From contig JADCRD010000001.1 in NCBI GenBank assembly GCA_014946745.1, positions 1,360,427 through 1,424,426 on the forward strand: a stretch of DNA of 64,000 bases, written 5' to 3'. The position numbers and the translations under genes are program-made. The notes beneath the pieces were generated by a model, which saw nothing but the letters and a program-made list of their open reading frames with translations, made no database searches and was not told the origin of the DNA. This document shows positions 1-64,000 of the stretch, piece by piece. The stretch comes from Lysobacterales bacterium. GTDB taxonomy: Bacteria; Pseudomonadota; Gammaproteobacteria; Xanthomonadales; Xanthomonadaceae. Within the stretch, counting starts at the first letter, position 1. Every line of letters begins with the position of its first letter.

Positions 1-90
1 CTGGGCGTTGACGAGGTGGGCGGCGATCTGCGCGCCCATGACGCCGGCGCCGAGCACGGCCACCTTGCGGATGCGGAGGGGTTGCGACAT
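1..90 (-). CDS. 3-hydroxyacyl-CoA dehydrogenase-like protein, N-terminal 30 codons only (gene continues past the window start)
   Basis: Reverse complement of 1..90 reads MSQPLRIRKVAVLGAGVMGAQIAAHLVNAQ, a Rossmann GxGxxG NAD-binding N-terminus typical of 3-hydroxyacyl-CoA dehydrogenases. Start ATG is at 88-90 on the minus strand. Confidence 0.5.
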   Translation of the reverse strand, partial: MSQPLRIRKVAVLGAGVMGAQIAAHLVNAQ

Positions 91-124
91 GGAAGAACCT
101 CGTGGGGCGGGGGTGGTGAAGGAA

Positions 125-754
125 TCAGCCGAGCGCGGGCGGAGCCCGCAATCCGGCGACGGCGAAACGCAGCAGGTTGTCGGCCGCCAGCGCGCAGTGT
201 TCCTGCTCGCTGACGCCCGGCTGGCGACGGATCAGGCCGAAGTCGGCCATGGCGTAGGTGAGTGCGCCGGCGATGTAGTCGAGGCGCCAGTACAGGTCCT
301 GCTTCGGCAGGGCGGGCAGACAGTGCTGGATGGCGCGCGCGAACTCGCGCAGCACGTGGCCGTAGTGGTCGGAGAGAAACTGACGCAGGCGCTCGTTCTT
401 CTCGGCGTAGGCGCGTGCGACCACGCGCACGAAGGCAGCGCCTTCGCCCTCCATGCCGATCTGCATCGCCGGCACGATGAAGGCGGCGAGAATGGCTTCG
501 AGGTCCTGCGGGTCGCGCGCAATGGCTTCGTGCAGGAGCTTGAGCCGTCGCGCGCTCAGCTCGTCGAAGCGACGGCGGAACACCTCGGTGATCAGGTTCT
601 CTTTGCTGCCGAAGTGATAGTTGACCGCAGCGATATTGACGTCGGCGCAGGCGGTGAGCTGTCGCAGCGAGGTGGCAGCGAAGCCGTGTTCGGCAAACAG
701 CTGCTCGGCCGCGCTCAGCAGGCGTTCCTTGGTGGAGAACTGGCTCAAGCTCAC
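125..754 (-). CDS. TetR/AcrR-family transcriptional regulator, possibly a PsrA/FadR-like regulator of the adjacent fatty-acid degradation gene
   Basis: 209-aa ORF. N-terminal HTH (KERLLSAAEQLFAEHGFAATSLRQLTACADVNIAAVNYHFGSKENL) is the TetR signature. It lies downstream of a hydroxyacyl-CoA dehydrogenase gene on the same strand. Confidence 0.85.
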   Translation of the reverse strand: MSLSQFSTKERLLSAAEQLFAEHGFAATSLRQLTACADVNIAAVNYHFGSKENLITEVFRRRFDELSARRLKLLHEAIARDPQDLEAILAAFIVPAMQIGMEGEGAAFVRVVARAYAEKNERLRQFLSDHYGHVLREFARAIQHCLPALPKQDLYWRLDYIAGALTYAMADFGLIRRQPGVSEQEHCALAADNLLRFAVAGLRAPPALG

Positions 755-1045
755 CTACGGCTCCAGCACTTGATTAAAACAAACGTTTGAGAGACTAGGC
801 GGGCGTGCTAGCGAGGTCAACTTGCGCTGCGACAAGGAGCGGCTGTGCGTCGATGGCGTCACGTTTTTGACGCTCCGTGCCGATTCCCCTTGCAAAATGT
901 GCGATTGTCCAAGCCTTCGGCTACACTACTTGACCATTTCGTCCTAAGCCCGCGTTTTCAGGCGGAAATCCCGCCTCGCGCGAGCCTCGCGCGGCCGCTG
1001 GGCCAGCGGATGTCGCCGATACATCAACCCTCAGGGAGTTTCACC

Positions 1046-1471
1046 ATGGCGCTCGAGCGCACCATCTCCATCATCAAGCCCGACGCGGTCGCCAAGAACG
1101 TGATCGGCGAGATCTATGCCCGCTTCGAGAAGGCTGGGCTCAAGGTCGTCGCAGCCAAGATGAAGCACCTGTCGCGCAAGGAGGCCGAAGGCTTCTACGC
1201 GGTCCATCGCGAGCGTCCCTTCTTCAACGCACTGGTCGAGTTCATGATCTCCGGCCCGGTGATGATTCAAGTGCTGGAAGGCGAAGGTGCGGTTGCCAAG
1301 AACCGCGAGCTGATGGGCGCCACCAACCCGAAGGATGCGGCACCGGGCACCATTCGCGCTGACTTTGCGCAGAGCATCGATGCAAATGCCGTGCACGGTT
1401 CTGACAGTCTGGAGAATGCGGCGATCGAGATCGCCTACTTCTTCGCCGCCACCGAACTGTGCCCGCGCTGA
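1046..1471 (+). CDS. ndk: nucleoside diphosphate kinase
   Basis: 141 aa, [39 protein letters not shown]...[20 protein letters not shown]. Canonical Ndk including the active-site His (NAVHGSDS). Start chosen at the internal ATG 1046, not the ORF-track start 845. Confidence 0.95.
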
Positions 1472-1499
1472 TTCGACCGAAACCCAGCGAGATCAGGCC

Positions 1500-2702
1500 A
1501 TGAGCGAGATCCCCGTACGACTGGAAACCGCGACGCCCGCCGTCACGGCGCCCGTGTCGCCGGTGGAGCGCGTAAACCTGTTTGATCTGGACCGCGCAGG
1601 AATGGAGCGCTTCTTCGTCGAGGTTCTCGGCGAGAAGCGCTTCCGCGCCCACCAGATCATGAAGTGGATGTACCACCTGCACGTGACCGACATCGCCCAG
1701 ATGACGGACGTCGGCAAGGCGCTGCGGGCCAAGCTGGAGCAGCACTGCGATATCCGCCCACCGGGCGTGGTGTTCGACAAGGCGTCCACCGACGGCACGC
1801 ACAAGTGGCTGCTCGGCATGGACAGCGCCAACTCCATCGAGACCGTTTTTATTCCCGACAAGGGGCGCGGCACGCTCTGTGTGTCCAGCCAGGTCGGCTG
1901 CGGCCTCAACTGCCAGTTCTGCAGCACGGCAACGCAAGGCTTCAACCGCAACCTGTCCACGGCTGAAATCGTCGGCCAGGTGTGGACGGCCTCGAAGCAC
2001 CTCGGCAACAAGGCCCATCAGAATCGCAAGCTCACCAATGTCGTGATGATGGGCATGGGCGAGCCGCTGCTGAATTTCGACAACGTTGTGCGAGCGATGT
2101 CGATCATGCGCGACGACCTGGGCTTCGGCCTTGCCAACAAGCGGGTCACGCTGTCCACCGCAGGCCTCGTGCCGATGATCGACCGGCTGGCCGAAGAGTC
2201 CGATGTGTCGCTGGCCGTTTCGCTGCACGCGCCCAACGATGCGCTGCGCACCGAGCTGGTGCCGCTCAACAAGAAATATCCGATTGCCGAGTTGATGGAC
2301 GCCTGTGTGCGCTACGCCTTGCGCAAGAAGCGTGAGTCCATCACGTTCGAATACACGCTGATGCGTGGCGTCAATGACCGCCCCGAACATGCACGTGAGC
2401 TGGCGCGCCTGATGCGTCGCTTCGCCAACGTCGTGCAGTACGCGGACGCGGCCAAGGTCAACCTGATCCCCTTCAACCCCTTCCAAGGCACCCGCTTCGA
2501 GCGGAGCACCGAAGAAGACATCCGGGCGTTCCAGAAAATCCTCCTCGACCACCAGGTGCTGACGATGGTGCGTCGTACGCGCGGCGACGACATCGATGCG
2601 GCTTGCGGCCAGCTCAAGGGCCAGGTCGCTGATCGAACCCGCCGCCAGGCAGAGTTCCGACGCAAGCTCGAAACAGCTGGAGTGGGTGATGCCGCGGCTT
2701 GA
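1500..2702 (+). CDS. rlmN: 23S rRNA/tRNA (adenine-C2) methyltransferase RlmN, radical SAM
   Basis: CxxxCxxC radical-SAM motif ([12 protein letters not shown]), MGMGEPLLN and C-terminal CGQL motifs. Conserved position immediately after ndk. Start at ATG 1500 (MSEIPVRLE), not the ORF-track 1335. Confidence 0.9.
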
Positions 2703-3456
2703 AGCTTCATTGATCGCAGCGTGCGTGCTCGCACTCGCGGGTTGCGCGGCTGGCGGTGGTGCGCGCAAGGCGGAGGATTCACCCAACGCTATCGCCGCGG
2801 GCAACCAAGTGCAGATGGGGCGCGCCTACATGCAGCGCGGTCAGCTGCAGATCGCTCTCGAGCGGCTGACCAAGGCGCTTGAGCTGGACCCGCGTTCAAC
2901 CGATGCGCACACGGTGATCGCCGTGCTGTACGAAGAGATTCGCAGGCCGGAGCGCGCCGAGACGCACTACCGGCGCGCGGTTGAGCTGAAGCCCGAAGAC
3001 GGCTCGGTCAACAACAACTACGGCCAGTTCCTCTGCCGCTTGGGGCGCTTCGACGAGGCCGATGCGCGTTTCGCCAAAGCCATCGATGACCCCTTCTATC
3101 CTACGCCGGCGCTGGTGTTCACCAATGCGGGCGTCTGCCGGCTGAAGGCGGGCGATCTGCCCGCCGCAGACCGCTACCTGCGCAGCGCGCTTGAGATCGA
3201 GCCCAGCAACCCGGACGTCCTTCTGGACTTGGCTCGGCTGCAGGTCAAGACGGGCGATCTGCTGCGTGCGCGCGCATTCCTTCAGCGTCATGAGGCCGCG
3301 ACCACTCCTGGGCCGGATGCCCTTGAGTTGGGCGTTGCCATCGAATCCGGACTGGGCAACACGGAGGCCGTCGAACGGTACCGTGAACGCCTGCGTTCGG
3401 AGTATCCCGACCACGAAACCGCACCGATGCTCCAGGGGGAGCCTTCGATCCAATGA
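2689..3456 (+). CDS. pilF: TPR-repeat lipoprotein, type IV pilus biogenesis/stability protein PilF-like
   Basis: Lipobox LALAGCAAG followed by TPR repeats. It sits between rlmN and rodZ, as pilF does in Pseudomonas-type gene order. Start ATG 2689 overlaps the rlmN 3' end. Confidence 0.75.
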
Positions 3457-4388
3457 GCGGACACATGCATGAGGGCGCCGGGGCGCCCGAACGCGCGGTA
3501 ATCGGTGCCGAGACCGGGGCGACGTCCCTTGGCGCCCGGCTTCGCAAGCGACGCGAGGCCATGGGGCTTGACGTTACCGAGCTTGCCGCGCAGCTCAAGC
3601 TACGCGTGCAGATCATCGAGGCCATTGAGGCAGATCGTCTCGATTCGCTGGGCGCTGGCGTGTTCGCACGCGGCTACCTGAGCGCGTATGTGAAAGCGGT
3701 GGGGCTGCCGACGGTCGTTCTGGACTTGCTGCCGGTGGCCCGCACGACCGCTCCCAACCTGGTCACTCACGTCAAGCCGCGCTACGGCACCTTGCTGGGG
3801 CGCTATACCAGCCGCCTTGGGCACGTGTTTCTCACAGCGGCCATCGTGGTTCCCTTCATCTGGATGGCAACCTCGAACCAGCTGCCCTCGCAGCAGGCGA
3901 CGCTGACATCGCTCGACGTGCCGGTTGACGCTCCGGAAACGGATTCGGCGGCGGCAGCGGCAGGGGCTTCGAGCGCGCACGAGCTTCCGGTGATGGCATC
4001 ACTGGCACCGATGTTCCCGGCCAAACCCCCGGGGGCGGAGCTTGCCAATGCCGCTCTGCCCGCTGCTGTCCTTGAAGCGCCGACGGTGCCGCCGGCCTCG
4101 GACACGCCCGTTTCTGCCGAGACGCTGGTGCTCAATCTCAGCGCGGACAGTTGGGTCGAGGTCAGCACGGCCGACGGCGAGGTGCTTGAGTCCGCTCTGC
4201 TTCGCGCGGGTGCCGAGCGCTCTTTTCCCCTGAATGCCGGTTTGCGTGTCTCCCTGGGGAACGCAGGTGGCGTCGAACTGCGTCTGAACGGGGAGGCAAT
4301 CGATGTTTCGCCGTTTCGACGCGCCAACGTCGCGCGCTTTAGACTCGCCGCCGATGGCACGCTGGCGCCCGCGATCCCGGCAGGTTGA
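3453..4388 (+). CDS. rodZ: cytoskeleton protein RodZ (HTH_XRE + TM + C-terminal DUF4115-like domain)
   Basis: LGARLRKRREAMGLDVTELAAQLKLRVQIIEAIEADRLDSLGAGVFARGYLSAYVKAVGL aligns with the E. coli RodZ N-terminal HTH. The start codon overlaps the pilF stop (ATGA). Confidence 0.75.
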   Translation: MSGHMHEGAGAPERAVIGAETGATSLGARLRKRREAMGLDVTELAAQLKLRVQIIEAIEADRLDSLGAGVFARGYLSAYVKAVGLPTVVLDLLPVARTTAPNLVTHVKPRYGTLLGRYTSRLGHVFLTAAIVVPFIWMATSNQLPSQQATLTSLDVPVDAPETDSAAAAAGASSAHELPVMASLAPMFPAKPPGAELANAALPAAVLEAPTVPPASDTPVSAETLVLNLSADSWVEVSTADGEVLESALLRAGAERSFPLNAGLRVSLGNAGGVELRLNGEAIDVSPFRRANVARFRLAADGTLAPAIPAG

Positions 4389-4444
4389 TCCTGGCGATCA
4401 CCCCACGCTTTCCCGCTGCACGTTGACTCTCAACGGAAAACAGA

Positions 4445-5092
4445 ATGTCGATTGAACAAATGGACGAACACGAGCGCGGCGAACGCGTTCGCCGCTGGCT
4501 CAGGGACAATGGCAATGCGCTGATCGGCGGCGTTGCCGTTGGCCTCTTCGCCTTCTTCGGCTGGGAGTGGTACCAGAACTCCCAGGTGCAGGCCCAGTAC
4601 GACGCAGCCAACCAGTTCGAGTCGCTGCGCAAAGCCGTCGAGGCAGATCAGGCCGAGACCATTGCCGAAGTCGCCGGCGGTATCAGCAGCACCTTCAAGG
4701 ATTCGCCCTACATCGCGCTGGCTGAGCTGCAAGTGGCCCAGACCAAGCTTGAAGCGGGCGATCTGGACGCAGCCTCTGCCGCACTCGACAAGGCGCGCGC
4801 TGCCGCAAAGGAGCCGCTGATCGCGCAGATTGCGACCTTGCGCCTCGCCCGCGTGCGGGTGGCCCAAGGCCAGTTGGATGAAGCGCTCACGCTGGCCGAT
4901 ACCGCGAAGTCGGATTTCCCGGGCCTTGCCGCAGAGCTGCGCGGGGACATTCTCAAGGCCCAGGGCAAGAACGAAGACGCCATCAGCGCCTACCAGGACG
5001 CACTGACGCACCTCGATGCCAACCAGCCCAGCCGCGGGCTGGTCGAGCTGAAGCTCGCTGACCTGGGCGCCAGCGCGCCACAGGAGTCTTGA
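4445..5092 (+). CDS. yfgM: YfgM-family membrane protein (ancillary SecYEG translocon subunit, UPF0070)
   Basis: N-terminal TM (ALIGGVAVGLFAFFGWEWY). C-terminal LRLARVRVAQGQLDEAL...ELRGDILKAQGKNEDAISAYQDAL matches E. coli YfgM. Conserved position upstream of bamB. Confidence 0.75.
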   Translation: MSIEQMDEHERGERVRRWLRDNGNALIGGVAVGLFAFFGWEWYQNSQVQAQYDAANQFESLRKAVEADQAETIAEVAGGISSTFKDSPYIALAELQVAQTKLEAGDLDAASAALDKARAAAKEPLIAQIATLRLARVRVAQGQLDEALTLADTAKSDFPGLAAELRGDILKAQGKNEDAISAYQDALTHLDANQPSRGLVELKLADLGASAPQES

Positions 5093-5094
5093 GT

Positions 5095-6255
5095 ATGCGT
5101 GGCGCTGGGCGCGCGCTCTGCCTTTCGCTGCTGGTGCTGGGTCTGGTGGCCTGCAGTGGCTCCCGCGTCAGCAAGCGCGAGAACATCCAGCCGCCGGCTG
5201 AACTCGTCGATTTCGACGCGACCGTTGAAGTGGAGCGCGTATGGTCGCGCTCGCTCGGTGAAGGCGAAGGGCGCATGGGTCTGCGCCAGCGTCCCGTGCT
5301 CGGCGACGGCAAGCTGTACTTCGGTACCGTGGAGGGCGAAGTCACCGCGATCGACGTGAAGACTGGCCAAGAAGTCTGGTCGCTGGAGTTTGAAGACCTT
5401 CGCTTTGCAGGAGCGCCCGGCTTCGGCGAAGGCACCCTGCTGATGACCACCTTGGACGGCGTGGTGCTGGCCCTGAACCCGGACACTGGCGCTGAGCGCT
5501 GGCGTGCGCCGGTCACGTCCGAAGTGATTGCCCAGCCGACGATTGGCCGTGGTCTGGCGGTGGTTCGCGCCAACGACGGCCGGCTGTTCGCGTTTTCGAT
5601 CACCGATGGCACCCGTCGCTGGGTGTTCGACCGCGCTCTGCCAAGCCTGACGCTGCGCGGCAACAGCCCGCCGTTGATCGTCGACACCGCCCTCTTCGTC
5701 GGTTATGACGATGGCAGCCTGGTGGCGCTGCGCTTGGAGAACGGCTCGCCCGTGTGGGAGCAACCGGTCTCCATCGGCGAGGGTCGCACCGATCTGGATC
5801 GCATGAGCGACGTAGACGGCGAGATTGCTTTCCGCGAGGGCCTGCTTTTTGCCGGCAGCTACCGCGGCCAGGTGGTCGCTTTCGAGGCGGTCAATGCCCG
5901 CCCTCTGTGGAATCGTGAGATGTCGGTCTATGGCGGCGTCGTGCTCGCGGGCGACGCGGTGCTGGCGGCCGATGATCGCGGCAACCTGTGGTCGCTTGAC
6001 CAGCGCACCGGGTCTGCGATCTGGAAGCAGGACGCATTGGCTCACCGCTGGCTGAGCACCCCCGCGTATCACGCCGGGTATGCGGCCGTAGGGGATGTCG
6101 AGGGCTATGTTCACTGGATGAGCATGGACGATGGACGTTTCGTTGCCCGTGCGCGCTTCGGCAAGAAGGCACTGCGCGGCAGTCCCATTGTCGTTGACGA
6201 CCTGCTGATCGTGACCAGCACGGACGGTGAGATCGCGGCCTTCCGCGTCCGCTGA
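5095..6255 (+). CDS. bamB: outer membrane protein assembly factor BamB (PQQ-like beta-propeller lipoprotein)
   Basis: Lipobox LGLVACSGS. C-terminal GDVEGYVHWMSMDDGRFVARARF aligns with E. coli BamB GDSEGYLHWINVEDGRFVAQ. Start taken at ATG 5095. Confidence 0.88.
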   Translation: MRGAGRALCLSLLVLGLVACSGSRVSKRENIQPPAELVDFDATVEVERVWSRSLGEGEGRMGLRQRPVLGDGKLYFGTVEGEVTAIDVKTGQEVWSLEFEDLRFAGAPGFGEGTLLMTTLDGVVLALNPDTGAERWRAPVTSEVIAQPTIGRGLAVVRANDGRLFAFSITDGTRRWVFDRALPSLTLRGNSPPLIVDTALFVGYDDGSLVALRLENGSPVWEQPVSIGEGRTDLDRMSDVDGEIAFREGLLFAGSYRGQVVAFEAVNARPLWNREMSVYGGVVLAGDAVLAADDRGNLWSLDQRTGSAIWKQDALAHRWLSTPAYHAGYAAVGDVEGYVHWMSMDDGRFVARARFGKKALRGSPIVVDDLLIVTSTDGEIAAFRVR

Positions 6256-6276
6256 CCGGCGGCTGCAGGTACGAGC

Positions 6277-6315
6277 GGAACGCGCCGTGGCAACACGGCG
6301 CGTTTTGCGTTTTCC
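6277..6315 (+). terminator. rho-independent terminator after bamB
   Basis: GGAACGCGCCGTGGcaaCACGGCGCGTT stem followed by TTGCGTTTT. Confidence 0.7.
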
Positions 6316-6390
6316 GGAGTTGCGGCACACTTGCAGCCGCTATCCAAAGCGCGGACCCCTTGTCCGCGACTGTCATTGAAGGATTCACCC

Positions 6391-7800
6391 GTGCTGCCTC
6401 TCGTCGCCCTGGTCGGTCGCCCCAACGTGGGCAAGTCGACACTGTTCAACGTTCTCACCCGCTCGCGGGATGCGCTCGTCGCCGATCAGCCGGGGCTGAC
6501 GCGCGATCGCCAGTACGGGGTCTGTCGCCTGGTCGATCGTCCCTTCATGGTGGTCGACACCGGTGGCATCGGCTCGCAAGAGGGCAGCCTCGGCGAGCGT
6601 GCGGAAGTCCAGAGCTGGGCGGCCGTCGATGAGGCCGATGTGCTGTTGTTCATCGTCGACGCACGTGCCGGCATCACCCCGGACGACAGCGAGATCCTGC
6701 GCCGTCTGCGTCGCCAGTCGAAGCCGGTGATCCTCGCGGTCAACAAGACCGATGGCCTCGACGAGAACACCGCGCTGGCCGAATTCTCCCGTCTCGGTAT
6801 CGACGCCGTGCTGCCCTTGGCGGCCTCTCACGGTCGCGGTGTGCTGCCGCTGATCGACGTGCTGTTCGCCCGACTGCCGGCCCCGGCGGAAGGCGAGCTC
6901 GACCCTGCGCTTGAGGACCCCACCGAGAGGCTGAAGCTGGCCATCGTGGGGCGGCCCAACGTCGGCAAGTCCACCCTGGTGAACCGCATTTGCGGCGAGG
7001 AGCGCGTGCTCGCCTCCGAGGTCGCAGGCACCACGCGTGATTCCATCGCCGTCGATCTTGAGCGCGAGGGCCGCAAGTACCGGCTGATCGACACTGCCGG
7101 CATCCGCCGCAAGGCGCGCGTCGACGAGGCCATCGAAAAATTCAGCGTGCTGAAGGCCCTGCAGGCTATCGAGCACAGCGAGGTGGTGGTGTTCATGCTC
7201 GACGCCAGCGAGGGCGTCACCGAGCAGGACGCCACGGTGCTGGGCCACGTGCTGCAGGCACAGCGCGCGCTGGTGATTGCAGTCAACAAGTGGGACGGCC
7301 TGACCCAGTACCAGAAGGACCAGTGCAAGGCCGACCTCGAGCGCCGCCTGGCTTTCGTCAACTACGCCCAGATCGTGACCATCTCGGCCAAGCACGGCAC
7401 CGGTCTTCGCGAGTTGTTCCGTGCAGTCCACCGTGCCAACGAATCCGCCACGCGCACGATCGGCACCTCCGAGATCAATCGCGCGCTGGAAGCCGCCTTC
7501 GAGGCCTTTCAGCCGCCCCTGGTGCGCGGTCACGTCGCCAAGCTGCGGTATGCGCACATGGCGGGGCACAACCCTCCGACCATCGTTGTCCACGGCACCC
7601 GGCTGAAGACGCTGCCCGACAGCTACAAGCGCTACCTGGAGAACTTCTTCCGCAAGCGCTTCAAGCTGGTGGGCACGCCAATCGCGCTGCTGTTCCGTGA
7701 GGGCGACAACCCCTACAAGGACAAGCCCAAGCCGGAGCTGAGCGATCGCCAGAAGGCCAAGCGCAAGCGCCTGATGCAGTTCGTCAAGCGCAAGTCCTGA
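6391..7800 (+). CDS. der: ribosome-associated GTPase Der/EngA (tandem GTPase domains + KH-like C-terminus)
   Basis: Two G-domains ([15 protein letters not shown] and [15 protein letters not shown]). Start assigned to GTG 6391 ([16 protein letters not shown]), preceded by a GAAGGA Shine-Dalgarno sequence, because Der begins directly with the first P-loop. Confidence 0.9.
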
Positions 7801-7813
7801 GCGGAGCCGACAC

Positions 7814-8440
7814 ATGGACGTACTGCTGCAGGCTCTGATCGACTCCGTGCCGCAGCCGGCGCTGCGTACTGAAGCGGTGCCGGTGCCACGTGCGCTGGCG
7901 CGTGTCTATGCGGGTGTGGTCCGCGATGGTTTGAGGCCTGGAGACGCGCTCACGCCGCGTCAGATCGGCCTGCTTGCCGAAGCCGGCGATGCGCGCGTCG
8001 AGGTCTATCCGCGGCCCACTGTTGCGGTGTTCAGCTTTGGCGATGCACTGCTGCAAGCCGGCGACCCGTGCATCGAGGGTCGCACGCATGACGTCGCCAG
8101 CCCGATGCTGCAGGCCCTGCTGGCCGAGCAGCGCATCGAGTCGCTGGCCTGGCCGGCGCTGCCACAGCACGCGGAGCGCATCGACGCCGCGCTCGGCGAT
8201 GCGCTCGACAGCTTCGATCTGGTCCTCTTGAGCGCCACGCCAGCCGCAGCGCCGGTGCTGCTTGAGCGGCTTCCGCGGCTCGGCGTCGCCATGCCTGTTG
8301 CGCAGGACGCGCCGCGGGCCTGGCGCAGTTCGCGAGCGCGCGTCCTCTGGCTCGCCGCCGAGCCGGAGCTGCTGCTTCGGCAGTTCGCTGGCTGGGTGGC
8401 GCCGACCGTCGCGGCGCTGCAATACCGGGCTCGCGCGTGA
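7814..8440 (+). CDS. degenerate MoeA-like protein (short; aligns to the MoeA N-domain/start of the MoCF domain but lacks the GGVSxGE motif)
   Basis: LTPRQIGLLAEAGDARVEVYPRPTVAVFSFGDALL aligns with E. coli MoeA [35 protein letters not shown]. Only 208 aa versus ~410 for MoeA. Stop overlaps the start of the next gene. Confidence 0.45.
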   Translation: MDVLLQALIDSVPQPALRTEAVPVPRALARVYAGVVRDGLRPGDALTPRQIGLLAEAGDARVEVYPRPTVAVFSFGDALLQAGDPCIEGRTHDVASPMLQALLAEQRIESLAWPALPQHAERIDAALGDALDSFDLVLLSATPAAAPVLLERLPRLGVAMPVAQDAPRAWRSSRARVLWLAAEPELLLRQFAGWVAPTVAALQYRARA

Positions 8441-9555
8441 TTCAGGAGCTGGAACCCGCCGCGGCACTCGCCCGGCAGCAGGCTGGCGCTGTCCTGATTG
8501 ACGTGCGCGAAGACAGCGAGCGCGCAGCGGGGCTTCCGCAGGGGGCCATTGCGATTCCGCTGGCACGGCTTGCGACCGATATCGCCGGCTTAGCTGAGCC
8601 TCACAGCGAGCTGCTGCTGATCTGCGCGGCCGGCATGCGCTCGCTGCGCGCGGCCTCGCAGCTGCGCGGCCTTGGCTACACGCAGCTGGCTTCGGTTCGC
8701 GGCGGCTGCGGCGCCTGGCGCGCGCTGGGCCTGCCCTGGGCGGGTGCGCAGGACTCGCCGGACTTCCTGGAGCGCTTCGATCGCCATCTGCGTTTGCCGC
8801 AGGTGGGCATCGAAGGCCAGCGTCGGCTGCAGCGTGCGCGGGTGGCCATCGTCGGGGCCGGTGGCTTGGGCTCGCCGGTCGCCCTGTATCTGGCGGCGGC
8901 GGGGGTTGGCCATATCCGCCTCATCGACGACGACCGCGTGGATCGAAGCAACCTGCAGCGCCAGGTGCTGCACACCGATGCCGCAGTCGGGGAATACAAG
9001 GTCGACTCGGCGCGCGAACGTCTGCTGGCCCTGAATCCGCACCTCGATCTCGATACGCGCGCGCAGCGCCTGTCCGCCGACAACATCGAACGCATCTTCG
9101 ATGGCGTTGAGCTGGTGATTGACGGCAGCGACAACTTTCCCACGCGCTATCTGGTGTCGGATGCCTGCGTGAACCTCGGGCTGCCGATGGTCTATGGCGC
9201 GGTGGAGCGCTTCACCGGTCAGGTGGGCGTGTTCGCGGCCGGCCCGCGCCGCGGTCAATCGCCGTGCTACCGCTGCCTGTTTCCGGAGCCACCGCTGGAC
9301 GCCCCGAACTGCGCCGAGGCCGGCGTGTTGGGTGTGCTGCCGGGCTTGCTGGGCCTGCTGCAAGCGAATGAGGCGCTGAAGTACCTGCTGGGCATTGGCC
9401 GTGTTCTCGACGGCCGCGTGCTCAGCGTCGATGCCCTGCAGATGCGCTTTCGTGAGATCGGCGTGCCGCCGGATCCTGACTGCGCCGTGTGCGCGCCGGG
9501 ACGACCGTTCCCGGGCTATGCGGATTACCAGCGGTTTTGCAGCGTTGTCGTGTAG
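8437..9555 (+). CDS. rhodanese-domain / ThiF-MoeB E1-like adenylyltransferase fusion (rhodanese N-terminal)
   Basis: N-terminal rhodanese with catalytic Cys loop (LLICAAGMRSLRAA). Downstream ThiF/MoeB fold with the GAGGLGSP nucleotide-binding motif and CxxC...CxxC zinc site (CYRCL...CAVCAP). GTG start at 8437 overlaps the upstream stop. Confidence 0.8.
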   Translation: MIQELEPAAALARQQAGAVLIDVREDSERAAGLPQGAIAIPLARLATDIAGLAEPHSELLLICAAGMRSLRAASQLRGLGYTQLASVRGGCGAWRALGLPWAGAQDSPDFLERFDRHLRLPQVGIEGQRRLQRARVAIVGAGGLGSPVALYLAAAGVGHIRLIDDDRVDRSNLQRQVLHTDAAVGEYKVDSARERLLALNPHLDLDTRAQRLSADNIERIFDGVELVIDGSDNFPTRYLVSDACVNLGLPMVYGAVERFTGQVGVFAAGPRRGQSPCYRCLFPEPPLDAPNCAEAGVLGVLPGLLGLLQANEALKYLLGIGRVLDGRVLSVDALQMRFREIGVPPDPDCAVCAPGRPFPGYADYQRFCSVVV

Positions 9556-9714
9556 GCGGGTTCGGGCCGCCGCGAGCGTGCAGGCCGGGGTGGATCAAGA
9601 CCCACCCTCTGGCGGGCGTCGTAGCGGGCGGGAGCGCTGGGGGAGCCCGTGTGCCGTGCAGGCCCGGCTGCTGGCGTGTGCAATAATTCGCGGCTTTCCC
9701 GCCGGGTCCATTCC

Positions 9715-10584
9715 ATGACCGCACGCCTGCTGGATGGCAAGCGTATTGCCGATGAACTGCTTGCCGACCTTGCCCGTCGCGTGCGTGATCGTGTCGCTCT
9801 TGGCCGCAAGCCACCTGGACTGGCCGTCGTGCTCGTGGGGGCAGATCCGGCGTCCTCTGTTTATGTGCGCAACAAGCGCCGCGCCTGCGAGCGCGTGGGC
9901 TATGCAAGCTTCGACTTCGACCTTCCGGCCGAGACGCCGCAGGCCGAGCTCGCGGGCCTGATCGATCGCCTGAACGGCGATCCCGCAGTGGACGGCATCC
10001 TGGTCCAGCTGCCGCTGCCCGCCCACATCGACGCGCAGGCGGTGCTCAATCGCATCGATCCGCGCAAGGATGTCGACGGTTTCCATCCCGAGAACGTCGG
10101 CCGCCTGGCCCTGCGCCAGCTTGGCCTGCGCCCCTGCACCCCGAAGGGCATCGTCCATCTGCTGAGCCACACCGATCGCCCCGTGCGCGGGCAGCAGGCG
10201 GTGATCGTCGGCGTGTCCAACCACGTCGGTCGGCCGATGGCGCTGGAGCTCTTGATCGCCGGCTGCACCACGGTCTGCTGCCACCGCTTCACCCCGCGCG
10301 AAACCCTGCGCCAGCACGTCGAGTCCGCCGATCTGGTGGTGGTCGCCGTGGGCAAGCCGGGGCTGGTGCCCGGCGAATGGATCAAGCGGGGCGCGGTGGT
10401 GATCGATGTCGGCATCAACCGCTTGCCCGATGGCTCGCTGACCGGCGACGTCGGCTTTGAAGCGGCCGTCGAACGCGCAAGCTGGATCACCCCGGTGCCC
10501 GGTGGCGTTGGCCCCATGACCGTAGCCACCCTGATGCAGAACACCTGGGAAGCCAGCCTGCTGCGCGAGATGGAGAGCGTCTGA
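9715..10584 (+). CDS. folD: bifunctional methylenetetrahydrofolate dehydrogenase / methenyl-THF cyclohydrolase
   Basis: [23 protein letters not shown]...[13 protein letters not shown]...[14 protein letters not shown]. Canonical FolD. Start at ATG 9715. Confidence 0.95.
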
Positions 10585-10653
10585 TGGGCGCTTTGCATGT
10601 CATGTTCGCGTCGTCTGCACCGTAGACACTGGTGACTGGCAGGGAGCCTCGCC

Positions 10654-11529
10654 GTGATCCGTATCGCTTCTTCGTTTCTACTCAAATCCGTGGCGCTAGG
10701 GATCAGCGTGTGCCTGCTTGCCGGCTGCGCCTCGGTGGTGAATCGCGCCAGCGAACGCTTTGCCGACAATCTTGGTCGCGGCATCCTCAACCAGGACGAT
10801 CCCGCGACGGTGGCCGAGGGCCTGCCGGCGTACCTGCTGCTGCTGGATGGCTTGCTCGAAGGCGATCCCGAGAACGCCGGCACTCTGCGCGCGGCTGCGC
10901 GTCTGTATGGGGCCTATGCCGGCAACTTCGTCAGCGAGCCCGCACGCGCCGCACGTCTGTCGAAACGCGCGTTCGACTACGCCCAGCGCGCGACCTGCAT
11001 CGACCAGGCGAGCCTCTGCGCCGCCATCGCGGCGCCCTTCGATGTCTGGGAGTCCGCGGTCGGCGCGGCCTCCGGTGAGGAGGCCGCCGCGCAGCTGTAC
11101 GCACTCGGCAGCGCCTGGGCCGGCTACATCCAGACCCACAGCGACGACTACGCGGCGATCGCCGCGATCCCGCGCGTCAGCTTGTTGCTGGAGCGCGCGG
11201 TTGCGCTTGAGCCTGCCCTCGATCAAGGCATGCCGCACGTCTATCTCGGCGTGCTGAATTCGCTGCGGCCGGCGGCGGTTGGGGGGCGACCGGAGCAGGG
11301 CAGGGCGGCTTTCGAGCGCGCGATCGAGCTCTCGCAGGGCCGCAATCTGATGGCGCGCACCCTGCTCGCGCGGCACTACGCGCGGCTGGTGTTCGATCAG
11401 GAGCTGCACGACGAACAGCTGCAGCGCGTGCTCGACAGCGATCCGCGCGCGCCGGGTCTGACCCTGATGAACACCCTGGCGCAGGCGCAGGCACGCGCTC
11501 TGCTGGACGACTCGAAGAACTATTTCTGA
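10654..11529 (+). CDS. TRAP transporter TatT-component-family lipoprotein (TPR-like)
   Basis: Lipobox LLAGCAS and TPR-like helical protein immediately upstream of dctPQM-type genes (TPAT arrangement). GTG start preceded by an AGGGAG SD. Confidence 0.65.
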   Translation: MIRIASSFLLKSVALGISVCLLAGCASVVNRASERFADNLGRGILNQDDPATVAEGLPAYLLLLDGLLEGDPENAGTLRAAARLYGAYAGNFVSEPARAARLSKRAFDYAQRATCIDQASLCAAIAAPFDVWESAVGAASGEEAAAQLYALGSAWAGYIQTHSDDYAAIAAIPRVSLLLERAVALEPALDQGMPHVYLGVLNSLRPAAVGGRPEQGRAAFERAIELSQGRNLMARTLLARHYARLVFDQELHDEQLQRVLDSDPRAPGLTLMNTLAQAQARALLDDSKNYF

Positions 11530-11542
11530 TCTGGAGCCCTTC

Positions 11543-12523
11543 ATGCGCTTTCTGTTGATTGTGCTGTTCGCTCTGTGCGCGCCGCTGGCGCAGGCGCAGA
11601 GCTTCAAAATCGCCACGCTGGCCCCCGAAGGCTCCAGCTGGCTGCGCGAGATGCGCGCCGCCGCCGAAGAAGTCAAGCAGCGCACCGAGGGGCGCGTCGA
11701 GTTCCGCTACTACCCCGGCGGGGTCATGGGCGATGACGCCACGGTGATGCGCAAGATCCGCCTGGGGCAGCTGCAGGGCGGCGCCCTCACCGGCAGCGAG
11801 TTGTCCCTCATCTACCCGGACGCCGTGGTCTATGGCCTGCCTTTCCTGTTCGAGAACCACGGGCAGGTCGCCGCCGTGCGTCGTGAGGTCGACCCGCTGC
11901 TGAAAGACGGCGTCCGCGAAAAGGGCTTCGAGGTGCTGAGCATCTCGGGCGTCGGCTTCGCCTACATGATGAGCAGCAAGCCGCTGCAGAGCATCGAGCA
12001 CCTGCGCGCGGGCAAGGTCTGGATTCCGAGCAATGACCTCATCAGCGAGCGCACCTTCAGCGCTGGCGGCGTCAGCCCGATCCCTCTGCCGCTGGCGGAC
12101 GTGTTCACGAGCCTGCAGACCGGCATGATCGACATCGTCGGCAACACCCCGGCGGGCGCCATCGCCCTGCAGTGGCACACGCGGGTGAAGCATGTGTTCG
12201 ATGCGCCCTTGGCCTATGTGGTCGGTTTTGTGGTGCTCGACAATCGCGCCTTCGCTCGCATCGACGAGGCGGATCGCGCGATTGTGCTCGACGCCTTCGG
12301 CAAGGCCTCGGAGCGGATCGACGCCGAGAACCAGCGCGCGGATGAGAGCGCGATCGCGGCCCTGCGCGGCGAAGGCATCGAGTTCTTCACCCCGGACGCC
12401 ACCGAACTGGCGCGCTGGCGCGAAGTGGGCCTGTCGGTGCGGACCGGCATGGTGGAGCGCGATGAACTGAGTGCTTCGATGGTGGACGCCGTGGTCCGAC
12501 GCGCCGGTGCGTCCTCGCCGTGA
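11543..12523 (+). CDS. dctP: TRAP transporter solute-binding protein, DctP family
   Basis: Signal peptide MRFLLIVLFALCAPLAQA. SFKIATLAPEGSSWLREM resembles the DctP-family N-terminal motif. Confidence 0.85.
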   Translation: MRFLLIVLFALCAPLAQAQSFKIATLAPEGSSWLREMRAAAEEVKQRTEGRVEFRYYPGGVMGDDATVMRKIRLGQLQGGALTGSELSLIYPDAVVYGLPFLFENHGQVAAVRREVDPLLKDGVREKGFEVLSISGVGFAYMMSSKPLQSIEHLRAGKVWIPSNDLISERTFSAGGVSPIPLPLADVFTSLQTGMIDIVGNTPAGAIALQWHTRVKHVFDAPLAYVVGFVVLDNRAFARIDEADRAIVLDAFGKASERIDAENQRADESAIAALRGEGIEFFTPDATELARWREVGLSVRTGMVERDELSASMVDAVVRRAGASSP

Positions 12524-12533
12524 GCCGCAGCGC

Positions 12534-13028
12534 GTGAGTCGACTGCTGCGCGCGCTGCACCGTCTTGAAGACGGCGTGCTCGCCGGGCTGCTGCTTCTGC
12601 TGCTCGGGCTCGCGGTCGCTCAGATCGGGCTGCGTTGGTTTGCCGATACCGGTTGGACCTCGGGCGAGACCGCGCAGCGCACGCTCGTCCTGTGGATCGC
12701 CCTGCTGGGCGCTCTCGGAGCCGCGCGCGAGCGCCGGCACCTCGCGCTCGACCTGCTGCCGCGCCTGCTGCCGCCATTCGGCCAGCGCGTGCTGTGGGTG
12801 CTGGCGCAGCTGGTAGGCGCCGCGCTCTGTGGGCTGATGGCCTGGTACGGCTGGAGCCTGATCGAGCTCGAACGCGAGGCGCCGACGCCCCTGTTCGCTG
12901 GCCTGCCGAGCTGGGCCGGCATGCTGATCATTCCCTTCGGTTTCGCGGTGCTTGCGCTGCGGTTCGTTCTCGCCAGCGCGCTCGGTCCGCCGAGCGAGGC
13001 GCCGATTGGCGAGGGAAGCTCGACGTGA
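12534..13028 (+). CDS. dctQ: TRAP transporter small permease, DctQ family
   Basis: 4-TM small membrane protein between dctP and dctM. GTG start at 12534 chosen just after the dctP stop. Confidence 0.7.
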   Translation: MSRLLRALHRLEDGVLAGLLLLLLGLAVAQIGLRWFADTGWTSGETAQRTLVLWIALLGALGAARERRHLALDLLPRLLPPFGQRVLWVLAQLVGAALCGLMAWYGWSLIELEREAPTPLFAGLPSWAGMLIIPFGFAVLALRFVLASALGPPSEAPIGEGSST

Positions 13029-14299
13029 GTGGGCTCTGGCTGCTGCTGATCCTTGCGGCCTTGCTGGGCGCGCCGCTGTTCGTGCTGATTCTCGGCGCTG
13101 CGTTCATCGGATTCCATCAGGCCGGCTACGACCTCACGGTCGTAGCGGTCGAGTTCCATCGCCTGGCCGGCATGCCGGGGCTCACCGCGATTCCGCTGTT
13201 CACCGTCGCCGGCTACCTGCTGGCGGAGAGCCGCGCACCGCAGCGCCTGTTGAAGCTGTCCGATGCGCTGCTCGGCTGGCTGCCCGGCGGCATCGCCATC
13301 GTCGGGCTGGTGGCGTGTGCGCTGTTCACCGCGTTCACCGGCGCCTCGGGCGTGACCATCGTGGCGATGGGTGCCCTGCTGTATCCGGCGCTCAAGGCGG
13401 CCGGCTTCGACGAGCGATTCAATCTCGGCCTGGTCACCAGTGCCGGCAGCCTCGGACTGCTGTTTGCGCCTTCACTGCCGCTCATCCTCTACGGCTTCGT
13501 CGCCGGCCAGCTCGGCACGACGCCGTCGGTGACCATCGAAGATCTGTTCATCGCCGGCATCCTGCCCGGGCTGCTGATGATTGCCCTGTTGGGCGCCTAT
13601 GCCGCCTTTCATGGCCGCGCGCTGCAGGCGCGCTCGCAGCCCTTCGCCTGGTCGCGCGTGCTCGAAGCAACGCGCGAAGCGGCCTGGGAGATTCCGCTGC
13701 CGCTGCTGGTGCTGGGGGCCATCTACTCGGGTGCACTGGCCGCCTCCGAGGCGGCTGCAATCACCGCGCTCTACGTGCTCGTCGTGACCGTGCTGGTGAG
13801 ACGTGAGATCGCGTTCCATCGGCTGCCGGGCCTGCTGGCCGAGTCGATGCGCATGGTCGGCGCCATCCTCATCATTCTGGGCGCCGCGCTGGCGCTGTCG
13901 AACTGGCTGGTCGATGCCGAGGTGCCGACACGGCTGTTCGAGTGGATCCAGGGCGCCATCAGCAGCCCGCTCACCTTCCTGCTGGCCCTGAATCTGTTCC
14001 TGCTGGCGGTCGGCATGCTGCTCGACGTGTTCGCCGCGATCGTGATCCTGGTGCCCCTGCTGGTGCCGATCGCGATCGGCTATGGCATCCACCCGGTGCA
14101 TCTGGGCGTGCTGATGCTGGCCAACCTGCAGCTCGGTTACTTCACCCCGCCGGTGGGCATGAACCTGTTCATCGCCAGCTACCGGTTCAAGGTGCCGATC
14201 GGCCGCCTGGTGCGCGCCTGCGTGCCCTTCTTCCTGATCCTGCTGGTGGCACTGGTGCTCATCACCTACGTGCCGTGGCTGTCGCTGGCTTTGCTTTGA
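13025..14299 (+). CDS. dctM: TRAP transporter large permease, DctM family
   Basis: ~424-aa polytopic membrane protein (VSGLWLLLILAALLGAPLFVLILGAAFIGF...). GTGA overlap with the dctQ stop. The ORF-track start 12635 is rejected as an upstream extension. Confidence 0.85.
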   Translation: MSGLWLLLILAALLGAPLFVLILGAAFIGFHQAGYDLTVVAVEFHRLAGMPGLTAIPLFTVAGYLLAESRAPQRLLKLSDALLGWLPGGIAIVGLVACALFTAFTGASGVTIVAMGALLYPALKAAGFDERFNLGLVTSAGSLGLLFAPSLPLILYGFVAGQLGTTPSVTIEDLFIAGILPGLLMIALLGAYAAFHGRALQARSQPFAWSRVLEATREAAWEIPLPLLVLGAIYSGALAASEAAAITALYVLVVTVLVRREIAFHRLPGLLAESMRMVGAILIILGAALALSNWLVDAEVPTRLFEWIQGAISSPLTFLLALNLFLLAVGMLLDVFAAIVILVPLLVPIAIGYGIHPVHLGVLMLANLQLGYFTPPVGMNLFIASYRFKVPIGRLVRACVPFFLILLVALVLITYVPWLSLALL

Positions 14300-14303
14300 G
14301 AGC

Positions 14304-14333
14304 CGGGATTGGGAATTCGGGATTCGGGATTCG
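14304..14333. repeat. heptamer microsatellite, ~4 units (GGGATTG GGAATTC GGGATTC GGGATTC)
   Basis: Direct tandem repeat in the dctM-guaB intergenic region. Confidence 0.9.
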
Positions 14334-14404
14334 CAGCCAGCGGAATCGAGCGTGAGGGGGGGGCGCATGCTCCGCCGGCCTCGGAGGACGCAAACCCGCG
14401 CTAA

Positions 14405-15916
<1,512 letters not shown>

Positions 15917-15926
15917 CGCTTGCGCG

Positions 15927-15957
15927 GCGGGATTGGGGATTGGGGATTGGGGATTGC
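15927..15957. repeat. heptamer microsatellite (GGGATTG)x4, G-rich on the + strand
   Basis: GCGGGATTGGGGATTGGGGATTGGGGATTGCG lies 11 nt after the guaB stop. Four G3-4 tracts with 3-4 nt loops give a G-quadruplex-type motif. Confidence 0.9.
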
Positions 15958-16065
15958 GTCTGCTGCGGTCGCTCAGACGATCGGTACCGCGTCACCGCTC
16001 TGGTTTGCACTCTCGCTACGCCCCTTGGGCTGTTCTTGGGCCTGATGTTTCGTGGGCCCGCTCTT

Positions 16066-16093
16066 CAATCCCCAATCCCGAATCCCCAATCCC
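16066..16093. repeat. heptamer microsatellite (CAATCCC)x4, inverted relative to the 15927 array
   Basis: CAATCCCCAATCCCGAATCCCCAATCCC ends directly at the guaA ATG (16094). Confidence 0.9.
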
Positions 16094-17680
16094 ATGCTCC
16101 AAGACATCCACAGCGACAAGATCCTGATCCTCGACTTCGGCGCGCAGTACACGCAGCTGATCGCCCGTCGCATCCGCGAGATCGGGGTGTACTGCGAGAT
16201 CTGGGCCTGGGATCACGATCCCGCCGAGATCGCCGCCTGGGGCGCGAAGGGCATCATCCTCTCGGGTGGGCCGGAGTCCACTGTCGAAGCGGGCTCACCG
16301 CGCGCGCCGCAGGAAGTGTTCGATGCTGGCGTGCCAATCCTCGGCATCTGCTACGGCATGCAGACCATGGCCGTGCAGTTGGGCGGCCGAGTGGAGTCGG
16401 GGCATGAGCGCGAGTTCGGCTATGCCGAGGTCGAAGTCAGCGCGCCCTGCGGCCTGCTGGATGGCCTGAAGGACCACGCCGGCTCGCCGCCGCGGCTTGA
16501 CGTGTGGATGAGCCACGGCGACCGCGTGACCGCGGTGCCGCCGGACTTCCACATCACCGCGCGCACCGAGAGCGTTGCCATCGTCGCCATGGCCGACGAG
16601 CAGCGCCGGTGGTATGGCGTGCAGTTCCACCCGGAGGTGACCCACACCAAGTCCGGCACCGACATGCTGCGGCGCTTTGTCGTCGACCTCTGCGGCTGCG
16701 CAACCCTGTGGACCGCCGCCAACATCATCGAGGACCAGATCGAGCGCGTGCGCGCCCAGGTGGGCGAGGGCGATGTTCTGCTGGGCCTGTCGGGCGGCGT
16801 CGATTCCAGCGTGGTCGCGGCCCTGCTGCACCGCGCTCTGGGCGAGCGCTTGACCTGCGTGTTCGTCGACACCGGCCTGCTGCGTTGGCAGGAAGGCGAT
16901 CAGGTCATGCAGATGTTCGCCGCCAACGCCGAGGCTGGCGGCATGGGCGTCAAGGTGATCCGCGTCAATGCGGCCGAGCGCTACTACGCCGCACTGTCGG
17001 GCGTCGAAGACCCCGAAGCCAAGCGCAAGATCATTGGTCGGCTGTTCGTCGAAATCTTCGACGAAGAGGCCGCCAAGCTCAGCAATATCCAGTGGCTGGC
17101 GCAGGGCACGATCTACCCCGACGTGATCGAATCGGCCGGCAGCAAGACCGGCAAGGCCCACGTCATCAAGAGCCACCATAACGTCGGTGGCCTTCCCGAT
17201 CACATGAAGCTCGGCCTGGTCGAGCCGCTGCGCGAGCTGTTCAAGGACGAAGTGCGTCGCCTCGGCGTGGCACTCGGCCTGCCGCGCCACATGGTCTACC
17301 GCCATCCCTTCCCGGGCCCGGGCCTGGGCGTGCGCATCCTCGGCGAGGTCAAGCCCGAATACGCCGAGCTGCTGGCCAAGGCCGACCACATCTTCATCGA
17401 AGAGCTGCGCCGCGCCGACCTTTACGACCGCGTCAGCCAGGCCTTTGCCGTGTTCCTGCCGGTGAAGTCGGTCGGCGTGGTCGGCGACGCCCGCGCCTAC
17501 GAATGGGTGATCGCGCTGCGCGCGGTCGAAACCATCGACTTCATGACCGCGCACTGGGCGCACCTGCCCTACGACTTCCTCGACCGCGTCGCGCGGCGCA
17601 TCGTTAACGAGCTGCGCGGCGTGAGCCGCGTGGTCTACGACATCAGCGGCAAGCCGCCGGCGACGATTGAGTGGGAGTGA
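16094..17680 (+). CDS. guaA: GMP synthase (glutamine-hydrolysing)
   Basis: [40 protein letters not shown] aligns with the E. coli GuaA N-terminus. C-terminal KPPATIEWE. The alternative GTG at 16052 would translate the repeat array and is rejected. Confidence 0.95.
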
Positions 17681-17853
17681 GTTCAGAAAGAGTGGATGCC
17701 CGCATGAGGCAACTGAAACTCTTTGCGCACCCTGGCCAAGTTCCTTGGTCTAGCCCCTCTCGCATCCTCGCGTCGTGTCTTGATGGGCATACTCAATTCG
17801 TGGCGCGTTTAGTCTGCCCGAACTCCCGTTCGACAAGGATCTGAAATGTCTTT

Positions 17854-18923
17854 CCTGATTAGCGCCGAACCTCAGTCTTCGCTCGCAGGATCTGAGACGC
17901 AACGACCCGAGGCTGAGCTACCAACCCACGTGGAGCACGGCCATGGCGATGAACATGATCCAGTTTCAGTCGGGGCTGTCGCTGCCTGAGTTCCTGGACC
18001 TCTACGGCACGGAGGCGAAGTGTCGACGGGCACTGTACCGCTGGCGTTGGCCCGCGGGATTTCGTTGCCCTGCCTGCGGAGGTCGCCACCGTTCGAGCTT
18101 TCGTCGCGGCGGCCAGAACCTTTACCAGTGCCGCGCCTGCCAGCACCAGGCCACGCTGATCAGCGGCACCCTGCTGGCCTCCACCAAGTTGCCCTTGACC
18201 ACCTGGCTGCTGGCGATCTACCTGCTCACCTCCACCAAGACCAACCTCGCAGCGCTGGAGCTCAAGCGTCATCTCGGCGTGTGCTACCGCACGGCCTGGC
18301 GCTTGAAGCACAAGATCATGCAGGCCATGGCCGAGCAGGAAAAATCGAGGCAGCTCAGTGGATTCGTGCAGATCGATGACGCTTACCTCGGCGGTGAGCG
18401 CAACGGCGGCAAGCCGGGACGAGGCTCCGAGAACAAGCAGCAGTTCTTGATCGCGGTGAGCACCGATGCAGCCCTTCAACACCCGACCTTCGCTGTCATC
18501 GAACCCGTGCCGGCCTTCGACAATGCCTCGCTGGCCGACTGGGTGCAGCGGCGCTTGGCGCCCGAGGCGGAGGCGTTTACCGATGGGCTGGGGTGCTTCC
18601 GGCGCATCGAGGTTGCGGGCCACGCGCACACCGTGCTGCAGACCGGCGGCGGCCGCGCGGCCACCGAAGTCGATGGCGCCCGCTGGGTCAACGTGCTGCT
18701 CTCGAACCTCAAGCGGGCGCTCGAGGGCGTCTATCACGCCATCCGTCAGTCGAAGTACGCTGGCCGCTACCTGGCCGAGGCCGCGTACCGCTTCAACCGC
18801 CGCTTCAAGCTGCGCAGGATGGCGGGCCAGCTCGGGGCCGACTTGATGAGCTGCAAGCCTTGTCCAGAGCGGCTTCTGCGTGCGGCGAGCAATTTCGCTC
18901 ACTGAGGTTCGGCGCTAATCAGG
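17854..18923 (+). mobile_element. IS1595-family insertion sequence, intact (1070 bp)
   Basis: Perfect 23-bp terminal inverted repeats CCTGATTAGCGCCGAACCTCAGT (17854-17876) and its reverse complement (18901-18923). A single transposase ORF lies between them. No flanking target-site duplication (ATGTCTTT vs TGGAGCCA). Confidence 0.85.
17943..18905 (+). CDS. IS1595-family transposase (N-terminal zinc ribbon + DDE domain)
   Basis: 320 aa. FRCPACGGRHRS...YQCRACQHQATLISGTLLASTKLPLTTWLLAIYL zinc-ribbon/HTH region and a DDE core (QIDDAYLGGE...) typical of IS1595/ISPna2-group transposases. Confidence 0.85.
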   Translation: MAMNMIQFQSGLSLPEFLDLYGTEAKCRRALYRWRWPAGFRCPACGGRHRSSFRRGGQNLYQCRACQHQATLISGTLLASTKLPLTTWLLAIYLLTSTKTNLAALELKRHLGVCYRTAWRLKHKIMQAMAEQEKSRQLSGFVQIDDAYLGGERNGGKPGRGSENKQQFLIAVSTDAALQHPTFAVIEPVPAFDNASLADWVQRRLAPEAEAFTDGLGCFRRIEVAGHAHTVLQTGGGRAATEVDGARWVNVLLSNLKRALEGVYHAIRQSKYAGRYLAEAAYRFNRRFKLRRMAGQLGADLMSCKPCPERLLRAASNFAH

Positions 18924-19006
18924 TGGAGCCATCCGAAGTCGCCAAGCGGGCGGAAGTGGCTTTCGTTGGAACCGTGCTCAAGGTGGAAAGCGATCCTTAC
19001 CGGCCA

Positions 19007-19288
19007 ATGGACCTGTGTTGGGATGCCTTGCATGGCGATGACTGTGGTGGCAGGCGAGTCACCTTCGAACTAGGCGAAGCGCTCAGGGGGAACTTGGAGA
19101 CGCAGGTCGAAGTGGTTTCGGAAGATGCTTGCTACTGCCTGGGGAGCTACTGGGAGGTCGGCAGCGACTACTTGGTCATCGCCGCAGCCGATGAAGGCAA
19201 CGCGAATAGACTCATCGCTGAGGATGTCTGTGCGGGCACGGGCAAGCTCTACGAGCGTTCGGGCTATCTCAGAGAGCTGCGGAAGTAA
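19007..19288 (+). pseudogene. probable 3' fragment of a gene truncated by the IS insertion (hypothetical, Cys-rich C-terminus)
   Basis: The reading frame continues out of the IS right end without its own upstream region. ~57% GC. Ends ...CAGTGKLYERSGYLRELRK*. No recognisable family. Confidence 0.3.
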
Positions 19289-19638
19289 CCTCTGCATCCA
19301 CACGTGCCAGCTCAGCATACAAGTTGCGCCGGTGGGCGGATTCGAAGGCGAGGCAGCGCTGGAACTGGGGCGTGATCCTCGATCAACGGGATCGGCGCTT
19401 TCGAGACCGTCGCAAGATCTGCTCCCCTCCGGCGCGACATGCTGAGTCACGTTGCCGCGAATACGGTGCCGGCACCGTGCTATTCGCCGGATCACCTTGA
19501 CGAAATGAAGTTCCGGGCGCTGATCATTGTCGGCTCCAAGCCGATTGCGAATCTGCTTGACGAAGGCTGGCGGGGGATAGGCAGCGTTTCAGCGCCTCTT
19601 GACCGCCGTCATGGGCTCGCGCTGCACCCAAGCGCTGA

Positions 19639-19851
19639 CCTGATAAGTGTCGAACCTCAGTTGATGCTCGGAGCGCTTGGGCACCGAGAATCCTGCACCG
19701 CTTGGTCCTCATGACACCGAGCGGGCCGACGGACGCGCGTCCACTTCGAGCTTCGGAGTCCGACCGTGCGAATCTTGCTTGAAGGCTTGACGCTGCAGCG
19801 GCTTTCGGCATCCGGGGTGGCGTTAGGCACTGAGGTTCGACACTAATCAGG
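19639..19851. mobile_element. 213-bp MITE derived from the IS1595-family element, with 8-bp target-site duplication
   Basis: Terminal IRs CCTGATAAGTGTCGAACCTCAGT (19639-19661) and ACTGAGGTTCGACACTAATCAGG (19829-19851) match the full IS IRs. The interior retains a degenerate copy of the transposase 3' end. Flanked by a perfect direct repeat AGCGCTGA (19631-19638 and 19852-19859), the 8-bp TSD expected for IS1595. Confidence 0.7.
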
Positions 19852-20349
19852 AGCGCTGAAGGCCTTCGGCCCTTGGGGTGGCTGACGCGTAGTGCTGTTG
19901 GTGGTCCTCCGCCATTGCTCTATGGAAGGTCTGAACAACTCCGTCCGGGAGTCGTTCAGACGTCGCGAGTCCGGCGCGGGTCCGGACTCGTTCGGCCGCT
20001 GCGCGGCGACGCCTTCGCTGCGCTCGGTCACCCCAGATCAAGCGCTGACGAGCTCGATCCTCGTGACCGCCATTCGTGGCGCGCCATAGGGAAGCTCCGG
20101 TGAATCAGAGCTTCCCTATGGCGCGCAGTTCGAAACGGGCACTGCCATTCGTGTCGGGCATCGCCCTCTGGCTGCCAGAGCCGGCAGCTGGGCCGTCCGC
20201 CCGGTGGTGGCCCTTGCGTTCGACCTGCTACCTCAGCAGGCCGCCTGCCAGCCTTCGATTGCTGGCGGGCAGTTGGCCTTGCGAGGTTGTCGAGGTCGTG
20301 AGCGTCGAAATGGGTGAGGCGCAGGCAGTGTCTTCAGCGATTCGGCTGA

Positions 20350-20700
20350 TCAGGTCGGCGGGATGCCGTCGTTCTCGATCTGGGGATCCATGCTGCTGAA
20401 CTGATTGCCTTGGGAGTCGCTGAACACGATTTCGAAGCGGAAGACCGACTGCCCGGCATCGGCGTTGACGTCGGTCAGGATCAGGGACTGCTGGTCGGCT
20501 GGGATGGCCCAGGTCAGCTGGTCAGCGGTATCAAAGGGATTGCGCTGAACGTTGATGCCAACGAAGCGAAAGCCACGGCTGATCATCGTGTAGGTAATGG
20601 TTTCAGTCTTGCCATGCTTGACTGGCAACGGCTCTGAACTGAATGCGATGCCATAGTCGGGAAACGCACCGTTGATCGACACGCTGATGGATTGGCTCAT
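20350..20700 (-). CDS. hypothetical 116-aa protein (predicted beta-rich, no signal peptide), low-GC, start overlaps the kinase stop
   Basis: MSQSISVSINGAFPDYGIAFSS... ATG overlaps the TGA of the upstream Ser/Thr kinase gene (ATGA). ~57% GC versus ~70% for the kinase. Confidence 0.45.
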   Translation of the reverse strand: MSQSISVSINGAFPDYGIAFSSEPLPVKHGKTETITYTMISRGFRFVGINVQRNPFDTADQLTWAIPADQQSLILTDVNADAGQSVFRFEIVFSDSQGNQFSSMDPQIENDGIPPT

Positions 20701-23231
20701 CGGAGTTCCTTTTGCTCGGGTGGAAGGGTTTCGGTGGGCTTCCGAAGGTCTGCGATCATTCGATCGAGCTCGGGCAGATCACGGATGGATGAGTTCGACC
20801 TCTGGATCAGCGAGCGCTTTGCGACGAGATATCTGAGAGACAGGCTCGATGAGTCCCGAAGGTTGGCAAGTACCCTTAGTGCTTCCGGCCAGGGACCGGC
20901 TTCACCGTCGGGGATGTGCGCGGCCAACTCTACATACAGCAGGTCAAGGTCTACGCTGGAGTTTCGCGCCTCGCGCAGAAGCTGGATCCTTTCCATCACC
21001 TCTGCGGCGCAGCCAGTGCCTGGCATGTCGAGATGGTGCAGCGCCAGACAACGAGCGCCGCTGACACGCACACGCTCGCCTTCTGGAAGCGGGCTGGTCG
21101 AAACGACCCGATGCGCTTGCTCTGCAGTCGCGAGGTGCTGGCGACTCGCCGCAGTGTTCCCCGAAGTCTTTATCGCGGCTCGGTAGCCGATCAATGCCAG
21201 CAGAACCTGGCGTCGTGGCTGTGTCGGATCGTTGGCTGCATCCTCCCGTGCCAGCGCGGCGGCGCGCAGCAGGCTGTCGATACTGGCGCCCTCTTGTCCG
21301 AGCAAATCGCTGTGGACATCAAGCATGTAGCGCAGATTGATCTCGAATCGTCTTGCTCGCGGGCTGGCGCCTGCCGCTCGTTCGTGGGCCAACAGCCTCT
21401 CCAGCGCCGTTTTTCTGCTCTCCAGCGCGGCGCGAGGCTGTCCCAAGCTTTCCTGGGCGTTGGCGACCCAAGAAAGCGAATCCACGAGGTCGAGGACGCG
21501 AGGATCCGAATCGGAATTCAACATCGCCTCGCGAACCTGCGCCGCTTGTTCAAAGTGCGCCAGCGCGTCGGATGGGCGCTCCTGGGCTAGCATCAGGGAA
21601 CCAAGATTGTTCAGCGCATAGGCGATTTCGTGTTGCCCGGATTGATGGTCACCAGTGATCTCGTCGAATGCACGCGCTTCGGCTAGGTAGCGTGCCATGT
21701 GAGTTTCGGCCGCCGGGTAGTCGCGAACCCTGTAGGCGATATGACCGCGCCAGAACGCCACCTGGCCCGCCTCGAAATGAAGCTGTTCCTTCTGCCGTCC
21801 GGGCGAAGCAAGCGCCGCTTCCAACAGCCGTGCCGCCTGCTCAAGCACCGGCCCAGCCTGCTCAAACTGCTGGCGCGTCACCTGCACTTCCCCAAGCGTG
21901 CGTAGGGCCCTAGCGCGTGCCAACGCGCTCGCCGCATCACCGCGCATGTCCGCTTCACCGAGGTACTTGAGCGCTTCGGCGCCGATGCTGTCCAGCAGAT
22001 CCAGACGTCCCAGCGGGCGCAGCTTGTCGGCGAGGTCGCCCAGCATGTACTGGATGAGCTGTTCGGCCTCGCCGCGACGCTGTTCCGCGAGGGCTTGTGC
22101 AGCTTCCGCCTGGGCTCGGCCGGCGCGCGCTTCGGTCAGGCCGTAGAGGGCCAGGCCAGTGCCGCCGATCAGTGCGATGCCAATGAGCGAGGCGGCGGCG
22201 GCGGCCAGCGCATTGCGTCGAAGGAAGCAGCGCAGCGCATATCCGCGCCCGCCCTGAACCGCCATCACGGGCTCGCGTTGCATCCAGCGCTGCAGGTCTT
22301 CGGCCATTGAGGCGGCCGAGGCGTAGCGCTGGTCGCGGTCTTCCGCCATGGCACGTAGCGCGATGGCGCGCAGTTCGAAGGGCACGCGCCGCAGCTGCTG
22401 GGCATCGCCCTCGCCCGGTACGCGTGTCTGCAGGCTGCGCGCGAACTCTTCGCGAAGCGCCGTGTTTTGGAGGGCGCAGCCGTCGAAGGGCAGGCCCACC
22501 TGCAGGCGCAGGCACTCGGCCAGCATCACGCCCAGGGCGTAGATGTCGCAGCGGGCATCGATGCCGGCGGGGGCGGGGTCGCGCTGCTCAGGGGCCATGT
22601 AGGCCGGCGTGCCCGCCACCTGATTGGCTTGCATCGGTGTCGGCCCATCGGCGCTGGCGCCCAGAGCGATGCCGAAGTCGATGATGCGCGGCAGCGGGCC
22701 GGCGTCGGCGTCCTGCACCAGCACGTTCTGTGGCTTCAGGTCCCGATGGATCAGGCCGCGCTGATGGGCATGCTGGATGCCGCCGCAGAGCTCGATGAAC
22801 ATCCGCACGAGCGACGGGGTCGGCTGCGGATACAGGCGCAGGAACTCGTCCAGCGGCCGGCCCGGCACGTACTCCATCGCGAAGTAGAGCGCCCCGTCGG
22901 GCAGGCGCCCCGCGTCGTAGATCTGGGCGATTGCGCGGTGCGAGAGCAGGGCGAGGGCCTGACGCTCCACCTCGAAGAAGGCTTCGGCCCGTGCGCTGCG
23001 CCGCTCCGGCAGCATCACCTTCAGCGCGACGTCTCGGATCAGCGGCTGCAGCTGGTGGGCCAGCCAGACCTGGCCCATGCCGCCCTTTCCCAGGCGGCGC
23101 TCCAGCTTGAAGGCCCCGATGCGTTGTCCCTCGTGCCACTCGCGGACCGGCCGCGAGGCCGCAGAGCACTTGGTGTCGAGGCCTTCAGTGCGAGGCAGGA
23201 CCTGGGTCAGCTGCTCGGTGGCGGTCATCAC
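20697..23231 (-). CDS. Ser/Thr protein kinase (Hanks-type) with TM segment and C-terminal TPR repeat array
   Basis: GxGxxG (LGKGGMGQVW), VALK, HRDLKPQNVL, DFGIA, GTPAYMAPE kinase motifs. TM helix (LAAAAASLIGIALIGGTGLALYGL). Long TPR region. Confidence 0.85.
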   Translation of the reverse strand: MMTATEQLTQVLPRTEGLDTKCSAASRPVREWHEGQRIGAFKLERRLGKGGMGQVWLAHQLQPLIRDVALKVMLPERRSARAEAFFEVERQALALLSHRAIAQIYDAGRLPDGALYFAMEYVPGRPLDEFLRLYPQPTPSLVRMFIELCGGIQHAHQRGLIHRDLKPQNVLVQDADAGPLPRIIDFGIALGASADGPTPMQANQVAGTPAYMAPEQRDPAPAGIDARCDIYALGVMLAECLRLQVGLPFDGCALQNTALREEFARSLQTRVPGEGDAQQLRRVPFELRAIALRAMAEDRDQRYASAASMAEDLQRWMQREPVMAVQGGRGYALRCFLRRNALAAAAASLIGIALIGGTGLALYGLTEARAGRAQAEAAQALAEQRRGEAEQLIQYMLGDLADKLRPLGRLDLLDSIGAEALKYLGEADMRGDAASALARARALRTLGEVQVTRQQFEQAGPVLEQAARLLEAALASPGRQKEQLHFEAGQVAFWRGHIAYRVRDYPAAETHMARYLAEARAFDEITGDHQSGQHEIAYALNNLGSLMLAQERPSDALAHFEQAAQVREAMLNSDSDPRVLDLVDSLSWVANAQESLGQPRAALESRKTALERLLAHERAAGASPRARRFEINLRYMLDVHSDLLGQEGASIDSLLRAAALAREDAANDPTQPRRQVLLALIGYRAAIKTSGNTAASRQHLATAEQAHRVVSTSPLPEGERVRVSGARCLALHHLDMPGTGCAAEVMERIQLLREARNSSVDLDLLYVELAAHIPDGEAGPWPEALRVLANLRDSSSLSLRYLVAKRSLIQRSNSSIRDLPELDRMIADLRKPTETLPPEQKELR

Positions 23232-23376
23232 TTCGCCGAACGAATGTTCTGATGGCCTTCACTATACGAGGCATGCAACTTGCCGCGCCAGTGGGGTGAC
23301 ACCGGTTTCGTGCGGGCGCGCCGCCGATCATCGCGCTGTGCGGTGAAGGGAGGGGGCCTCCCCGACACGCGCCAAG

Positions 23377-26066
<2,690 letters not shown>

Positions 26067-26070
<4 letters not shown>

Positions 26071-27188
26071 GCCGCGGCCTCCGTGGGAACCACGGGCAGC
26101 GCGCGCGGGGTGACGCCCTCGACCACCTTGGCGATGGCCGCGATGTGCTCGGGCGTGGTGCCGCAGCAGCCGCCCACGAGGTTGAGCAGGCCGGCCTCGG
26201 CGAATTCGCGCAGGGTGCCGGCCATGTCCTCGGGGGTTTCGTCGTAGCCGCCGAAGGCGTTCGGCAGGCCGGCGTTCGGATGACAGCTGACGTGTGTGCT
26301 TGCCACCTGGGCGAGGATGTCGACGTGCGCGCGCAGGTCCTTGGCGCCCAGGGCGCAGTTCAAGCCGATGGCGTGCGGCCGCGAATGCGCCAGCGAGTAC
26401 CAGAAGGCCTCGGCGGTCTGGCCCGACAGCGTGCGCCCGCTGCGATCGGTGATCGTGCCGGAGATCATGAGCGGCAGGCGCGCGCCGCGCTGCTGGAAGA
26501 CTTCCTCCACCGCGAACACGGCGGCCTTGGCGTTGAGCGTGTCGAATACGGTCTCGACCATGATGATGTCGGCGCCGCCATCGATGAGGCCTTCGGTCGC
26601 TTCCCGGTAGGCCGTCGCCAGCTCTTCGAAGCTGGTGGCGCGAAACCCGGGGTTGTTGACGTCCGGGCTGATGCTGGCCGTGCGGCTGGTGGGGCCGAGG
26701 ATGCCGACGACGAAACGCGGCTTGTTGGGCGTCTTCGCTTCGATGGCGTCACAGCAGGCGCGGGCCAGCCTGGCGCCTTCCAGGTTCAACTCGCGGGCGA
26801 GATGCTCCAGCTTGTAGTCGGCCTGCGACAGCGTCGTGCTGTTGAAGGTATTGGTCTCGATGAGGTCGGCGCCGGCTTCGAGATAGGCCGTGTGGATGTC
26901 GCCGATGATCTGCGGCTGGGTCAGCGTGAGCAGGTCGTTGTTGCCCTTGAGATCGCAGCCGCAGCCTTCGCCGTGCGAGTGGCCTTCGTGTCCGCAGGGC
27001 GGCTGCGACTGCAGCGCATCCAGACCGTTGCGAAAGCGCTCACCGCGGTAGGCGGCCTCGTCGAGCGAATGACGCTGGATCATCGTGCCCATGGCGCCAT
27101 CGATGATCAGGATGCGCTCGGCGAGTGCGGCTTCGAGCTTGGCGACGCGGTAGGGCTTGAGCCAGGGCAGGGCGGTGAAGCTGGGCAT
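26067..27188 (-). CDS. metH: methionine synthase homocysteine-binding (S-methyltransferase) domain protein (split MetH, part 1)
   Basis: [38 protein letters not shown] aligns with the E. coli MetH N-terminus. Zn-binding [11 protein letters not shown]. Start at ATG 27188, not the ORF-track 27266. Confidence 0.85.
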
Positions 27189-27435
27189 TGCGTGGTCTTC
27201 CTTGGCAGCGCCTGGGGTGGGCGGGCGTTCGGGGGTTCGGGGAGGCGACGATGCGATGCGGCGCACGCGACGTCTCGGATTCGGTGGTGGGCGGCTTGGG
27301 TCGCTACTGGAAAACGGGCGGTGCGGCGTTGTGCGCGCTCCATCGGGAGCGGGGCGGTACTGAGCTCACGGTGGGCCGGGGCCCAGCCTATGCGGCACGG
27401 ATCGCGTGGTCCGGCAGGGCATCGCGCGCAGGCCC

Positions 27436-28362
27436 TCAGGCCTTGTGGGCGATCAGGGCGATGACCTCGAAGTGCGGAGGCCGGCGCTCTCGGGTCACCG
27501 TGCTCGCGGTCTGCACAGCGAGGCCCGCCTTCTCGGCAAAGCGCTTCAATTCCCTCTCGCTGAAGCCGAGATTGACGTGGCCATAGGGCGCCACCGCGGC
27601 CTGGTGTTCGTGCTTGGCCAGGCTGGTCAGCAGCAGCCGACCGCCCGGGCGCAGCACGCGACCGGCTTCCGCCACGGCCTTCGCCGGCTTGTCGGCGTAG
27701 GTGAGCGCGTGCATCAGCACCACCAGATCGAAGCTGGCTTCAGGGTAGGGCAGGGCGTGCATGTCGCCTTCAACGACTTCAACGTTCGCGTGGCGCGACA
27801 GGCGCTCGGTGGCGGCGCTCACGACCCGCGCGCTGGAGTCGATGCAGACATAGCGCTGGGCGTGCGGCGCCACCAGCTCGGCCAGCACACCATCGCCGGA
27901 GGCGATGTCGAGCACCTCGCCGGGGCGCATCAGCGGCAGCGCCGAGCGCGCCAGCGCTTCCCAGGTGCGGCCCGGCGAATAGTGGCGTTCCATGTCGCCG
28001 GCCACGGTGTCCGCCCAGTTCTCCTCGGCCGCGCGCAGGGCCAGAACTTCCGGCAGGCGTTCGGCGTCCTGTCGCAGCAGCGGATCGTCGGCGCCGCGGC
28101 ACAGGGTGTCCCACAGCGCGCGCTCTGCCGGCGGCAGAGCCTCGTTGAAGCGGTAGTAGGCCGAGACGCCAGCGCGGCGATCCAGGACCAGCTCGGCCTC
28201 CTTCAGCTTGGCGAGGTGGGTAGAGACCCGCGGCTGCGCAAGCATCGTGATCGAGGCCAGCTCGGCCACGGTCAGCTCCTCGCGCTCCAGCAGCGCCAGC
28301 AGCCGCACGCGCGTGGCGTCCGCGAGCACGCGCAGGCAGGCCGACCAGGCATTCAGATCCAT
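27436..28362 (-). CDS. sahR: ArsR-family HTH fused to SAM-dependent methyltransferase domain, SahR-like regulator of methionine/SAM-cycle genes
   Basis: ArsR HTH (CLRVLADATRVRLLALLEREELTVAELASIT) plus class I MTase fold (VLDIASGDGVLAE). Adjacent to metH as for SahR. Start at ATG 28362. Confidence 0.65.
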   Translation of the reverse strand: MDLNAWSACLRVLADATRVRLLALLEREELTVAELASITMLAQPRVSTHLAKLKEAELVLDRRAGVSAYYRFNEALPPAERALWDTLCRGADDPLLRQDAERLPEVLALRAAEENWADTVAGDMERHYSPGRTWEALARSALPLMRPGEVLDIASGDGVLAELVAPHAQRYVCIDSSARVVSAATERLSRHANVEVVEGDMHALPYPEASFDLVVLMHALTYADKPAKAVAEAGRVLRPGGRLLLTSLAKHEHQAAVAPYGHVNLGFSERELKRFAEKAGLAVQTASTVTRERRPPHFEVIALIAHKA

Positions 28363-28685
28363 GTGTATCGCTTCATCGGGATTCAAAGATGAAGCAGGGT
28401 AGGCAGGGGCTTGGGGTGCGTCAAGCTTTCGCGGGCTCGGCGAATTCGAAGTTGCGGAGCGTGCGCTGCTGCACGGAGCGGGCGATCGCCGTGGCTGCAA
28501 GGCGCGGGGCGGCTTGGCTCCGCACGAGTCGCGCATCCCGGTTCTTGTAGGAGCGAGCTTGCTCGCGACCAGTGCCATGTGCGGGTCGAAGGCTGCGGTC
28601 GCCTGCGAGCAGGCTCCTGCACAGATCAGCAGCAGAAGCAGCCAGCGTGCGTATTCCGTCGACCGGCATGCCGTCGCACCACCCC

Positions 28686-28714
28686 TCATCCCCCAATCCC
28701 CCAATCCCCAATCC
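28686..28714. repeat. heptamer/octamer microsatellite (CAATCCC(C))x4
   Basis: CATCCCCCAATCCCCCAATCCCCAATCCC in the divergent sahR / acyl-CoA dehydrogenase intergenic region. Confidence 0.85.
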
Positions 28715-28830
28715 CGGCCTCCAACGCCCTCGTATCCACGAGGCCTTGATCCGGCCGCACCCTGAACCGGGTTAAACTCGCGCCGTTTTCAAGCGCCTGT
28801 TTGAATTTCCCGCCTACGCCAGGAGCCGCC

Positions 28831-29994
<1,164 letters not shown>

Positions 29995-30017
29995 GTCCGC
30001 GACGTCCGCGTCAGCCG

Positions 30018-30050
30018 AGAACGCGCCGGAACGATCCGGCGCGTTTCCGT
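30018..30050 (+). terminator. probable rho-independent terminator after the acyl-CoA dehydrogenase gene
   Basis: AACGCGCCGGAacgaTCCGGCGCGTT stem followed by TCCGTGTC (weak U-tract). Confidence 0.5.
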
Positions 30051-30200
30051 GTCAGCGTGGCGCACCCGCTGCGGGCCTTCCAAAGTCATTGCGGCCGCGT
30101 ATCCTGCGGGCTCCGCATCGCTTGTCACAGCGCCTGGGCGCGTGCGTCGGGTGCGGCGTGATCCACCTGCTTGGGGCGGTGGGCTGGACCGGGGGCTTGC

Positions 30201-30815
30201 GTGGACCGCTTCTTCGACATCGCACTGTCGTTTCCAACGCTGATCCTGAGCCTGCTGCTGCTGGTTGCGGTGGGCTACTGGCTGCTGACCCTTCTTGGCC
30301 TGCTGGACCTTGAGGTGCTCGACCTGCCCGAGGTGGCCGACAGCGAGGGCTTGATGGGCGTTTTTTCGGGCCTGCTGCTCAAGTGCCGCCTGCAAGGGCT
30401 GCCCGTTGCCCTGATCTACTCCGCGGTCGTGCTGATCGCCTGGGTCTTTGTCTATCTGGCCAGCGCTCTGCTGTTCGGCCTCATCGACAGCGCAGCGCTC
30501 CGCCTCGCCGTCGGCGCTGTGGCCATTCCGTTCGCAGTGTTCTTGGCGCTGCCGTTCGCGGGGCTGGCCCTGCAGCCCTTGAAGGGGCTGTTTGCACGCG
30601 TCGAAGGTCGCAAGGCCGAATCGCTGCTGGGCGAGATCGTCCGCATCCGCTCGGCGGAAGCCACTGCGCACGCCGGCACCGCTGACTACGACGACGGCGC
30701 GGCCGGGCTGATTCTGCAGGTGCGCGCAGCCGGTACGATTCTGAAACGCGGTGAGCGGGCCTTGATCGTTGAATACTTGGAGGGCCAGAACGCCTATCGC
30801 GTCACGCCGCCCTGA
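30201..30815 (+). CDS. NfeD/YqiJ-like membrane protein (N-terminal TM helices + C-terminal OB-fold-like domain), flotillin partner
   Basis: Multi-TM N-terminus (LILSLLLLVAVGYWLLTLLGLL...). C-terminal GEIVRIRSAE...GLILQVRAAGTILKRGERALIVEYLEGQNAYRVTP resembles the NfeD OB domain. Immediately upstream of an SPFH/flotillin gene. The GTG start at 30201 is tentative; an ATG lies at 30171. Confidence 0.6.
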   Translation: MDRFFDIALSFPTLILSLLLLVAVGYWLLTLLGLLDLEVLDLPEVADSEGLMGVFSGLLLKCRLQGLPVALIYSAVVLIAWVFVYLASALLFGLIDSAALRLAVGAVAIPFAVFLALPFAGLALQPLKGLFARVEGRKAESLLGEIVRIRSAEATAHAGTADYDDGAAGLILQVRAAGTILKRGERALIVEYLEGQNAYRVTPP

Positions 30816-30950
30816 GCCCTGCCACGCGCTCGCGGCCGCCCGCGCATCGCAGCGCCACTCTTGACCTTTCCCGCTGCCCGGAGCGCGTCGCCGGGACTGT
30901 TTTCTGGTCGCTTCACCTTTCGTACCGCTCGCCTCACCCAGGAGCCCCGC

Positions 30951-33050
30951 ATGGACTTTGCAGCCCTTCCCTTCGCCGTTGTCGTCATCGGCGCCGTCAT
31001 CCTTTTTCTGCTCGGCGTCATGGTTCTGTTCAAGGCCTTCTACATCAAGGTGCCGCAGGGCACCGCCTTGATCGTGAACGACCTCTCCTCGACGCCCAAG
31101 GTCCACTTCACCGGCGCCCTGGTGTACCCGGTGATCTACAAGAAGGAGTTCATGCGCATCTCGCTGATCACCCTCGAGGTGGACCGGCGCGGCAAGGACG
31201 GCCTGATCTGTCGCGACAATATGCGCGCCGACATAACCGTGGCCTTCTACCTGCGCGTCAACGAGACCCAGCAGGACGTACTCAAGGTGGCCAAGGCCAT
31301 CGGCGTCGATCGGGCCTCCGACAAGGCGGCGGTCAACGAGCTGTTCAACGCCAAGTTCTCGGAAGCCTTGAAGACGGTCGGCAAGCAGATCGACTTCGTC
31401 AAGCTGTTCGAGAACCGTCAGGAGTTCCGCGACCGCATCGTCGAAGTCATCGGCAATGATCTGAACGGCTATGTGCTTGAGGACGTCGCCATCGACTATC
31501 TGGAGCAGACGCCGAAGGCCTCGCTCGACCCCAGCAATATTCTCGACGCCGAGGGCATCCGCAAGATCACCGAGCTCACTGCCGCGCAGAACGTCATCAC
31601 CAACGAGCTGGAGCGCAACGAAGAGCTGGCGATCACCAAGAAGAACGTCGAGACCAAGGAGGCCCTGCTTGCGCTGGCGCGTCAGCAGGCCGATGCCGAG
31701 GCCCGTCAGGCGCGCGAGATCGCCACCATCAAGGCGCGCGAAGAAGCCGAGACGATGAAGGTGCAGGAAGAGGAGCGCCTGAAGGCCGAGCAGGCACGCC
31801 TGGCCGCGCAAGAGCAGATCGACATCCGTGACCAGAACCGGATGCGTGAGGTCGAGGTGGCCGAGCAGAACCGCCAGCGCGCAGTGATCATCGAGAAGGA
31901 AAAGGTCGAGCGCGCCCGCGCGCTGGAAGTGGTCTCGCGCGAGCGCGAGGTCGAGCTGCAGCGCATCGAGAAAGAAAAGGCCCTGGAAGAACAGCGCAAG
32001 CTGATCGCCAACGTGGTGCGCGAGCGCATCGCGGTCGACAAGACGGTGGCGCAGGAAGAAGAGCGCATCAAGGAAGTGCGCGAGATCTCCGAGGCCGAAC
32101 GCGCCAAGCAGGTCGCGATTCTGGACGCCCAGGCCCGTGCCGAAGAAGAGCTGGTCAAGCAGGTCAAGCAGGCCGAAGCCGATGAGAGCAAGGCCAAGCA
32201 CAAGGCCGTCGAGATCACCACGCTGGCGCAGGCGGAACTGGAAGCCGCTGGCAAGCAATCCGAGGCCAAGCGCAAGCTGGCCGAAGGCATCGAAGCCGAG
32301 CGCGCGGCGCCGGGTCTCGCCGATGCGCGCGTGCGCGAAGTGAATGCGGCGGCGCTGGAGAAGGAAGGCCTGGCGCAAGCCAAGGTCGTGGCCGAAAAGC
32401 TGATGGCGGAAGCGCGCGGCGAGCAGGAGAAGGGCTTCGCACACGCGCGGGTCGTCGAGGCGCACGCCGATGCCAAGCAGAAGGAAGGCCTGGCCGAGGC
32501 CAAGGTGCTGGAAGAAAAGCTCGGCGCACAGGCGCGCGGCGAGGAGCAGATCGGCGGAGCCAAGGCCGTCGCTACCCGCGAGATCGGTCTGTCGGAAGCC
32601 GAGGTGTTGAAGCGTCGCTACGAGTCGGAGGCCGAGGGTCTGGTCAAGAAGTTCGAGGCGCTGTCGGGCCTGTCCGACTCCGCGCGGGCGCACGAAGAGT
32701 TCCGCATGAAGCTGGAGAAGAACTTCGAGCAGGCCATGGCCGCGATCGAGGCCAACAAGGACATCGCTCGCGAGCAGGCCGACGTGCTGGCGGCAGCGCT
32801 GTCCAAGGCCAAGGTCGACATCGTCGGCGGCGGCGGCGAGTTCTTCGAGACCTTCGCCAAGGCGCTCAGCGTCGGCAAGGCGATCGAGGGCGCGGTCGGC
32901 AAAAGCCCGGTGGTTCAGGACGTGCTGTCGAAGTTTCTGGGCGGTGGGGTGACGGCGGGGAAGGTGGCGGCGTTGAAGGCGGCGGAGGCTTCGACTTCGC
33001 AAAGCGCTGATGCTTCCACTGCTGCCGACTCCCCGGAGCCGAGGGCCTAG
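30951..33050 (+). CDS. flotillin-like SPFH/band-7 protein (YqiK/FloT family) with a long C-terminal EA-rich coiled coil
   Basis: N-terminal TM (AALPFAVVVIGAVILFLLGVMVLF). SPFH core (KVPQGTALIVNDLSSTPKVHFTGALVYPVIYKKEFMRISLITLEVD...CRDNMRADITVAFYLRV). ~400 aa of heptad-repeat EA/K-rich sequence with internal tandem repeats (KEGLAQAKVVAEKLMAEARGE / KEGLAEAKVLEEKLGAQARGE). Confidence 0.85.
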   Translation: MDFAALPFAVVVIGAVILFLLGVMVLFKAFYIKVPQGTALIVNDLSSTPKVHFTGALVYPVIYKKEFMRISLITLEVDRRGKDGLICRDNMRADITVAFYLRVNETQQDVLKVAKAIGVDRASDKAAVNELFNAKFSEALKTVGKQIDFVKLFENRQEFRDRIVEVIGNDLNGYVLEDVAIDYLEQTPKASLDPSNILDAEGIRKITELTAAQNVITNELERNEELAITKKNVETKEALLALARQQADAEARQAREIATIKAREEAETMKVQEEERLKAEQARLAAQEQIDIRDQNRMREVEVAEQNRQRAVIIEKEKVERARALEVVSREREVELQRIEKEKALEEQRKLIANVVRERIAVDKTVAQEEERIKEVREISEAERAKQVAILDAQARAEEELVKQVKQAEADESKAKHKAVEITTLAQAELEAAGKQSEAKRKLAEGIEAERAAPGLADARVREVNAAALEKEGLAQAKVVAEKLMAEARGEQEKGFAHARVVEAHADAKQKEGLAEAKVLEEKLGAQARGEEQIGGAKAVATREIGLSEAEVLKRRYESEAEGLVKKFEALSGLSDSARAHEEFRMKLEKNFEQAMAAIEANKDIAREQADVLAAALSKAKVDIVGGGGEFFETFAKALSVGKAIEGAVGKSPVVQDVLSKFLGGGVTAGKVAALKAAEASTSQSADASTAADSPEPRA

Positions 33051-33058
33051 CTTCCAGA

Positions 33059-33096
33059 GCCCCTCTCCCACCGGGAGAGGGGTTGGGGTGAGGGGC
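33059..33096. repeat. REP-like palindromic element, copy A
   Basis: GCCCCTCTCCCACCGGGAGAGGGGTTGGGGTGAGGGGC has an internal hairpin CCCCTCTCCC-accg-GGGAGAGGGG. Confidence 0.8.
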
Positions 33097-33181
33097 AGTG
33101 CATGGCGTTCTCTATCGGCGTTCGATGCAGCGCTCTGCAGCCGAAGCATGCTGTCTCGGCGTTGAGGCTGGTGCACGTCCA

Positions 33182-33219
33182 GCCCCTCACCCCAACCCCT
33201 CTCCCGTTGGGAGAGAGGC
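33182..33219. repeat. REP-like palindromic element, copy B (inverted relative to copy A)
   Basis: GCCCCTCACCCCAACCCCTCTCCCGTTGGGAGAGAGGC is near-identical to the reverse complement of copy A (3 mismatches). The two copies bracket an 85-bp spacer. Confidence 0.8.
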
Positions 33220-33277
33220 TTGAAGCGCGCTCCGGGCTTTGGCAAGGCGCGCGTCCCCCGCCTTACAGGTTGACCTC

Positions 33278-36200
33278 ATGACCACACCCGAATCCCTCGT
33301 AGACCAGGCCGTCGCCGAAGGCGGCGCCTATGAAGTGCTGCGCGCGCGCTTGCTGGAGCAGGGCGGGCGTCTGCGTGGCCTCGCCGAAGGGCTGAATCGC
33401 CAGCGGCTGGACGAGTTCGGCAGCAGCGAGCTCAAGATCATCGGCCGCCTGCGCGTGCGCACCGAGCACAATGCGGTGGCGCGCGACCTCGTACGGGTCG
33501 GCGACTACCTGCTGTTCGGCTACAACGTGTTCCTGGGCCTGAAGCGCGAGACCCAGATCAGCGATGTGTTCGCGCTGTATCGCCTGGTGGAGGCGGAAGG
33601 TGGGTTCGACGTCGAGCCGGTCGAGCTTGCCAGCAGCTTCCTGGGCGGACAGAGCTTCGTGCAGGATTTCCGCGAGCTGTACGCCTACTACAAGAACACC
33701 CGCCTGCTGCAGCTGGTGACGCGCGATGGCCTGCTGCTGGCGGCGTTCCAGATCGGCGAGCGCCTGTCGGACGTGCGCGTGTTCCGCTTCAGCGTCTCGC
33801 CCGCCGGCGAGGTGCGTTATATCGACAACCGCGGCGAGCGCGACATCGCGCTGCCGCCGATCCATGACTTCGAGTGGACGCGCTGCGGCCGCGAGCACGT
33901 GGTCGAGGGCCGCTTTCCGCACATGAACGTGCTGGATCAGGTCTTTGTCGAGACCATCGGCGGCGACCTCACGATCAAGATCGAGAACAACACCGAGGAC
34001 GGCCTCGGCATCTACCGCGAGGCGGTCGATGACGCGACGCAGAGTATCGACGATGCCCGCATCGACTACGCGCGCGTCGGCGACCTGATCCTGCTGCGCG
34101 TGCAGCCCTACCGTGAGGAAGTGGTTCGCCACTTCGTCTACAGCCTGGTGGCGCGCAAGGTCTACCGCATCGATTCGATCGGGCAGAGCTGCGTGCAGCT
34201 GCCTGAGGACCACGGCATCGTCTATCCCGGCGGCTACGTGCTGCAGAACGGCGAGCAGCGCAGCTTCGAGCGCAGCATGCAGGGCATGCGCTTCAAGCGC
34301 AGCCTGCGCTCGCCGAACGGCGAAGACGTGCTGTTCATCTTCTACGAGCCGGAGAGCGGGGCGAAGGCGCTGTTCACCTACAACCTCATCGAGCGGCGCT
34401 TGGCGACGCCGCTGTTCGGTCACGGCTATGCGCGGCTGGAGGACGGCCGCTTCGTGCTGTTCTCGGTGGACAGCCACGAGCCCACGCGCGTGCATCCGAT
34501 GCAGGTCTGGCAGACGCCGTTCTGGAGCGAGGAGTTCGCCGCCGCCAAGCCGCCGGCAACGAGCTTCATGGGCCGCATCGGCAATGCCGAGCTGGTGCGC
34601 GGTATCTCGGATCTGCTCTCGCTGGTGCGCGAGATTTCCAGCGAGGAAGTCAGCGCCACCCGCTACAGCCTGCTGAGCCAGAACAGCCGGCGCCTGTTCG
34701 ATCTGCACCACTGGCTCGACAGCGCCGAATGCGCGGGTGTGGCGCCGCTGGTGCGCGAGATTGCTGGCACCGCTGAGTCCGTGCTGGATGAGTTCGAGAA
34801 AGTCGAGAGCATCCGCGCGCAGAGCGAGCGCAGTCTGCGCGAGGCGCGCAGCGCGCAGGGCGAGCTGCTGGCGCGGGCCCGGCCCGAGCGCTGCGAGAGC
34901 GTCAACGACTACGTCGACGGACTGTCCGGCCTGCAGGCCCAGCGCGGCCGCCTGCTGGCGCTGCGCGAGGCGCGCTACATGGACGTGGCCGCGGTCGATG
35001 CGCTCGAAGCCGAAGTCGTCGAAGCGCAGGCGCGTTTGTCGTCCGCGACCGGCGAGTTCCTCGCGTCGGCCGCCGCGCTGAAGCCGCTCGATCAGCGCCT
35101 GCGCGCGCTCGATGGCGAGGCCGGCAAGGCCCAGGGTGTGGCCCAGCTGAAGGCGCCGCTGGAGGGCATGGCCCAGCTCTCGCTGGATCTGGACCTGCTT
35201 TCGAACCTGTTGGCCGGGCTGCCGATCGAGGACGCGCAGCAGCGCACCCAGGTGGTCGAGACGATCTCCGAGCTGTACGCGCGGCTGAACCAGGCCCGTG
35301 CCCGCGCTGAGCAGCAGCGCAAGGCGCTGGGCACTCGCGAGGCAGTGGCCCAGTTCGGCGCGCAGTTCGCGCTGTTTGGGCAGAGTCTTGCCTCGGCGCT
35401 GAGCCTGTCGACCGACCCCGAGCGCAGCGAGGAGCAGCTGGCGCGCGTGCTGCTGCAGCTCGAAGAACTCGAAAGCCGCTTCGGCGAGCATGAGCAGTTT
35501 CTGCAGGACATCCTGGCCAAGCGCGAGGAGGTGCTGGAGACCTTCGAGAGCCATCGCCAGGCGCTGCTGGACGAGCGTCAGCGTCGCGCGCAGGGGCTGC
35601 ACGAAGCCGCGCTGCGCATCTTCGAAGGCCTTGCACGGCGCACCGAGCGGCTGCAAGCGGTCGAGGCCCTGCACGCCTTCTTCGCTGGCGATGCGCTGAT
35701 TCTCAAGCTGCGGGAGTTGGCAGCGCGCCTGCGCGAGCTGCGCGACAGCGTCAAGGCCGACGACATCGAAGCCCGCATCAAGGCGGCGCGTGATGCCGCC
35801 CTGCGCGGCCAGCGCGATCGCAGCGAGCTGTTCGAGGACGGCGGCAACACCATCAAGCTGGGCCCGCGGCACCGCTTCAGCGTCAACACCCAGGCGCTGG
35901 ATCTGACAATGCTGCCCAGAGGCGGCGAGCTCTGCCTGCATCTCACCGGCACCGAGTACTACGAGCCGCTTGGCGATGAACAGCTGACCCAACTGCGCGC
36001 GTTTGCCGAGCACACGCTGGAGTCGGAGTCTGCCCACGTCTGCCGCGCCGAGTACCTCGCCGCCAGCCTGTTCGAGGCCGCGCGCGCCGCCAGCGAAGCT
36101 CAGAGTCTCGCGACGCTGCAGGCTGAGCTCGGGAATCTCGATGCGCTGTCGAAGCGCCTGCGCGAGTTCACTGCTTCGCGCTACCGCGAGGGCTACGAGA

Positions 36201-38476
36201 AGGGCATCCACGATACGGATGCCGCGCGCATTCTCGCCGCCTGGCTGCCGTTGCGGCAGGCCGCCGGCCACTTGATCCATGCGCCGGCAGCACGCGCCCT
36301 GGCGGCACTCGCCTGGCAGGCACAGGCCAACAGCGACAGCGCCAGCCTCTGGCCGCTGCGCGCGCGGCAAGCGCGGCAGCTGATCGAGACTTTGGGCCAC
36401 GCCGCCGCCGGCGAGCGCTTGATGGCCGAGATCGCGCGCGAGGTCGAGCGCTTTCGCGCGGCAGCGGCCATCGAACTCGATGCCACGCTGAGCAGCGACG
36501 CCGCGCGCTATCTGGTGGAGGTGCTGGGCGAGGAGCATCCGCAGTTCCTGTTCACTGCGGCCGCGCGACGCCTTGTGCAAGGCTTGAAGGAGCGATTGGC
36601 CACCGGCCATCGCTGGGAGGATCTGCAGGCCGCCGCGGAGGCGCTGGCGGCGCGACCGGGCGAGGCCCTGGGGCTGTGGCTGCAGTGGTTCGAAGCCCTG
36701 TGCGCCGAACCCGCCTTCGCCGAGCTGGCCCAGCATGCCATCGAGGCCGCCGCACTCATGCGCGTGGAGGCTCAGCTGCCCACGCGGATCAGCGAAGCCG
36801 ATCTTGCTGTAGAGATCAGCGGCCTGCTGAGCAGCCATCCTCGTATCGAGCAGGGCAGGCTGCGCCTGCGCATCGACGACTTCGAGGCGCGCCTGCGCCG
36901 CCATCGCGAGCAGCATCTGCCCGGCTTGCGTGCCTTCCAGGCGCGTCGACACGCGCTGATCGAGGAAGGCCGCGCGCGCCTGCGATTGGCCGAGTTCAAG
37001 CCGCGGCCCCTGACCTCGTTCGTGCGCAACAAGCTGATCAGCGAGGTCTACCTGCCCATCATCGGTGACAACCTCGCCAAGCAGATGGGCACGGTGGGCG
37101 AGGGCAAGCGCTCGGACCTGATGGGCCTGCTGATGCTGATCAGCCCACCCGGCTACGGCAAAACCACGTTGATGGAGTACGTGGCGCACGCGCTGGGTCT
37201 GGTCTTCATGAAGATCAACGGGCCTTCGCTGGGCCACGAAGTGCGCTCGCTGGATCCGACCCAGGCGCCCGATGCAGGAGCGCGGCAAGAGCTGGAGAAG
37301 CTCAATCTCGCGCTGGAGATGGGCAGCAACGTGATGCTGTACGTCGACGACATCCAGCACACGCATCCGGAGTTCCTGCAGAAGTTCATCTCGCTCTGCG
37401 ACGGCACCCGCCGCATCGAGGGTGTCTGGCAAGGCCGCAGCTGCACCTATGACATGCGCGGCAAGAAGTTTTGCGTGGTCATGGCGGGCAACCCGTACAC
37501 GGAAAGCGGCGAGGTCTTCAAGATCCCGGACATGCTGGCCAACCGCGCCGACGTCTACAACCTGGGCGAGGTGCTGGGCGGCAAGGAGGACGCGTTCCTC
37601 TTGAGCTACGTCGAGAACTCCCTGACCGCGCAGCCGGTGCTCGCGCCGCTGGCGACCCGTGATCTCAACGACCTCTACAAACTGGTCGAACGCGCGCAGG
37701 GTCGCGAGTTCTCGGCGAACGCGCTCAGCCACAGCTATTCGACGGCTGAGCTCAACGAGCTCACGGCCGTGCTGAAGAACCTGCTGGCGGTGCGCGACAT
37801 CGTCTACCGGGTCAACCAGGCCTACATCGCCAGCGCCGCCCAGGCCGAGGCCTACCGCACCGAGCCGCCCTTCAAGCTGCAGGGCAGCTACCGCAACATG
37901 AACAAGCTGGCCGAGAAGATCTCCTCGGTGATGAATGCAGTCGAGCTGCAGAAGCTCATCGACGACCACTACCTCGGCGAGTCGCAGCTGCTGACCGGCG
38001 GCGCCGAGGAGAACCTGCTCAAGCTGGCTGAGATCCGCGGCACCCTGGATTCCGCGCGTGCAGAACGCTGGCAGGCGATCAAGCAGGGCTTCCAGCGCAA
38101 CAAGGCGCTGGGCGGCGCCGACAGCGACACCGGCACGCGGGTGATCGCGCAGCTGCATGATCTCGTTGCCAGCGTGCAGTCGCTCGGCGCGCAGGCCAGC
38201 GCAGTCAAGCCCGCGCAGAGCGCGCCCGAACTGATCCAGCTGCTGCAGCGCATCCTCGACGAGCAGGTGCTGAATCGCACCTTCTCGCGCGATACCGCTG
38301 CCGATGCCGCGATGTGGCTGGGTGGCCTGCGCAACGCGCTGGACGTGGGCTTCCGTCCTTTGGTGGAAGCGGTGCAGGCGCGCCAGCAGGGCAGCGAGGC
38401 CGAGCGTGAGCAGCTGGCCTCGCTTGTCCAGCAGGTGCAGGCGCTCAACAGAATTCTGGCGGCGCGGAAAAGCTGA
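33278..38476 (+). CDS. giant (1732 aa) AAA+ ATPase: N-terminal ~600-aa beta-rich domain, ~650-aa alpha-helical/coiled-coil region, C-terminal AAA_5/MoxR-like ATPase module and helical tail
   Basis: Walker A LISPPGYGKTTL (nt ~37141-37170, about residue 1290). Walker B VMLYVDDIQH. Sensor/Arg-finger region CVVMAGNPYTESGEVFKIPDMLANRADVYNL typical of AAA_5 (MoxR/McrB/dynein-like) modules. GC3-rich codon usage on the + strand. The antisense 1757-aa ORF is judged an artefact. Confidence 0.8.
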   Translation: MTTPESLVDQAVAEGGAYEVLRARLLEQGGRLRGLAEGLNRQRLDEFGSSELKIIGRLRVRTEHNAVARDLVRVGDYLLFGYNVFLGLKRETQISDVFALYRLVEAEGGFDVEPVELASSFLGGQSFVQDFRELYAYYKNTRLLQLVTRDGLLLAAFQIGERLSDVRVFRFSVSPAGEVRYIDNRGERDIALPPIHDFEWTRCGREHVVEGRFPHMNVLDQVFVETIGGDLTIKIENNTEDGLGIYREAVDDATQSIDDARIDYARVGDLILLRVQPYREEVVRHFVYSLVARKVYRIDSIGQSCVQLPEDHGIVYPGGYVLQNGEQRSFERSMQGMRFKRSLRSPNGEDVLFIFYEPESGAKALFTYNLIERRLATPLFGHGYARLEDGRFVLFSVDSHEPTRVHPMQVWQTPFWSEEFAAAKPPATSFMGRIGNAELVRGISDLLSLVREISSEEVSATRYSLLSQNSRRLFDLHHWLDSAECAGVAPLVREIAGTAESVLDEFEKVESIRAQSERSLREARSAQGELLARARPERCESVNDYVDGLSGLQAQRGRLLALREARYMDVAAVDALEAEVVEAQARLSSATGEFLASAAALKPLDQRLRALDGEAGKAQGVAQLKAPLEGMAQLSLDLDLLSNLLAGLPIEDAQQRTQVVETISELYARLNQARARAEQQRKALGTREAVAQFGAQFALFGQSLASALSLSTDPERSEEQLARVLLQLEELESRFGEHEQFLQDILAKREEVLETFESHRQALLDERQRRAQGLHEAALRIFEGLARRTERLQAVEALHAFFAGDALILKLRELAARLRELRDSVKADDIEARIKAARDAALRGQRDRSELFEDGGNTIKLGPRHRFSVNTQALDLTMLPRGGELCLHLTGTEYYEPLGDEQLTQLRAFAEHTLESESAHVCRAEYLAASLFEAARAASEAQSLATLQAELGNLDALSKRLREFTASRYREGYEKGIHDTDAARILAAWLPLRQAAGHLIHAPAARALAALAWQAQANSDSASLWPLRARQARQLIETLGHAAAGERLMAEIAREVERFRAAAAIELDATLSSDAARYLVEVLGEEHPQFLFTAAARRLVQGLKERLATGHRWEDLQAAAEALAARPGEALGLWLQWFEALCAEPAFAELAQHAIEAAALMRVEAQLPTRISEADLAVEISGLLSSHPRIEQGRLRLRIDDFEARLRRHREQHLPGLRAFQARRHALIEEGRARLRLAEFKPRPLTSFVRNKLISEVYLPIIGDNLAKQMGTVGEGKRSDLMGLLMLISPPGYGKTTLMEYVAHALGLVFMKINGPSLGHEVRSLDPTQAPDAGARQELEKLNLALEMGSNVMLYVDDIQHTHPEFLQKFISLCDGTRRIEGVWQGRSCTYDMRGKKFCVVMAGNPYTESGEVFKIPDMLANRADVYNLGEVLGGKEDAFLLSYVENSLTAQPVLAPLATRDLNDLYKLVERAQGREFSANALSHSYSTAELNELTAVLKNLLAVRDIVYRVNQAYIASAAQAEAYRTEPPFKLQGSYRNMNKLAEKISSVMNAVELQKLIDDHYLGESQLLTGGAEENLLKLAEIRGTLDSARAERWQAIKQGFQRNKALGGADSDTGTRVIAQLHDLVASVQSLGAQASAVKPAQSAPELIQLLQRILDEQVLNRTFSRDTAADAAMWLGGLRNALDVGFRPLVEAVQARQQGSEAEREQLASLVQQVQALNRILAARKS

Positions 38477-38594
38477 CGACGGTCCTCGCGGCCGCCCGCG
38501 GCGCGCGATCAGCGTGCGCTTGACGCGCACTTCCACGACGCCTAAGGTGCGCGCGTCGAGGTTCTATCGCTTCATGCAGATGAAGCGATTGGAT

Positions 38595-38800
38595 TAATAG
38601 GGAAGCCGGTGAGGCATGCGCTCGGGTCTGCATTCATTGAGGCCCAGGCTCAGCACAGTCCGGCACTGCCCCGCAGCGGTAATTGGAAACGAACGCCGTC
38701 ATCCGCACTGGTCTTCCAGACCGGGAAGCGACGGCCAGTAGGCCCGCGCATCTGCGCCCGTCCATAAGTCCGAAGACCTGCCTCGACCGGAGAGCGCTGC
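38595..38800 (+). promoter_or_regulatory. cobalamin (B12) riboswitch upstream of metE
   Basis: 5' AATAGGGAAGCCGGTGAG, a central GCCACTG-like element (CCGCACTGGTC...CCGGGAAG) and a B12 box AAGTCCGAAGACCTGCC (38766-38782). Followed by a GGAGAGC-GCT-GCTCTCC hairpin, a possible expression platform, ~200 nt before the metE ATG. A perfect hairpin ATCGCTTCATGCAGATGAAGCGAT (38566-38589) immediately precedes it. Confidence 0.65.
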
Positions 38801-39001
38801 TCTCCGACCGACCCGCGGGCTGTGGGCGCCGCTTGCGCACGCAGTCCGGGTTCGCCCGAGGGGGCGAAGGTCGCACAGCTGCGTTTCGCGCAGGCCCGCA
38901 AGGGTCTGCGGTGCTGTCCGCGTGACTCGGGCAGTGCGTGCTCTCACCCTGGCCGCGGCTGGCCTTCGCTCCTCATTGCCCCGTCATTGAGGAGCCACAC
39001 C

Positions 39002-41302
39002 ATGATGCACATCACCAACCTGGGGTTTCCCCGCATCGGCCGTCGACGCGAGCTCAAGCAGGCCTTGGAGGCCTACTGGAGCGGCGCGTCGGACGCCGCC
39101 ACCCTGCTCGAAAGCGCTCGCGAACTGCGCCTGCGTCACTGGCAACTGCAAGCGGAGGCCGGCGTGCGCAGTCTGCCGGTCGGCGACTTCTCGCTCTATG
39201 ACCATGTCCTCGACGCGGCGCTGCTGTTCGATGCCGTGCCGGACAGCCATCGCGCCCTCTACGAAGCCGACCCGCTGCTCGGCTACTTCGCGCTCGCCCG
39301 GGGTCTGCAGCGTGACGGCTTCGATCTGCGTGCGCTGGAGATGACCAAGTGGTTCGATACCAACTACCACCACCTGGTGCCCGAGTTGGTCGCGGACCAA
39401 GTGTTTCGGCTGCGCCCCGAGCGCTTGCTCCAGCACTGCAGCGAAGCGCGCGTTCTTGGCCTCGAACTGCGTCCGCAGGTGCTGGGCCCGGTCAGCCTGC
39501 TGCGTCTATCCAAGACCCTGGACGGCAGCGATCCCCTGGCCCTGCTGCCGCGCCTGCTGCCGCTGTACGCCGAGCTGTTCGAGCGGCTCCGCCAGCAGGG
39601 TGTCGACTGGCTGCAGGTGGACGAGCCCTGTCTGGCGCTGGACCTCGACCCCGCGCTGCAGGCGGCCTACGCGCAGGCCTTCGATGCGCTGCGCGCCAGC
39701 CCTGGCCCGCGTCTGCTCCTGAACTGTGGGTTCGGCGATCCGCGGCCCGCGCTGCCCTGGATTCGACGCCTTGCGCCTGCCGCGCTGCATGCGGACCTGT
39801 CCGCAGGGCTTGCGCCGCTGCCGGAGCTCGTCGACGGCGTGGGCGAGGGCATCCTGGTTGCAGGGGTAGTGTCCGGGCGCAGCGTCTGGCGCAGTGATCT
39901 GGATGCGCTGTGTGCGGGCCTGGCCCCGACCTTGAAGGCACGCGGGCCAGAGCGGCTGTGGCTCGCGCCCTCGTGCTCGCTGCTGCACCTGCCCATCAGT
40001 CTGGACGACGAACGGCAGCTGCCCGGGGCGCTGCGCAGCTGGTTGTCCTTCGCGCAGGAGAAGCTCGGCGAGCTGAACCTTTTGGGCCAGGCCCTGAGCG
40101 CGCCGGAAGATGCGCATGCGCTGCTGGCGCCGCAGCGCGCAGCGCTGGCGGATCGTCGAGTTTCCAGCCTGGTACACAGGCGCGACGTGCAGCAACGCGT
40201 GCTGGCACTGGATGTCGAACAGGCGGTCGAGCGCGCGCCCTTGGCGGAGCGTCGGCGCCTGCAGCAGCAGCGGCTGGCGCTGCCCCTGCTGCCCACCACC
40301 ACGATCGGTTCGTTTCCCCAGACCCGTGAGATTCGCCGGCTGCGAGTGGACCTGCGTGCCGGGCGAATCAGCCCAGGCGAGTACGCCGCGCAGCTCGCAG
40401 CCGCGACGGAGGCCTGCGTGCGTGAGCAGGAGTCGATCGGCCTCGATGTGCTGGTGCACGGTGAGTTCGAGCGCAACGACATGGTCGAGTATTTCGGGGA
40501 GCAGCTGGCGGGCTTCGCCTTCACCCGCCACGCTTGGGTGCAGAGTTACGGCTCGCGCTGCGTCAAGCCTCCCATCCTGTTCGGAGACGTCGAGCGCGCG
40601 TCGCCGATGACGGTCGATGCGGCAGTGGCCGCGCAGGCCTTGAGCACGAAGCCGCTGAAGGGCATGCTCACCGGGCCCGTGACCATGCTGCAGTGGTCCT
40701 TTGTTCGCGATGACCAGCCGCGCGAGCAGACCTGCCTGCAGCTGGCGCTGGCGCTGCGCGATGAGGTGGACGATCTGCAGAGCGCCGGCATCGGCATCAT
40801 CCAGATCGATGAGCCTGCGCTTCGCGAGGGGCTGCCACTGCGTCGCGCGGAGCGCGCCGACTACCTGCGCTGGGCGGTGCAGTGCTTCCGCCTGAGCGCA
40901 GGCGTGGCCCGGCCCGAAACCCAGATCCACAGCCACATGTGCTACTCCGAGTTCAACGACATCATCGAGTCGGTCGCGGCGATGGACGCCGATGTGGTGT
41001 CGATCGAAGCCAGTCGTTCGCGGATGGAGCTTCTGGATGCGTTCGTGCAGTTCCGCTATCCGGCGGCGTTGGGTCCCGGCGTGTATGACATTCACTCGCC
41101 GCGCGTGCCGCACGCGGGGGAGATGCGCGAGCTGCTGCAGCGTGCGCTGCAGGTGGTGCCGGCACAGCAGCTGTGGGTCAATCCGGACTGCGGCCTGAAG
41201 ACTCGCGACTGGCCCGAAACGCGCGCTGCACTGGCGGCCATGGTCGCTGTGGCGGCGGCCCTGCGCGTCGACCTCGAACGGTGCGAGACACCTGTGAGCT
41301 GA
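39002..41302 (+). CDS. metE: cobalamin-independent methionine synthase
   Basis: MMHITNLGFPRIGRRRELKQALEAYW...C-terminal HMCYSEF / zinc-ligand motifs (IQIDEPA, HSHMCYS). 766 aa. GAGGAG SD 8 nt upstream. Confidence 0.95.
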   Translation: MMHITNLGFPRIGRRRELKQALEAYWSGASDAATLLESARELRLRHWQLQAEAGVRSLPVGDFSLYDHVLDAALLFDAVPDSHRALYEADPLLGYFALARGLQRDGFDLRALEMTKWFDTNYHHLVPELVADQVFRLRPERLLQHCSEARVLGLELRPQVLGPVSLLRLSKTLDGSDPLALLPRLLPLYAELFERLRQQGVDWLQVDEPCLALDLDPALQAAYAQAFDALRASPGPRLLLNCGFGDPRPALPWIRRLAPAALHADLSAGLAPLPELVDGVGEGILVAGVVSGRSVWRSDLDALCAGLAPTLKARGPERLWLAPSCSLLHLPISLDDERQLPGALRSWLSFAQEKLGELNLLGQALSAPEDAHALLAPQRAALADRRVSSLVHRRDVQQRVLALDVEQAVERAPLAERRRLQQQRLALPLLPTTTIGSFPQTREIRRLRVDLRAGRISPGEYAAQLAAATEACVREQESIGLDVLVHGEFERNDMVEYFGEQLAGFAFTRHAWVQSYGSRCVKPPILFGDVERASPMTVDAAVAAQALSTKPLKGMLTGPVTMLQWSFVRDDQPREQTCLQLALALRDEVDDLQSAGIGIIQIDEPALREGLPLRRAERADYLRWAVQCFRLSAGVARPETQIHSHMCYSEFNDIIESVAAMDADVVSIEASRSRMELLDAFVQFRYPAALGPGVYDIHSPRVPHAGEMRELLQRALQVVPAQQLWVNPDCGLKTRDWPETRAALAAMVAVAAALRVDLERCETPVS

Positions 41303-41547
41303 TAGATGACCGAAACCTCCGGCGTGCCGCGCACCTTGGCGGGCGCGCGGCATGCCGGAGCCTGCGCCCCGAGCTCTCACGTCCCCGCACTCAGCGCAGC
41401 GAACCCGCAGTCACCCGGCGAGGACCTCGCGCCGCTGGCTCGCCGAGGACAAATTCAATCCGCGCGCGCTGATGCGCTCACCTCTGGCCGCGGACGACGT
41501 GCGCCGACGGCACGTGGTTTGCAAGCAGCGGCGGCCGAGCGTAGTGA

Positions 41548-44500
41548 GTGCGAACTCTTTCAGCATCGACGATATCGGCGGCGGGCGCCTGCGGGCGCGG
41601 TTTCGGCAGTGGAGCCCTTCTGGACGCGACGGCAGTGGCGACTTTCGTGAGCGGCATTCTGCGTCTTCAGCCGTTCGCGCGGATTCCTGTCGCGGCGCTT
41701 GCCGTCCTCCTCTGCGTCCTCTGTGCTGGTTTGACGCAGCGTGTCGCTGCTGCGAATCACGCGCCGCCGCGCGCCGCCCTCTCCGAGTACTACGCCGAAC
41801 GCTGGGGTGGACGCGAGGGCCTGCCGCACAACCTGGTTTCGGGCATCGTCCAGGATCGCGCGGGCTTTCTCTGGATGTCGACGCTGGAGGGCGCGGTGCG
41901 CTACAGCGGACGCGAGTTCCGCGTGTTCGACGCGGGCAGCTTGCCTGGATTGCGCGGCAACGCCATCCGCGCGGTGGCTGTGGATGCTGAAGGTCGCATC
42001 CTGCTCGCCACGACCCGCGACGGTATCGCACGCGGCGATGCTCAGGGCTGGGAGTTTCTGCGTCCCAACGGTCAGACGATTGTCGACGCCATCATCAGCG
42101 TGGCGCCTGGCGCCGCAGGGCGGGTATGGGCCGGCGGCGAGAACTCCGGCGTGTTCCGCTTCGATGCTGACGGCACCCAACGTCAGTTCACCACGGAGCA
42201 GGGCCTGCCCAGCAGCTATGTGAACTCGCTGGTCGAAGACGCGCACGGCCGTCTGTGGGTGGGGACGACGCGTGGGCTTGCGTGGATCGACGGCGATCAG
42301 GTCATCCTGCCCGCGGCGGATTCGGGGCTGCATGCCGGCACGGTTCTGGCGGTGCTGCCGCTCGCCGGGGGCGGCGCGCTGATCGGCACCGATCGCGGGG
42401 TACTTCGGAGCGATGCGGGCGGGCGCTTCGCGCCATTGTCCGAACGCTTGCCGCTGGACCAGGTCACCCGGCTGCTGCTGGATGGGCGCGGCGATCTGTG
42501 GATCGGCACCACCAGTCACGGCCTCTTGCGCATGAGCGCGCCGCTGGGGCCCGACGCCAAGATCGAGCGGCTGGACACCGCGGATGGCCTGCCCAACAGC
42601 CGCGTCTCCGCGCTGCTTGAGGACCGTGAGGGCAGCCTCTGGGTCGGCACCAACGGCGGTCTGTTCCGGCTGCGCCTGCCGCCCGTGCGGGTGCTGTCGC
42701 GCCGACAGGGGCTGTCCACGCCCTATGTGCGCGCGGTGGCTGAATCCGCCGATGGCGCCCTATGGGCCGGCACCAGCTCCGGGCTGTTCCGGATCGGCAG
42801 CGAAGGCGTGCGGCGCTTCGGCCAGGCCGAGGGCCTTCCCATGGAGTCGGTGCTGAGCCTGCTGGCCGAAGCGGACGGGGGGCTCTGGATCGGCACCGCT
42901 GCAGGCGGCCTCGCGCGCTGGGACGGCGAGCGCATCCGCGTGGAGGCGAGCCGCGCCTCCGGGCTCGCCGGGGATCAGGTTCGGGCGATCCTGCGCGCCT
43001 CGGACGGCGCACTCTGGGTGGGCACCACGCTCGGGCTGTCTGAACTGCGCGATGGCGCGATCCGCAACTGGACCGTCGCCGAGGGCTTGCCGCGCGATTT
43101 CGTCATCGCTCTGCACGAGGACGCGCGCGGTCGCATCTTCATCGGCACGTCGAACGGCGCCGCCATGATCGAGTCCGGACGTCTGGTCCAACTGCAGCTC
43201 GGGCAGGAGCCCTACAAGGACATCTTCGACTTCCACGAAAGCGCCGACGGCTCGGTGTGGATGGCGACGGACCTCGGCCTTCTGCGCTGGCGCGAAGGGC
43301 CGAGCGGGCGGGTGGGGCGCTCGGCCGGAGTCCCGGTCGATGCGGTGTTCCAGATTGTTCCGGATGCGTTCGGCGGCTGGTGGCTGACCAGCAACCGCGG
43401 TCTGTATCGGATCGAGACCGCGGCGGCAGAGGCCGTCGCAGATGGCCAGCGCCAGACGCTGCCGGTGCGTCACTTCAACGAGAGCGACGGCATGGAAAGC
43501 GCCCAGTGCAATGGCGCCGCGGGCCCTGCCGCGCTCGCGCGCAGGGACGGCCGTCTGTGGTTCGGTACGGCCAGCGGGCTGGCGATCGTGGATCCGCCCA
43601 GCGTGCTGCTGGCGCTCGCGCCGCCGGTGCCGACCCGGATTAAAGCGCTGCGGGTCGACGAGCGCAGTCTGGCGCTGGGCGAGGTCGTACGGATACCGGC
43701 CGGCAGCCGACGCATCGAGATCGATCTGGTGGGCATGAGCCTGCAGATGCCCGAGCGCATCCAGTTCCGCTATCGCTTGCGCGGATTCGATCCTGCGTGG
43801 ATCGAGGTCGGCAACCGCGACAGCGTGCAGTTCACGGCGCTAGCGCCGGGCCGCTACAGGTTCGAGGCGGCCGCAAGGAACCCCGGCGGCCGCTGGAGCG
43901 CGCCGGCCCCGCTGGTGCTTGAGATCGCCCCGCGCTGGTGGCAGCGCACGTGGGTGCGGGCGGTGCTCGCCCTGCTGACGCTGCTCGCTGTCGTCGCAGC
44001 GGTGCAGCTTCGCCTCGCACAGCTGCAGCGCGCGCAGATCCGGCTGCAGCGCCTGGTGGAAGAGAAGACGGCGGCCCTTGCCGCCAAAGCCCAGGCCCTG
44101 GCGCAGCTGGCGCAGGAGCGCGGGCAGCTGGCGGATCGCCTGCAGCTGCAGGCGCAGGCGTTCGAGCGCCAAGCGAGCGAGGACTACCTCACCGGCCTGT
44201 TCAACCGGCGCGCGTTCGATGCCCTGCTGGCAGACAGCTTCGCGGCCGCCCAGCGCAGCGGCGAGCCCCTATGCCTTGCCCTCATCGACATCGACTTCTT
44301 CAAGCGCATCAATGACCAGTGTTCGCACGCCGCTGGCGATGCAGCGCTGCGCGATGTCGCCCTGCTGATCCGCGAGCGGATGCGCGGCTGGGACATCGCC
44401 TCGCGCTGGGGTGGCGAGGAGTTCGCCGTGCTGCTGCCGAAGGCGGGGTTGGAGGAGGCGAGGCGCGTGTGCGAGCAGCTGCGGAGCGCGATCGAGTGCC

Positions 44501-44655
44501 ACGACTTCGGCATGCTGCAGCCGGGGCTCCGTGTCACGGTGAGCATCGGGCTGGCTTCGTATGCCGGGCTGGATCACCACGAGCGTCTGATCCAGCGGGC
44601 GGATGAAGCGCTCTACCGGGCGAAGGCCTCAGGGCGCAACCGCATCGAGAGTTGA
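41548..44655 (+). CDS. sensor diguanylate cyclase: periplasmic two-component-regulator beta-propeller repeats + Y_Y_Y domain, TM, coiled coil, GGDEF domain
   Basis: Repeated Reg_prop-like motifs (GFLWMSTLEGAVRY, GRLWVGTTRGLAWI, GDLWIGTTSHGLLRM, GSLWVGTNGGLFRL...). TM WVRAVLALLTLLAVVAAV. GGDEF domain with the GGEEF motif (RWGGEEFAVLL). The true start may be the internal GTG ~41647 that begins a signal peptide. Confidence 0.8.
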   Translation: MRTLSASTISAAGACGRGFGSGALLDATAVATFVSGILRLQPFARIPVAALAVLLCVLCAGLTQRVAAANHAPPRAALSEYYAERWGGREGLPHNLVSGIVQDRAGFLWMSTLEGAVRYSGREFRVFDAGSLPGLRGNAIRAVAVDAEGRILLATTRDGIARGDAQGWEFLRPNGQTIVDAIISVAPGAAGRVWAGGENSGVFRFDADGTQRQFTTEQGLPSSYVNSLVEDAHGRLWVGTTRGLAWIDGDQVILPAADSGLHAGTVLAVLPLAGGGALIGTDRGVLRSDAGGRFAPLSERLPLDQVTRLLLDGRGDLWIGTTSHGLLRMSAPLGPDAKIERLDTADGLPNSRVSALLEDREGSLWVGTNGGLFRLRLPPVRVLSRRQGLSTPYVRAVAESADGALWAGTSSGLFRIGSEGVRRFGQAEGLPMESVLSLLAEADGGLWIGTAAGGLARWDGERIRVEASRASGLAGDQVRAILRASDGALWVGTTLGLSELRDGAIRNWTVAEGLPRDFVIALHEDARGRIFIGTSNGAAMIESGRLVQLQLGQEPYKDIFDFHESADGSVWMATDLGLLRWREGPSGRVGRSAGVPVDAVFQIVPDAFGGWWLTSNRGLYRIETAAAEAVADGQRQTLPVRHFNESDGMESAQCNGAAGPAALARRDGRLWFGTASGLAIVDPPSVLLALAPPVPTRIKALRVDERSLALGEVVRIPAGSRRIEIDLVGMSLQMPERIQFRYRLRGFDPAWIEVGNRDSVQFTALAPGRYRFEAAARNPGGRWSAPAPLVLEIAPRWWQRTWVRAVLALLTLLAVVAAVQLRLAQLQRAQIRLQRLVEEKTAALAAKAQALAQLAQERGQLADRLQLQAQAFERQASEDYLTGLFNRRAFDALLADSFAAAQRSGEPLCLALIDIDFFKRINDQCSHAAGDAALRDVALLIRERMRGWDIASRWGGEEFAVLLPKAGLEEARRVCEQLRSAIECHDFGMLQPGLRVTVSIGLASYAGLDHHERLIQRADEALYRAKASGRNRIES

Positions 44656-44737
44656 ACCGCTCGATCTGCGAAACAGCGGGGCTCCCGCGTATCATTCGCC
44701 GCTTTCCGGCGCCCCCGCCTGGCCACCCCCCGAGTCC

Positions 44738-47032
44738 ATGAGCACGCCCAGCCACAGCCCCATCCCCGCCCGCATGCGCGGCCTGAATCGCGCCGAGATC
44801 TGCGACCAGAACTTCATCGAATTTGTGCGCGACTGGCGCGGCGGCGTGCAGCCTGCATCCGGCGGCGAGCCGGTGATGCCGGGCAGCGCGCTCAGCGCGG
44901 CGGCCTTCGATGAGCTGCTGAAGTCGCAGCTGATCAGCCGGCATCTGGACCTGATGGCGCGGGTGCTGCGGGTGCAGAACAAGGTGTTCTACACCATCGG
45001 CAGCAGCGGCCACGAAGGCAATGCGATGGTGGCCCGCGCCGCGCGCCACACCGATCCGGCCTTCCTGCACTACCGCAGCGGCGGCTTCATGGCCGAGCGC
45101 TTCCGCAAGCTGCCCGGCACTGATGGGAAACCACGCGATCCGATCATGGATTCGGCGCTGAGTTTTGCCGCCAGCAAGGACGACCCGGCCTCGGGCGGCC
45201 GCCACAAGGTCTGGGGCTCGAAGCCGCTGTGGGTGCTGCCGCAGACCTCGACCATCGCCAGTCACCTGCCCAAGGCCCTGGGCACAGCGATCGCGATTGA
45301 ACAGGCCAAGCGCATCGGCCACGCCCTGCCGATCCCGGACGACAGCATCGCGATCTGTTCCTTTGGCGATGCGTCCAGCAACCATGCCACCGCGCAGACG
45401 GCCTTCAACGCGGCCGCCTGGACGGCGTATCAGGGCCTGCCAGCGCCGGTGCTGTTCGTCTGCGAGGACAACGGCATCGGCATCTCGGTGAAAACGCCGC
45501 GCGACTGGGTGCGCGCGAACTTTGAAGGCCGCCGCGATCTCGACTATTTCTACGCCGACGGCCTCGACCTGGCCCACGGCTGGGCCGACGTGCAGCGCGC
45601 CGTCGAGCACTGCCGGCGCACGCGCCGCCCGACCTTCCTGCACCTGCGCACCACCCGCATCATGGGCCACGCCGGCACCGACTTCGAGATCGAGTGGCGC
45701 TCGATCGAAGAGCTGGTGCAGGTCGAAGCCACCGACCCGCTGCTGAAGTCGGCCGACATCGCGCTGCGCTCGGGCCTGTACACCGCCGACAGCCTGCTGG
45801 CGCTGTACGAGGACACGCGCAAGCGCTGCTTCGCTGCCGCCGAAGACGCCGACCGGCGCCCGCGCCTGTCGACGCTCGAGGACGTCATGGCGCCGCTGGC
45901 GCCCTACACGCCGGACAAGGTGCTGGCCGAAGCTGCGCGTGCCGACTACACCGACGCGCGTCTCAAGGTGTTCGGCGGCGAAGACAAGCTGCCCGAGAAG
46001 CAGGCGCCCAAGCATCTGGCCATCCAGATCAACCAGGCCCTGCACGACCTGCTGGCCAAGTACCCGGAGAGCCTGCTGTTCGGCGAAGACGTCGCGCTGA
46101 AGGGCGGCGTCTACACGGTGACCAAGGGCTTGTTCAAGACCTTCTCGGGCAAGCGCGTGTTCAACACCCTGCTCGACGAGACCATGATCCTTGGCCTCGC
46201 CCAGGGCTACGCCAACATGGGCATGCTGCCGATCCCGGAGATCCAGTACCTGGCCTACTTCCACAACGCCTGCGACCAGATCCGCGGCGAGGCGGCCAGC
46301 CTGCAGTTCTTCTCGAACGGCCAGTATCGCAACCCGATGGTGATGCGCATCGCCTCGCTCGGCTATCAGCGCGGCTTCGGCGGCCACTTCCACAACGACA
46401 ACTCGATCACCGCCCTGCGCGACATCCCGGGCCTCGTGGTGGCCTGCCCCTCGCGCGGCGACGATGCGGCGATGATGCTGCGCACCCTGATGGCGCTGGC
46501 CAAGGTCGACGGCCGGGTCTGCGCCTTCCTGGAGCCGATCGCGCTGTACATGGCCAAGGACCTGCACGCCCCCGGCGACGGCGGCTGGCTCACCCAGTAC
46601 CCCGCGCCCGATCAGGCGATCCCGCTGGGCGAGGGCAGGGTGTATGCGCCCGAGGACGGCAGCACCGGCGATGACCTCGTCGTGTTCACCTTCGGCAACG
46701 CCGTGCCCATGTGCCTGCGCGCCCAGCGCGCGTGGGAGGAGCAGCTCGGCTGGAGCACCCGAGTCGTCGACCTGCGCTGGCTGCAGCCGCTCAACGAAGG
46801 TTTCATCGCCGAACAGGCGAAGTCGGCCAAGCGCATCCTCGTGGTGGATGAAGGCCGACGCTCGGCTGGCGTGGGCGAGGGCATCATCACCGCCATCGTC
46901 GAAGCCGGCTTCGGCGCCACGCCGCTGAAGCGCGTGGTCGGCGCCGACACCTTCACCCCGCTCGCCGGCGCGGCCTTCCTCGTGCTGCCCGGCGATGAGG
47001 AAATCATCGCAGCCGGTGGCGCGCTCGGCTGA
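44738..47032 (+). CDS. TPP-dependent 2-oxoacid dehydrogenase E1 component, fused alpha/beta subunits (transketolase-like)
   Basis: 764 aa. N-terminal E1-alpha TPP-binding region (ICSFGDASSNHATAQTAFNAAAW...VLFVCEDNGIGISV). C-terminal E1-beta/transketolase-like pyrimidine-binding and C-terminal domains (LLFGEDVALKGGVYTVTKGL...). Start at ATG 44738. Confidence 0.8.
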   Translation: MSTPSHSPIPARMRGLNRAEICDQNFIEFVRDWRGGVQPASGGEPVMPGSALSAAAFDELLKSQLISRHLDLMARVLRVQNKVFYTIGSSGHEGNAMVARAARHTDPAFLHYRSGGFMAERFRKLPGTDGKPRDPIMDSALSFAASKDDPASGGRHKVWGSKPLWVLPQTSTIASHLPKALGTAIAIEQAKRIGHALPIPDDSIAICSFGDASSNHATAQTAFNAAAWTAYQGLPAPVLFVCEDNGIGISVKTPRDWVRANFEGRRDLDYFYADGLDLAHGWADVQRAVEHCRRTRRPTFLHLRTTRIMGHAGTDFEIEWRSIEELVQVEATDPLLKSADIALRSGLYTADSLLALYEDTRKRCFAAAEDADRRPRLSTLEDVMAPLAPYTPDKVLAEAARADYTDARLKVFGGEDKLPEKQAPKHLAIQINQALHDLLAKYPESLLFGEDVALKGGVYTVTKGLFKTFSGKRVFNTLLDETMILGLAQGYANMGMLPIPEIQYLAYFHNACDQIRGEAASLQFFSNGQYRNPMVMRIASLGYQRGFGGHFHNDNSITALRDIPGLVVACPSRGDDAAMMLRTLMALAKVDGRVCAFLEPIALYMAKDLHAPGDGGWLTQYPAPDQAIPLGEGRVYAPEDGSTGDDLVVFTFGNAVPMCLRAQRAWEEQLGWSTRVVDLRWLQPLNEGFIAEQAKSAKRILVVDEGRRSAGVGEGIITAIVEAGFGATPLKRVVGADTFTPLAGAAFLVLPGDEEIIAAGGALG

Positions 47033-47201
47033 GGCCGAGAAAGGAGCCCATAGGGTGGGTCTTGACCCACCGAAGCTCCACGCTCGTCTCGGTCCACGCC
47101 TGCATTCCGCCAATCGGCGGCCAAGCGAAGCCACCCCCAAGCGGAGGCGAACACGCGTCGCGCTCGCAGGATCGCTCAGCGACGCGCCGGCACGCGGAAC
47201 C

Positions 47202-47720
47202 TTAGCGGGGATCCACAGCGTCCTGCAGCCAGGCCCGTGCGCGTACCCAATCGCGCTGCACGGTGCGCACGTCCACGCCGAGCTGGGCGGCGACGCCGGC
47301 ACTGTCCAGCCCGGCGAACACCCGCAGCTCGATGACCTGGGCCAGCCGCGGATCGTGGGCGTCGAGCGCGCGCAAGGCTTGCTCCAGCGCGAGCAGGGCA
47401 TCGGGATCGGCGCGTTCTGCGCAGTCAAGCTCGTCGATGTCGAGCTTGTGGCCGCTGCGCTTGGCGGTGGCGCGGGCGCGGCAGTAGTCGATCAGCACGT
47501 GGCGCATCGTTCGCGTCCACAGCGACAGCAGGTGCGAATCATCGCGAACGTCCAGACGGCCCGCGACAGCGAAACGCAGATAGGCTTCGTGCACCAGCAC
47601 CGTGGCCGACAGGGTGGCAGGCGAGGGCGTCTGACCGAGCTGGCGACCGGCGATCCGCTTCAGGCGACTGTAGAGATCGGACAGCGGCTCAGCAAAAGCT
47701 GCGGCGGGGGTGATGGACAT
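47202..47720 (-). CDS. ECF-type RNA polymerase sigma factor (STK-associated subfamily)
   Basis: 172 aa. LSDLYSRLKRIAGRQLG...TLSATVLVHEAYLRF (region 2) and C-terminal region-4 HTH (AGLDSAGVAAQLGVDVRTVQRDWVRARAWL). Paralogous to the sigma factor at 51949-52512. Confidence 0.8.
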   Translation of the reverse strand: MSITPAAAFAEPLSDLYSRLKRIAGRQLGQTPSPATLSATVLVHEAYLRFAVAGRLDVRDDSHLLSLWTRTMRHVLIDYCRARATAKRSGHKLDIDELDCAERADPDALLALEQALRALDAHDPRLAQVIELRVFAGLDSAGVAAQLGVDVRTVQRDWVRARAWLQDAVDPR

Positions 47721-48147
47721 GGCGAACTCCAGGACTGAAAGGCAGAGGCAACAGCCGGCCTCCGACTTGTAAGTCGTCATCGCGAGCCGATGCCCGCCAC
47801 CGCCGAAGCTCACAAGCCACTGCGCGTCCATAGAGCCGATCTGGTTCGGTTGAAGCCTTGGGGCGGGCGAGACCTGAAGAGCAGCGAAGCAAGCTCCGCT
47901 GTACAGGAAGCGAAGCCTCGGCAGAAAACTTCGCGCCTGCTTGCCCGAAAGCTTGCCGAATCGACACCCAGCCATTGCAGGTCTCGCTCACCCCGGAACG
48001 CAGGGCAGATGGAAATGTGCGGATGCATGGCGGGTTTCGCCGCGGGGCGGCGACTCTATGCATCAGGGCGCCCGGACAGACTCGGGCACCCCATCGATTG
48101 GCGCAAGCCTGCGGGGTTCGCCCCTTCCCATGTAGACGGAGACACTC

Positions 48148-49128
48148 ATGACTGCAATCGCCCAACCCCGCCGCGCCCTTGCGCTCGCCCTGGTCACCGC
48201 GCTTGGCGCCTCTGCCCCGGCCGACCCGGCAGCTGCCCAAGCCGCGGTGACGAGCTTTCAGGTGATAAGGCTGAACTACGCGCCCGCCCAGCCCACCCCC
48301 GGCCTGGACTTGCGCCCGGGAAGCTATTTGCTGCAGCTGCAGGGCTCGTCGACAGGAGGCTACGAGGGCCAGCTGCGAGGGCCCCGCAACGAGATCATCG
48401 CGGAGCGCATTGTTCTTCGCGCCAGCAGTGGCTGCCCTGCAGGGGCGCCAAGCAGTGCTGTGCTCCGAACCCGCAGCCTGCCCGGTCAGCCCGACTTGAA
48501 CGTACTCGGAATCGAGATTGGCAATACAGCGGGTGGCTGCCCGCTGCGTGGGACCTTACCCACTATGGGCTTGACGAAGGCCGAGAAGCCGGACGTGGCG
48601 ACCTCGGATGAGTGCGACGAGCCGGTGGTTGGCGGAGTGTCGAGCACTACAGCCCCAGAACGTGATGACTCAACCCAGTCCTGCAATATCGAGGACTGGG
48701 ATCCGCCGATCGCAGTTCCGCGACCTGATTTGAAGCCCGGGCATCGAGTCAGCCTTGCGGGGCGTGATTTCCTTTGGGTTGAGCGCGCCCGGCTGCAGGC
48801 CAGTGAGGCAATCGGGTTCCGCGATGGCCGCTGCCTATTCAACTACGCCTATACGGTCGAGAACGTGGGACCCGCTCGCTCCGGCGAAACCGAGGGCAGC
48901 ATGCTGTTGCAGCAGCGCTATGGTCTGCAGCTTGATGCGAGCGTCGTGGCAAGCCTTCCCCCCGGTGGAACTCAACGGATCCAGGGCCAATTGGCTCTGC
49001 CGCCAGGCATCTGGCAAATCTTCGCCCACGTGGACAGCAGCGCTCAGGTTGTCGAGTGGAACGGACGGAACAATGCTCGATCACTGATCGTCGAGATAGC
49101 GGGGACGTGCGCAAGCTCGACTCAGTGA
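48148..49128 (+). CDS. secreted hypothetical protein with C-terminal CARDB-like beta-sandwich domain
   Basis: Signal peptide (ALALALVTALGASAPA). Cys-containing middle region. C-terminal FNYAYTVENVGPARSGETEGSML...VEWNGRNNARSLIVEI resembles CARDB. Confidence 0.5.
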   Translation: MTAIAQPRRALALALVTALGASAPADPAAAQAAVTSFQVIRLNYAPAQPTPGLDLRPGSYLLQLQGSSTGGYEGQLRGPRNEIIAERIVLRASSGCPAGAPSSAVLRTRSLPGQPDLNVLGIEIGNTAGGCPLRGTLPTMGLTKAEKPDVATSDECDEPVVGGVSSTTAPERDDSTQSCNIEDWDPPIAVPRPDLKPGHRVSLAGRDFLWVERARLQASEAIGFRDGRCLFNYAYTVENVGPARSGETEGSMLLQQRYGLQLDASVVASLPPGGTQRIQGQLALPPGIWQIFAHVDSSAQVVEWNGRNNARSLIVEIAGTCASSTQ

Positions 49129-49180
49129 GCGGACGAACCTGGCCGCAACCTCCTCGGGTTCGATGGAGGGCGAGGGCGCG

Positions 49181-51952
49181 TCAATCCGTGCGAGGTCCGC
49201 GAAGGCGCAGGATCTCGGTGCGCGTGGGCTCCAACCAGTGAGGTGGCGCCCTGCAAAGCTTCTCGCACATCGCGACGGCAGTCTCCAGCTCGATGAGTGC
49301 TTCGTTCGTACGCCCAGTCGAGGCCAACGCGCTTCCCCGCACTCGATGAGCGTTGGCAAGCTCTGCGCTTTCGGGCAGTTCTCGGGCAAACAGCGCTATG
49401 GACTCGGACGCAGCGGCTTCTGCGAGGTCTGAGCGTCCTGCCTGATGGAGTGCTTCGGCGCGCCAATACTTGAGCACCGCACGCTGAATTGTGTCGGTCC
49501 TTCCAACGGTGGCCAGGGCTTGGTCGAACTCGGCCAGGGCTTCCGCTGGACGGCCAAGCCTGAGCAGGGTCCTTCCAAGATTCTGGCGGAGCGCGTCTAC
49601 CCATGACGCATGTGTTTCTGGAAGTGCAACCAAAGCCTCCCGATAGGCGTCTTCCGCTTCCTCGATACGCTGCTGGTGCTCCAGGCTGAACCCCAAAGCG
49701 TTCAGGGCGAGTGCGACTCTTGCGTGCTTGTTCCCAAAGCTTCGCCTGTGTATCTCCAGGGCTTTTCTGTGCGCGAGCTCGGCCTCCGGGTGTCTCCCCA
49801 GTTCCGCAAGAATTCCGCCGTAGTTTCCAACCACGACGCCAACGGTGGGATGGAATGGTCCGCGGCTCTCCTGCAGTGCGGCTATGGCCTCCAGATAAAG
49901 CGGGATTGCCTGCGCAGGCTTTCCCTCGTCGCGCAAGACCATCGCCAGATAGGCCTTGGTATCGGCAAGTCGCGGGTGGGCTGCCGGAAGCCGTGGCGTC
50001 ATCAGCGCTATCGACTCGCGCAGCATGGCCTCAATGCCTTCGGAGTTGCCCAACCGACGCTCGATCATGGTCGCTTGGCTCAGGCTGCGGGCAACGTCCA
50101 GTTCGCCGCCAGGGCCCGCGCTGCGACGCAAGGACAAGGCTTCATGGCTGACCGCAAGGGCGTCTCTCATTCGCCCGCTGCGTCGCAACACGTTGGCCAA
50201 ATGAAACAGAGTCTCCGCCACCTGCAGTGGTTCGTCCGGCCGCGCTGCCCTGAACAACCCCAGGGCCCGCTGCAGCAGAGCCTCCGGCTCTTCAAGTTCA
50301 TTGCCCTGGCCAAGCAAACGCCCTCGGCTGCGATACACCTGCGCTGCCAGCAGGGGCTGCTCGGCCTCCAAAGCCTCAGCCAGTGTCTGCGCCTGCCCCA
50401 GCAGTTCGTCCGCACGCGGGTAGTTGCCCAGCGCCTGATAGACATCCCCCACGGTCAGCAGCAGTTCGGTCTCCACCTCTGGGTATGCGTCCAACTCGCT
50501 TTCGATCTGACTGAAGCTGCGGTCGAGCAAGGCTTCTACGCTCAGGGGTTCGCCGCCGCTGACATCGGGGTCGATGCCTTCGAACAGGCGCTGCATCAGG
50601 CTCTGCACTTGGCGAGCCTTGGCAGCCTCGGCCTGCGCGCGGTCGCGCTCACGCTCCAGCGCCTGCGCCTGCAGGTTCAGGGTCACCAGATAGACGCTGA
50701 GCAAGGCCAAGGTCAGCGTAGCGAAAGCGAGACCCACCGGATGCCGGCGCACGAAGCGCCCCATCCGGTAGCGCCAGGTGTCCGGGCGCGCGTGCAGGGT
50801 TCGGCCCTGGCGCGAGCGGATCAGGTCGTCGATCAGTTCGTCGACGGTGCCGTAGCGGCGATCGGGCAGTTTCTGCAGTGCTTTGCCGACGATGGTGTCG
50901 AGATCGCCCCGCAGTCGGCGGCGCAGCTGATGCGGCTGCAGATGACGACGCAGGGCGAGCTCGGTGTCGCCGCTGCCGATGCGCTGGCTGGGGCGGGTCG
51001 GGTCCTGCTCGCAGACGACACGTTCGATCGAGGCGGGCCCGGTGTGGCCGACACGCTGGGCGCGGTGGCCGCAGAGCAGTTCGTACAGCAGCAGACCGAG
51101 CTGATAGACGTCGCTCGCGGTGGTGACGGGCTGTCCGCGCACCTGCTCCGGTGAGGCGTAGTCCGGGGTGAACATGCGCTGCTCGATGCGCGTGGCGAGT
51201 GGGTCTTCGCCTGCGCCCTCGCCCAGCACCTTGGCGATGCCAAAATCGAGCAGCTTCACCCGGCCATCGGCTCGCACGAGGATGTTGGAGGGCTTGAGGT
51301 CGCGATGGATGACCAGGCTGCGGTGCGCGTGCGCGACCGCACGGCAGACCTCGATGAACAATTCGATGCGTGCGTCGAGGCCGAGCTGCAGCGAATCGCA
51401 GTAGTGGTCGATGGGCACGCCATCGACGTATTCCATCACCAGGTACGGGTGCCCCTGCGCATCGCGACCGCCGTCCAGCAGGCCGGCGATGCTTGGATGG
51501 TTGAGGCGCGCCAGGATCTGCCGCTCCTGCAGGAAGCGTCGCGCGAACTCGCCGATCGCAAAACCCGAGCGGATCAGTTTCAGCGCGCCGAGCTGCTCAA
51601 AGCCGGCATCGATGCGCTCGACCTTCAGCACCTCGCCCATCCCGCCCTGACCAATCCGTTCGAGAACTCGCCAGCCGCCGATCTGTTCGGGCAGCTCGGC
51701 CTCGTCGAAGCCAAGGCGGGTCGACAGTCCCGGGTCGCTGCTCTGCGCTGCCGCATCGATGAGCCGCGCCGCGGCCGCGGCATCCAGGGCGAAGGGATCG
51801 GTGTCGGACTCGCACAGCGCCAGCATCTCCTCGACATCGGCACGCAGCGAGGCGTCTTCGATGGCGGCCAGAAAGGCGGGGCGCGCGTCGTCCTCCAGAT
51901 CCAGAACCTGCATCAGCAGGCGATCGATCTCGATGCGGCGGTCGAGGCTCAC
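49181..51952 (-). CDS. Ser/Thr protein kinase with TM segment and extensive C-terminal TPR repeats; gene overlaps the upstream ECF sigma factor gene
   Basis: Kinase motifs GQGGMGEV, ALKLI, HRDLKPSNILV, DFGIAK, SPEQ. TM (VGLAFATLTLALLSVYLVTL). ~480 aa of TPR-like repeats. Start overlaps the stop of the sigma gene. Confidence 0.85.
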   Translation of the reverse strand: MSLDRRIEIDRLLMQVLDLEDDARPAFLAAIEDASLRADVEEMLALCESDTDPFALDAAAAARLIDAAAQSSDPGLSTRLGFDEAELPEQIGGWRVLERIGQGGMGEVLKVERIDAGFEQLGALKLIRSGFAIGEFARRFLQERQILARLNHPSIAGLLDGGRDAQGHPYLVMEYVDGVPIDHYCDSLQLGLDARIELFIEVCRAVAHAHRSLVIHRDLKPSNILVRADGRVKLLDFGIAKVLGEGAGEDPLATRIEQRMFTPDYASPEQVRGQPVTTASDVYQLGLLLYELLCGHRAQRVGHTGPASIERVVCEQDPTRPSQRIGSGDTELALRRHLQPHQLRRRLRGDLDTIVGKALQKLPDRRYGTVDELIDDLIRSRQGRTLHARPDTWRYRMGRFVRRHPVGLAFATLTLALLSVYLVTLNLQAQALERERDRAQAEAAKARQVQSLMQRLFEGIDPDVSGGEPLSVEALLDRSFSQIESELDAYPEVETELLLTVGDVYQALGNYPRADELLGQAQTLAEALEAEQPLLAAQVYRSRGRLLGQGNELEEPEALLQRALGLFRAARPDEPLQVAETLFHLANVLRRSGRMRDALAVSHEALSLRRSAGPGGELDVARSLSQATMIERRLGNSEGIEAMLRESIALMTPRLPAAHPRLADTKAYLAMVLRDEGKPAQAIPLYLEAIAALQESRGPFHPTVGVVVGNYGGILAELGRHPEAELAHRKALEIHRRSFGNKHARVALALNALGFSLEHQQRIEEAEDAYREALVALPETHASWVDALRQNLGRTLLRLGRPAEALAEFDQALATVGRTDTIQRAVLKYWRAEALHQAGRSDLAEAAASESIALFARELPESAELANAHRVRGSALASTGRTNEALIELETAVAMCEKLCRAPPHWLEPTRTEILRLRGPRTD

Positions 51953-52512
51953 GGCTCGCCCTGGAAGGCCTTGAGCAGCCAGGCGCGGGCGCGCAGCCAG
52001 TCGCGCTGCACGGTGCGCAGGGAGGTGTCGAGCGCAGCCGCGGTTTCCTCCTCGCTAAGTCCTCCGAAGTAGCGGCACTCGACCACCTGGGCCAAGCGTT
52101 CGTTGAACTGGCGCAGCTGCTCCAGCGCGAGGTCGACGGCAAGGATGTCCTCGGCCTGCTCGTCGATGGCGACCAGGTCGGGCGTCAGGGTGAGATCAGG
52201 CTGGCCGCCCCCGCGCTTATCGCGACCGCGCGCGCGCGCGGCATCGACCAGGATGCGCCGCATCGCGCGGGCGCAGATCGCGAAGAAGTGGGTGCGGCTC
52301 TGCCAGTCCACGCCGGTCTCGTCGACCAGCTGCAGCCAGGCCTCCTGCAGCAGGGCGGTGGTTGAGAGCGTCTCGCCGCCGAGGCCGTCGCGCCGCCGCT
52401 GGCGCCTGGCGATCTCGTGCAGGCGCGCATAGACCATCGGCACCAGCGCGTCGAAGGCGGCGCGCTCGCCGGCGCGGTGCCGCTGCAGGAGTTGAGTGAT
52501 CTCGGCATCCAT
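51949..52512 (-). CDS. ECF-type RNA polymerase sigma factor (STK-associated subfamily) co-transcribed with the kinase-TPR gene
   Basis: 187 aa. AFDALVPMVYARLHEIARRQ...TTALLQEAWLQL and C-terminal HTH (GGLSEEETAAALDTSLRTVQRDWLRARAWL). Confidence 0.85.
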   Translation of the reverse strand: MDAEITQLLQRHRAGERAAFDALVPMVYARLHEIARRQRRRDGLGGETLSTTALLQEAWLQLVDETGVDWQSRTHFFAICARAMRRILVDAARARGRDKRGGGQPDLTLTPDLVAIDEQAEDILAVDLALEQLRQFNERLAQVVECRYFGGLSEEETAAALDTSLRTVQRDWLRARAWLLKAFQGEP

Positions 52513-52727
52513 GGGCGGTCGCGGCTTTGTGCGGTGGCTGAATCATACGGCCGGCGCGGCCGCGCTGCGGAATGTCGCGGTGCCGCAAGGCCGCGCCGTC
52601 CGCCCGTCCTCGCGCTTGCCGCTGGCTGTCGTTTCCCTCGCGGCGCCACGTGTACAGGCCTGACGACGCGCGGAGCCTGTCTGCCCGCCGGGACGTCAGA
52701 CGCCCTAGATGCTTGAGGAGTTCCGCC

Positions 52728-54023
52728 ATGAACACGATCCATCTGATTCGCAGCGGCCTGCTGCTGGGCCTGGGCCTTGCCGCCAGCGCCACTCCCGCCC
52801 AGGTCGAATACCGCAGCCTCGACCTGCAGGCCGCTTTTGGCAGCGAGCTGGTGCCGGCCAAGTCCAGCGTCGAGGTGCGCTGGGAACACCTCGGCAAGGC
52901 CCGCTTCGGGGACATCGATACGGCCGGCGCGCCGTCACCGCTGCCGGAGCCCCGTAGCGACGAAGTAGAGGACCGCCTCAAGTCGATGGCAGATGAACTG
53001 GACGCGCGGCACTGGGTGGCGGTCAACGTTCGTACCGGCGACGAGTACCTGGTCGAGCTGCCGCTCGGCACGGCGCGCGGCCTGCGCATGCTGGCGGCCA
53101 AAGCTGGCTGGGAGCAGGGCTACGAAGGCCCTGCCAACGACCCGACCGGCGCCCGCGCCGAGGCGCAGATGCCGCTGCTGGGCGACGCCAAAGGCTGGAG
53201 CAATGGCCACGACAGCCGCACCCGTCGCTTCGACAACACCAGCTATCCCTATCGCGCCATGGGTCAGATCGGTGGCGGCCTCGACTGGGGCTGCTCGGGC
53301 ACCCTGGTCGGGCGTCGCCATGTGCTGACCGCCGCCCACTGCCTGTTTGGCTGGATCGAGCAGGACGACGGCAGCTTCGAGGGCACCTGGACCCTGGGCG
53401 GGCGCTTCCGCGCGGGCCGAGAGGGCAGCTGCAACAACGCCAGCTGCGAGCCCTACGGCGAACAACAGGGGGTGTGGTACTACACGCCGGCCGCCTGGCG
53501 CGCCAGCCGCGATGCCTGGAACCACGACTACGGCCTGATCGTGCTGGACGGCACGCCGGGCAGCCAGACCGGCTGGCTGGGCTACGTTGCAACCGCTCAA
53601 GCCACGATCGAGGACTACTGCGACAAGGTGCCCTTTGGCCCAGGCTACCTCGGTGGCCAGTGCTACAACCGTGGCTACCCGGCCTGCGGCGAGATCGAGG
53701 CCCCGTTCGAGTGTCGCGTCAACAACAGCCTGCAGGGTTGGGCCTACCAGGACACCAAACCCTGCGAGATCGGCAGCTTTGGCAGCAACGGTGCGGACGG
53801 CTGGGCGGCGCGCTTTACCACCAACTGCGACCTGAGCCGAGGCCACTCCGGGTCGGCGGTGTTCACCGACGCTTGGAACGGCTCGGGTCATGTCGTGTTT
53901 GGCGTGGTCAGCACGCAGAGCTGCACGACCTGCAGTGCTGGCGAGGTCTACGTCAACGGCATCCGCCGCGTGACCCCGGAAGTGCTCGACATGATCGCGT
54001 ACTTCAAGGCTGACAAACCGTAA
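52728..54023 (+). CDS. secreted trypsin-like (S1 family) serine protease
   Basis: Signal peptide. Catalytic His context TLVGRRHVLTAAHC. Ser context SRGHSGSAVF. Many Cys residues. GAGGAG SD upstream. Start at ATG 52728. Confidence 0.8.
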   Translation: MNTIHLIRSGLLLGLGLAASATPAQVEYRSLDLQAAFGSELVPAKSSVEVRWEHLGKARFGDIDTAGAPSPLPEPRSDEVEDRLKSMADELDARHWVAVNVRTGDEYLVELPLGTARGLRMLAAKAGWEQGYEGPANDPTGARAEAQMPLLGDAKGWSNGHDSRTRRFDNTSYPYRAMGQIGGGLDWGCSGTLVGRRHVLTAAHCLFGWIEQDDGSFEGTWTLGGRFRAGREGSCNNASCEPYGEQQGVWYYTPAAWRASRDAWNHDYGLIVLDGTPGSQTGWLGYVATAQATIEDYCDKVPFGPGYLGGQCYNRGYPACGEIEAPFECRVNNSLQGWAYQDTKPCEIGSFGSNGADGWAARFTTNCDLSRGHSGSAVFTDAWNGSGHVVFGVVSTQSCTTCSAGEVYVNGIRRVTPEVLDMIAYFKADKP

Positions 54024-54141
54024 GGGCGGCTGCGATTCGCAGGACGGTCATCCCCGCTCCGGCGGGGATGACCGGCCTCTTTGCGAGGGGCATGGGCAGG
54101 TGCCTTCGCTCGGCCGACAGAGCCCAGGCGCGCGTACGCTC

Positions 54142-54188
54142 ATCCCGAATCCCGAATCCCGAATCCCGAATCCCGAATCCCGAATCCC
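54142..54188. repeat. heptamer microsatellite (ATCCCGA)x~6.5, longest array of the family
   Basis: TCATCCCGAATCCCGAATCCCGAATCCCGAATCCCGAATCCCGG between the convergent protease and ABC permease genes. G-rich on the minus strand. Confidence 0.9.
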
Positions 54189-54193
54189 GGCCC

Positions 54194-55471
54194 TCAGCCC
54201 TGATGCCGCAGCGCCTCGATCGGGTCGAGCTGGGCCGCCTTGCGCGCCGGGTAGTAGCCGAAGAACAGTCCGGTGGCGACAGCGAAGCCGGTGGCGAGTG
54301 CGATCACCTCGAAGCTGAGTTCGACGGGCAGGGCGCCGATGCGGCCGGCCAGCAGGGCACCGGCGATGCCGATGGCGATGCCAATGATGCCGCCGCCCAG
54401 CGAGATCATCATGGCCTCGGCGAGGAACTGCCGCTGGATCTCCTTCGGCCCGGCACCGACCGCCATGCGCAAACCGATCTCGCGGATCCTCTCGGTCACC
54501 GAGACCAGCATGATGTTCATGATGCCGATGCCGCCCACCACCAGCGAAATGCCGGCGACGGCGCCGAGCAGCATGGACATGAGGCGGGTGGTCTCGTTGC
54601 GCGCGCTTACCAGCTGGGTCAGGTTGCGGACGATGAAGTCGTCCTCGCCGCCGGGCGGAATCTTGTGGGTTTCCTTGAGCACGGCGTTGAGGTCGGCCTC
54701 GACCTTGGCCATGTCCTTCGACGAGGCTGTGCCGACGACGATGCCCTGCACGGTGCCGGGCGGCAGCTGCATCTGACCCATCAGCCGGCGGCGTGCGGTG
54801 TCGAGGGGCACGAACACGGTGTCGTCCTGATCGCCGCCCCAGCCGCTTTGGCCCTTCGGATTCGCCACGCCGACGACAGTGAAGGGCACGCGGCCGATGC
54901 GGATGGTGGCGCCGATCGGATCGTCCTCGCCAAACAGCTTCTCGCGCACAGTCTGGCCCAGCACCACCACGGTGTCGGTGCCGTCGAAGCCTGCCAGCTC
55001 GCCTTCGTCGCCCGCAGACAGGGTCCAGTCGAGAATGCGGAAGAAGTCCGGCTGCACACCCTGCCACTGGGTGCTCCAGTTCTGCTCGGCCTGGATCACC
55101 TGCGCGCCGCCGCGCACCGTGGCGCTGACGAAGCGCGCTTCAGGAATGCGCTCGCGGATGGCCTCGACGTCGTCCATCGTCAGCGAGAAGATGCTGCCTG
55201 CGCCCATCCGCACGGCCCCCTGACGGCCCCAGTTGGGCATCACGTCGATGCGGTTCGAGCCGAGTCGCGAGATGGTCTGGTCGAGCTGGGCCTGGGTGCC
55301 CTGGCCGACCGACACCATCACGATGACCGCTGCGATGCCGATGATCACGCCGAGCGCGGTCAGCGTGCTGCGCAGCCAGTTGCCGCGCAGCGCGAACAGG
55401 GCCATGTAGAGGATGTCGCGGAAGCGCACGCGCCCCGGCGGCACGAAGGTCTGCGGCGGGTTCGGGCTCAT
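54194..55471 (-). CDS. ABC transporter permease, MacB/FtsX-like (4 TM + large periplasmic domain)
   Basis: N-terminal TM, ~220-aa periplasmic MacB_PCD-like region, C-terminal FtsX 3-TM bundle (LLGAVAGISLVVGGIGIMNIMLVSVTERIREIG). Confidence 0.85.
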   Translation of the reverse strand: MSPNPPQTFVPPGRVRFRDILYMALFALRGNWLRSTLTALGVIIGIAAVIVMVSVGQGTQAQLDQTISRLGSNRIDVMPNWGRQGAVRMGAGSIFSLTMDDVEAIRERIPEARFVSATVRGGAQVIQAEQNWSTQWQGVQPDFFRILDWTLSAGDEGELAGFDGTDTVVVLGQTVREKLFGEDDPIGATIRIGRVPFTVVGVANPKGQSGWGGDQDDTVFVPLDTARRRLMGQMQLPPGTVQGIVVGTASSKDMAKVEADLNAVLKETHKIPPGGEDDFIVRNLTQLVSARNETTRLMSMLLGAVAGISLVVGGIGIMNIMLVSVTERIREIGLRMAVGAGPKEIQRQFLAEAMMISLGGGIIGIAIGIAGALLAGRIGALPVELSFEVIALATGFAVATGLFFGYYPARKAAQLDPIEALRHQG

Positions 55472-56160
55472 CGGGGCAGCTCCTTCAGTTCGCCGTCGTG
55501 CATGGACAGCACGCGATCCGCGCGTGCCGCCACATCGGGATCATGGGTGATCAGCACAATGGTGTGGCCCTGCGCCTGCAGGTTCTGGAACAGCTTGAGG
55601 ATCTCCTCGCCGGTGCGCGAATCGAGCGCGCCGGTGGGCTCATCGGCGAGCAGGATCGGCGCACGGTTGATCAGCGCGCGGGCGATCGCCACGCGCTGCT
55701 GCTGGCCGCCGGAGAGCTCGCTGGGGCGGTGCTTGCCGCGGTCGGCCAAGCCCACCTCGGCGAGGGCCTGCTGGGCGCGTTCGCGGCGCAGCTGCGGCGG
55801 CACGCCGGCATAGGTCAAGGGCAGCATCACGTTGTCCAGCGCCGACATGCGGCTCAGCAGATGGAAGCCCTGGAAGACGAAGCCGATCTTCTCCAGCCGA
55901 AGGCGCGCGCGGCCGGCGGCGTCGAGTTCGGCGACATCGACGCCGTCGCAGAGGTAGCGGCCGGCGCTGGGTGAGTCGAGGCAGCCGATCAGGTTCATCA
56001 AGGTCGACTTGCCCGAGCCGGAGGGGCCGATGATGGCGACGAACTCGCCGTGGGCGATGTCAAAGCTGACGCCGCGCAGGGCGACAACTTCTGCGGCGGT
56101 GCCTTCGGCGTAGACCTTGCGCAGGTCAGAGCAGTGGATGACGGGCGCGGCAGCCGTCAT
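55468..56160 (-). CDS. ABC transporter ATP-binding protein, MacB/LolD-type
   Basis: Walker A GPSGSGKST, signature LSGGQQQRVAIARAL, Walker B ILLADEPT. Stop overlaps the permease start. Confidence 0.9.
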   Translation of the reverse strand: MTAAAPVIHCSDLRKVYAEGTAAEVVALRGVSFDIAHGEFVAIIGPSGSGKSTLMNLIGCLDSPSAGRYLCDGVDVAELDAAGRARLRLEKIGFVFQGFHLLSRMSALDNVMLPLTYAGVPPQLRRERAQQALAEVGLADRGKHRPSELSGGQQQRVAIARALINRAPILLADEPTGALDSRTGEEILKLFQNLQAQGHTIVLITHDPDVAARADRVLSMHDGELKELPR

Positions 56161-57650
56161 GCGCCGCCCTCGGTGCCGGTGATCACGGCATCACCCTCGG
56201 CGAGCGCGCTGCCGACGATCTCGGTGTGGCTGCTGTCCGACAGGCCTGCTCGCGTCTGCACGGCTTCCGGTCTGCCGTCGCGCAGCACATAGACCGTGAC
56301 GGCGCGCGCGTTGACCAGCTCACTGAGCTGGGCATCGAAGCGCTGCTGCTGAGTTTCGTCGAGTGTGGCGAGGAATCCCGCGTAGCCCTCACGGATGCGT
56401 GCCGTCATGCCGGCCGCGATCTGCGCCTGGCTGGGGCCGCCGCCGCCCATCGCGAACATGGGGCCGCCGCCGCCCCCGCTGCCCTGGGCCATGCGCTGCT
56501 GGATCTGCTGGCGCATGCGTTCGGCGCGCTCGCGCGCCGCGGTGGCGTCGGCCTCGAAGGCGGCCTGCTGCTCCGGCTTGAGTTCCAGTCCCATGGCGAT
56601 GCGGGCGAGGTCGTCGGCGAGGTTGCCGCCGCCGAACATGCGGGCCATCGGATTCTCGGCGGGCGCGTCGGTCGGCTTGAAGCGCAGCGCCGCGTTGGGC
56701 ACGCGCAGCACCCCGCGGCGCTCGCTGACCTCGATGCTCGCGTTGGCCGTCATGCCGGGCAGCAGGCTGAAGTCGGGATTGTCGACGGCGATGATGACCG
56801 GGTAGGTGATGACGTTCTGGGTGTTCACCGCGGCGAGCCGCACCTGCTTGACCTCGCCGCGGAAGTCGCGGCCGGCGAAGGCATCCACCGTGAACTTCAC
56901 CGGTTGACCCGGGCGGATCTGGCCGACGTCGCTTTCGTCGACGCTGAGCTCGATCTGCATCTGGCTCAGGTCCTCGGCGATCTGGAACAGCACCGGCGAC
57001 TGGAAGCTGGCGGCCACGGTCTGACCGGGCTCGGCCGTGCGGCTCAGCACCACGCCGTCGACCGGCGCGCGGATGACCGTGTAGGCGAGGTCGAGCTCGG
57101 CATTGGCCACGTTGGCTTCGGCCTGCTCGATCTGCGCATGGGCGGAGGCCACGCGCGCCACCGCCTGTTCGCGGGCGGCAACGGCGAGATCCACTTCAGC
57201 GCGCGAGACGAGCTGGCGTCCAATCAGCTCCTGCTTGCGCGCGTAGTCGGCCTCGGCGTTCTTCTGGGCGGCCATCGCCTCTTGCAGGCTGGCGCGCGCG
57301 CTGGCGAGCGCGGCGCGGGTCTGGGTCAGACGCGCCTGGTAGTTGGCCGGGTCGAGACGGGCGATGACCTGGTCGCGGGTCACGCGATCATTGAAGTCGA
57401 CCAGCACCTCCAGGATCTGCCCGGACACCTGTGAACCGATGTCCACCGTCGACAGCGCCTTGAGGGCGCCTGTCGCGGAGATGGCGACCCGCAGGTCGCC
57501 CCGCTCCAGAGGCGCGCTTCTGTAGCTGAGTGCCGTGTCCTCACGCAGGGTCGTCCAGTAGTAGCCGCCGCCAAGCACGCTGGCGAAGACGGCCGCATAG
57601 GCGAACAGGGCAGGGCGGAATCGACGGGAGGCAGCGGAGCGCGAAGTCAT
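56157..57650 (-). CDS. HlyD/MacA-family periplasmic adaptor with a Gly/Gln-rich insertion and extended C-terminal domain
   Basis: N-terminal TM, coiled-coil hairpin, lipoyl/beta-barrel motifs (VKFTVDAFAGRDFRGEVKQVRL). Unusual (G)n/Q-rich segment (QGSGGGGGPMFAMGGGGPSQAQ) followed by an extra ~90-aa C-terminal region. Confidence 0.8.
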   Translation of the reverse strand: MTSRSAASRRFRPALFAYAAVFASVLGGGYYWTTLREDTALSYRSAPLERGDLRVAISATGALKALSTVDIGSQVSGQILEVLVDFNDRVTRDQVIARLDPANYQARLTQTRAALASARASLQEAMAAQKNAEADYARKQELIGRQLVSRAEVDLAVAAREQAVARVASAHAQIEQAEANVANAELDLAYTVIRAPVDGVVLSRTAEPGQTVAASFQSPVLFQIAEDLSQMQIELSVDESDVGQIRPGQPVKFTVDAFAGRDFRGEVKQVRLAAVNTQNVITYPVIIAVDNPDFSLLPGMTANASIEVSERRGVLRVPNAALRFKPTDAPAENPMARMFGGGNLADDLARIAMGLELKPEQQAAFEADATAARERAERMRQQIQQRMAQGSGGGGGPMFAMGGGGPSQAQIAAGMTARIREGYAGFLATLDETQQQRFDAQLSELVNARAVTVYVLRDGRPEAVQTRAGLSDSSHTEIVGSALAEGDAVITGTEGGA

Positions 57651-58046
57651 GAAGGGGGAGTGCTCAGGCAGAGTGAGGAGGGTTGCGAATGCAACGCGGC
57701 GAAGACCGCGATCCGTCGTAGTGAGTTCAGCGCAGGCGATCTCAGGCGCTCAGGATCTCGCTTCCGCGGGTGCGCGGCGATGCCCGATGGTCATGCGCGA
57801 GCCGAAGGGCAAGTCGTGTCGACCGGTGTCCAGGGCCGGCCGTGAAGTTCATGCTCTGGCTTCGCGGTTGTGGGCAAACCCTCGCGTGGACTACACTTTC
57901 GCGCCCCTCCGGCCGGCCTGCCTTTCGCTCGCAGCCTTCGAGGCGGCAAACCCACACCCCCACCACGGCGGTCCTCGCGGTGCTCCGCGCGTGCGTTTTC
58001 GCATGCATTCCGGGGTTCCTGCGGTTCCCGCATCCAAGAGGTTCAC

Positions 58047-58307
58047 ATGTCCATCGACACCCAGAAGATCATCGAAGATTTCAAGCGCGGCCCCGGCGAC
58101 ACCGGCTCCCCGGAAGTGCAGGTGGCCCTGCTGTCGGCTCGCATCGAGCAGCTGACCGAGCACTTCAAGATCCACAAGCTTGACCACCACGGCCGTCGCG
58201 GTCTGATCCGCTTGGTCAACCAGCGCCGTCGCCTCCTGAGCTATCTCAAATCCAAGGACGGCGATCGCTACAAGACGCTCATCGAGCGCCTCGGCATCCG
58301 TCGCTAA
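58047..58307 (+). CDS. rpsO: 30S ribosomal protein S15
   Basis: [68 protein letters not shown] is canonical S15 (87 aa including the initiator Met). AAGAGG SD upstream. Confidence 0.95.
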
Positions 58308-58328
58308 GCCCATAAGGGGACGTCAAAC

Positions 58329-60431
<2,103 letters not shown>

Positions 60432-60459
60432 TCCTCTTCGGAGTTTCGCCGACCTACGG

Positions 60460-60494
60460 AAAGGGCGGGCCGCGAGGCCTGCCCTTTCTGTTTT
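60460..60494 (+). terminator. rho-independent terminator after pnp
   Basis: AAAGGGCGGGCCgcgaGGCCTGCCCTTT stem followed by CTGTTTT. Confidence 0.75.
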
Positions 60495-60608
60495 CCGAAG
60501 CCTCCGCGCTGCGTCCCTCTGCCGCCGAAGCGAGGCCAATGGCACGGTCGCGCAGACGCGTGATCCGCTACAAGCTCGCGCACCCACTCGGCCGTACGGA
60601 CGCTATCG

Positions 60609-61067
60609 ATGCGCATCACCCCACGCCGCCTGCGCTGGATCTTCAATCTCTGGCCGCCGTTTCTGTTTGCCGGCATCCGCGTCGAGCACATCGCCTGCGA
60701 CTGGAGCCGCGCGCGGGTGCGCATGGATCTGCGCTGGTACAACCGCAACTACGTGCGCACCCACTTCGGCGGCAGTCTGTTCGCGATGACGGACCCGTTC
60801 TGGATGCTGCTGGCGATGGAGTCGCTGGGTCGGGAGTTCATCGTCTGGGACAAGGCCGGCGAGATCGAGTTCGTGAAACCCGGCCGAGGCCGCGTGCGCG
60901 CCGAGTTCCATCTGGAGCCCGAGCTGGTGCATCGGCTGCGCGAGCAGGCGCGAAGCGAGCGCAAGGTGCTGCACTGGTTCGAGACCGATGTGATCGACGA
61001 AGACGGCGACACCGTGGCGCGCGTGCGCAAGCAGCTCTACATCCGCCGCAAGCGCGAAGCGGATTGA
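60609..61067 (+). CDS. DUF4442-like hotdog-fold (thioesterase-like) protein
   Basis: 152 aa, MRITPRRLRWIFNLWPPFLFAGIRVEHI...FETDVIDEDGDTVARVRKQLYIRRKRE. Architecture resembles YiiD C-terminal / DUF4442 proteins. Confidence 0.5.
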   Translation: MRITPRRLRWIFNLWPPFLFAGIRVEHIACDWSRARVRMDLRWYNRNYVRTHFGGSLFAMTDPFWMLLAMESLGREFIVWDKAGEIEFVKPGRGRVRAEFHLEPELVHRLREQARSERKVLHWFETDVIDEDGDTVARVRKQLYIRRKREAD

Positions 61068-61143
61068 GCCCGGCCTCGGGCTCGCGGCGCGCGCGGCGCT
61101 CGCCTATGCTCGCGAGCCCGAACGTGATGGCGCCCGCTTCCGC

Positions 61144-63321
61144 ATGAGCTCCGATCCCGCCTTGGCCCCGGCTGCCGCCGACGGCCTGCCGCAGATCCAC
61201 GGTTACCGCGTCCTGCGCCCCTTGGGCCGCGGCGGCATGGCCGTGGTCTATCTGGCGGTGCAGCTGTCGCTGGACCGCGAGGTGGCGATCAAGGTGATGG
61301 CGCAGGACGCCAGCGTCGACGCCGAGCGCGCCGAGCGCTTCGAGCGCGAGGCCCGGATCATCGCGCGGCTGGAGCATCCCAGCATCGTCGGCATCCATGA
61401 GGTCGGCCGCACGCTCGACGGACGCCCCTACTACGTCATGCCGTATCTGGCGCGCGGCGATCTCGCGCAGCGCGACCTCAGCGCCGACGAGGACCAGGTC
61501 ATCGACGTGCTGACGGCCCTGCTCGACGCGCTGGGCTATGCGCATGCGCGCGGCATCGTGCATCGCGACGTCAAGCCCGAGAACGTTCTGTTCGACAGCG
61601 GCGGCCGCCCGCAGCTCGCCGATTTCGGCATTGCGCTTTCGCGACGCAGTGTGAATGCGCGCATCACCAGTGACGGCCTGGCGATGGGCTCGGGCGGCTA
61701 TATGAGCCCCGAGCAGTCGCGAGGCGAGGACGTCGACGGCCGCGCCGATCTCTACAGCTTGGGTGTGCTGACCTTCGAACTGCTCACCGGCGAGTTGCCG
61801 TTCCGGGCCAGCGACGCCTTGACCTTGGCGCTGATGCACGCGCAGAGCCCGGTGCCGCGCCTGCCGCAGGGCCTAGCGCACTGGCAGGGCTTCATCGATC
61901 AGGCCATGGCCAAGGACCCGCGTCGGCGCTTTCGCAACGCACATGCGATGCAGCGTGCGCTGGATGCGCTCGCGGCGCGCACGCTGTCTGGCTTCAACCT
62001 GCGGCGGATCTGGCTGCAGGCGCGCGCCCAGCCGTTGCGTTCGCCGCCGGTGCTCCTGCTGGCGGGGCTGTGTCTCAGCCTGGTGCTGGTGGTGGCGCTG
62101 GAGTCGAAGCGAGGCGATGCGCCGGATGCGGTCACGGAGCCCGCGGGCGAGATTGGAACCACGCTCGACCCCGCCGCTATCGCCGCTATCCAGCGTCGAC
62201 TGGACGAGGCCGCGCTGCAGCGGGCGCGTGGCGATCTCGTGACCCCTGCGGGTGCCAATGCGGCCGAGAGCTATCTTGCGGTGCTGCAGGCAGACCCGGC
62301 GCGGGAAGACGCCTTGCTGGGCCTCGACGCCGTCTTTGATGGACTCTCGCAGCGCGCTGTGGCTGCCTTGACTGAAGGCCGCGACGACGAGGCCCTGCAG
62401 CGCGTCGAGGAGGCGCGTCTCCTGGCCGATAGCGCGCGCCTGCACGCTCGGCCGGGCTGGCAGCGCTTTGCCGGCGCCTTGGGCGCGCTGATGCGCGAGC
62501 GCGTCGAAGCCAATCTGCGGGCGCTCGACCGCGAAGGTGCCGAAGCGCTGCTCAGACGCTGGCGGGAGCTGGGCGGCAGCGGTCCGGAGCTGGAAGCGCT
62601 GGCCGACCGCATCGCCGGGCTGCCGGCAGCGGGGATGCGCCTCGCGGATGCCGGCGCACCGCCGCTGCTGCTGGTGCCCGCGCGGCTTCCTGGTTCCCGG
62701 GTGGAGCGTCCCTTCGCGCTCATGCAGCGAGAGCTCACGCGCGCCGAGTACGCACGCTTTGCCGCAGCGACTCGTCGCGAGGCGGCACCCTGCCGGCGTC
62801 GCGACAGCCTCATTCCCTCGCCCTTCCGCCGTCGCTGGAACGCGCCCGGCTTCGAGCAGGCCGAGGATGAGCCGGTGGTCTGCATCAGTCAGGCCGACGC
62901 CCGTGCCTACGCGGCGTGGCTGAGTGCGCGCACCGGCGCTCGCTACCGCCTTCCCAGCCTGGGCGAATGGCGGCACGCCGCGCAGGCCGGACAGCGCCCC
63001 ACGCGCTGCGCCGAGGCCAACCTTGCCGAGCGCGACGGCTGCCGCGACAGCGTGCGCAACACCAGCGGTGCAGGGCGCTTCCGCGTCGACACGCTGGGTT
63101 TCGCCGATCTCACCGGCAATGTCGCCGAATGGTTGGCTGATTGCGCGCGGGGCTCCAACTGCGAGCGTCATCTGCTGGCCGGTGGATCCTGGCGCGAGAG
63201 CTTCGCGCCCGATCTGCGGCTCGCGGTGGCGGAGGGTGACAGCGGCCGCGGCTACGATGATGTCGGCCTGCGACTGCTGCGCGAGGTCGACGCCGACAAT
63301 CTTCCGACTGCCCAGCCCTGA
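61144..63321 (+). CDS. Ser/Thr protein kinase fused to a C-terminal formylglycine-generating-enzyme (FGE-sulfatase/SUMF1-like) domain
   Basis: Kinase motifs (LGRGGMAVVY, AIKVM, HRDVKPENVLF, DFGIAL, SPEQ). TM (PVLLLAGLCLSLVLVVAL). C-terminal FGE-like domain (VVCISQADARAYAAWLS...RLPSLGEWRHAAQAG...GNVAEWLADC...GGSWRE). Confidence 0.8.
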   Translation: MSSDPALAPAAADGLPQIHGYRVLRPLGRGGMAVVYLAVQLSLDREVAIKVMAQDASVDAERAERFEREARIIARLEHPSIVGIHEVGRTLDGRPYYVMPYLARGDLAQRDLSADEDQVIDVLTALLDALGYAHARGIVHRDVKPENVLFDSGGRPQLADFGIALSRRSVNARITSDGLAMGSGGYMSPEQSRGEDVDGRADLYSLGVLTFELLTGELPFRASDALTLALMHAQSPVPRLPQGLAHWQGFIDQAMAKDPRRRFRNAHAMQRALDALAARTLSGFNLRRIWLQARAQPLRSPPVLLLAGLCLSLVLVVALESKRGDAPDAVTEPAGEIGTTLDPAAIAAIQRRLDEAALQRARGDLVTPAGANAAESYLAVLQADPAREDALLGLDAVFDGLSQRAVAALTEGRDDEALQRVEEARLLADSARLHARPGWQRFAGALGALMRERVEANLRALDREGAEALLRRWRELGGSGPELEALADRIAGLPAAGMRLADAGAPPLLLVPARLPGSRVERPFALMQRELTRAEYARFAAATRREAAPCRRRDSLIPSPFRRRWNAPGFEQAEDEPVVCISQADARAYAAWLSARTGARYRLPSLGEWRHAAQAGQRPTRCAEANLAERDGCRDSVRNTSGAGRFRVDTLGFADLTGNVAEWLADCARGSNCERHLLAGGSWRESFAPDLRLAVAEGDSGRGYDDVGLRLLREVDADNLPTAQP

Positions 63322-63343
63322 CGCCCATGTCGAGTGCCAAGTG

Positions 63344-64000
63344 AATGCCCATGCCTTCCCCGTCTGAGCCTGGCGAACGCGGCAGCGCGGTCGAGAACCC
63401 GCCGCAGCGACGCTGGAACCTGCACATCCAGCGCTACCTGATCACCGGTGTGCTGACGGTGTTTCCTCTGTGGCTGACCTGGGTGGTGTTCGAGTTCCTC
63501 CTGCGTCAGCTCTCGCGCTTTGGCGCGCCCGTGGTGGATGCGCTCATGCATGCGCTGACGCGGGTTTTTCCGAGCTTTGGGCGCTTGTTCGATACCGGCT
63601 CACTGCGCTTCTCCCTGGCTGTAGTGCTGACCCTGCTCAGCCTGTATGCCCTGGGCTGGCTGGCCAATCGCGTGGTGGGCAAGCGCCTTCTGACCGCACT
63701 CGATGCCCTGATTGACCACATTCCGCTGGTCAAGGCGATCTATGGCGGGACCAAGAAGCTGTTGTCAGCGCTGCAGACCAAACCCGAAGGCGCCCAGCGC
63801 GTGGTGCTGATCGACTTTCCGCATCGCCAGATGAAGGTAATCGGCTTCGTCACCCGGATCATCCGCGAAGAGGGCACGGGCCGTGAACTGGCGGCCGTCT
63901 ACGTGCCGACCACGCCTAATCCCACGTCGGGATATCTCGAAATCGTGCCGGTGGAGTACCTCACACCGACCGAGTGGACCGTGGACCAGGCCATGGCCTT
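63344..64000 (+). CDS. DUF502-family membrane protein (3' end beyond the window)
   Basis: Two N-terminal TM helices followed by VVLIDFPHRQMKVIGFVTRII...AVYVPTTPNPTSGYLEIVPVEYL, the conserved DUF502 core. Not in the ORF track because the ORF runs off the window end. Confidence 0.6.

What the first reader, a model, noticed from the sequence alone, without database searches (positions are those of the whole stretch)
17681..20700. Low-GC ~3-kb islet downstream of guaA with an intact IS1595-family element, a cognate 213-bp MITE with perfect 8-bp TSD, and gene debris
Between guaA and the kinase gene the GC content drops to ~55-58%. It contains (i) a 1070-bp IS1595-family element with perfect 23-bp IRs but no TSD, (ii) a 3' gene fragment whose frame runs out of the IS right end, and (iii) a 213-bp non-autonomous derivative (19639-19851). 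That derivative has the same IRs (1-2 mismatches), a recognisable decayed copy of the transposase 3' end, and a perfect 8-bp direct repeat AGCGCTGA on both sides, a diagnostic IS1595 target duplication. The MITE therefore transposed, mobilised in trans by a full-length copy, into an already foreign islet. The absence of a TSD around the full IS suggests it arrived by recombination or that an adjacent deletion occurred. This is direct evidence of recent mobile-element activity at this locus.
Basis: seen in the sequence. Interest (0 to 1): 0.55.

Follow-up and report, generated by a model that had tools for sequence, protein, structure and literature searches.

The report
IS1595 insertion sequence plus older MITE
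Downstream of guaA in a Xanthomonadales genome, an ordinary IS1595-type insertion sequence has recently knocked out a small native gene, and an older 213-bp miniature relative sits in a dead kinase-gene fragment; this is routine mobile-DNA biology.

Summary
The core observation holds. Window 17854-18923 is an intact 1070-bp IS1595-group insertion sequence with perfect 23-bp inverted repeats (IRs) and no target-site duplication (TSD). Window 19639-19851 is a 213-bp IR-bounded element flanked by a perfect 8-bp duplication, AGCGCTGA.

Several details are wrong:
- Regional GC is 62.4%, not 55-58%.
- The small element's IRs differ from the IS's at 3 and 2 positions.
- Its interior shows no detectable similarity to the transposase gene.

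A same-species contig without the IS (L003) shows that the IS sits in codon 3 of a 148-aa gene and replaced 74 bp. That explains the missing TSD. The 148-aa gene lies next to guaA in other Aquimonas-like genomes too, so it is native, not foreign.

The MITE is older than the IS insertion, because L003 carries it. It lies in a decayed fragment of a paralogue of the adjacent kinase gene. Removing it in silico restores one contiguous alignment to that kinase gene. A 77%-identical 213-bp copy with its own 8-bp TSD sits at an unrelated locus in another genome. Seven other short elements with these IRs also have 8-bp TSDs.

Verdict: a real but ordinary IS plus MITE, a new member of a known kind, of low interest.

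The parts
17686..20202 (.). Strain-variable cassette between guaA and the DP-EP/kinase operon (type A). Ten related contigs carry a different ~1.6-kb cassette with exactly these boundaries.
   Evidence: Homology to L004 and L082-L090 stops at 17685 and resumes at 20203. L001-L003 share type A.
17846..17853 (+). First 8 nt (ATGTCTTT) of the interrupted 148-aa gene, left of the IS.
   Evidence: Aligns to the start of the intact gene at L003 11859-11852.
17854..18923 (+). Intact IS1595-group insertion sequence, 1070 bp, with no TSD.
   Evidence: Perfect IRs (I1). 95.0% identical over its full length to an IS in an Aquimonas MAG, L040. About 71% nt and 70% aa identity to Xanthomonas IS1595.
17854..17876 (+). 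Left IR of the IS, CCTGATTAGCGCCGAACCTCAGT.
17943..18905 (+). Transposase gene, 320 aa, with an N-terminal zinc ribbon and a DDE(N) domain. The stop codon lies inside the right IR.
   Evidence: PF12760 at 6e-14, PF12762 at 7e-34. NF033547 at 5e-56. Named 'IS1595 family transposase' MBE5314846.1 in the source record.
18901..18923 (-). Right IR of the IS.
18924..19288 (+). 3' 365 nt (121 codons plus stop) of the 148-aa secreted/lipoprotein-like gene. Codons 3-27, the signal peptide, are lost.
   Evidence: 99% identical to L003 11777-11413. 74 bp (L003 11778-11851) are missing. Homologues P0002 (76%) and P0004 (57%) are full length.
18860..19288 (+). Chimeric 142-aa ORF called by gene finders: 21 residues from the IS right end fused to the truncated gene.
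   Evidence: P0001 sequence.
19581..19638 (-). Kinase-paralogue relic, the part left of the MITE (about kinase nt 940-1000).
   Evidence: blastn 86% over 36 nt. Contiguous alignment after in-silico excision.
19631..19638 (+). TSD copy 1, AGCGCTGA.
19639..19851 (+). 213-bp MITE with no ORF conserved between copies. IRs are at 19639-19661 and 19829-19851, 22/23 complementary to each other.
   Evidence: (I3). Homologous 213-bp copy at L076 2212-2424: 77.5% ungapped identity, own TSD AGTACCGA.
19852..19859 (+). TSD copy 2, AGCGCTGA.
19860..19918 (-). Kinase-paralogue relic, the part right of the MITE (about kinase nt 880-939).
   Evidence: blastn 80.6% over 67 nt (window 19852-19918), E 4e-13. tblastn to kinase aa 282-315.
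20118..20168 (-). Further piece of the kinase-paralogue relic (about kinase nt 820-869).
   Evidence: blastn 78.8% over 52 nt. The peptide FELRAI is identical.

Best explanation
Two separate transposition events of IS1595-group elements, at different times, mark the variable spacer between guaA and a convergent kinase/DP-EP operon in a Xanthomonadales (Aquimonas-like) genome.

(1) Older event. A 213-bp non-autonomous element (MITE) carries only the 23-bp terminal IRs of this IS group around unrelated DNA. An IS1595-group transposase supplied in trans inserted it into a decayed fragment of a paralogue of the neighbouring Ser/Thr kinase gene, duplicating the 8-bp target AGCGCTGA. Two strains about 1-3% diverged share it. 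In this strain it has since acquired a point mutation in its left IR.

(2) Recent, strain-specific event. A 1070-bp autonomous IS inserted into codon 3 of a native 148-aa secreted-protein gene just downstream of guaA. Either an IS-mediated adjacent deletion, or recombination between two nearby copies, removed 74 bp of target DNA plus one TSD copy. The IS is left without a TSD and the gene lacks its signal peptide, so it is inactivated.

Shown: both elements' anatomy, the IS-free site, the 74-bp loss, the shared MITE, the paralogue-based empty site, and the 8-bp TSD rule in relatives.

Inferred: which transposase moved the MITE, the deletion mechanism, and single-copy status in this genome.
For: IS identity:
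- Pfam and NCBIfam IS1595 domains.
- 70% aa identity over the full length to the transposase of Xanthomonas IS1595. That IS is 1072 bp and its IRs start with the same CCTGATTAGC.
- 95% nt identity to an Aquimonas MAG copy.

IS-free site:
- Window 17002-17853 matches L003 12703-11852, and window 18924-21500 matches L003 11777-9201.
- L003 holds an intact 148-aa ORF whose N-terminus aligns with orthologues.

MITE:
- IRs and an 8/8 TSD.
- Present in L003 with perfect IRs.
- Excision in silico raises the local alignment score to the kinase gene from 69 to 103. Shuffles give 27 +/- 2.5, maximum 34. The result is one block, window 19918-19581 against kinase nt 880-1000.
- The L076 copy is 213 bp, 77.5% identical with no indels, has TSD AGTACCGA, and lies between GmrSD/HEPN and HipA_2/DUF3037 genes.

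TSD rule in relatives:
- 8 independent short elements of 159-379 bp with these IRs all have perfect 8-bp TSDs.
- Of 14 other full-length copies, 9 have a perfect 8-bp TSD and 1 has 7/8.

The IS1595 family is known to make 8-bp duplications (PMC12561309). An IS1595-family MITE with IR 25 and DR 8 is documented (PMC3852290).
Against: - No true orthologous empty site for the MITE was found. The empty site is inferred from a paralogue about 80% identical, with a 1-nt indel next to the TSD.
- Copy number of either element in the source genome could not be measured.
- Short-read contigs L001 and L002 run straight through both elements. That suggests both are single copy, which is atypical for a MITE 'family' within one genome.
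- No full-length IS with the MITE-type IRs was shown in this genome.
- The IS at this locus lacks the family's TSD, so its insertion by transposition is inferred from the empty site rather than from a duplication.
Confidence: 0.85

Rival explanations
1. One reading: the 213-bp element is a decayed internal-deletion derivative of the adjacent IS. That IS's transposase mobilised it recently into a horizontally acquired low-GC islet.
For: The elements share the IR core and orientation: 20/23 and 21/23 matches, with the left 35 nt 77% identical. They lie 715 bp apart. The segment is variable between strains.
Against: - The interior is not similar to the IS.
- The IR variant GTGTCG is shared by both MITE ends but not by the IS.
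- L003 has the MITE but no IS.
- A copy only 77% identical in another genome shows that the MITE family is old.
- The 148-aa gene is syntenic with guaA across genomes.
- GC is 62.4%, not 55-58%.
Confidence: 0.06
2. The IS lost its TSD not by an IS-mediated adjacent deletion but by homologous recombination between two IS copies inserted 74 bp apart (or elsewhere). That would delete the interval and one copy.
For: Five of 15 full-length copies of this IS group lack TSDs, so rearrangements between copies are common. The outcome is sequence-identical to an adjacent deletion.
Against: It needs two independent insertions within 74 bp. Short-read contigs pass through the IS without breaking, which suggests few or no other copies. 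No intermediate was seen.
Confidence: 0.25
3. The 213-bp element is not mobile DNA. It is a chance or structural palindrome, such as a REP-like element or RNA gene, that happens to resemble the IS ends.
For: It folds well as a single strand (z = -6.4).
Against: - The fold is driven by the 23-bp IR stem.
- There are no compensatory changes and many broken pairs in the L076 copy.
- There is no Rfam match.
- Four IR matches occur in the window against 0 expected.
- A perfect 8-bp TSD is present here and at 7 other independent short elements.
- In-silico excision restores the paralogue alignment.
Confidence: 0.02

Closest known systems
IS1595 (type element of the IS1595 family, Xanthomonas; IS1595 subgroup)
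   Same: Length is 1070 bp against 1072 bp. Both have a single 320-aa transposase with a zinc ribbon and a DDE_Tnp_IS1595 domain, 70% aa identity with no gaps. The termini start CCTGATTAGC in both, the IRs are 23 bp, and relatives make 8-bp TSDs.
   Different: Identity is about 71% nt, and 5 of 23 IR positions differ. This copy has no TSD. The closest copy is an unnamed 95%-identical element in an Aquimonas MAG. I could not query ISfinder, so it is unknown whether the element already has a name.
IS1595-family MITEs, e.g. the 165-bp ISHwa6-related MITE of Haloquadratum walsbyi (Kamoun et al. 2013, PMC3852290, Table 4: IR 25, DR 8, 7 copies)
   Same: A short element without a transposase gene, with about 23-25-bp IRs matching an IS1595-family IS and an 8-bp duplication.
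   Different: The host is bacterial (Xanthomonadales). The interior is unrelated to any IS found. It appears to be single copy in this genome. A family member in another genome is 77% identical and exactly the same length.
IS-mediated adjacent deletion, classically described for IS1 (established knowledge; the IS1595 family is related to IS1 according to Siguier et al. 2009, cited in PMC12561309)
   Same: The IS is retained, the DNA abutting one end is lost, and no TSD remains.
   Different: The mechanism was not observed here. Only the end state is seen, and which side was deleted cannot be told.

Membership tests
IS1595 family (IS1595 subgroup) | DDE-type transposase matching the IS1595/ISXO2 catalytic domain | tested here: met
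   PF12762 at 7e-34, covering the full profile 1-153. NF033547 at 190 bits against a cut-off of 75.
IS1595 family (IS1595 subgroup) | N-terminal zinc-ribbon DNA-binding domain | tested here: met
   PF12760 at 6e-14, residues 22-69, with CPAC at 42-45 and CRAC at 63-66.
IS1595 family (IS1595 subgroup) | Catalytic D, D, N(7)K followed by E-x3-R-x2-R (motif definition from my memory of Siguier et al. 2009 / ISfinder) | tested here: met
   Read from the sequence: IDD 144-146, TD 213-214, N250...K257, E279-R283-R286. All are conserved in the alignment with Xanthomonas IS1595. Which residues are catalytic was not tested.
IS1595 family (IS1595 subgroup) | About 0.9-1.1 kb, one ORF, terminal IRs beginning CCTGATT | tested here: met
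   1070 bp with 23-bp perfect IRs starting CCTGATTAGC. A Xanthomonas IS1595 copy has the same start.
IS1595 family (IS1595 subgroup) | 8-bp target duplication at this copy | tested here: not met
   The flanks are ATGTCTTT and TGGAGCCA, 1/8 matching. This is explained by the loss of 74 bp of target relative to L003.
IS1595 family (IS1595 subgroup) | 8-bp target duplication in elements with the same IRs | tested here: met
   Of 14 other full-length copies, 9 are perfect and 1 is 7/8. All 8 independent short elements are perfect.
MITE (non-autonomous IS derivative) | Short, no transposase gene, terminal IRs of an autonomous IS | tested here: met
   213 bp. No ORF is conserved between copies and substitutions show no codon periodicity. 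The IRs match the neighbouring IS at 20/23 and 21/23. In L003 and L076 they match L021 and the left IR of L037 at 23/23.
MITE (non-autonomous IS derivative) | TSD of the length made by the parent family | tested here: met
   AGCGCTGA twice. The L076 copy has AGTACCGA twice.
MITE (non-autonomous IS derivative) | Several copies within one genome | not testable with these tools
   The source genome (a 3.1-Mb contig) cannot be searched. There is one copy in the 64-kb window. Short-read contigs cross it unbroken. One diverged copy lies in another genome. There are none in plasmids or viral contigs.
MITE (non-autonomous IS derivative) | Interior derived from the parent IS by internal deletion (applies to deletion-type MITEs only) | tested here: not met
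   Local score 13 against shuffles at 11.8 +/- 1.5. There were no interior hits to any of 14 full-length relatives.
Genomic island / foreign islet | Present/absent between close relatives with sharp borders | tested here: met
   17686-20202 is replaced by a different cassette in L004 and L082-L090.
Genomic island / foreign islet | Foreign content and composition, with integrase, tRNA or border repeats | tested here: not met
   - The 148-aa gene is syntenic with guaA in L077 and L078.
- The rest is a relic of a paralogue of the resident kinase gene.
- GC is 63.1% against 67.1%.
- There is no tRNA in 12000-27000.
- The IS transposase is the only recombinase-type gene found among the ORFs of the segment.

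The most novel reading that the evidence does not exclude
IS1595-group transposases in Xanthomonadales/Lysobacterales may routinely mobilise a heterogeneous population of mini-elements of 159-379 bp. These would consist of the two 23-bp IRs around unrelated cargo. The 213-bp family may be kept under constraint: it has exactly the same length and no indel at 22.5% divergence between genomes, plus a 30-nt nearly invariant block CTCGGAGTCCGACNGTGCGAATCTTGCTT. That would hint at a functional cargo, such as a subterminal transposase-binding site or an outward regulatory signal, rather than junk.
Probability: 0.12. Interest if true: 0.35.

Novelty: new member of a known kind. Interest (0 to 1): 0.2.

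Why it matters
The locus is a clean, fully reconstructable example of three things: gene inactivation by an IS with an accompanying 74-bp deletion, a MITE dated relative to strain divergence, and a paralogue serving as a stand-in empty site. It is useful for annotating this MAG. The 142-aa 'hypothetical protein' is an IS/gene chimera, and the MITE and the kinase relic are unannotated. It may also be useful to ISfinder-type catalogues of IS1595-group elements and their MITEs in Xanthomonadales. It does not change what is known about transposition.

Tried and rejected
- MITE interior against IS interior: local and global alignments showed no signal.
- MITE against all 14 full-length relatives and against the other short elements: only the L076 copy is related; the rest sit at the 55-62% global-alignment background.
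- Structured RNA in the MITE or region: no Rfam hit at E<=1. The consensus fold has 0 compensatory pairs.
- A gene spanning the MITE site on the + strand: in-silico excision creates a 168-codon open frame. Its GC3 is 0.65 against 0.77-0.91 in real genes, it has no Pfam hit, and it has no homologue among 5.8 billion proteins. The real coding relic is on the minus strand, a kinase paralogue.
- Remnants of msrB/msrA or of the 178-aa membrane gene that follow the 148-aa gene in relatives: none found.
- A composite transposon made of the IS left end and the MITE right end (I2): no shared TSD, so rejected.
- MITE in plasmids and the IR pattern in viral contigs: nothing found.
- Promoter and terminator consensus scan of 17600-20450: nothing found.
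- Excess divergence inside the MITE between the window and L003 (5 differences in 213 nt): it is within the genome-wide 1.3-2.8%, so it is no sign of conversion by other copies.
- An orthologous empty site for the MITE: not found. Ten more contigs of the locus all carry the other cassette.
Full report
**Observation**

Reading 17000-21500 and running repeat and pattern searches confirm a 1070-bp element at 17854-18923. It is bounded by perfect 23-bp inverted repeats (IRs), CCTGATTAGCGCCGAACCTCAGT. The window holds four IR matches at up to 3 mismatches, where 0 are expected in shuffles.

The element's single 320-aa ORF (17943-18905) carries Zn_ribbon_IS1595 and DDE_Tnp_IS1595 and NCBIfam NF033547. 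It is 70% identical without gaps to the transposase that PGAP names 'IS1595-like element IS1595 family transposase' on a Xanthomonas citri plasmid. That IS is 1072 bp and its IRs begin with the same CCTGATTAGC. The flanks, ATGTCTTT and TGGAGCCA, are not a duplication.

The small element at 19639-19851 is 213 bp. Its IRs differ from the IS IR at 3 (left) and 2 (right) positions and from each other at 1. It is flanked by AGCGCTGA on both sides.

Three details of the finding do not hold:
- GC of 17681-20700 is 62.4%, against 67.1% for the window. Only the 173-bp spacer after guaA (53.8%) and the DP-EP gene (57.0%) come near the stated 55-58%.
- The IR mismatch count is 2-3, not 1-2.
- The MITE interior has no detectable similarity to the transposase 3' end or to any other part of the IS. 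The local score is 13 against 11.8 +/- 1.5 for shuffles.

**Source and relatives**

Exact look-ups place the window in a MAG annotated 'Xanthomonadales bacterium', on a 3.1-Mb contig. The gene order there is guaA MBE5314845, transposase MBE5314846, DP-EP MBE5314848.

The same IR pattern occurs in 61 stretches of GTDB representative genomes. Nearly all are Lysobacterales/Xanthomonadales: Rhodanobacter, Frateuria, Aquimonas and Lysobacter. The closest full-length copy is 95.0% identical and lies in an Aquimonas MAG, L040.

**The IS insertion**

A 50-kb ENA metagenome contig of the same species (L003) is 97.2-98.7% identical over 20 kb and lacks the IS. Window 17002-17853 aligns to L003 12703-11852, and window 18924-21500 aligns to L003 11777-9201. 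The 74 bp in between, L003 11778-11851, are absent from the window.

In L003 these 74 bp belong to an intact 148-aa ORF, MSFRQWVAALLLYGTFALTVLASTC.... Full-length homologues of this ORF exist: P0002 at 76% and P0004 at 57% from Aquimonas sp.. The IS therefore sits after the eighth nucleotide of this gene.

Gene callers fuse those 121 codons to 21 codons from the IS end as a 142-aa chimera, P0001.

The data cannot tell whether this was a one-step IS-mediated adjacent deletion or recombination between two copies. Five of 15 full-length copies of this IS group lack TSDs, so such rearrangements are common.

**Is the islet foreign?**

The 148/149-aa gene lies immediately downstream of guaA in three contexts:
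- L003;
- L077, where the order is guaA-148-178aa-GGDEF;
- the Aquimonas MAG contig L078, where the order is guaB-guaA-149-msrB-msrA.

The gene is therefore native to this position.

The segment 17686-20202 is nevertheless variable. In L004 and in nine further contigs (L082-L090), homology stops at 17685 and resumes at 20203. In between lies a different ~1.6-kb cassette holding a 178-aa membrane protein and a small ORF. There is no tRNA, and the IS transposase is the only recombinase-type gene found among the ORFs of the segment. The picture fits differential retention or replacement of a spacer between convergent operons better than it fits a classical island.

**The MITE**

Five lines of evidence show that it is a transposed non-autonomous element.

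1. It has a perfect 8-bp TSD of the length typical for the family. For comparison, ISApl4 makes 8-bp repeats (PMC12561309), and an IS1595-family MITE with DR 8 is listed in PMC3852290.

2. Among related loci there are eight independent IR-bounded short elements of 159, 171, 189, 199, 213, 213, 313 and 379 bp. Every one has a perfect 8-bp TSD. So do 9 of the 14 other full-length copies, and one more has 7/8.

3. A metagenome contig, L076 (VFQP010000109.1), carries a 213-bp element that is 77.5% identical without a single indel. It has perfect IRs and its own TSD, AGTACCGA. It lies between GmrSD/HEPN and HipA_2/DUF3037 genes, a context unrelated to guaA.

4. The DNA on both sides of the window MITE is a minus-strand relic of a paralogue of the adjacent kinase gene:
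   - window 19852-19918 matches kinase nt 946-880 at 80.6%, E 4e-13;
   - window 19602-19637 matches nt 974-940 at 86%;
   - window 20118-20168 matches nt 869-820 at 79%;
   - tblastn matches kinase residues 282-344 at E 6e-6.

5. The two blocks abutting the MITE overlap on the kinase by 7 nt, about the length of the TSD. Deleting the MITE plus one TSD copy yields a single alignment of window 19918-19581 to kinase nt 880-1000. The score is 103, against 69 with the MITE left in; 200 dinucleotide shuffles give 27.2 +/- 2.5 with a maximum of 34. This is a paralogue-based empty site.

**Relationship between the MITE and the neighbouring IS**

The MITE is present in L003, which lacks the IS, at 97.7% identity and with perfect IRs. 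The MITE insertion is therefore older than the split of these strains, and the IS insertion is younger.

Both MITE IRs carry GTGTCG where the IS has GCGCCG. This variant is found in full-length elements elsewhere: at both ends of L021, whose transposase is frameshifted, and at the left end of L037, whose 320-aa transposase is intact and 74% identical.

The element is therefore a relative of this IS rather than its recognisable derivative. The transposase that moved it is unknown. In the window strain the left IR has since mutated (T to A at 19645).

Short-read contigs from independent samples (L001, L002) run through both the IS and the MITE without breaking. From this I infer that both are probably single copy in this genome. 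That could not be tested directly.

**Function**

Nothing suggests a function beyond mobility:
- There is no Rfam match.
- The strong fold is the IR stem only, and no pair covaries between the copies.
- Substitutions show no codon periodicity and no ORF is conserved.
- The + strand frame opened by in-silico excision has poor codon statistics, no Pfam hit and no homologue.

**Verdict**

This is a real but ordinary pair of elements: an IS1595-group IS that recently inactivated a small native gene with a 74-bp deletion, and an older fossil MITE of the same IR group inside a kinase pseudogene fragment. The source record already annotates the transposase as IS1595 family. The MITE, the chimera and the kinase relic are new annotation details. 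It is a new member of a known kind, and interest is low.

Noticed in passing
window 20000-23231 versus L003-L006 and L082-L090: The kinase (Pkinase + TPR, 20697-23231 minus) and DP-EP (20350-20700 minus) genes overlap by 4 bp. Against L003-L006 this module is 98.8-99.9% identical, and the DP-EP end of it is 97.4-97.8% identical in L082-L090. The adjacent housekeeping gene guaA is only 93-97% identical. Window 20000-21999 has 4 mismatches to L003 in 2 kb, while guaA has about 20 per 500 bp. This may reflect recent exchange or a sweep of the module between strains.
   Followed up: partly
window 19919-20168: About 199 nt (19919-20117) are extra relative to the kinase gene inside the kinase-paralogue relic. 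They hold a perfect 19-bp-stem hairpin (20079-20126, 10-nt loop, no T-run, single copy in the window). A 19-nt direct repeat flanks it (20066-20084 / 20141-20159, 84%) and re-encodes the same 'ARHEW' peptide. This looks like a local duplication or inverted duplication of unknown origin.
   Followed up: partly
window 19984-20013: Short-read (Logan) contigs from three samples end at 19983 (L001, L002) or start at 19995 / 20014 (L005, L006). Something here breaks assemblies, perhaps a repeat, a polymorphism or a coverage drop near the GC-rich hairpin at 19968-19990. It was not resolved.
   Followed up: no
window 18924-19288; L003 11413-11859; L077 195-641; L078 6001-6450: A 148/149-aa protein family lies directly downstream of guaA in each of the three contexts recovered here (L003, L077, L078), all Aquimonas-like genomes. 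It has a signal peptide ending ASTC and six conserved cysteines. It has no Pfam or NCBIfam match and only 7 relatives in 5.8 billion proteins.
   Followed up: partly
L007-L067, especially Rhodanobacter terrae KACC 11761 and Frateuria defendens DHo: More than 20 (R. terrae) and about 10 (F. defendens) draft-assembly contigs end about 100 nt from this IR. This indicates large expansions of the same IS group in those genomes.
   Followed up: no
L012 4474-5346; L039 1969-1991: L012 holds an 873-bp internally deleted copy without a TSD. L039 has an extra IR-like site 85 bp upstream of its full-length IS. These are further decay and rearrangement products of the IS group.
   Followed up: no
protein cluster of window 17943-18905: The 90%-identity cluster holding this 320-aa transposase has 295 members. 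Most are ~857-aa copper P-type ATPases, including the representative. I did not follow this up; a chimeric member bridging the two groups is one possible cause. Cluster-level names for this protein are unreliable.
   Followed up: no
L004 3240-3602 (minus strand): The 120-aa ORF in the alternative (type B) cassette reads like the N-terminal part of an M20-type amidohydrolase followed by out-of-frame sequence, so the other cassette may hold gene debris too. This is my reading of the sequence only and was not tested.
   Followed up: no

What the first reader, a model, noticed from the sequence alone, without database searches (positions are those of the whole stretch)
30201..38476. NfeD/YqiJ-like protein, flotillin and a giant 1732-aa AAA+ ATPase form one co-directional module: candidate uncharacterised membrane-microdomain-associated machine
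Three same-strand genes lie between the unrelated housekeeping genes acd and metE. (i) An NfeD/YqiJ-type membrane protein. (ii) A 699-aa SPFH/flotillin with a ~400-aa EA-rich coiled coil. (iii) A 1732-aa protein whose C-terminal third is an AAA_5/MoxR-type ATPase (Walker A SPPGYGKT, Walker B LYVDDIQH, NPYTESGEVFKIPDMLANRAD sensor region). This is preceded by a ~600-aa beta-rich domain and ~650 aa of helical/coiled-coil sequence. NfeD-flotillin pairing is canonical. The tight linkage to a giant AAA_5 ATPase is not part of the characterised flotillin operon model. It resembles neither known flotillin clients nor canonical defence ATPases (McrB, Old, Lamassu) in architecture. A MoxR/AAA_5 motor on a ~1200-aa scaffold next to a membrane-raft scaffold suggests an ATP-driven assembly/remodelling or membrane-surveillance system. 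The region carries its own REP-like palindromes (33059-33219) between genes 2 and 3, so the ATPase gene may be separately regulated.
Basis: partly seen in the sequence, partly recalled or inferred. Interest (0 to 1): 0.8.

Follow-up and report, generated by a model that had tools for sequence, protein, structure and literature searches.

The report
Flotillin–NfeD–giant ATPase stress operon core
These three genes are the Aquimonas copy of a widespread membrane-stress gene set that is already published, in which a flotillin membrane scaffold, its small partner protein and a giant ATP-driven motor always travel together; what the motor does has never been tested.

Summary
Three same-strand genes lie between acd and a cobalamin-riboswitch-controlled metE: a 204-aa 3-TM protein, a 699-aa flotillin and a 1732-aa ATPase. 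A 163-nt palindromic element sits between genes 2 and 3.

They are orthologues of P. aeruginosa PA3730/PA3729/PA3728 (BacC/BacD/BacE; 38/79/62% identity).

The linkage is real. In 81 of 81 evaluable loci, spread over at least five phyla, the ATPase gene directly follows a flotillin-like gene. The loci include family members only 25–28% identical.

The module is not new:
- Ravi et al. 2024 (PMC11237479) described this operon, including the abbreviated three-gene form.
- Wallart et al. 2024 (PMC10948618) showed by RT-PCR that bacABCDEF is one operon.

Added here:
- The N-terminal domain is propeller-like but not canonical.
- Stable RNA hairpins between the flotillin and ATPase genes recur across taxa.
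- TelA, rhomboid and PLD genes are frequent add-ons.
- There is no support for the database name "DNA repair ATPase", nor for a mobile defence system.

Most likely mechanism (inferred): a cytoplasmic MoxR-type motor remodels the flotillin/NfeD membrane assembly, or its clients, under envelope stress.

Interest is moderate to low. The system is known but poorly understood.

The parts
30201..30815 (+). g1: 204-aa membrane protein with three hydrophobic segments and a soluble C-terminal domain of about 75 aa. It is YqiJ/short-NfeD-like and the orthologue of P. aeruginosa PA3730 (BacC).
   Evidence: ORF and translation. TM profile. tblastn with PA3730: 38% identity over 204 aa, E = 3e-31. hhalign of a 30-member family alignment against E. 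coli YqiJ: probability 94.4%, E = 9e-8. Pfam finds no NfeD or DUF1449 hit in 0/30 members. The PA14 orthologue is called 'short NfeD' in PMC13086221.
30951..33050 (+). g2: 699-aa flotillin (YqiK-type). It has an N-terminal TM anchor, an SPFH region, an EA-rich coiled coil of about 400 aa and a conserved C-terminal VGGG..FF motif. It is the orthologue of PA3729 (BacD/PaFlo3).
   Evidence: BLASTP against E. coli YqiK: 29% identity over 450 aa, E = 6e-41. 79% identity to PA3729. The family profile hits the SPFH region of human flotillin-1 (9bq2_B), E = 0.009. Pfam Band_7 is found in only 5/31 family members and not in this protein.
33058..33220 (+). Intercistronic palindromic (REP/MITE-like) element. 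It has two 39-nt arms, each holding its own CCCTCTCCC-N3-GGGAGAGGG hairpin, and would form a long stem-loop in the mRNA between the flotillin and ATPase genes.
   Evidence: arms 95% complementary. (-141.5 kcal/mol, z = -8.1). (the motif occurs only here in the window, 0 expected). (no T-tract terminator). (arms conserved and centre diverged in the Aquimonas locus L003). (structured Flot->AAA spacers recur: 27/56 loci with z < -2, against 3/40 for YqiJ->Flot spacers).
33278..38476 (+). g3: 1732-aa cytoplasmic giant AAA+ ATPase, the orthologue of PA3728 (BacE). Databases name it 'DNA repair ATPase'.
   Evidence: 62% identity to PA3728 over 1699 aa. Family size: 910 clusters at 50% identity; full-length members are mostly about 1600-1930 aa. 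No TM segment.
33371..34711 (+). g3 residues 32-478: DUF3686 domain. It comprises an N-terminal long helix and a beta-rich, propeller-like domain of about 360 aa (strands at residues 53-412).
35075..35323 (+). g3 residues 600-682: DUF7902, part of the long helical/coiled-coil stalk that spans residues about 418-1240.
   Evidence: Pfam PF25472, E = 1.3e-23. Helices in the model.
37025..37627 (+). g3 residues about 1250-1450: MoxR-type AAA+ core. Walker A is SPPGYGKT (K1295). Walker B is an invariant DD (D1357, D1358). Sensor-1 is N1405. The candidate arginine finger is R1423. A beta-hairpin at about 1379-1392 lies before beta4.
37628..38473 (+). g3 residues 1451-1732: helical lid and C-terminal helical extension. 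The motif EPPFKLQGSYRNMNK is conserved. The last ~130 residues are poorly conserved and modelled with low confidence.

Best explanation
SHOWN. The locus is the Aquimonas (Lysobacterales) orthologue of the BacC-BacD-BacE core of the Psp-like 'Bac' envelope-stress operon of Pseudomonas aeruginosa (PA3730-PA3729-PA3728). It is the abbreviated three-gene form, without the DUF2170/CesT-like chaperone, the PspA homologue or the PLD gene. The ATPase gene follows a flotillin-like gene in every evaluable locus, across at least five phyla. The ATPase has no membrane segment and carries a MoxR-type AAA+ module.

INFERRED, step 1. The YqiJ/NfeD-like protein and the YqiK-type flotillin form a membrane-anchored SPFH assembly. 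The flotillin bulk lies on the cytoplasmic face. This follows from the single N-terminal TM segment, which has Lys residues on its C-terminal side.

INFERRED, step 2. The giant ATPase oligomerises through its AAA+ module. It reaches the flotillin assembly through its helical stalk of about 800 aa and its N-terminal propeller-like head. It uses ATP to assemble, open or disassemble the flotillin scaffold, or to extract client proteins or lipids held in it, when the membrane is stressed. Where PspA, TelA, a rhomboid protease or a PLD enzyme are encoded alongside, they act as optional effector arms.

INFERRED, step 3. The stable stem-loop after the flotillin gene probably sets a high flotillin-to-ATPase ratio within one transcript.
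For: Orthology to PA3730/PA3729/PA3728.

Published description of the operon class, including the abbreviated form: PMC11237479.

Evidence from P. aeruginosa:
- RT-PCR shows one six-gene operon, and all downstream proteins rise 6-13x in a bacA mutant: PMC10948618.
- PA3731 is induced by osmotic shock: PMC2587700.
- PA3728-PA3732 are induced in all phage-infected samples: PMC12041424.

Census:
- The flotillin-like gene lies directly upstream on the same strand in 78/78 loci that have upstream sequence.
- The YqiJ-like gene is present in 75/75 such loci.
- The triad is also kept in three members only 25-28% identical.
- The reverse does not hold: E. coli yqiJK has no ATPase gene. The ATPase therefore looks like an accessory of the flotillin pair.

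Partners that recur in other loci are all membrane-related:
- PspA with DUF2170 in 39 loci.
- PLD in 16.
- TelA in 14.
- Rhomboid in 10.

Structure and topology:
- MoxR-type AAA+ fold.
- No TM segment in g3, and topology of g2.
- Catalytic motifs are invariant.

Structured Flot->AAA spacers are enriched. Limnobaculum has a canonical terminator-like hairpin at that position.
Against: - No experiment anywhere addresses the ATPase itself.
- No physical interaction was tested or modelled here. No multimer prediction was available.
- Deleting the PA14 flotillin (paFlo3) gave only about 20% less biofilm (PMC13086221), so the phenotypes are mild or conditional.
- MoxR ATPases normally work with a VWA-domain partner. 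None was found in g3 by Pfam or among the recurrent neighbours.
- Walker B is DD rather than DE. This may mean slow hydrolysis, giving a switch rather than a motor.
- The window has no PspA, so the link to the Psp response rests on orthology only.
- The 80 census loci are the best-scoring of at least 573. They are supplemented by only three distant members.
Confidence: 0.6

Rival explanations
1. The true substrate of the ATPase is PspA (ESCRT-III-like) polymers, as Vps4 acts on ESCRT-III. The flotillin/NfeD pair would only be the membrane platform that recruits PspA. In this genome the module would work with a PspA encoded elsewhere.
For: A PspA gene with its DUF2170 chaperone directly precedes the triad in 39 of 78 loci. 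Another PspA lies 6 kb downstream in L083. [quoted passage not shown] A review notes that bacteria lack a known Vps4-like regulator of PspA (PMC7619361).
Confidence: 0.2
2. The module is an anti-phage or anti-competitor defence system. The flotillin/NfeD pair would sense envelope breach. The giant ATPase would transduce the signal to effectors such as the PLD-family enzyme.
For: PA3728-PA3732 are up-regulated in all phage-infected samples (PMC12041424). Giant NTPases and PLD/HKD effectors are common in defence systems (general knowledge). A PLD gene follows the ATPase in 16 loci.
Against: PADLOC gives no match apart from a P-loop hit at E = 0.058. There is no match in 50,697 phage records. Only 13 of 72,556 plasmid records match, nearly all large replicons (about 0.4 Mb or more, some of chromosome size), and 10 of them are non-mobilizable. 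One 90%-identity cluster named P. aeruginosa holds 3222 member sequences, and the flanking genes are housekeeping genes, which fits a core gene rather than a variable island. In most loci, including this window, no effector gene is present.
Confidence: 0.1
3. The giant protein is a DNA repair ATPase, as its database name and the Pfam DUF3686 description state. Its position next to flotillin genes would be incidental.
For: Only the inherited names: the Pfam description 'ATPase involved in DNA repair' and NCBI's 'DNA repair ATPase'. recJ lies three genes downstream in P. aeruginosa.
Against: The ATPase is coupled to two membrane proteins in 81/81 loci. No DNA-binding, nuclease or helicase domain was found by Pfam, NCBIfam or a PDB profile search covering the full length. 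No paper in the library mentions DUF3686. recJ is not conserved next to the module outside Pseudomonas. The nearest structural relatives, CbbQ and NorQ, are protein-complex remodellers.
Confidence: 0.03

Closest known systems
P. aeruginosa bacABCDEF operon (PA3732-PA3727 / PA14_16140-16200), the 'Bac' Psp-like system
   Same: g1, g2 and g3 are orthologues of BacC, BacD and BacE (38/79/62% identity). Order and strand are the same, and a structured spacer of similar size lies before the ATPase gene.
   Different: The window lacks BacA (DUF2170/CesT-like), BacB (PspA) and BacF (PLD). Its flanks are acd and metE. No convincing sigma-54 site was found.
Operon class described by Ravi et al. [quoted passage not shown]
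   Same: The window shows exactly the abbreviated form: the YqiJ-type protein, the flotillin and the AAA+ ATPase.
   Different: There is no difference in kind. This study adds the strictness of the coupling (81/81), the MoxR-type structural assignment, the non-canonical geometry of the propeller-like domain, the TelA and rhomboid partners, and the recurrent intercistronic hairpin.
E. coli yqiJ-yqiK (YqiJ/DUF1449 + flotillin pair)
   Same: The two-gene order is the same. g2 is homologous to YqiK (E = 6e-41). The g1 family is a remote homologue of YqiJ (hhalign probability 94%).
   Different: E. coli has no ATPase gene downstream. g1 and g2 are too divergent for the Pfam DUF1449 and Band_7 models.
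MoxR AAA+ ATPases CbbQ and NorQ (with VWA partners CbbO and NorD)
   Different: CbbQ and NorQ are stand-alone proteins of about 260 aa that pair with a VWA protein. Here the module lies at the C-terminal end of a 1732-aa protein, after about 1240 aa of propeller-like and helical scaffold. No VWA partner was found. Walker B is DD. The partner genes are flotillin and NfeD-like.
FtsH-HflK/C and Vps4-ESCRT-III (functional analogies only)
   Same: In each case an AAA+ machine is functionally tied to an oligomeric membrane scaffold: an SPFH cage in one case and ESCRT-III/PspA polymers in the other.
   Different: FtsH is membrane-embedded, proteolytic and sits inside the cage. Vps4 belongs to the classical AAA clade. 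g3 is soluble, has no protease domain and is MoxR-type. No homology is implied.

Membership tests
Bac/Psp-like flotillin-AAA+ operon (Ravi et al. 2024 class; P. aeruginosa bacABCDEF) | A giant AAA+ ATPase with the DUF3686 + DUF7902 + C-terminal AAA+ architecture | tested here: met
   Pfam: PF12458 E = 2e-192, PF25472 E = 1e-23, AAA_5 26.5 bits. 62% identity to PA3728.
Bac/Psp-like flotillin-AAA+ operon (Ravi et al. 2024 class; P. aeruginosa bacABCDEF) | A flotillin-type protein (TM + band-7 + coiled coil) and a 3TM YqiJ-type protein directly upstream on the same strand | tested here: met
   The same layout is found in 78/78 and 75/75 evaluable loci.
Bac/Psp-like flotillin-AAA+ operon (Ravi et al. 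2024 class; P. aeruginosa bacABCDEF) | The CesT/Tir-like (DUF2170) + PspA dyad of the full-length form | tested here: not met
   tblastn with PA3732 and PA3731 finds nothing in the 64-kb window. The published class explicitly includes abbreviated operons without the dyad.
Bac/Psp-like flotillin-AAA+ operon (Ravi et al. 2024 class; P. aeruginosa bacABCDEF) | Co-transcription of the genes and induction by envelope stress | not testable with these tools
   Shown only for P. aeruginosa (PMC10948618, PMC2587700, PMC12041424). The window has a strong hairpin with no T-tract between g2 and g3.
Flotillin / SPFH (Band 7) family | An SPFH domain detectable by sequence | tested here: met
   Pfam Band_7 is silent for this protein and hits only 5/31 family members. 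BLASTP against E. coli YqiK gives E = 6e-41 and covers the SPFH region. The family profile hits the SPFH region of human flotillin-1, E = 0.009.
Flotillin / SPFH (Band 7) family | An N-terminal membrane anchor followed by a long EA-rich coiled coil | tested here: met
   A TM segment lies within residues 1-35. Residues 231-620 are 20% Ala and 19% Glu.
Flotillin / SPFH (Band 7) family | Assembly into large ring- or cage-shaped oligomers at the membrane | not testable with these tools
   No multimer prediction or experiment was available.
NfeD / YqiJ (DUF1449) family | Sequence match to the NfeD or DUF1449/YqiJ models | tested here: inconclusive
   Pfam finds no such hit in 0/30 family members at E <= 0.01. 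BLASTP against YqiJ finds nothing. hhalign of the diverse family alignment against YqiJ gives probability 94.4%, E = 9e-8, with 131 colinear columns.
NfeD / YqiJ (DUF1449) family | Multi-TM N-terminal part with a C-terminal OB-fold-like beta domain, encoded directly upstream of an SPFH gene | tested here: inconclusive
   The TM profile and gene position are met.
MoxR (AAA_5) AAA+ ATPases | AAA+ core of the MoxR type by sequence and by fold | tested here: met
MoxR (AAA_5) AAA+ ATPases | A cognate VWA/MIDAS-domain partner protein encoded nearby | tested here: not met
   Pfam finds no VWA domain in g3. None appears among the recurrent neighbour families of 80 loci.
MoxR (AAA_5) AAA+ ATPases | A canonical Walker B hhhhDE | tested here: not met
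   The motif is LYVDDIQH. D1357 and D1358 are invariant in 22 members at 32-61% identity.
Known anti-phage defence systems (PADLOC-DB) | A match of any of the three proteins to a defence-system model | tested here: not met
   g1 and g2 have no hit. g3 has only a P-loop match to mad8, E = 0.058.
DNA repair ATPases (as the database name implies) | A DNA-binding, nuclease or helicase domain, or homology to a characterised repair protein | tested here: not met
   Pfam and NCBIfam give only P-loop-level RuvB_N hits below their cut-offs. A full-length profile search against PDB finds P-loop matches only. No paper mentions DUF3686.

The most novel reading that the evidence does not exclude
The BacE-type giant MoxR ATPase could be a dedicated ATP-driven assembly/disassembly factor for bacterial flotillin-NfeD cages. 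It would be the first known energy-consuming regulator of an SPFH scaffold, analogous in logic to Vps4 acting on ESCRT-III. The hairpin after the flotillin gene would fix a high scaffold-to-motor ratio. If so, flotillin microdomain dynamics in bacteria would become directly testable using one gene.
Probability: 0.3. Interest if true: 0.7.

Novelty: already known. Interest (0 to 1): 0.35.

Why it matters
Flotillins and other SPFH proteins are found in all domains of life, yet how their cages are opened, loaded or recycled is not known. This family of 1600-1930-aa ATPases occurs in at least 573 sampled species across several phyla. It is next to a flotillin/NfeD pair in every locus that could be evaluated. 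In P. aeruginosa it belongs to an operon linked to biofilm formation, virulence, osmotic shock and phage infection. It is therefore an obvious but untested candidate for the missing energy-dependent step. The practical point for annotation is that the database name 'DNA repair ATPase' has no support and should not be propagated. For this scan, the locus is a known system rather than a discovery.

Tried and rejected
1. Sigma-54 promoter, as proposed for P. aeruginosa bacA. A TGGCGCACCCGCTGC match lies at 30058-30072, upstream of g1. Such two-mismatch matches are fewer in the window than expected by chance (62 against 85). They are also barely enriched upstream of the module: 14/75 loci against about 12% background. 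Rejected as evidence.

2. Intrinsic terminator between g2 and g3. The scan finds none, because the hairpin has no T-tract.

3. Sequence searches of g2, of the g1 family profile and of the full-length g3 family profile against PDB. They gave nothing, or P-loop matches only.

5. PspA, DUF2170, PLD, YaeQ, TelA and rhomboid homologues were sought in the whole window. None was found.

6. Mobile-element or defence origin. There is no phage match, and there are only 13 plasmid-collection matches, mostly on replicons of about 0.4 Mb or more, some of chromosome size.

7. The long antisense ORFs over g2 and g3 (1104 and 1757 aa) have no Pfam hit. They are high-GC shadow ORFs.

8. Literature search for a link between MoxR and flotillin or NfeD. 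The 12 best-ranked of 62 papers holding at least two of the three terms contain no mention of MoxR.

Full report

Yes. The window is high-GC (about 67%). It carries three + strand ORFs at the stated places:
- g1, 30201-30815, 204 aa, GTG start.
- g2, 30951-33050, 699 aa, with an AGGAG 7 nt before the ATG.
- g3, 33278-38476, 1732 aa.

Upstream lies an acyl-CoA dehydrogenase gene and downstream lies metE. metE has its own cobalamin riboswitch at 38542-38799 (100 bits), so the 3' limit of the module is clear.

g1 has three hydrophobic segments and a soluble tail of about 75 aa. g2 has one N-terminal TM segment with Lys residues on its C-terminal side, followed by a stretch of about 400 aa that is 20% Ala and 19% Glu. 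g3 has no TM segment.

The palindromes are real. The arms are 39 nt, at 33058-33096 and 33182-33220, and 95% complementary. The fold is -141.5 kcal/mol with z = -8.1. The core motif occurs nowhere else in the window.

Two corrections are needed:
- The beta-rich domain spans about 360 residues, not 600.
- Neither g1 nor g2 hits any Pfam, NCBIfam or PADLOC model, even at E <= 10 (Pfam; E <= 1 for NCBIfam and PADLOC). Their labels therefore had to be tested.

**2. What the three proteins are**

*g2.* It is a true YqiK-type flotillin.
- BLASTP against E. coli YqiK gives 29% identity over 450 residues, E = 6e-41, starting at the TM/SPFH region.
- A profile of 31 family members reaches the SPFH region of human flotillin-1 (9bq2_B, E = 0.009).
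- Pfam Band_7 sees only 5 of those 31.

*g1.* It evolves fast; a 5.8-billion-protein search found only 70 homologues.
- BLASTP against E. coli YqiJ finds nothing.
- hhalign of a shallow alignment gave only 43% probability.
- A diverse 30-member alignment gives 94.4% probability, E = 9e-8, colinear over 131 columns.
- Pfam's NfeD and DUF1449 models hit 0 of 30 members.
- g1 is therefore a remote YqiJ-type protein. A 2026 paper calls the PA14 orthologue a 'short NfeD' (PMC13086221).

*g3.* It carries DUF3686 (E = 2e-192), DUF7902 and a weak but above-threshold AAA_5 hit. Its closest relatives are from Aquimonas (81-93% identity), which places the window in the Lysobacterales.

**3. It is the core of a known operon**

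The P. aeruginosa homologue of g3 (P0090, 63% identity) sits in this locus: DUF2170 - PspA_IM30 - 213 aa - 688 aa - 1746-aa ATPase - PLDc_2 - YaeQ - RecJ - LasB. That is PA3732 to PA3724.

tblastn shows that the window genes correspond to PA3730, PA3729 and PA3728 (38, 79 and 62% identity). The 64-kb window holds no homologue of PspA, DUF2170, PLD or YaeQ.

The literature already covers this system:
- Macé et al. 2008 named PA3729-PA3732 the biofilm-associated cluster 'bac'. A PA3731 (PspA-like) mutant is defective in biofilm formation, swarming, rhamnolipid production and virulence, and PA3731 is induced by osmotic shock (PMC2587700).
- Wallart et al. 2024 showed by RT-PCR that six genes, bacA to bacF, form one operon. 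This includes the junction between the flotillin gene and the ATPase gene (bacE). All five downstream proteins rise 6-13x in a bacA mutant (PMC10948618).
- Ravi et al. 2024 described the operon class by comparative genomics. [quoted passage not shown] They state that abbreviated operons with only the flotillin, the YqiJ-type protein and sometimes the ATPase are widespread (PMC11237479).
- PA3728-PA3732 are up-regulated in phage-infected cells (PMC12041424).
- Deletion of the PA14 flotillin (paFlo3) lowers biofilm by only about 20% (PMC13086221).

**4. How strict is the linkage?**

A scan of one genome per species (185,579 species) found at least 573 genomes that encode a relative. The best 80 loci were fetched.

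With P. aeruginosa and the window added, the results were:
- A flotillin-like gene lies immediately upstream on the same strand in 78 of 78 loci that have any upstream sequence. The other four contigs begin at the ATPase gene.
- A YqiJ-like gene precedes the flotillin gene in 75 of 75 evaluable loci.

The taxa include Gamma-, Beta- and Zetaproteobacteria, Myxococcota, Acidobacteriota and Actinomycetota. A plasmid-collection search adds Deinococcus, Streptomyces, Vibrio and Hymenobacter.

Because those 80 loci are the closest relatives, three of the most distant family representatives were also looked up (25-28% identity in the N-terminal 700 aa). All three keep the same-strand triad of about 210, 650 and 1630 aa. 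In one, the 651-aa protein hits Pfam Band_7. In another, the two partners were verified directly (E = 3e-51 and hhalign 96%).

The reverse does not hold. E. coli yqiJK has no ATPase gene. The ATPase behaves as an obligate accessory of the flotillin pair.

Variable additions, all membrane-related, are:
- DUF2170 with PspA in 39 loci.
- PLD in 16.
- TelA in 14, with an unknown 250-aa protein in 10.
- A rhomboid protease in 10.

The family is moderately large. It has 910 clusters at 50% identity with E <= 1e-3, and full-length members are mostly about 1600-1930 aa.

**5. Anatomy of the giant ATPase**

*N-terminal part.* An AF2 model of residues 1-700 is confident (pLDDT 87.4, pTM 0.72). It shows a long N-terminal helix (4-47), about 28 strands between residues 53 and 412, and then helices to residue 700.
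- Foldseek against PDB returns only beta-propellers: IFT-A, Ski8, Elp1, the clathrin N-terminal domain, paraoxonase and prolyl oligopeptidase. E-values are 1e-6 to 1e-4 and probability is mostly >= 0.9, but TM-scores are <= 0.36.
- I therefore call the domain propeller-like but not a canonical closed propeller.

*C-terminal part.* The model of residues 1100-1732 (pLDDT 82) has a standard AAA+ alpha/beta core with a beta-hairpin before strand 4.
- There is a clear gap to midasin (13.2), McrB, dynein and the classical clade (about 12).

*Conservation.* In a 22-member alignment at 32-61% identity, these are invariant: Walker A, a DD Walker B (not DE), sensor-1 N1405, R1423 and the motif EPPFKLQGSYR. 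The AAA+ block is by far the most conserved part of the protein.

*What was not found.* No VWA partner, the usual companion of MoxR proteins, was found. No solved structure matches any other part by sequence.

**6. The spacer between flotillin and ATPase genes**

The window's 227-nt spacer consists mostly of the 163-nt palindromic element. The arms are conserved and the centre has diverged in another Aquimonas genome, as expected for a REP/MITE-like element. There is no T-tract.

Across loci the spacer has a median length of 135 nt and is unusually structured:
- Flot->AAA spacers have a median folding z of -1.86, and 27 of 56 have z < -2.
- YqiJ->Flot spacers have a median of -0.08, and 3 of 40 have z < -2.
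- In Limnobaculum the hairpin is a canonical terminator-like stem with a T-run directly after the flotillin stop codon.

Read-through is shown in PA14. This fits partial attenuation or 3' protection of the flotillin message, which would give many scaffold subunits per motor. That is an inference, not a measurement.

**7. Mechanism**

*Shown:* orthology, obligate gene coupling, MoxR-type AAA+ fold, intact nucleotide-binding motifs, a soluble ATPase and membrane-anchored partners.

*Inferred:* the YqiJ/NfeD-like protein and the flotillin build an SPFH assembly on the cytoplasmic face of the inner membrane. The ATPase oligomerises through its AAA+ ring. It reaches the assembly with its long helical stalk and propeller-like head. 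It uses ATP to assemble, open or dismantle the scaffold, or to extract what it holds, during envelope stress. PspA, TelA, rhomboid and PLD would be optional effector arms.

*Rivals:*
- The target is PspA polymers, in the manner of Vps4. This is plausible, but PspA is adjacent in only half of the loci and the fold is not Vps4-like.
- The module is a defence system. PADLOC is silent. Phage records give no match and plasmid matches are rare. The gene sits among housekeeping genes.
- The protein is a DNA repair ATPase. Only the inherited name supports this.

**8. Verdict**

It is already described in the literature, and the window holds its abbreviated three-gene form. Novelty: already known. Interest is moderate to low (0.35). 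The system is widespread and mechanistically unexplored, and the ATPase is a good experimental target, but a specialist would not be surprised by this locus.

Noticed in passing
window 38542-38799 (+): A cobalamin riboswitch (RF00174, 100.3 bits, E = 2e-24) lies directly upstream of metE (38822-41302). It marks the 3' boundary of the module and shows that metE is regulated on its own.
   Followed up: yes
window 29931-33245 (-) and 33263-38536 (-): Very long antisense ORFs of 1104 and 1757 aa mirror g2 and g3. They have no Pfam hit and are shadow ORFs typical of high-GC coding sequence, not genes.
   Followed up: yes
window 26067-27266 (-), 27436-28704 (-), 41548-44655 (+): Neighbouring genes are unrelated to the module. 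They are a homocysteine S-methyltransferase-domain protein, an ArsR-type HTH fused to a SAM methyltransferase, and a Reg_prop/Y_Y_Y/GGDEF diguanylate cyclase. The + strand ORFs at 26049-27464 and 27406-28392 have no Pfam hit and overlap these Pfam-supported minus-strand genes, so they are probably not real genes.
   Followed up: partly
g3 residues 1357-1358 (window 37346-37351): Walker B is DD (LYVDDIQH) rather than the usual AAA+ DE. Both Asp residues are invariant in 22 family members at 32-61% identity. This may indicate slow hydrolysis or switch-like behaviour.
   Followed up: partly
L011:16035-17132, L006:15226-15792, L015:15163-16035, and equivalents: Other genes recur downstream of the ATPase gene in other taxa. 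TelA occurs in 14 loci, mostly Xanthomonadales, often preceded by an unknown protein of about 250 aa (10 loci). A rhomboid-family protease occurs in 10 loci, 9 of them just downstream of the ATPase gene. None is present in the window.
   Followed up: partly
L013:6582-9998 and L037:7956-9998: In Lampropedia and in a Zetaproteobacteria MAG, the flotillin and ATPase genes are separated by 3.4 kb and 2.0 kb. Several Betaproteobacteria and Pseudomonas loci have spacers of 450-970 nt. The content of these insertions was not examined.
   Followed up: no
L012:9770-9802 (+): In Limnobaculum allomyrinae a 13-bp stem followed by ATTTTTTG lies 8 nt after the flotillin stop codon. It is a canonical terminator-like site inside the module, at the position of the window's palindromic element.
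   Followed up: partly
L010:18974-18994 (-) and L028:17150-17170 (-): A related motif, GGGAGAGGG-N-T-N-GGGTGAGGG, occurs at unrelated positions in two Pseudomonas-group loci (Aquipseudomonas alcaligenes and an uncultured Pseudomonas MAG). The arms of the window's element may therefore belong to a broader class of dispersed repeats. Genome-wide copy number could not be checked.
   Followed up: partly
window 30020-30048 (+): Read by eye: a GC-rich inverted repeat (GCGCCGG-aacgat-CCGGCGC) followed by TTTCC lies just after the acd stop codon. It may end the acd transcript before g1. The terminator scan did not call it.
   Followed up: no
L083 (Logan ERR4228849 contig), whole locus: The most distant family member examined sits among several ankyrin-repeat genes, and a PspA_IM30 gene lies 6 kb downstream. 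The organism was not identified.
   Followed up: no
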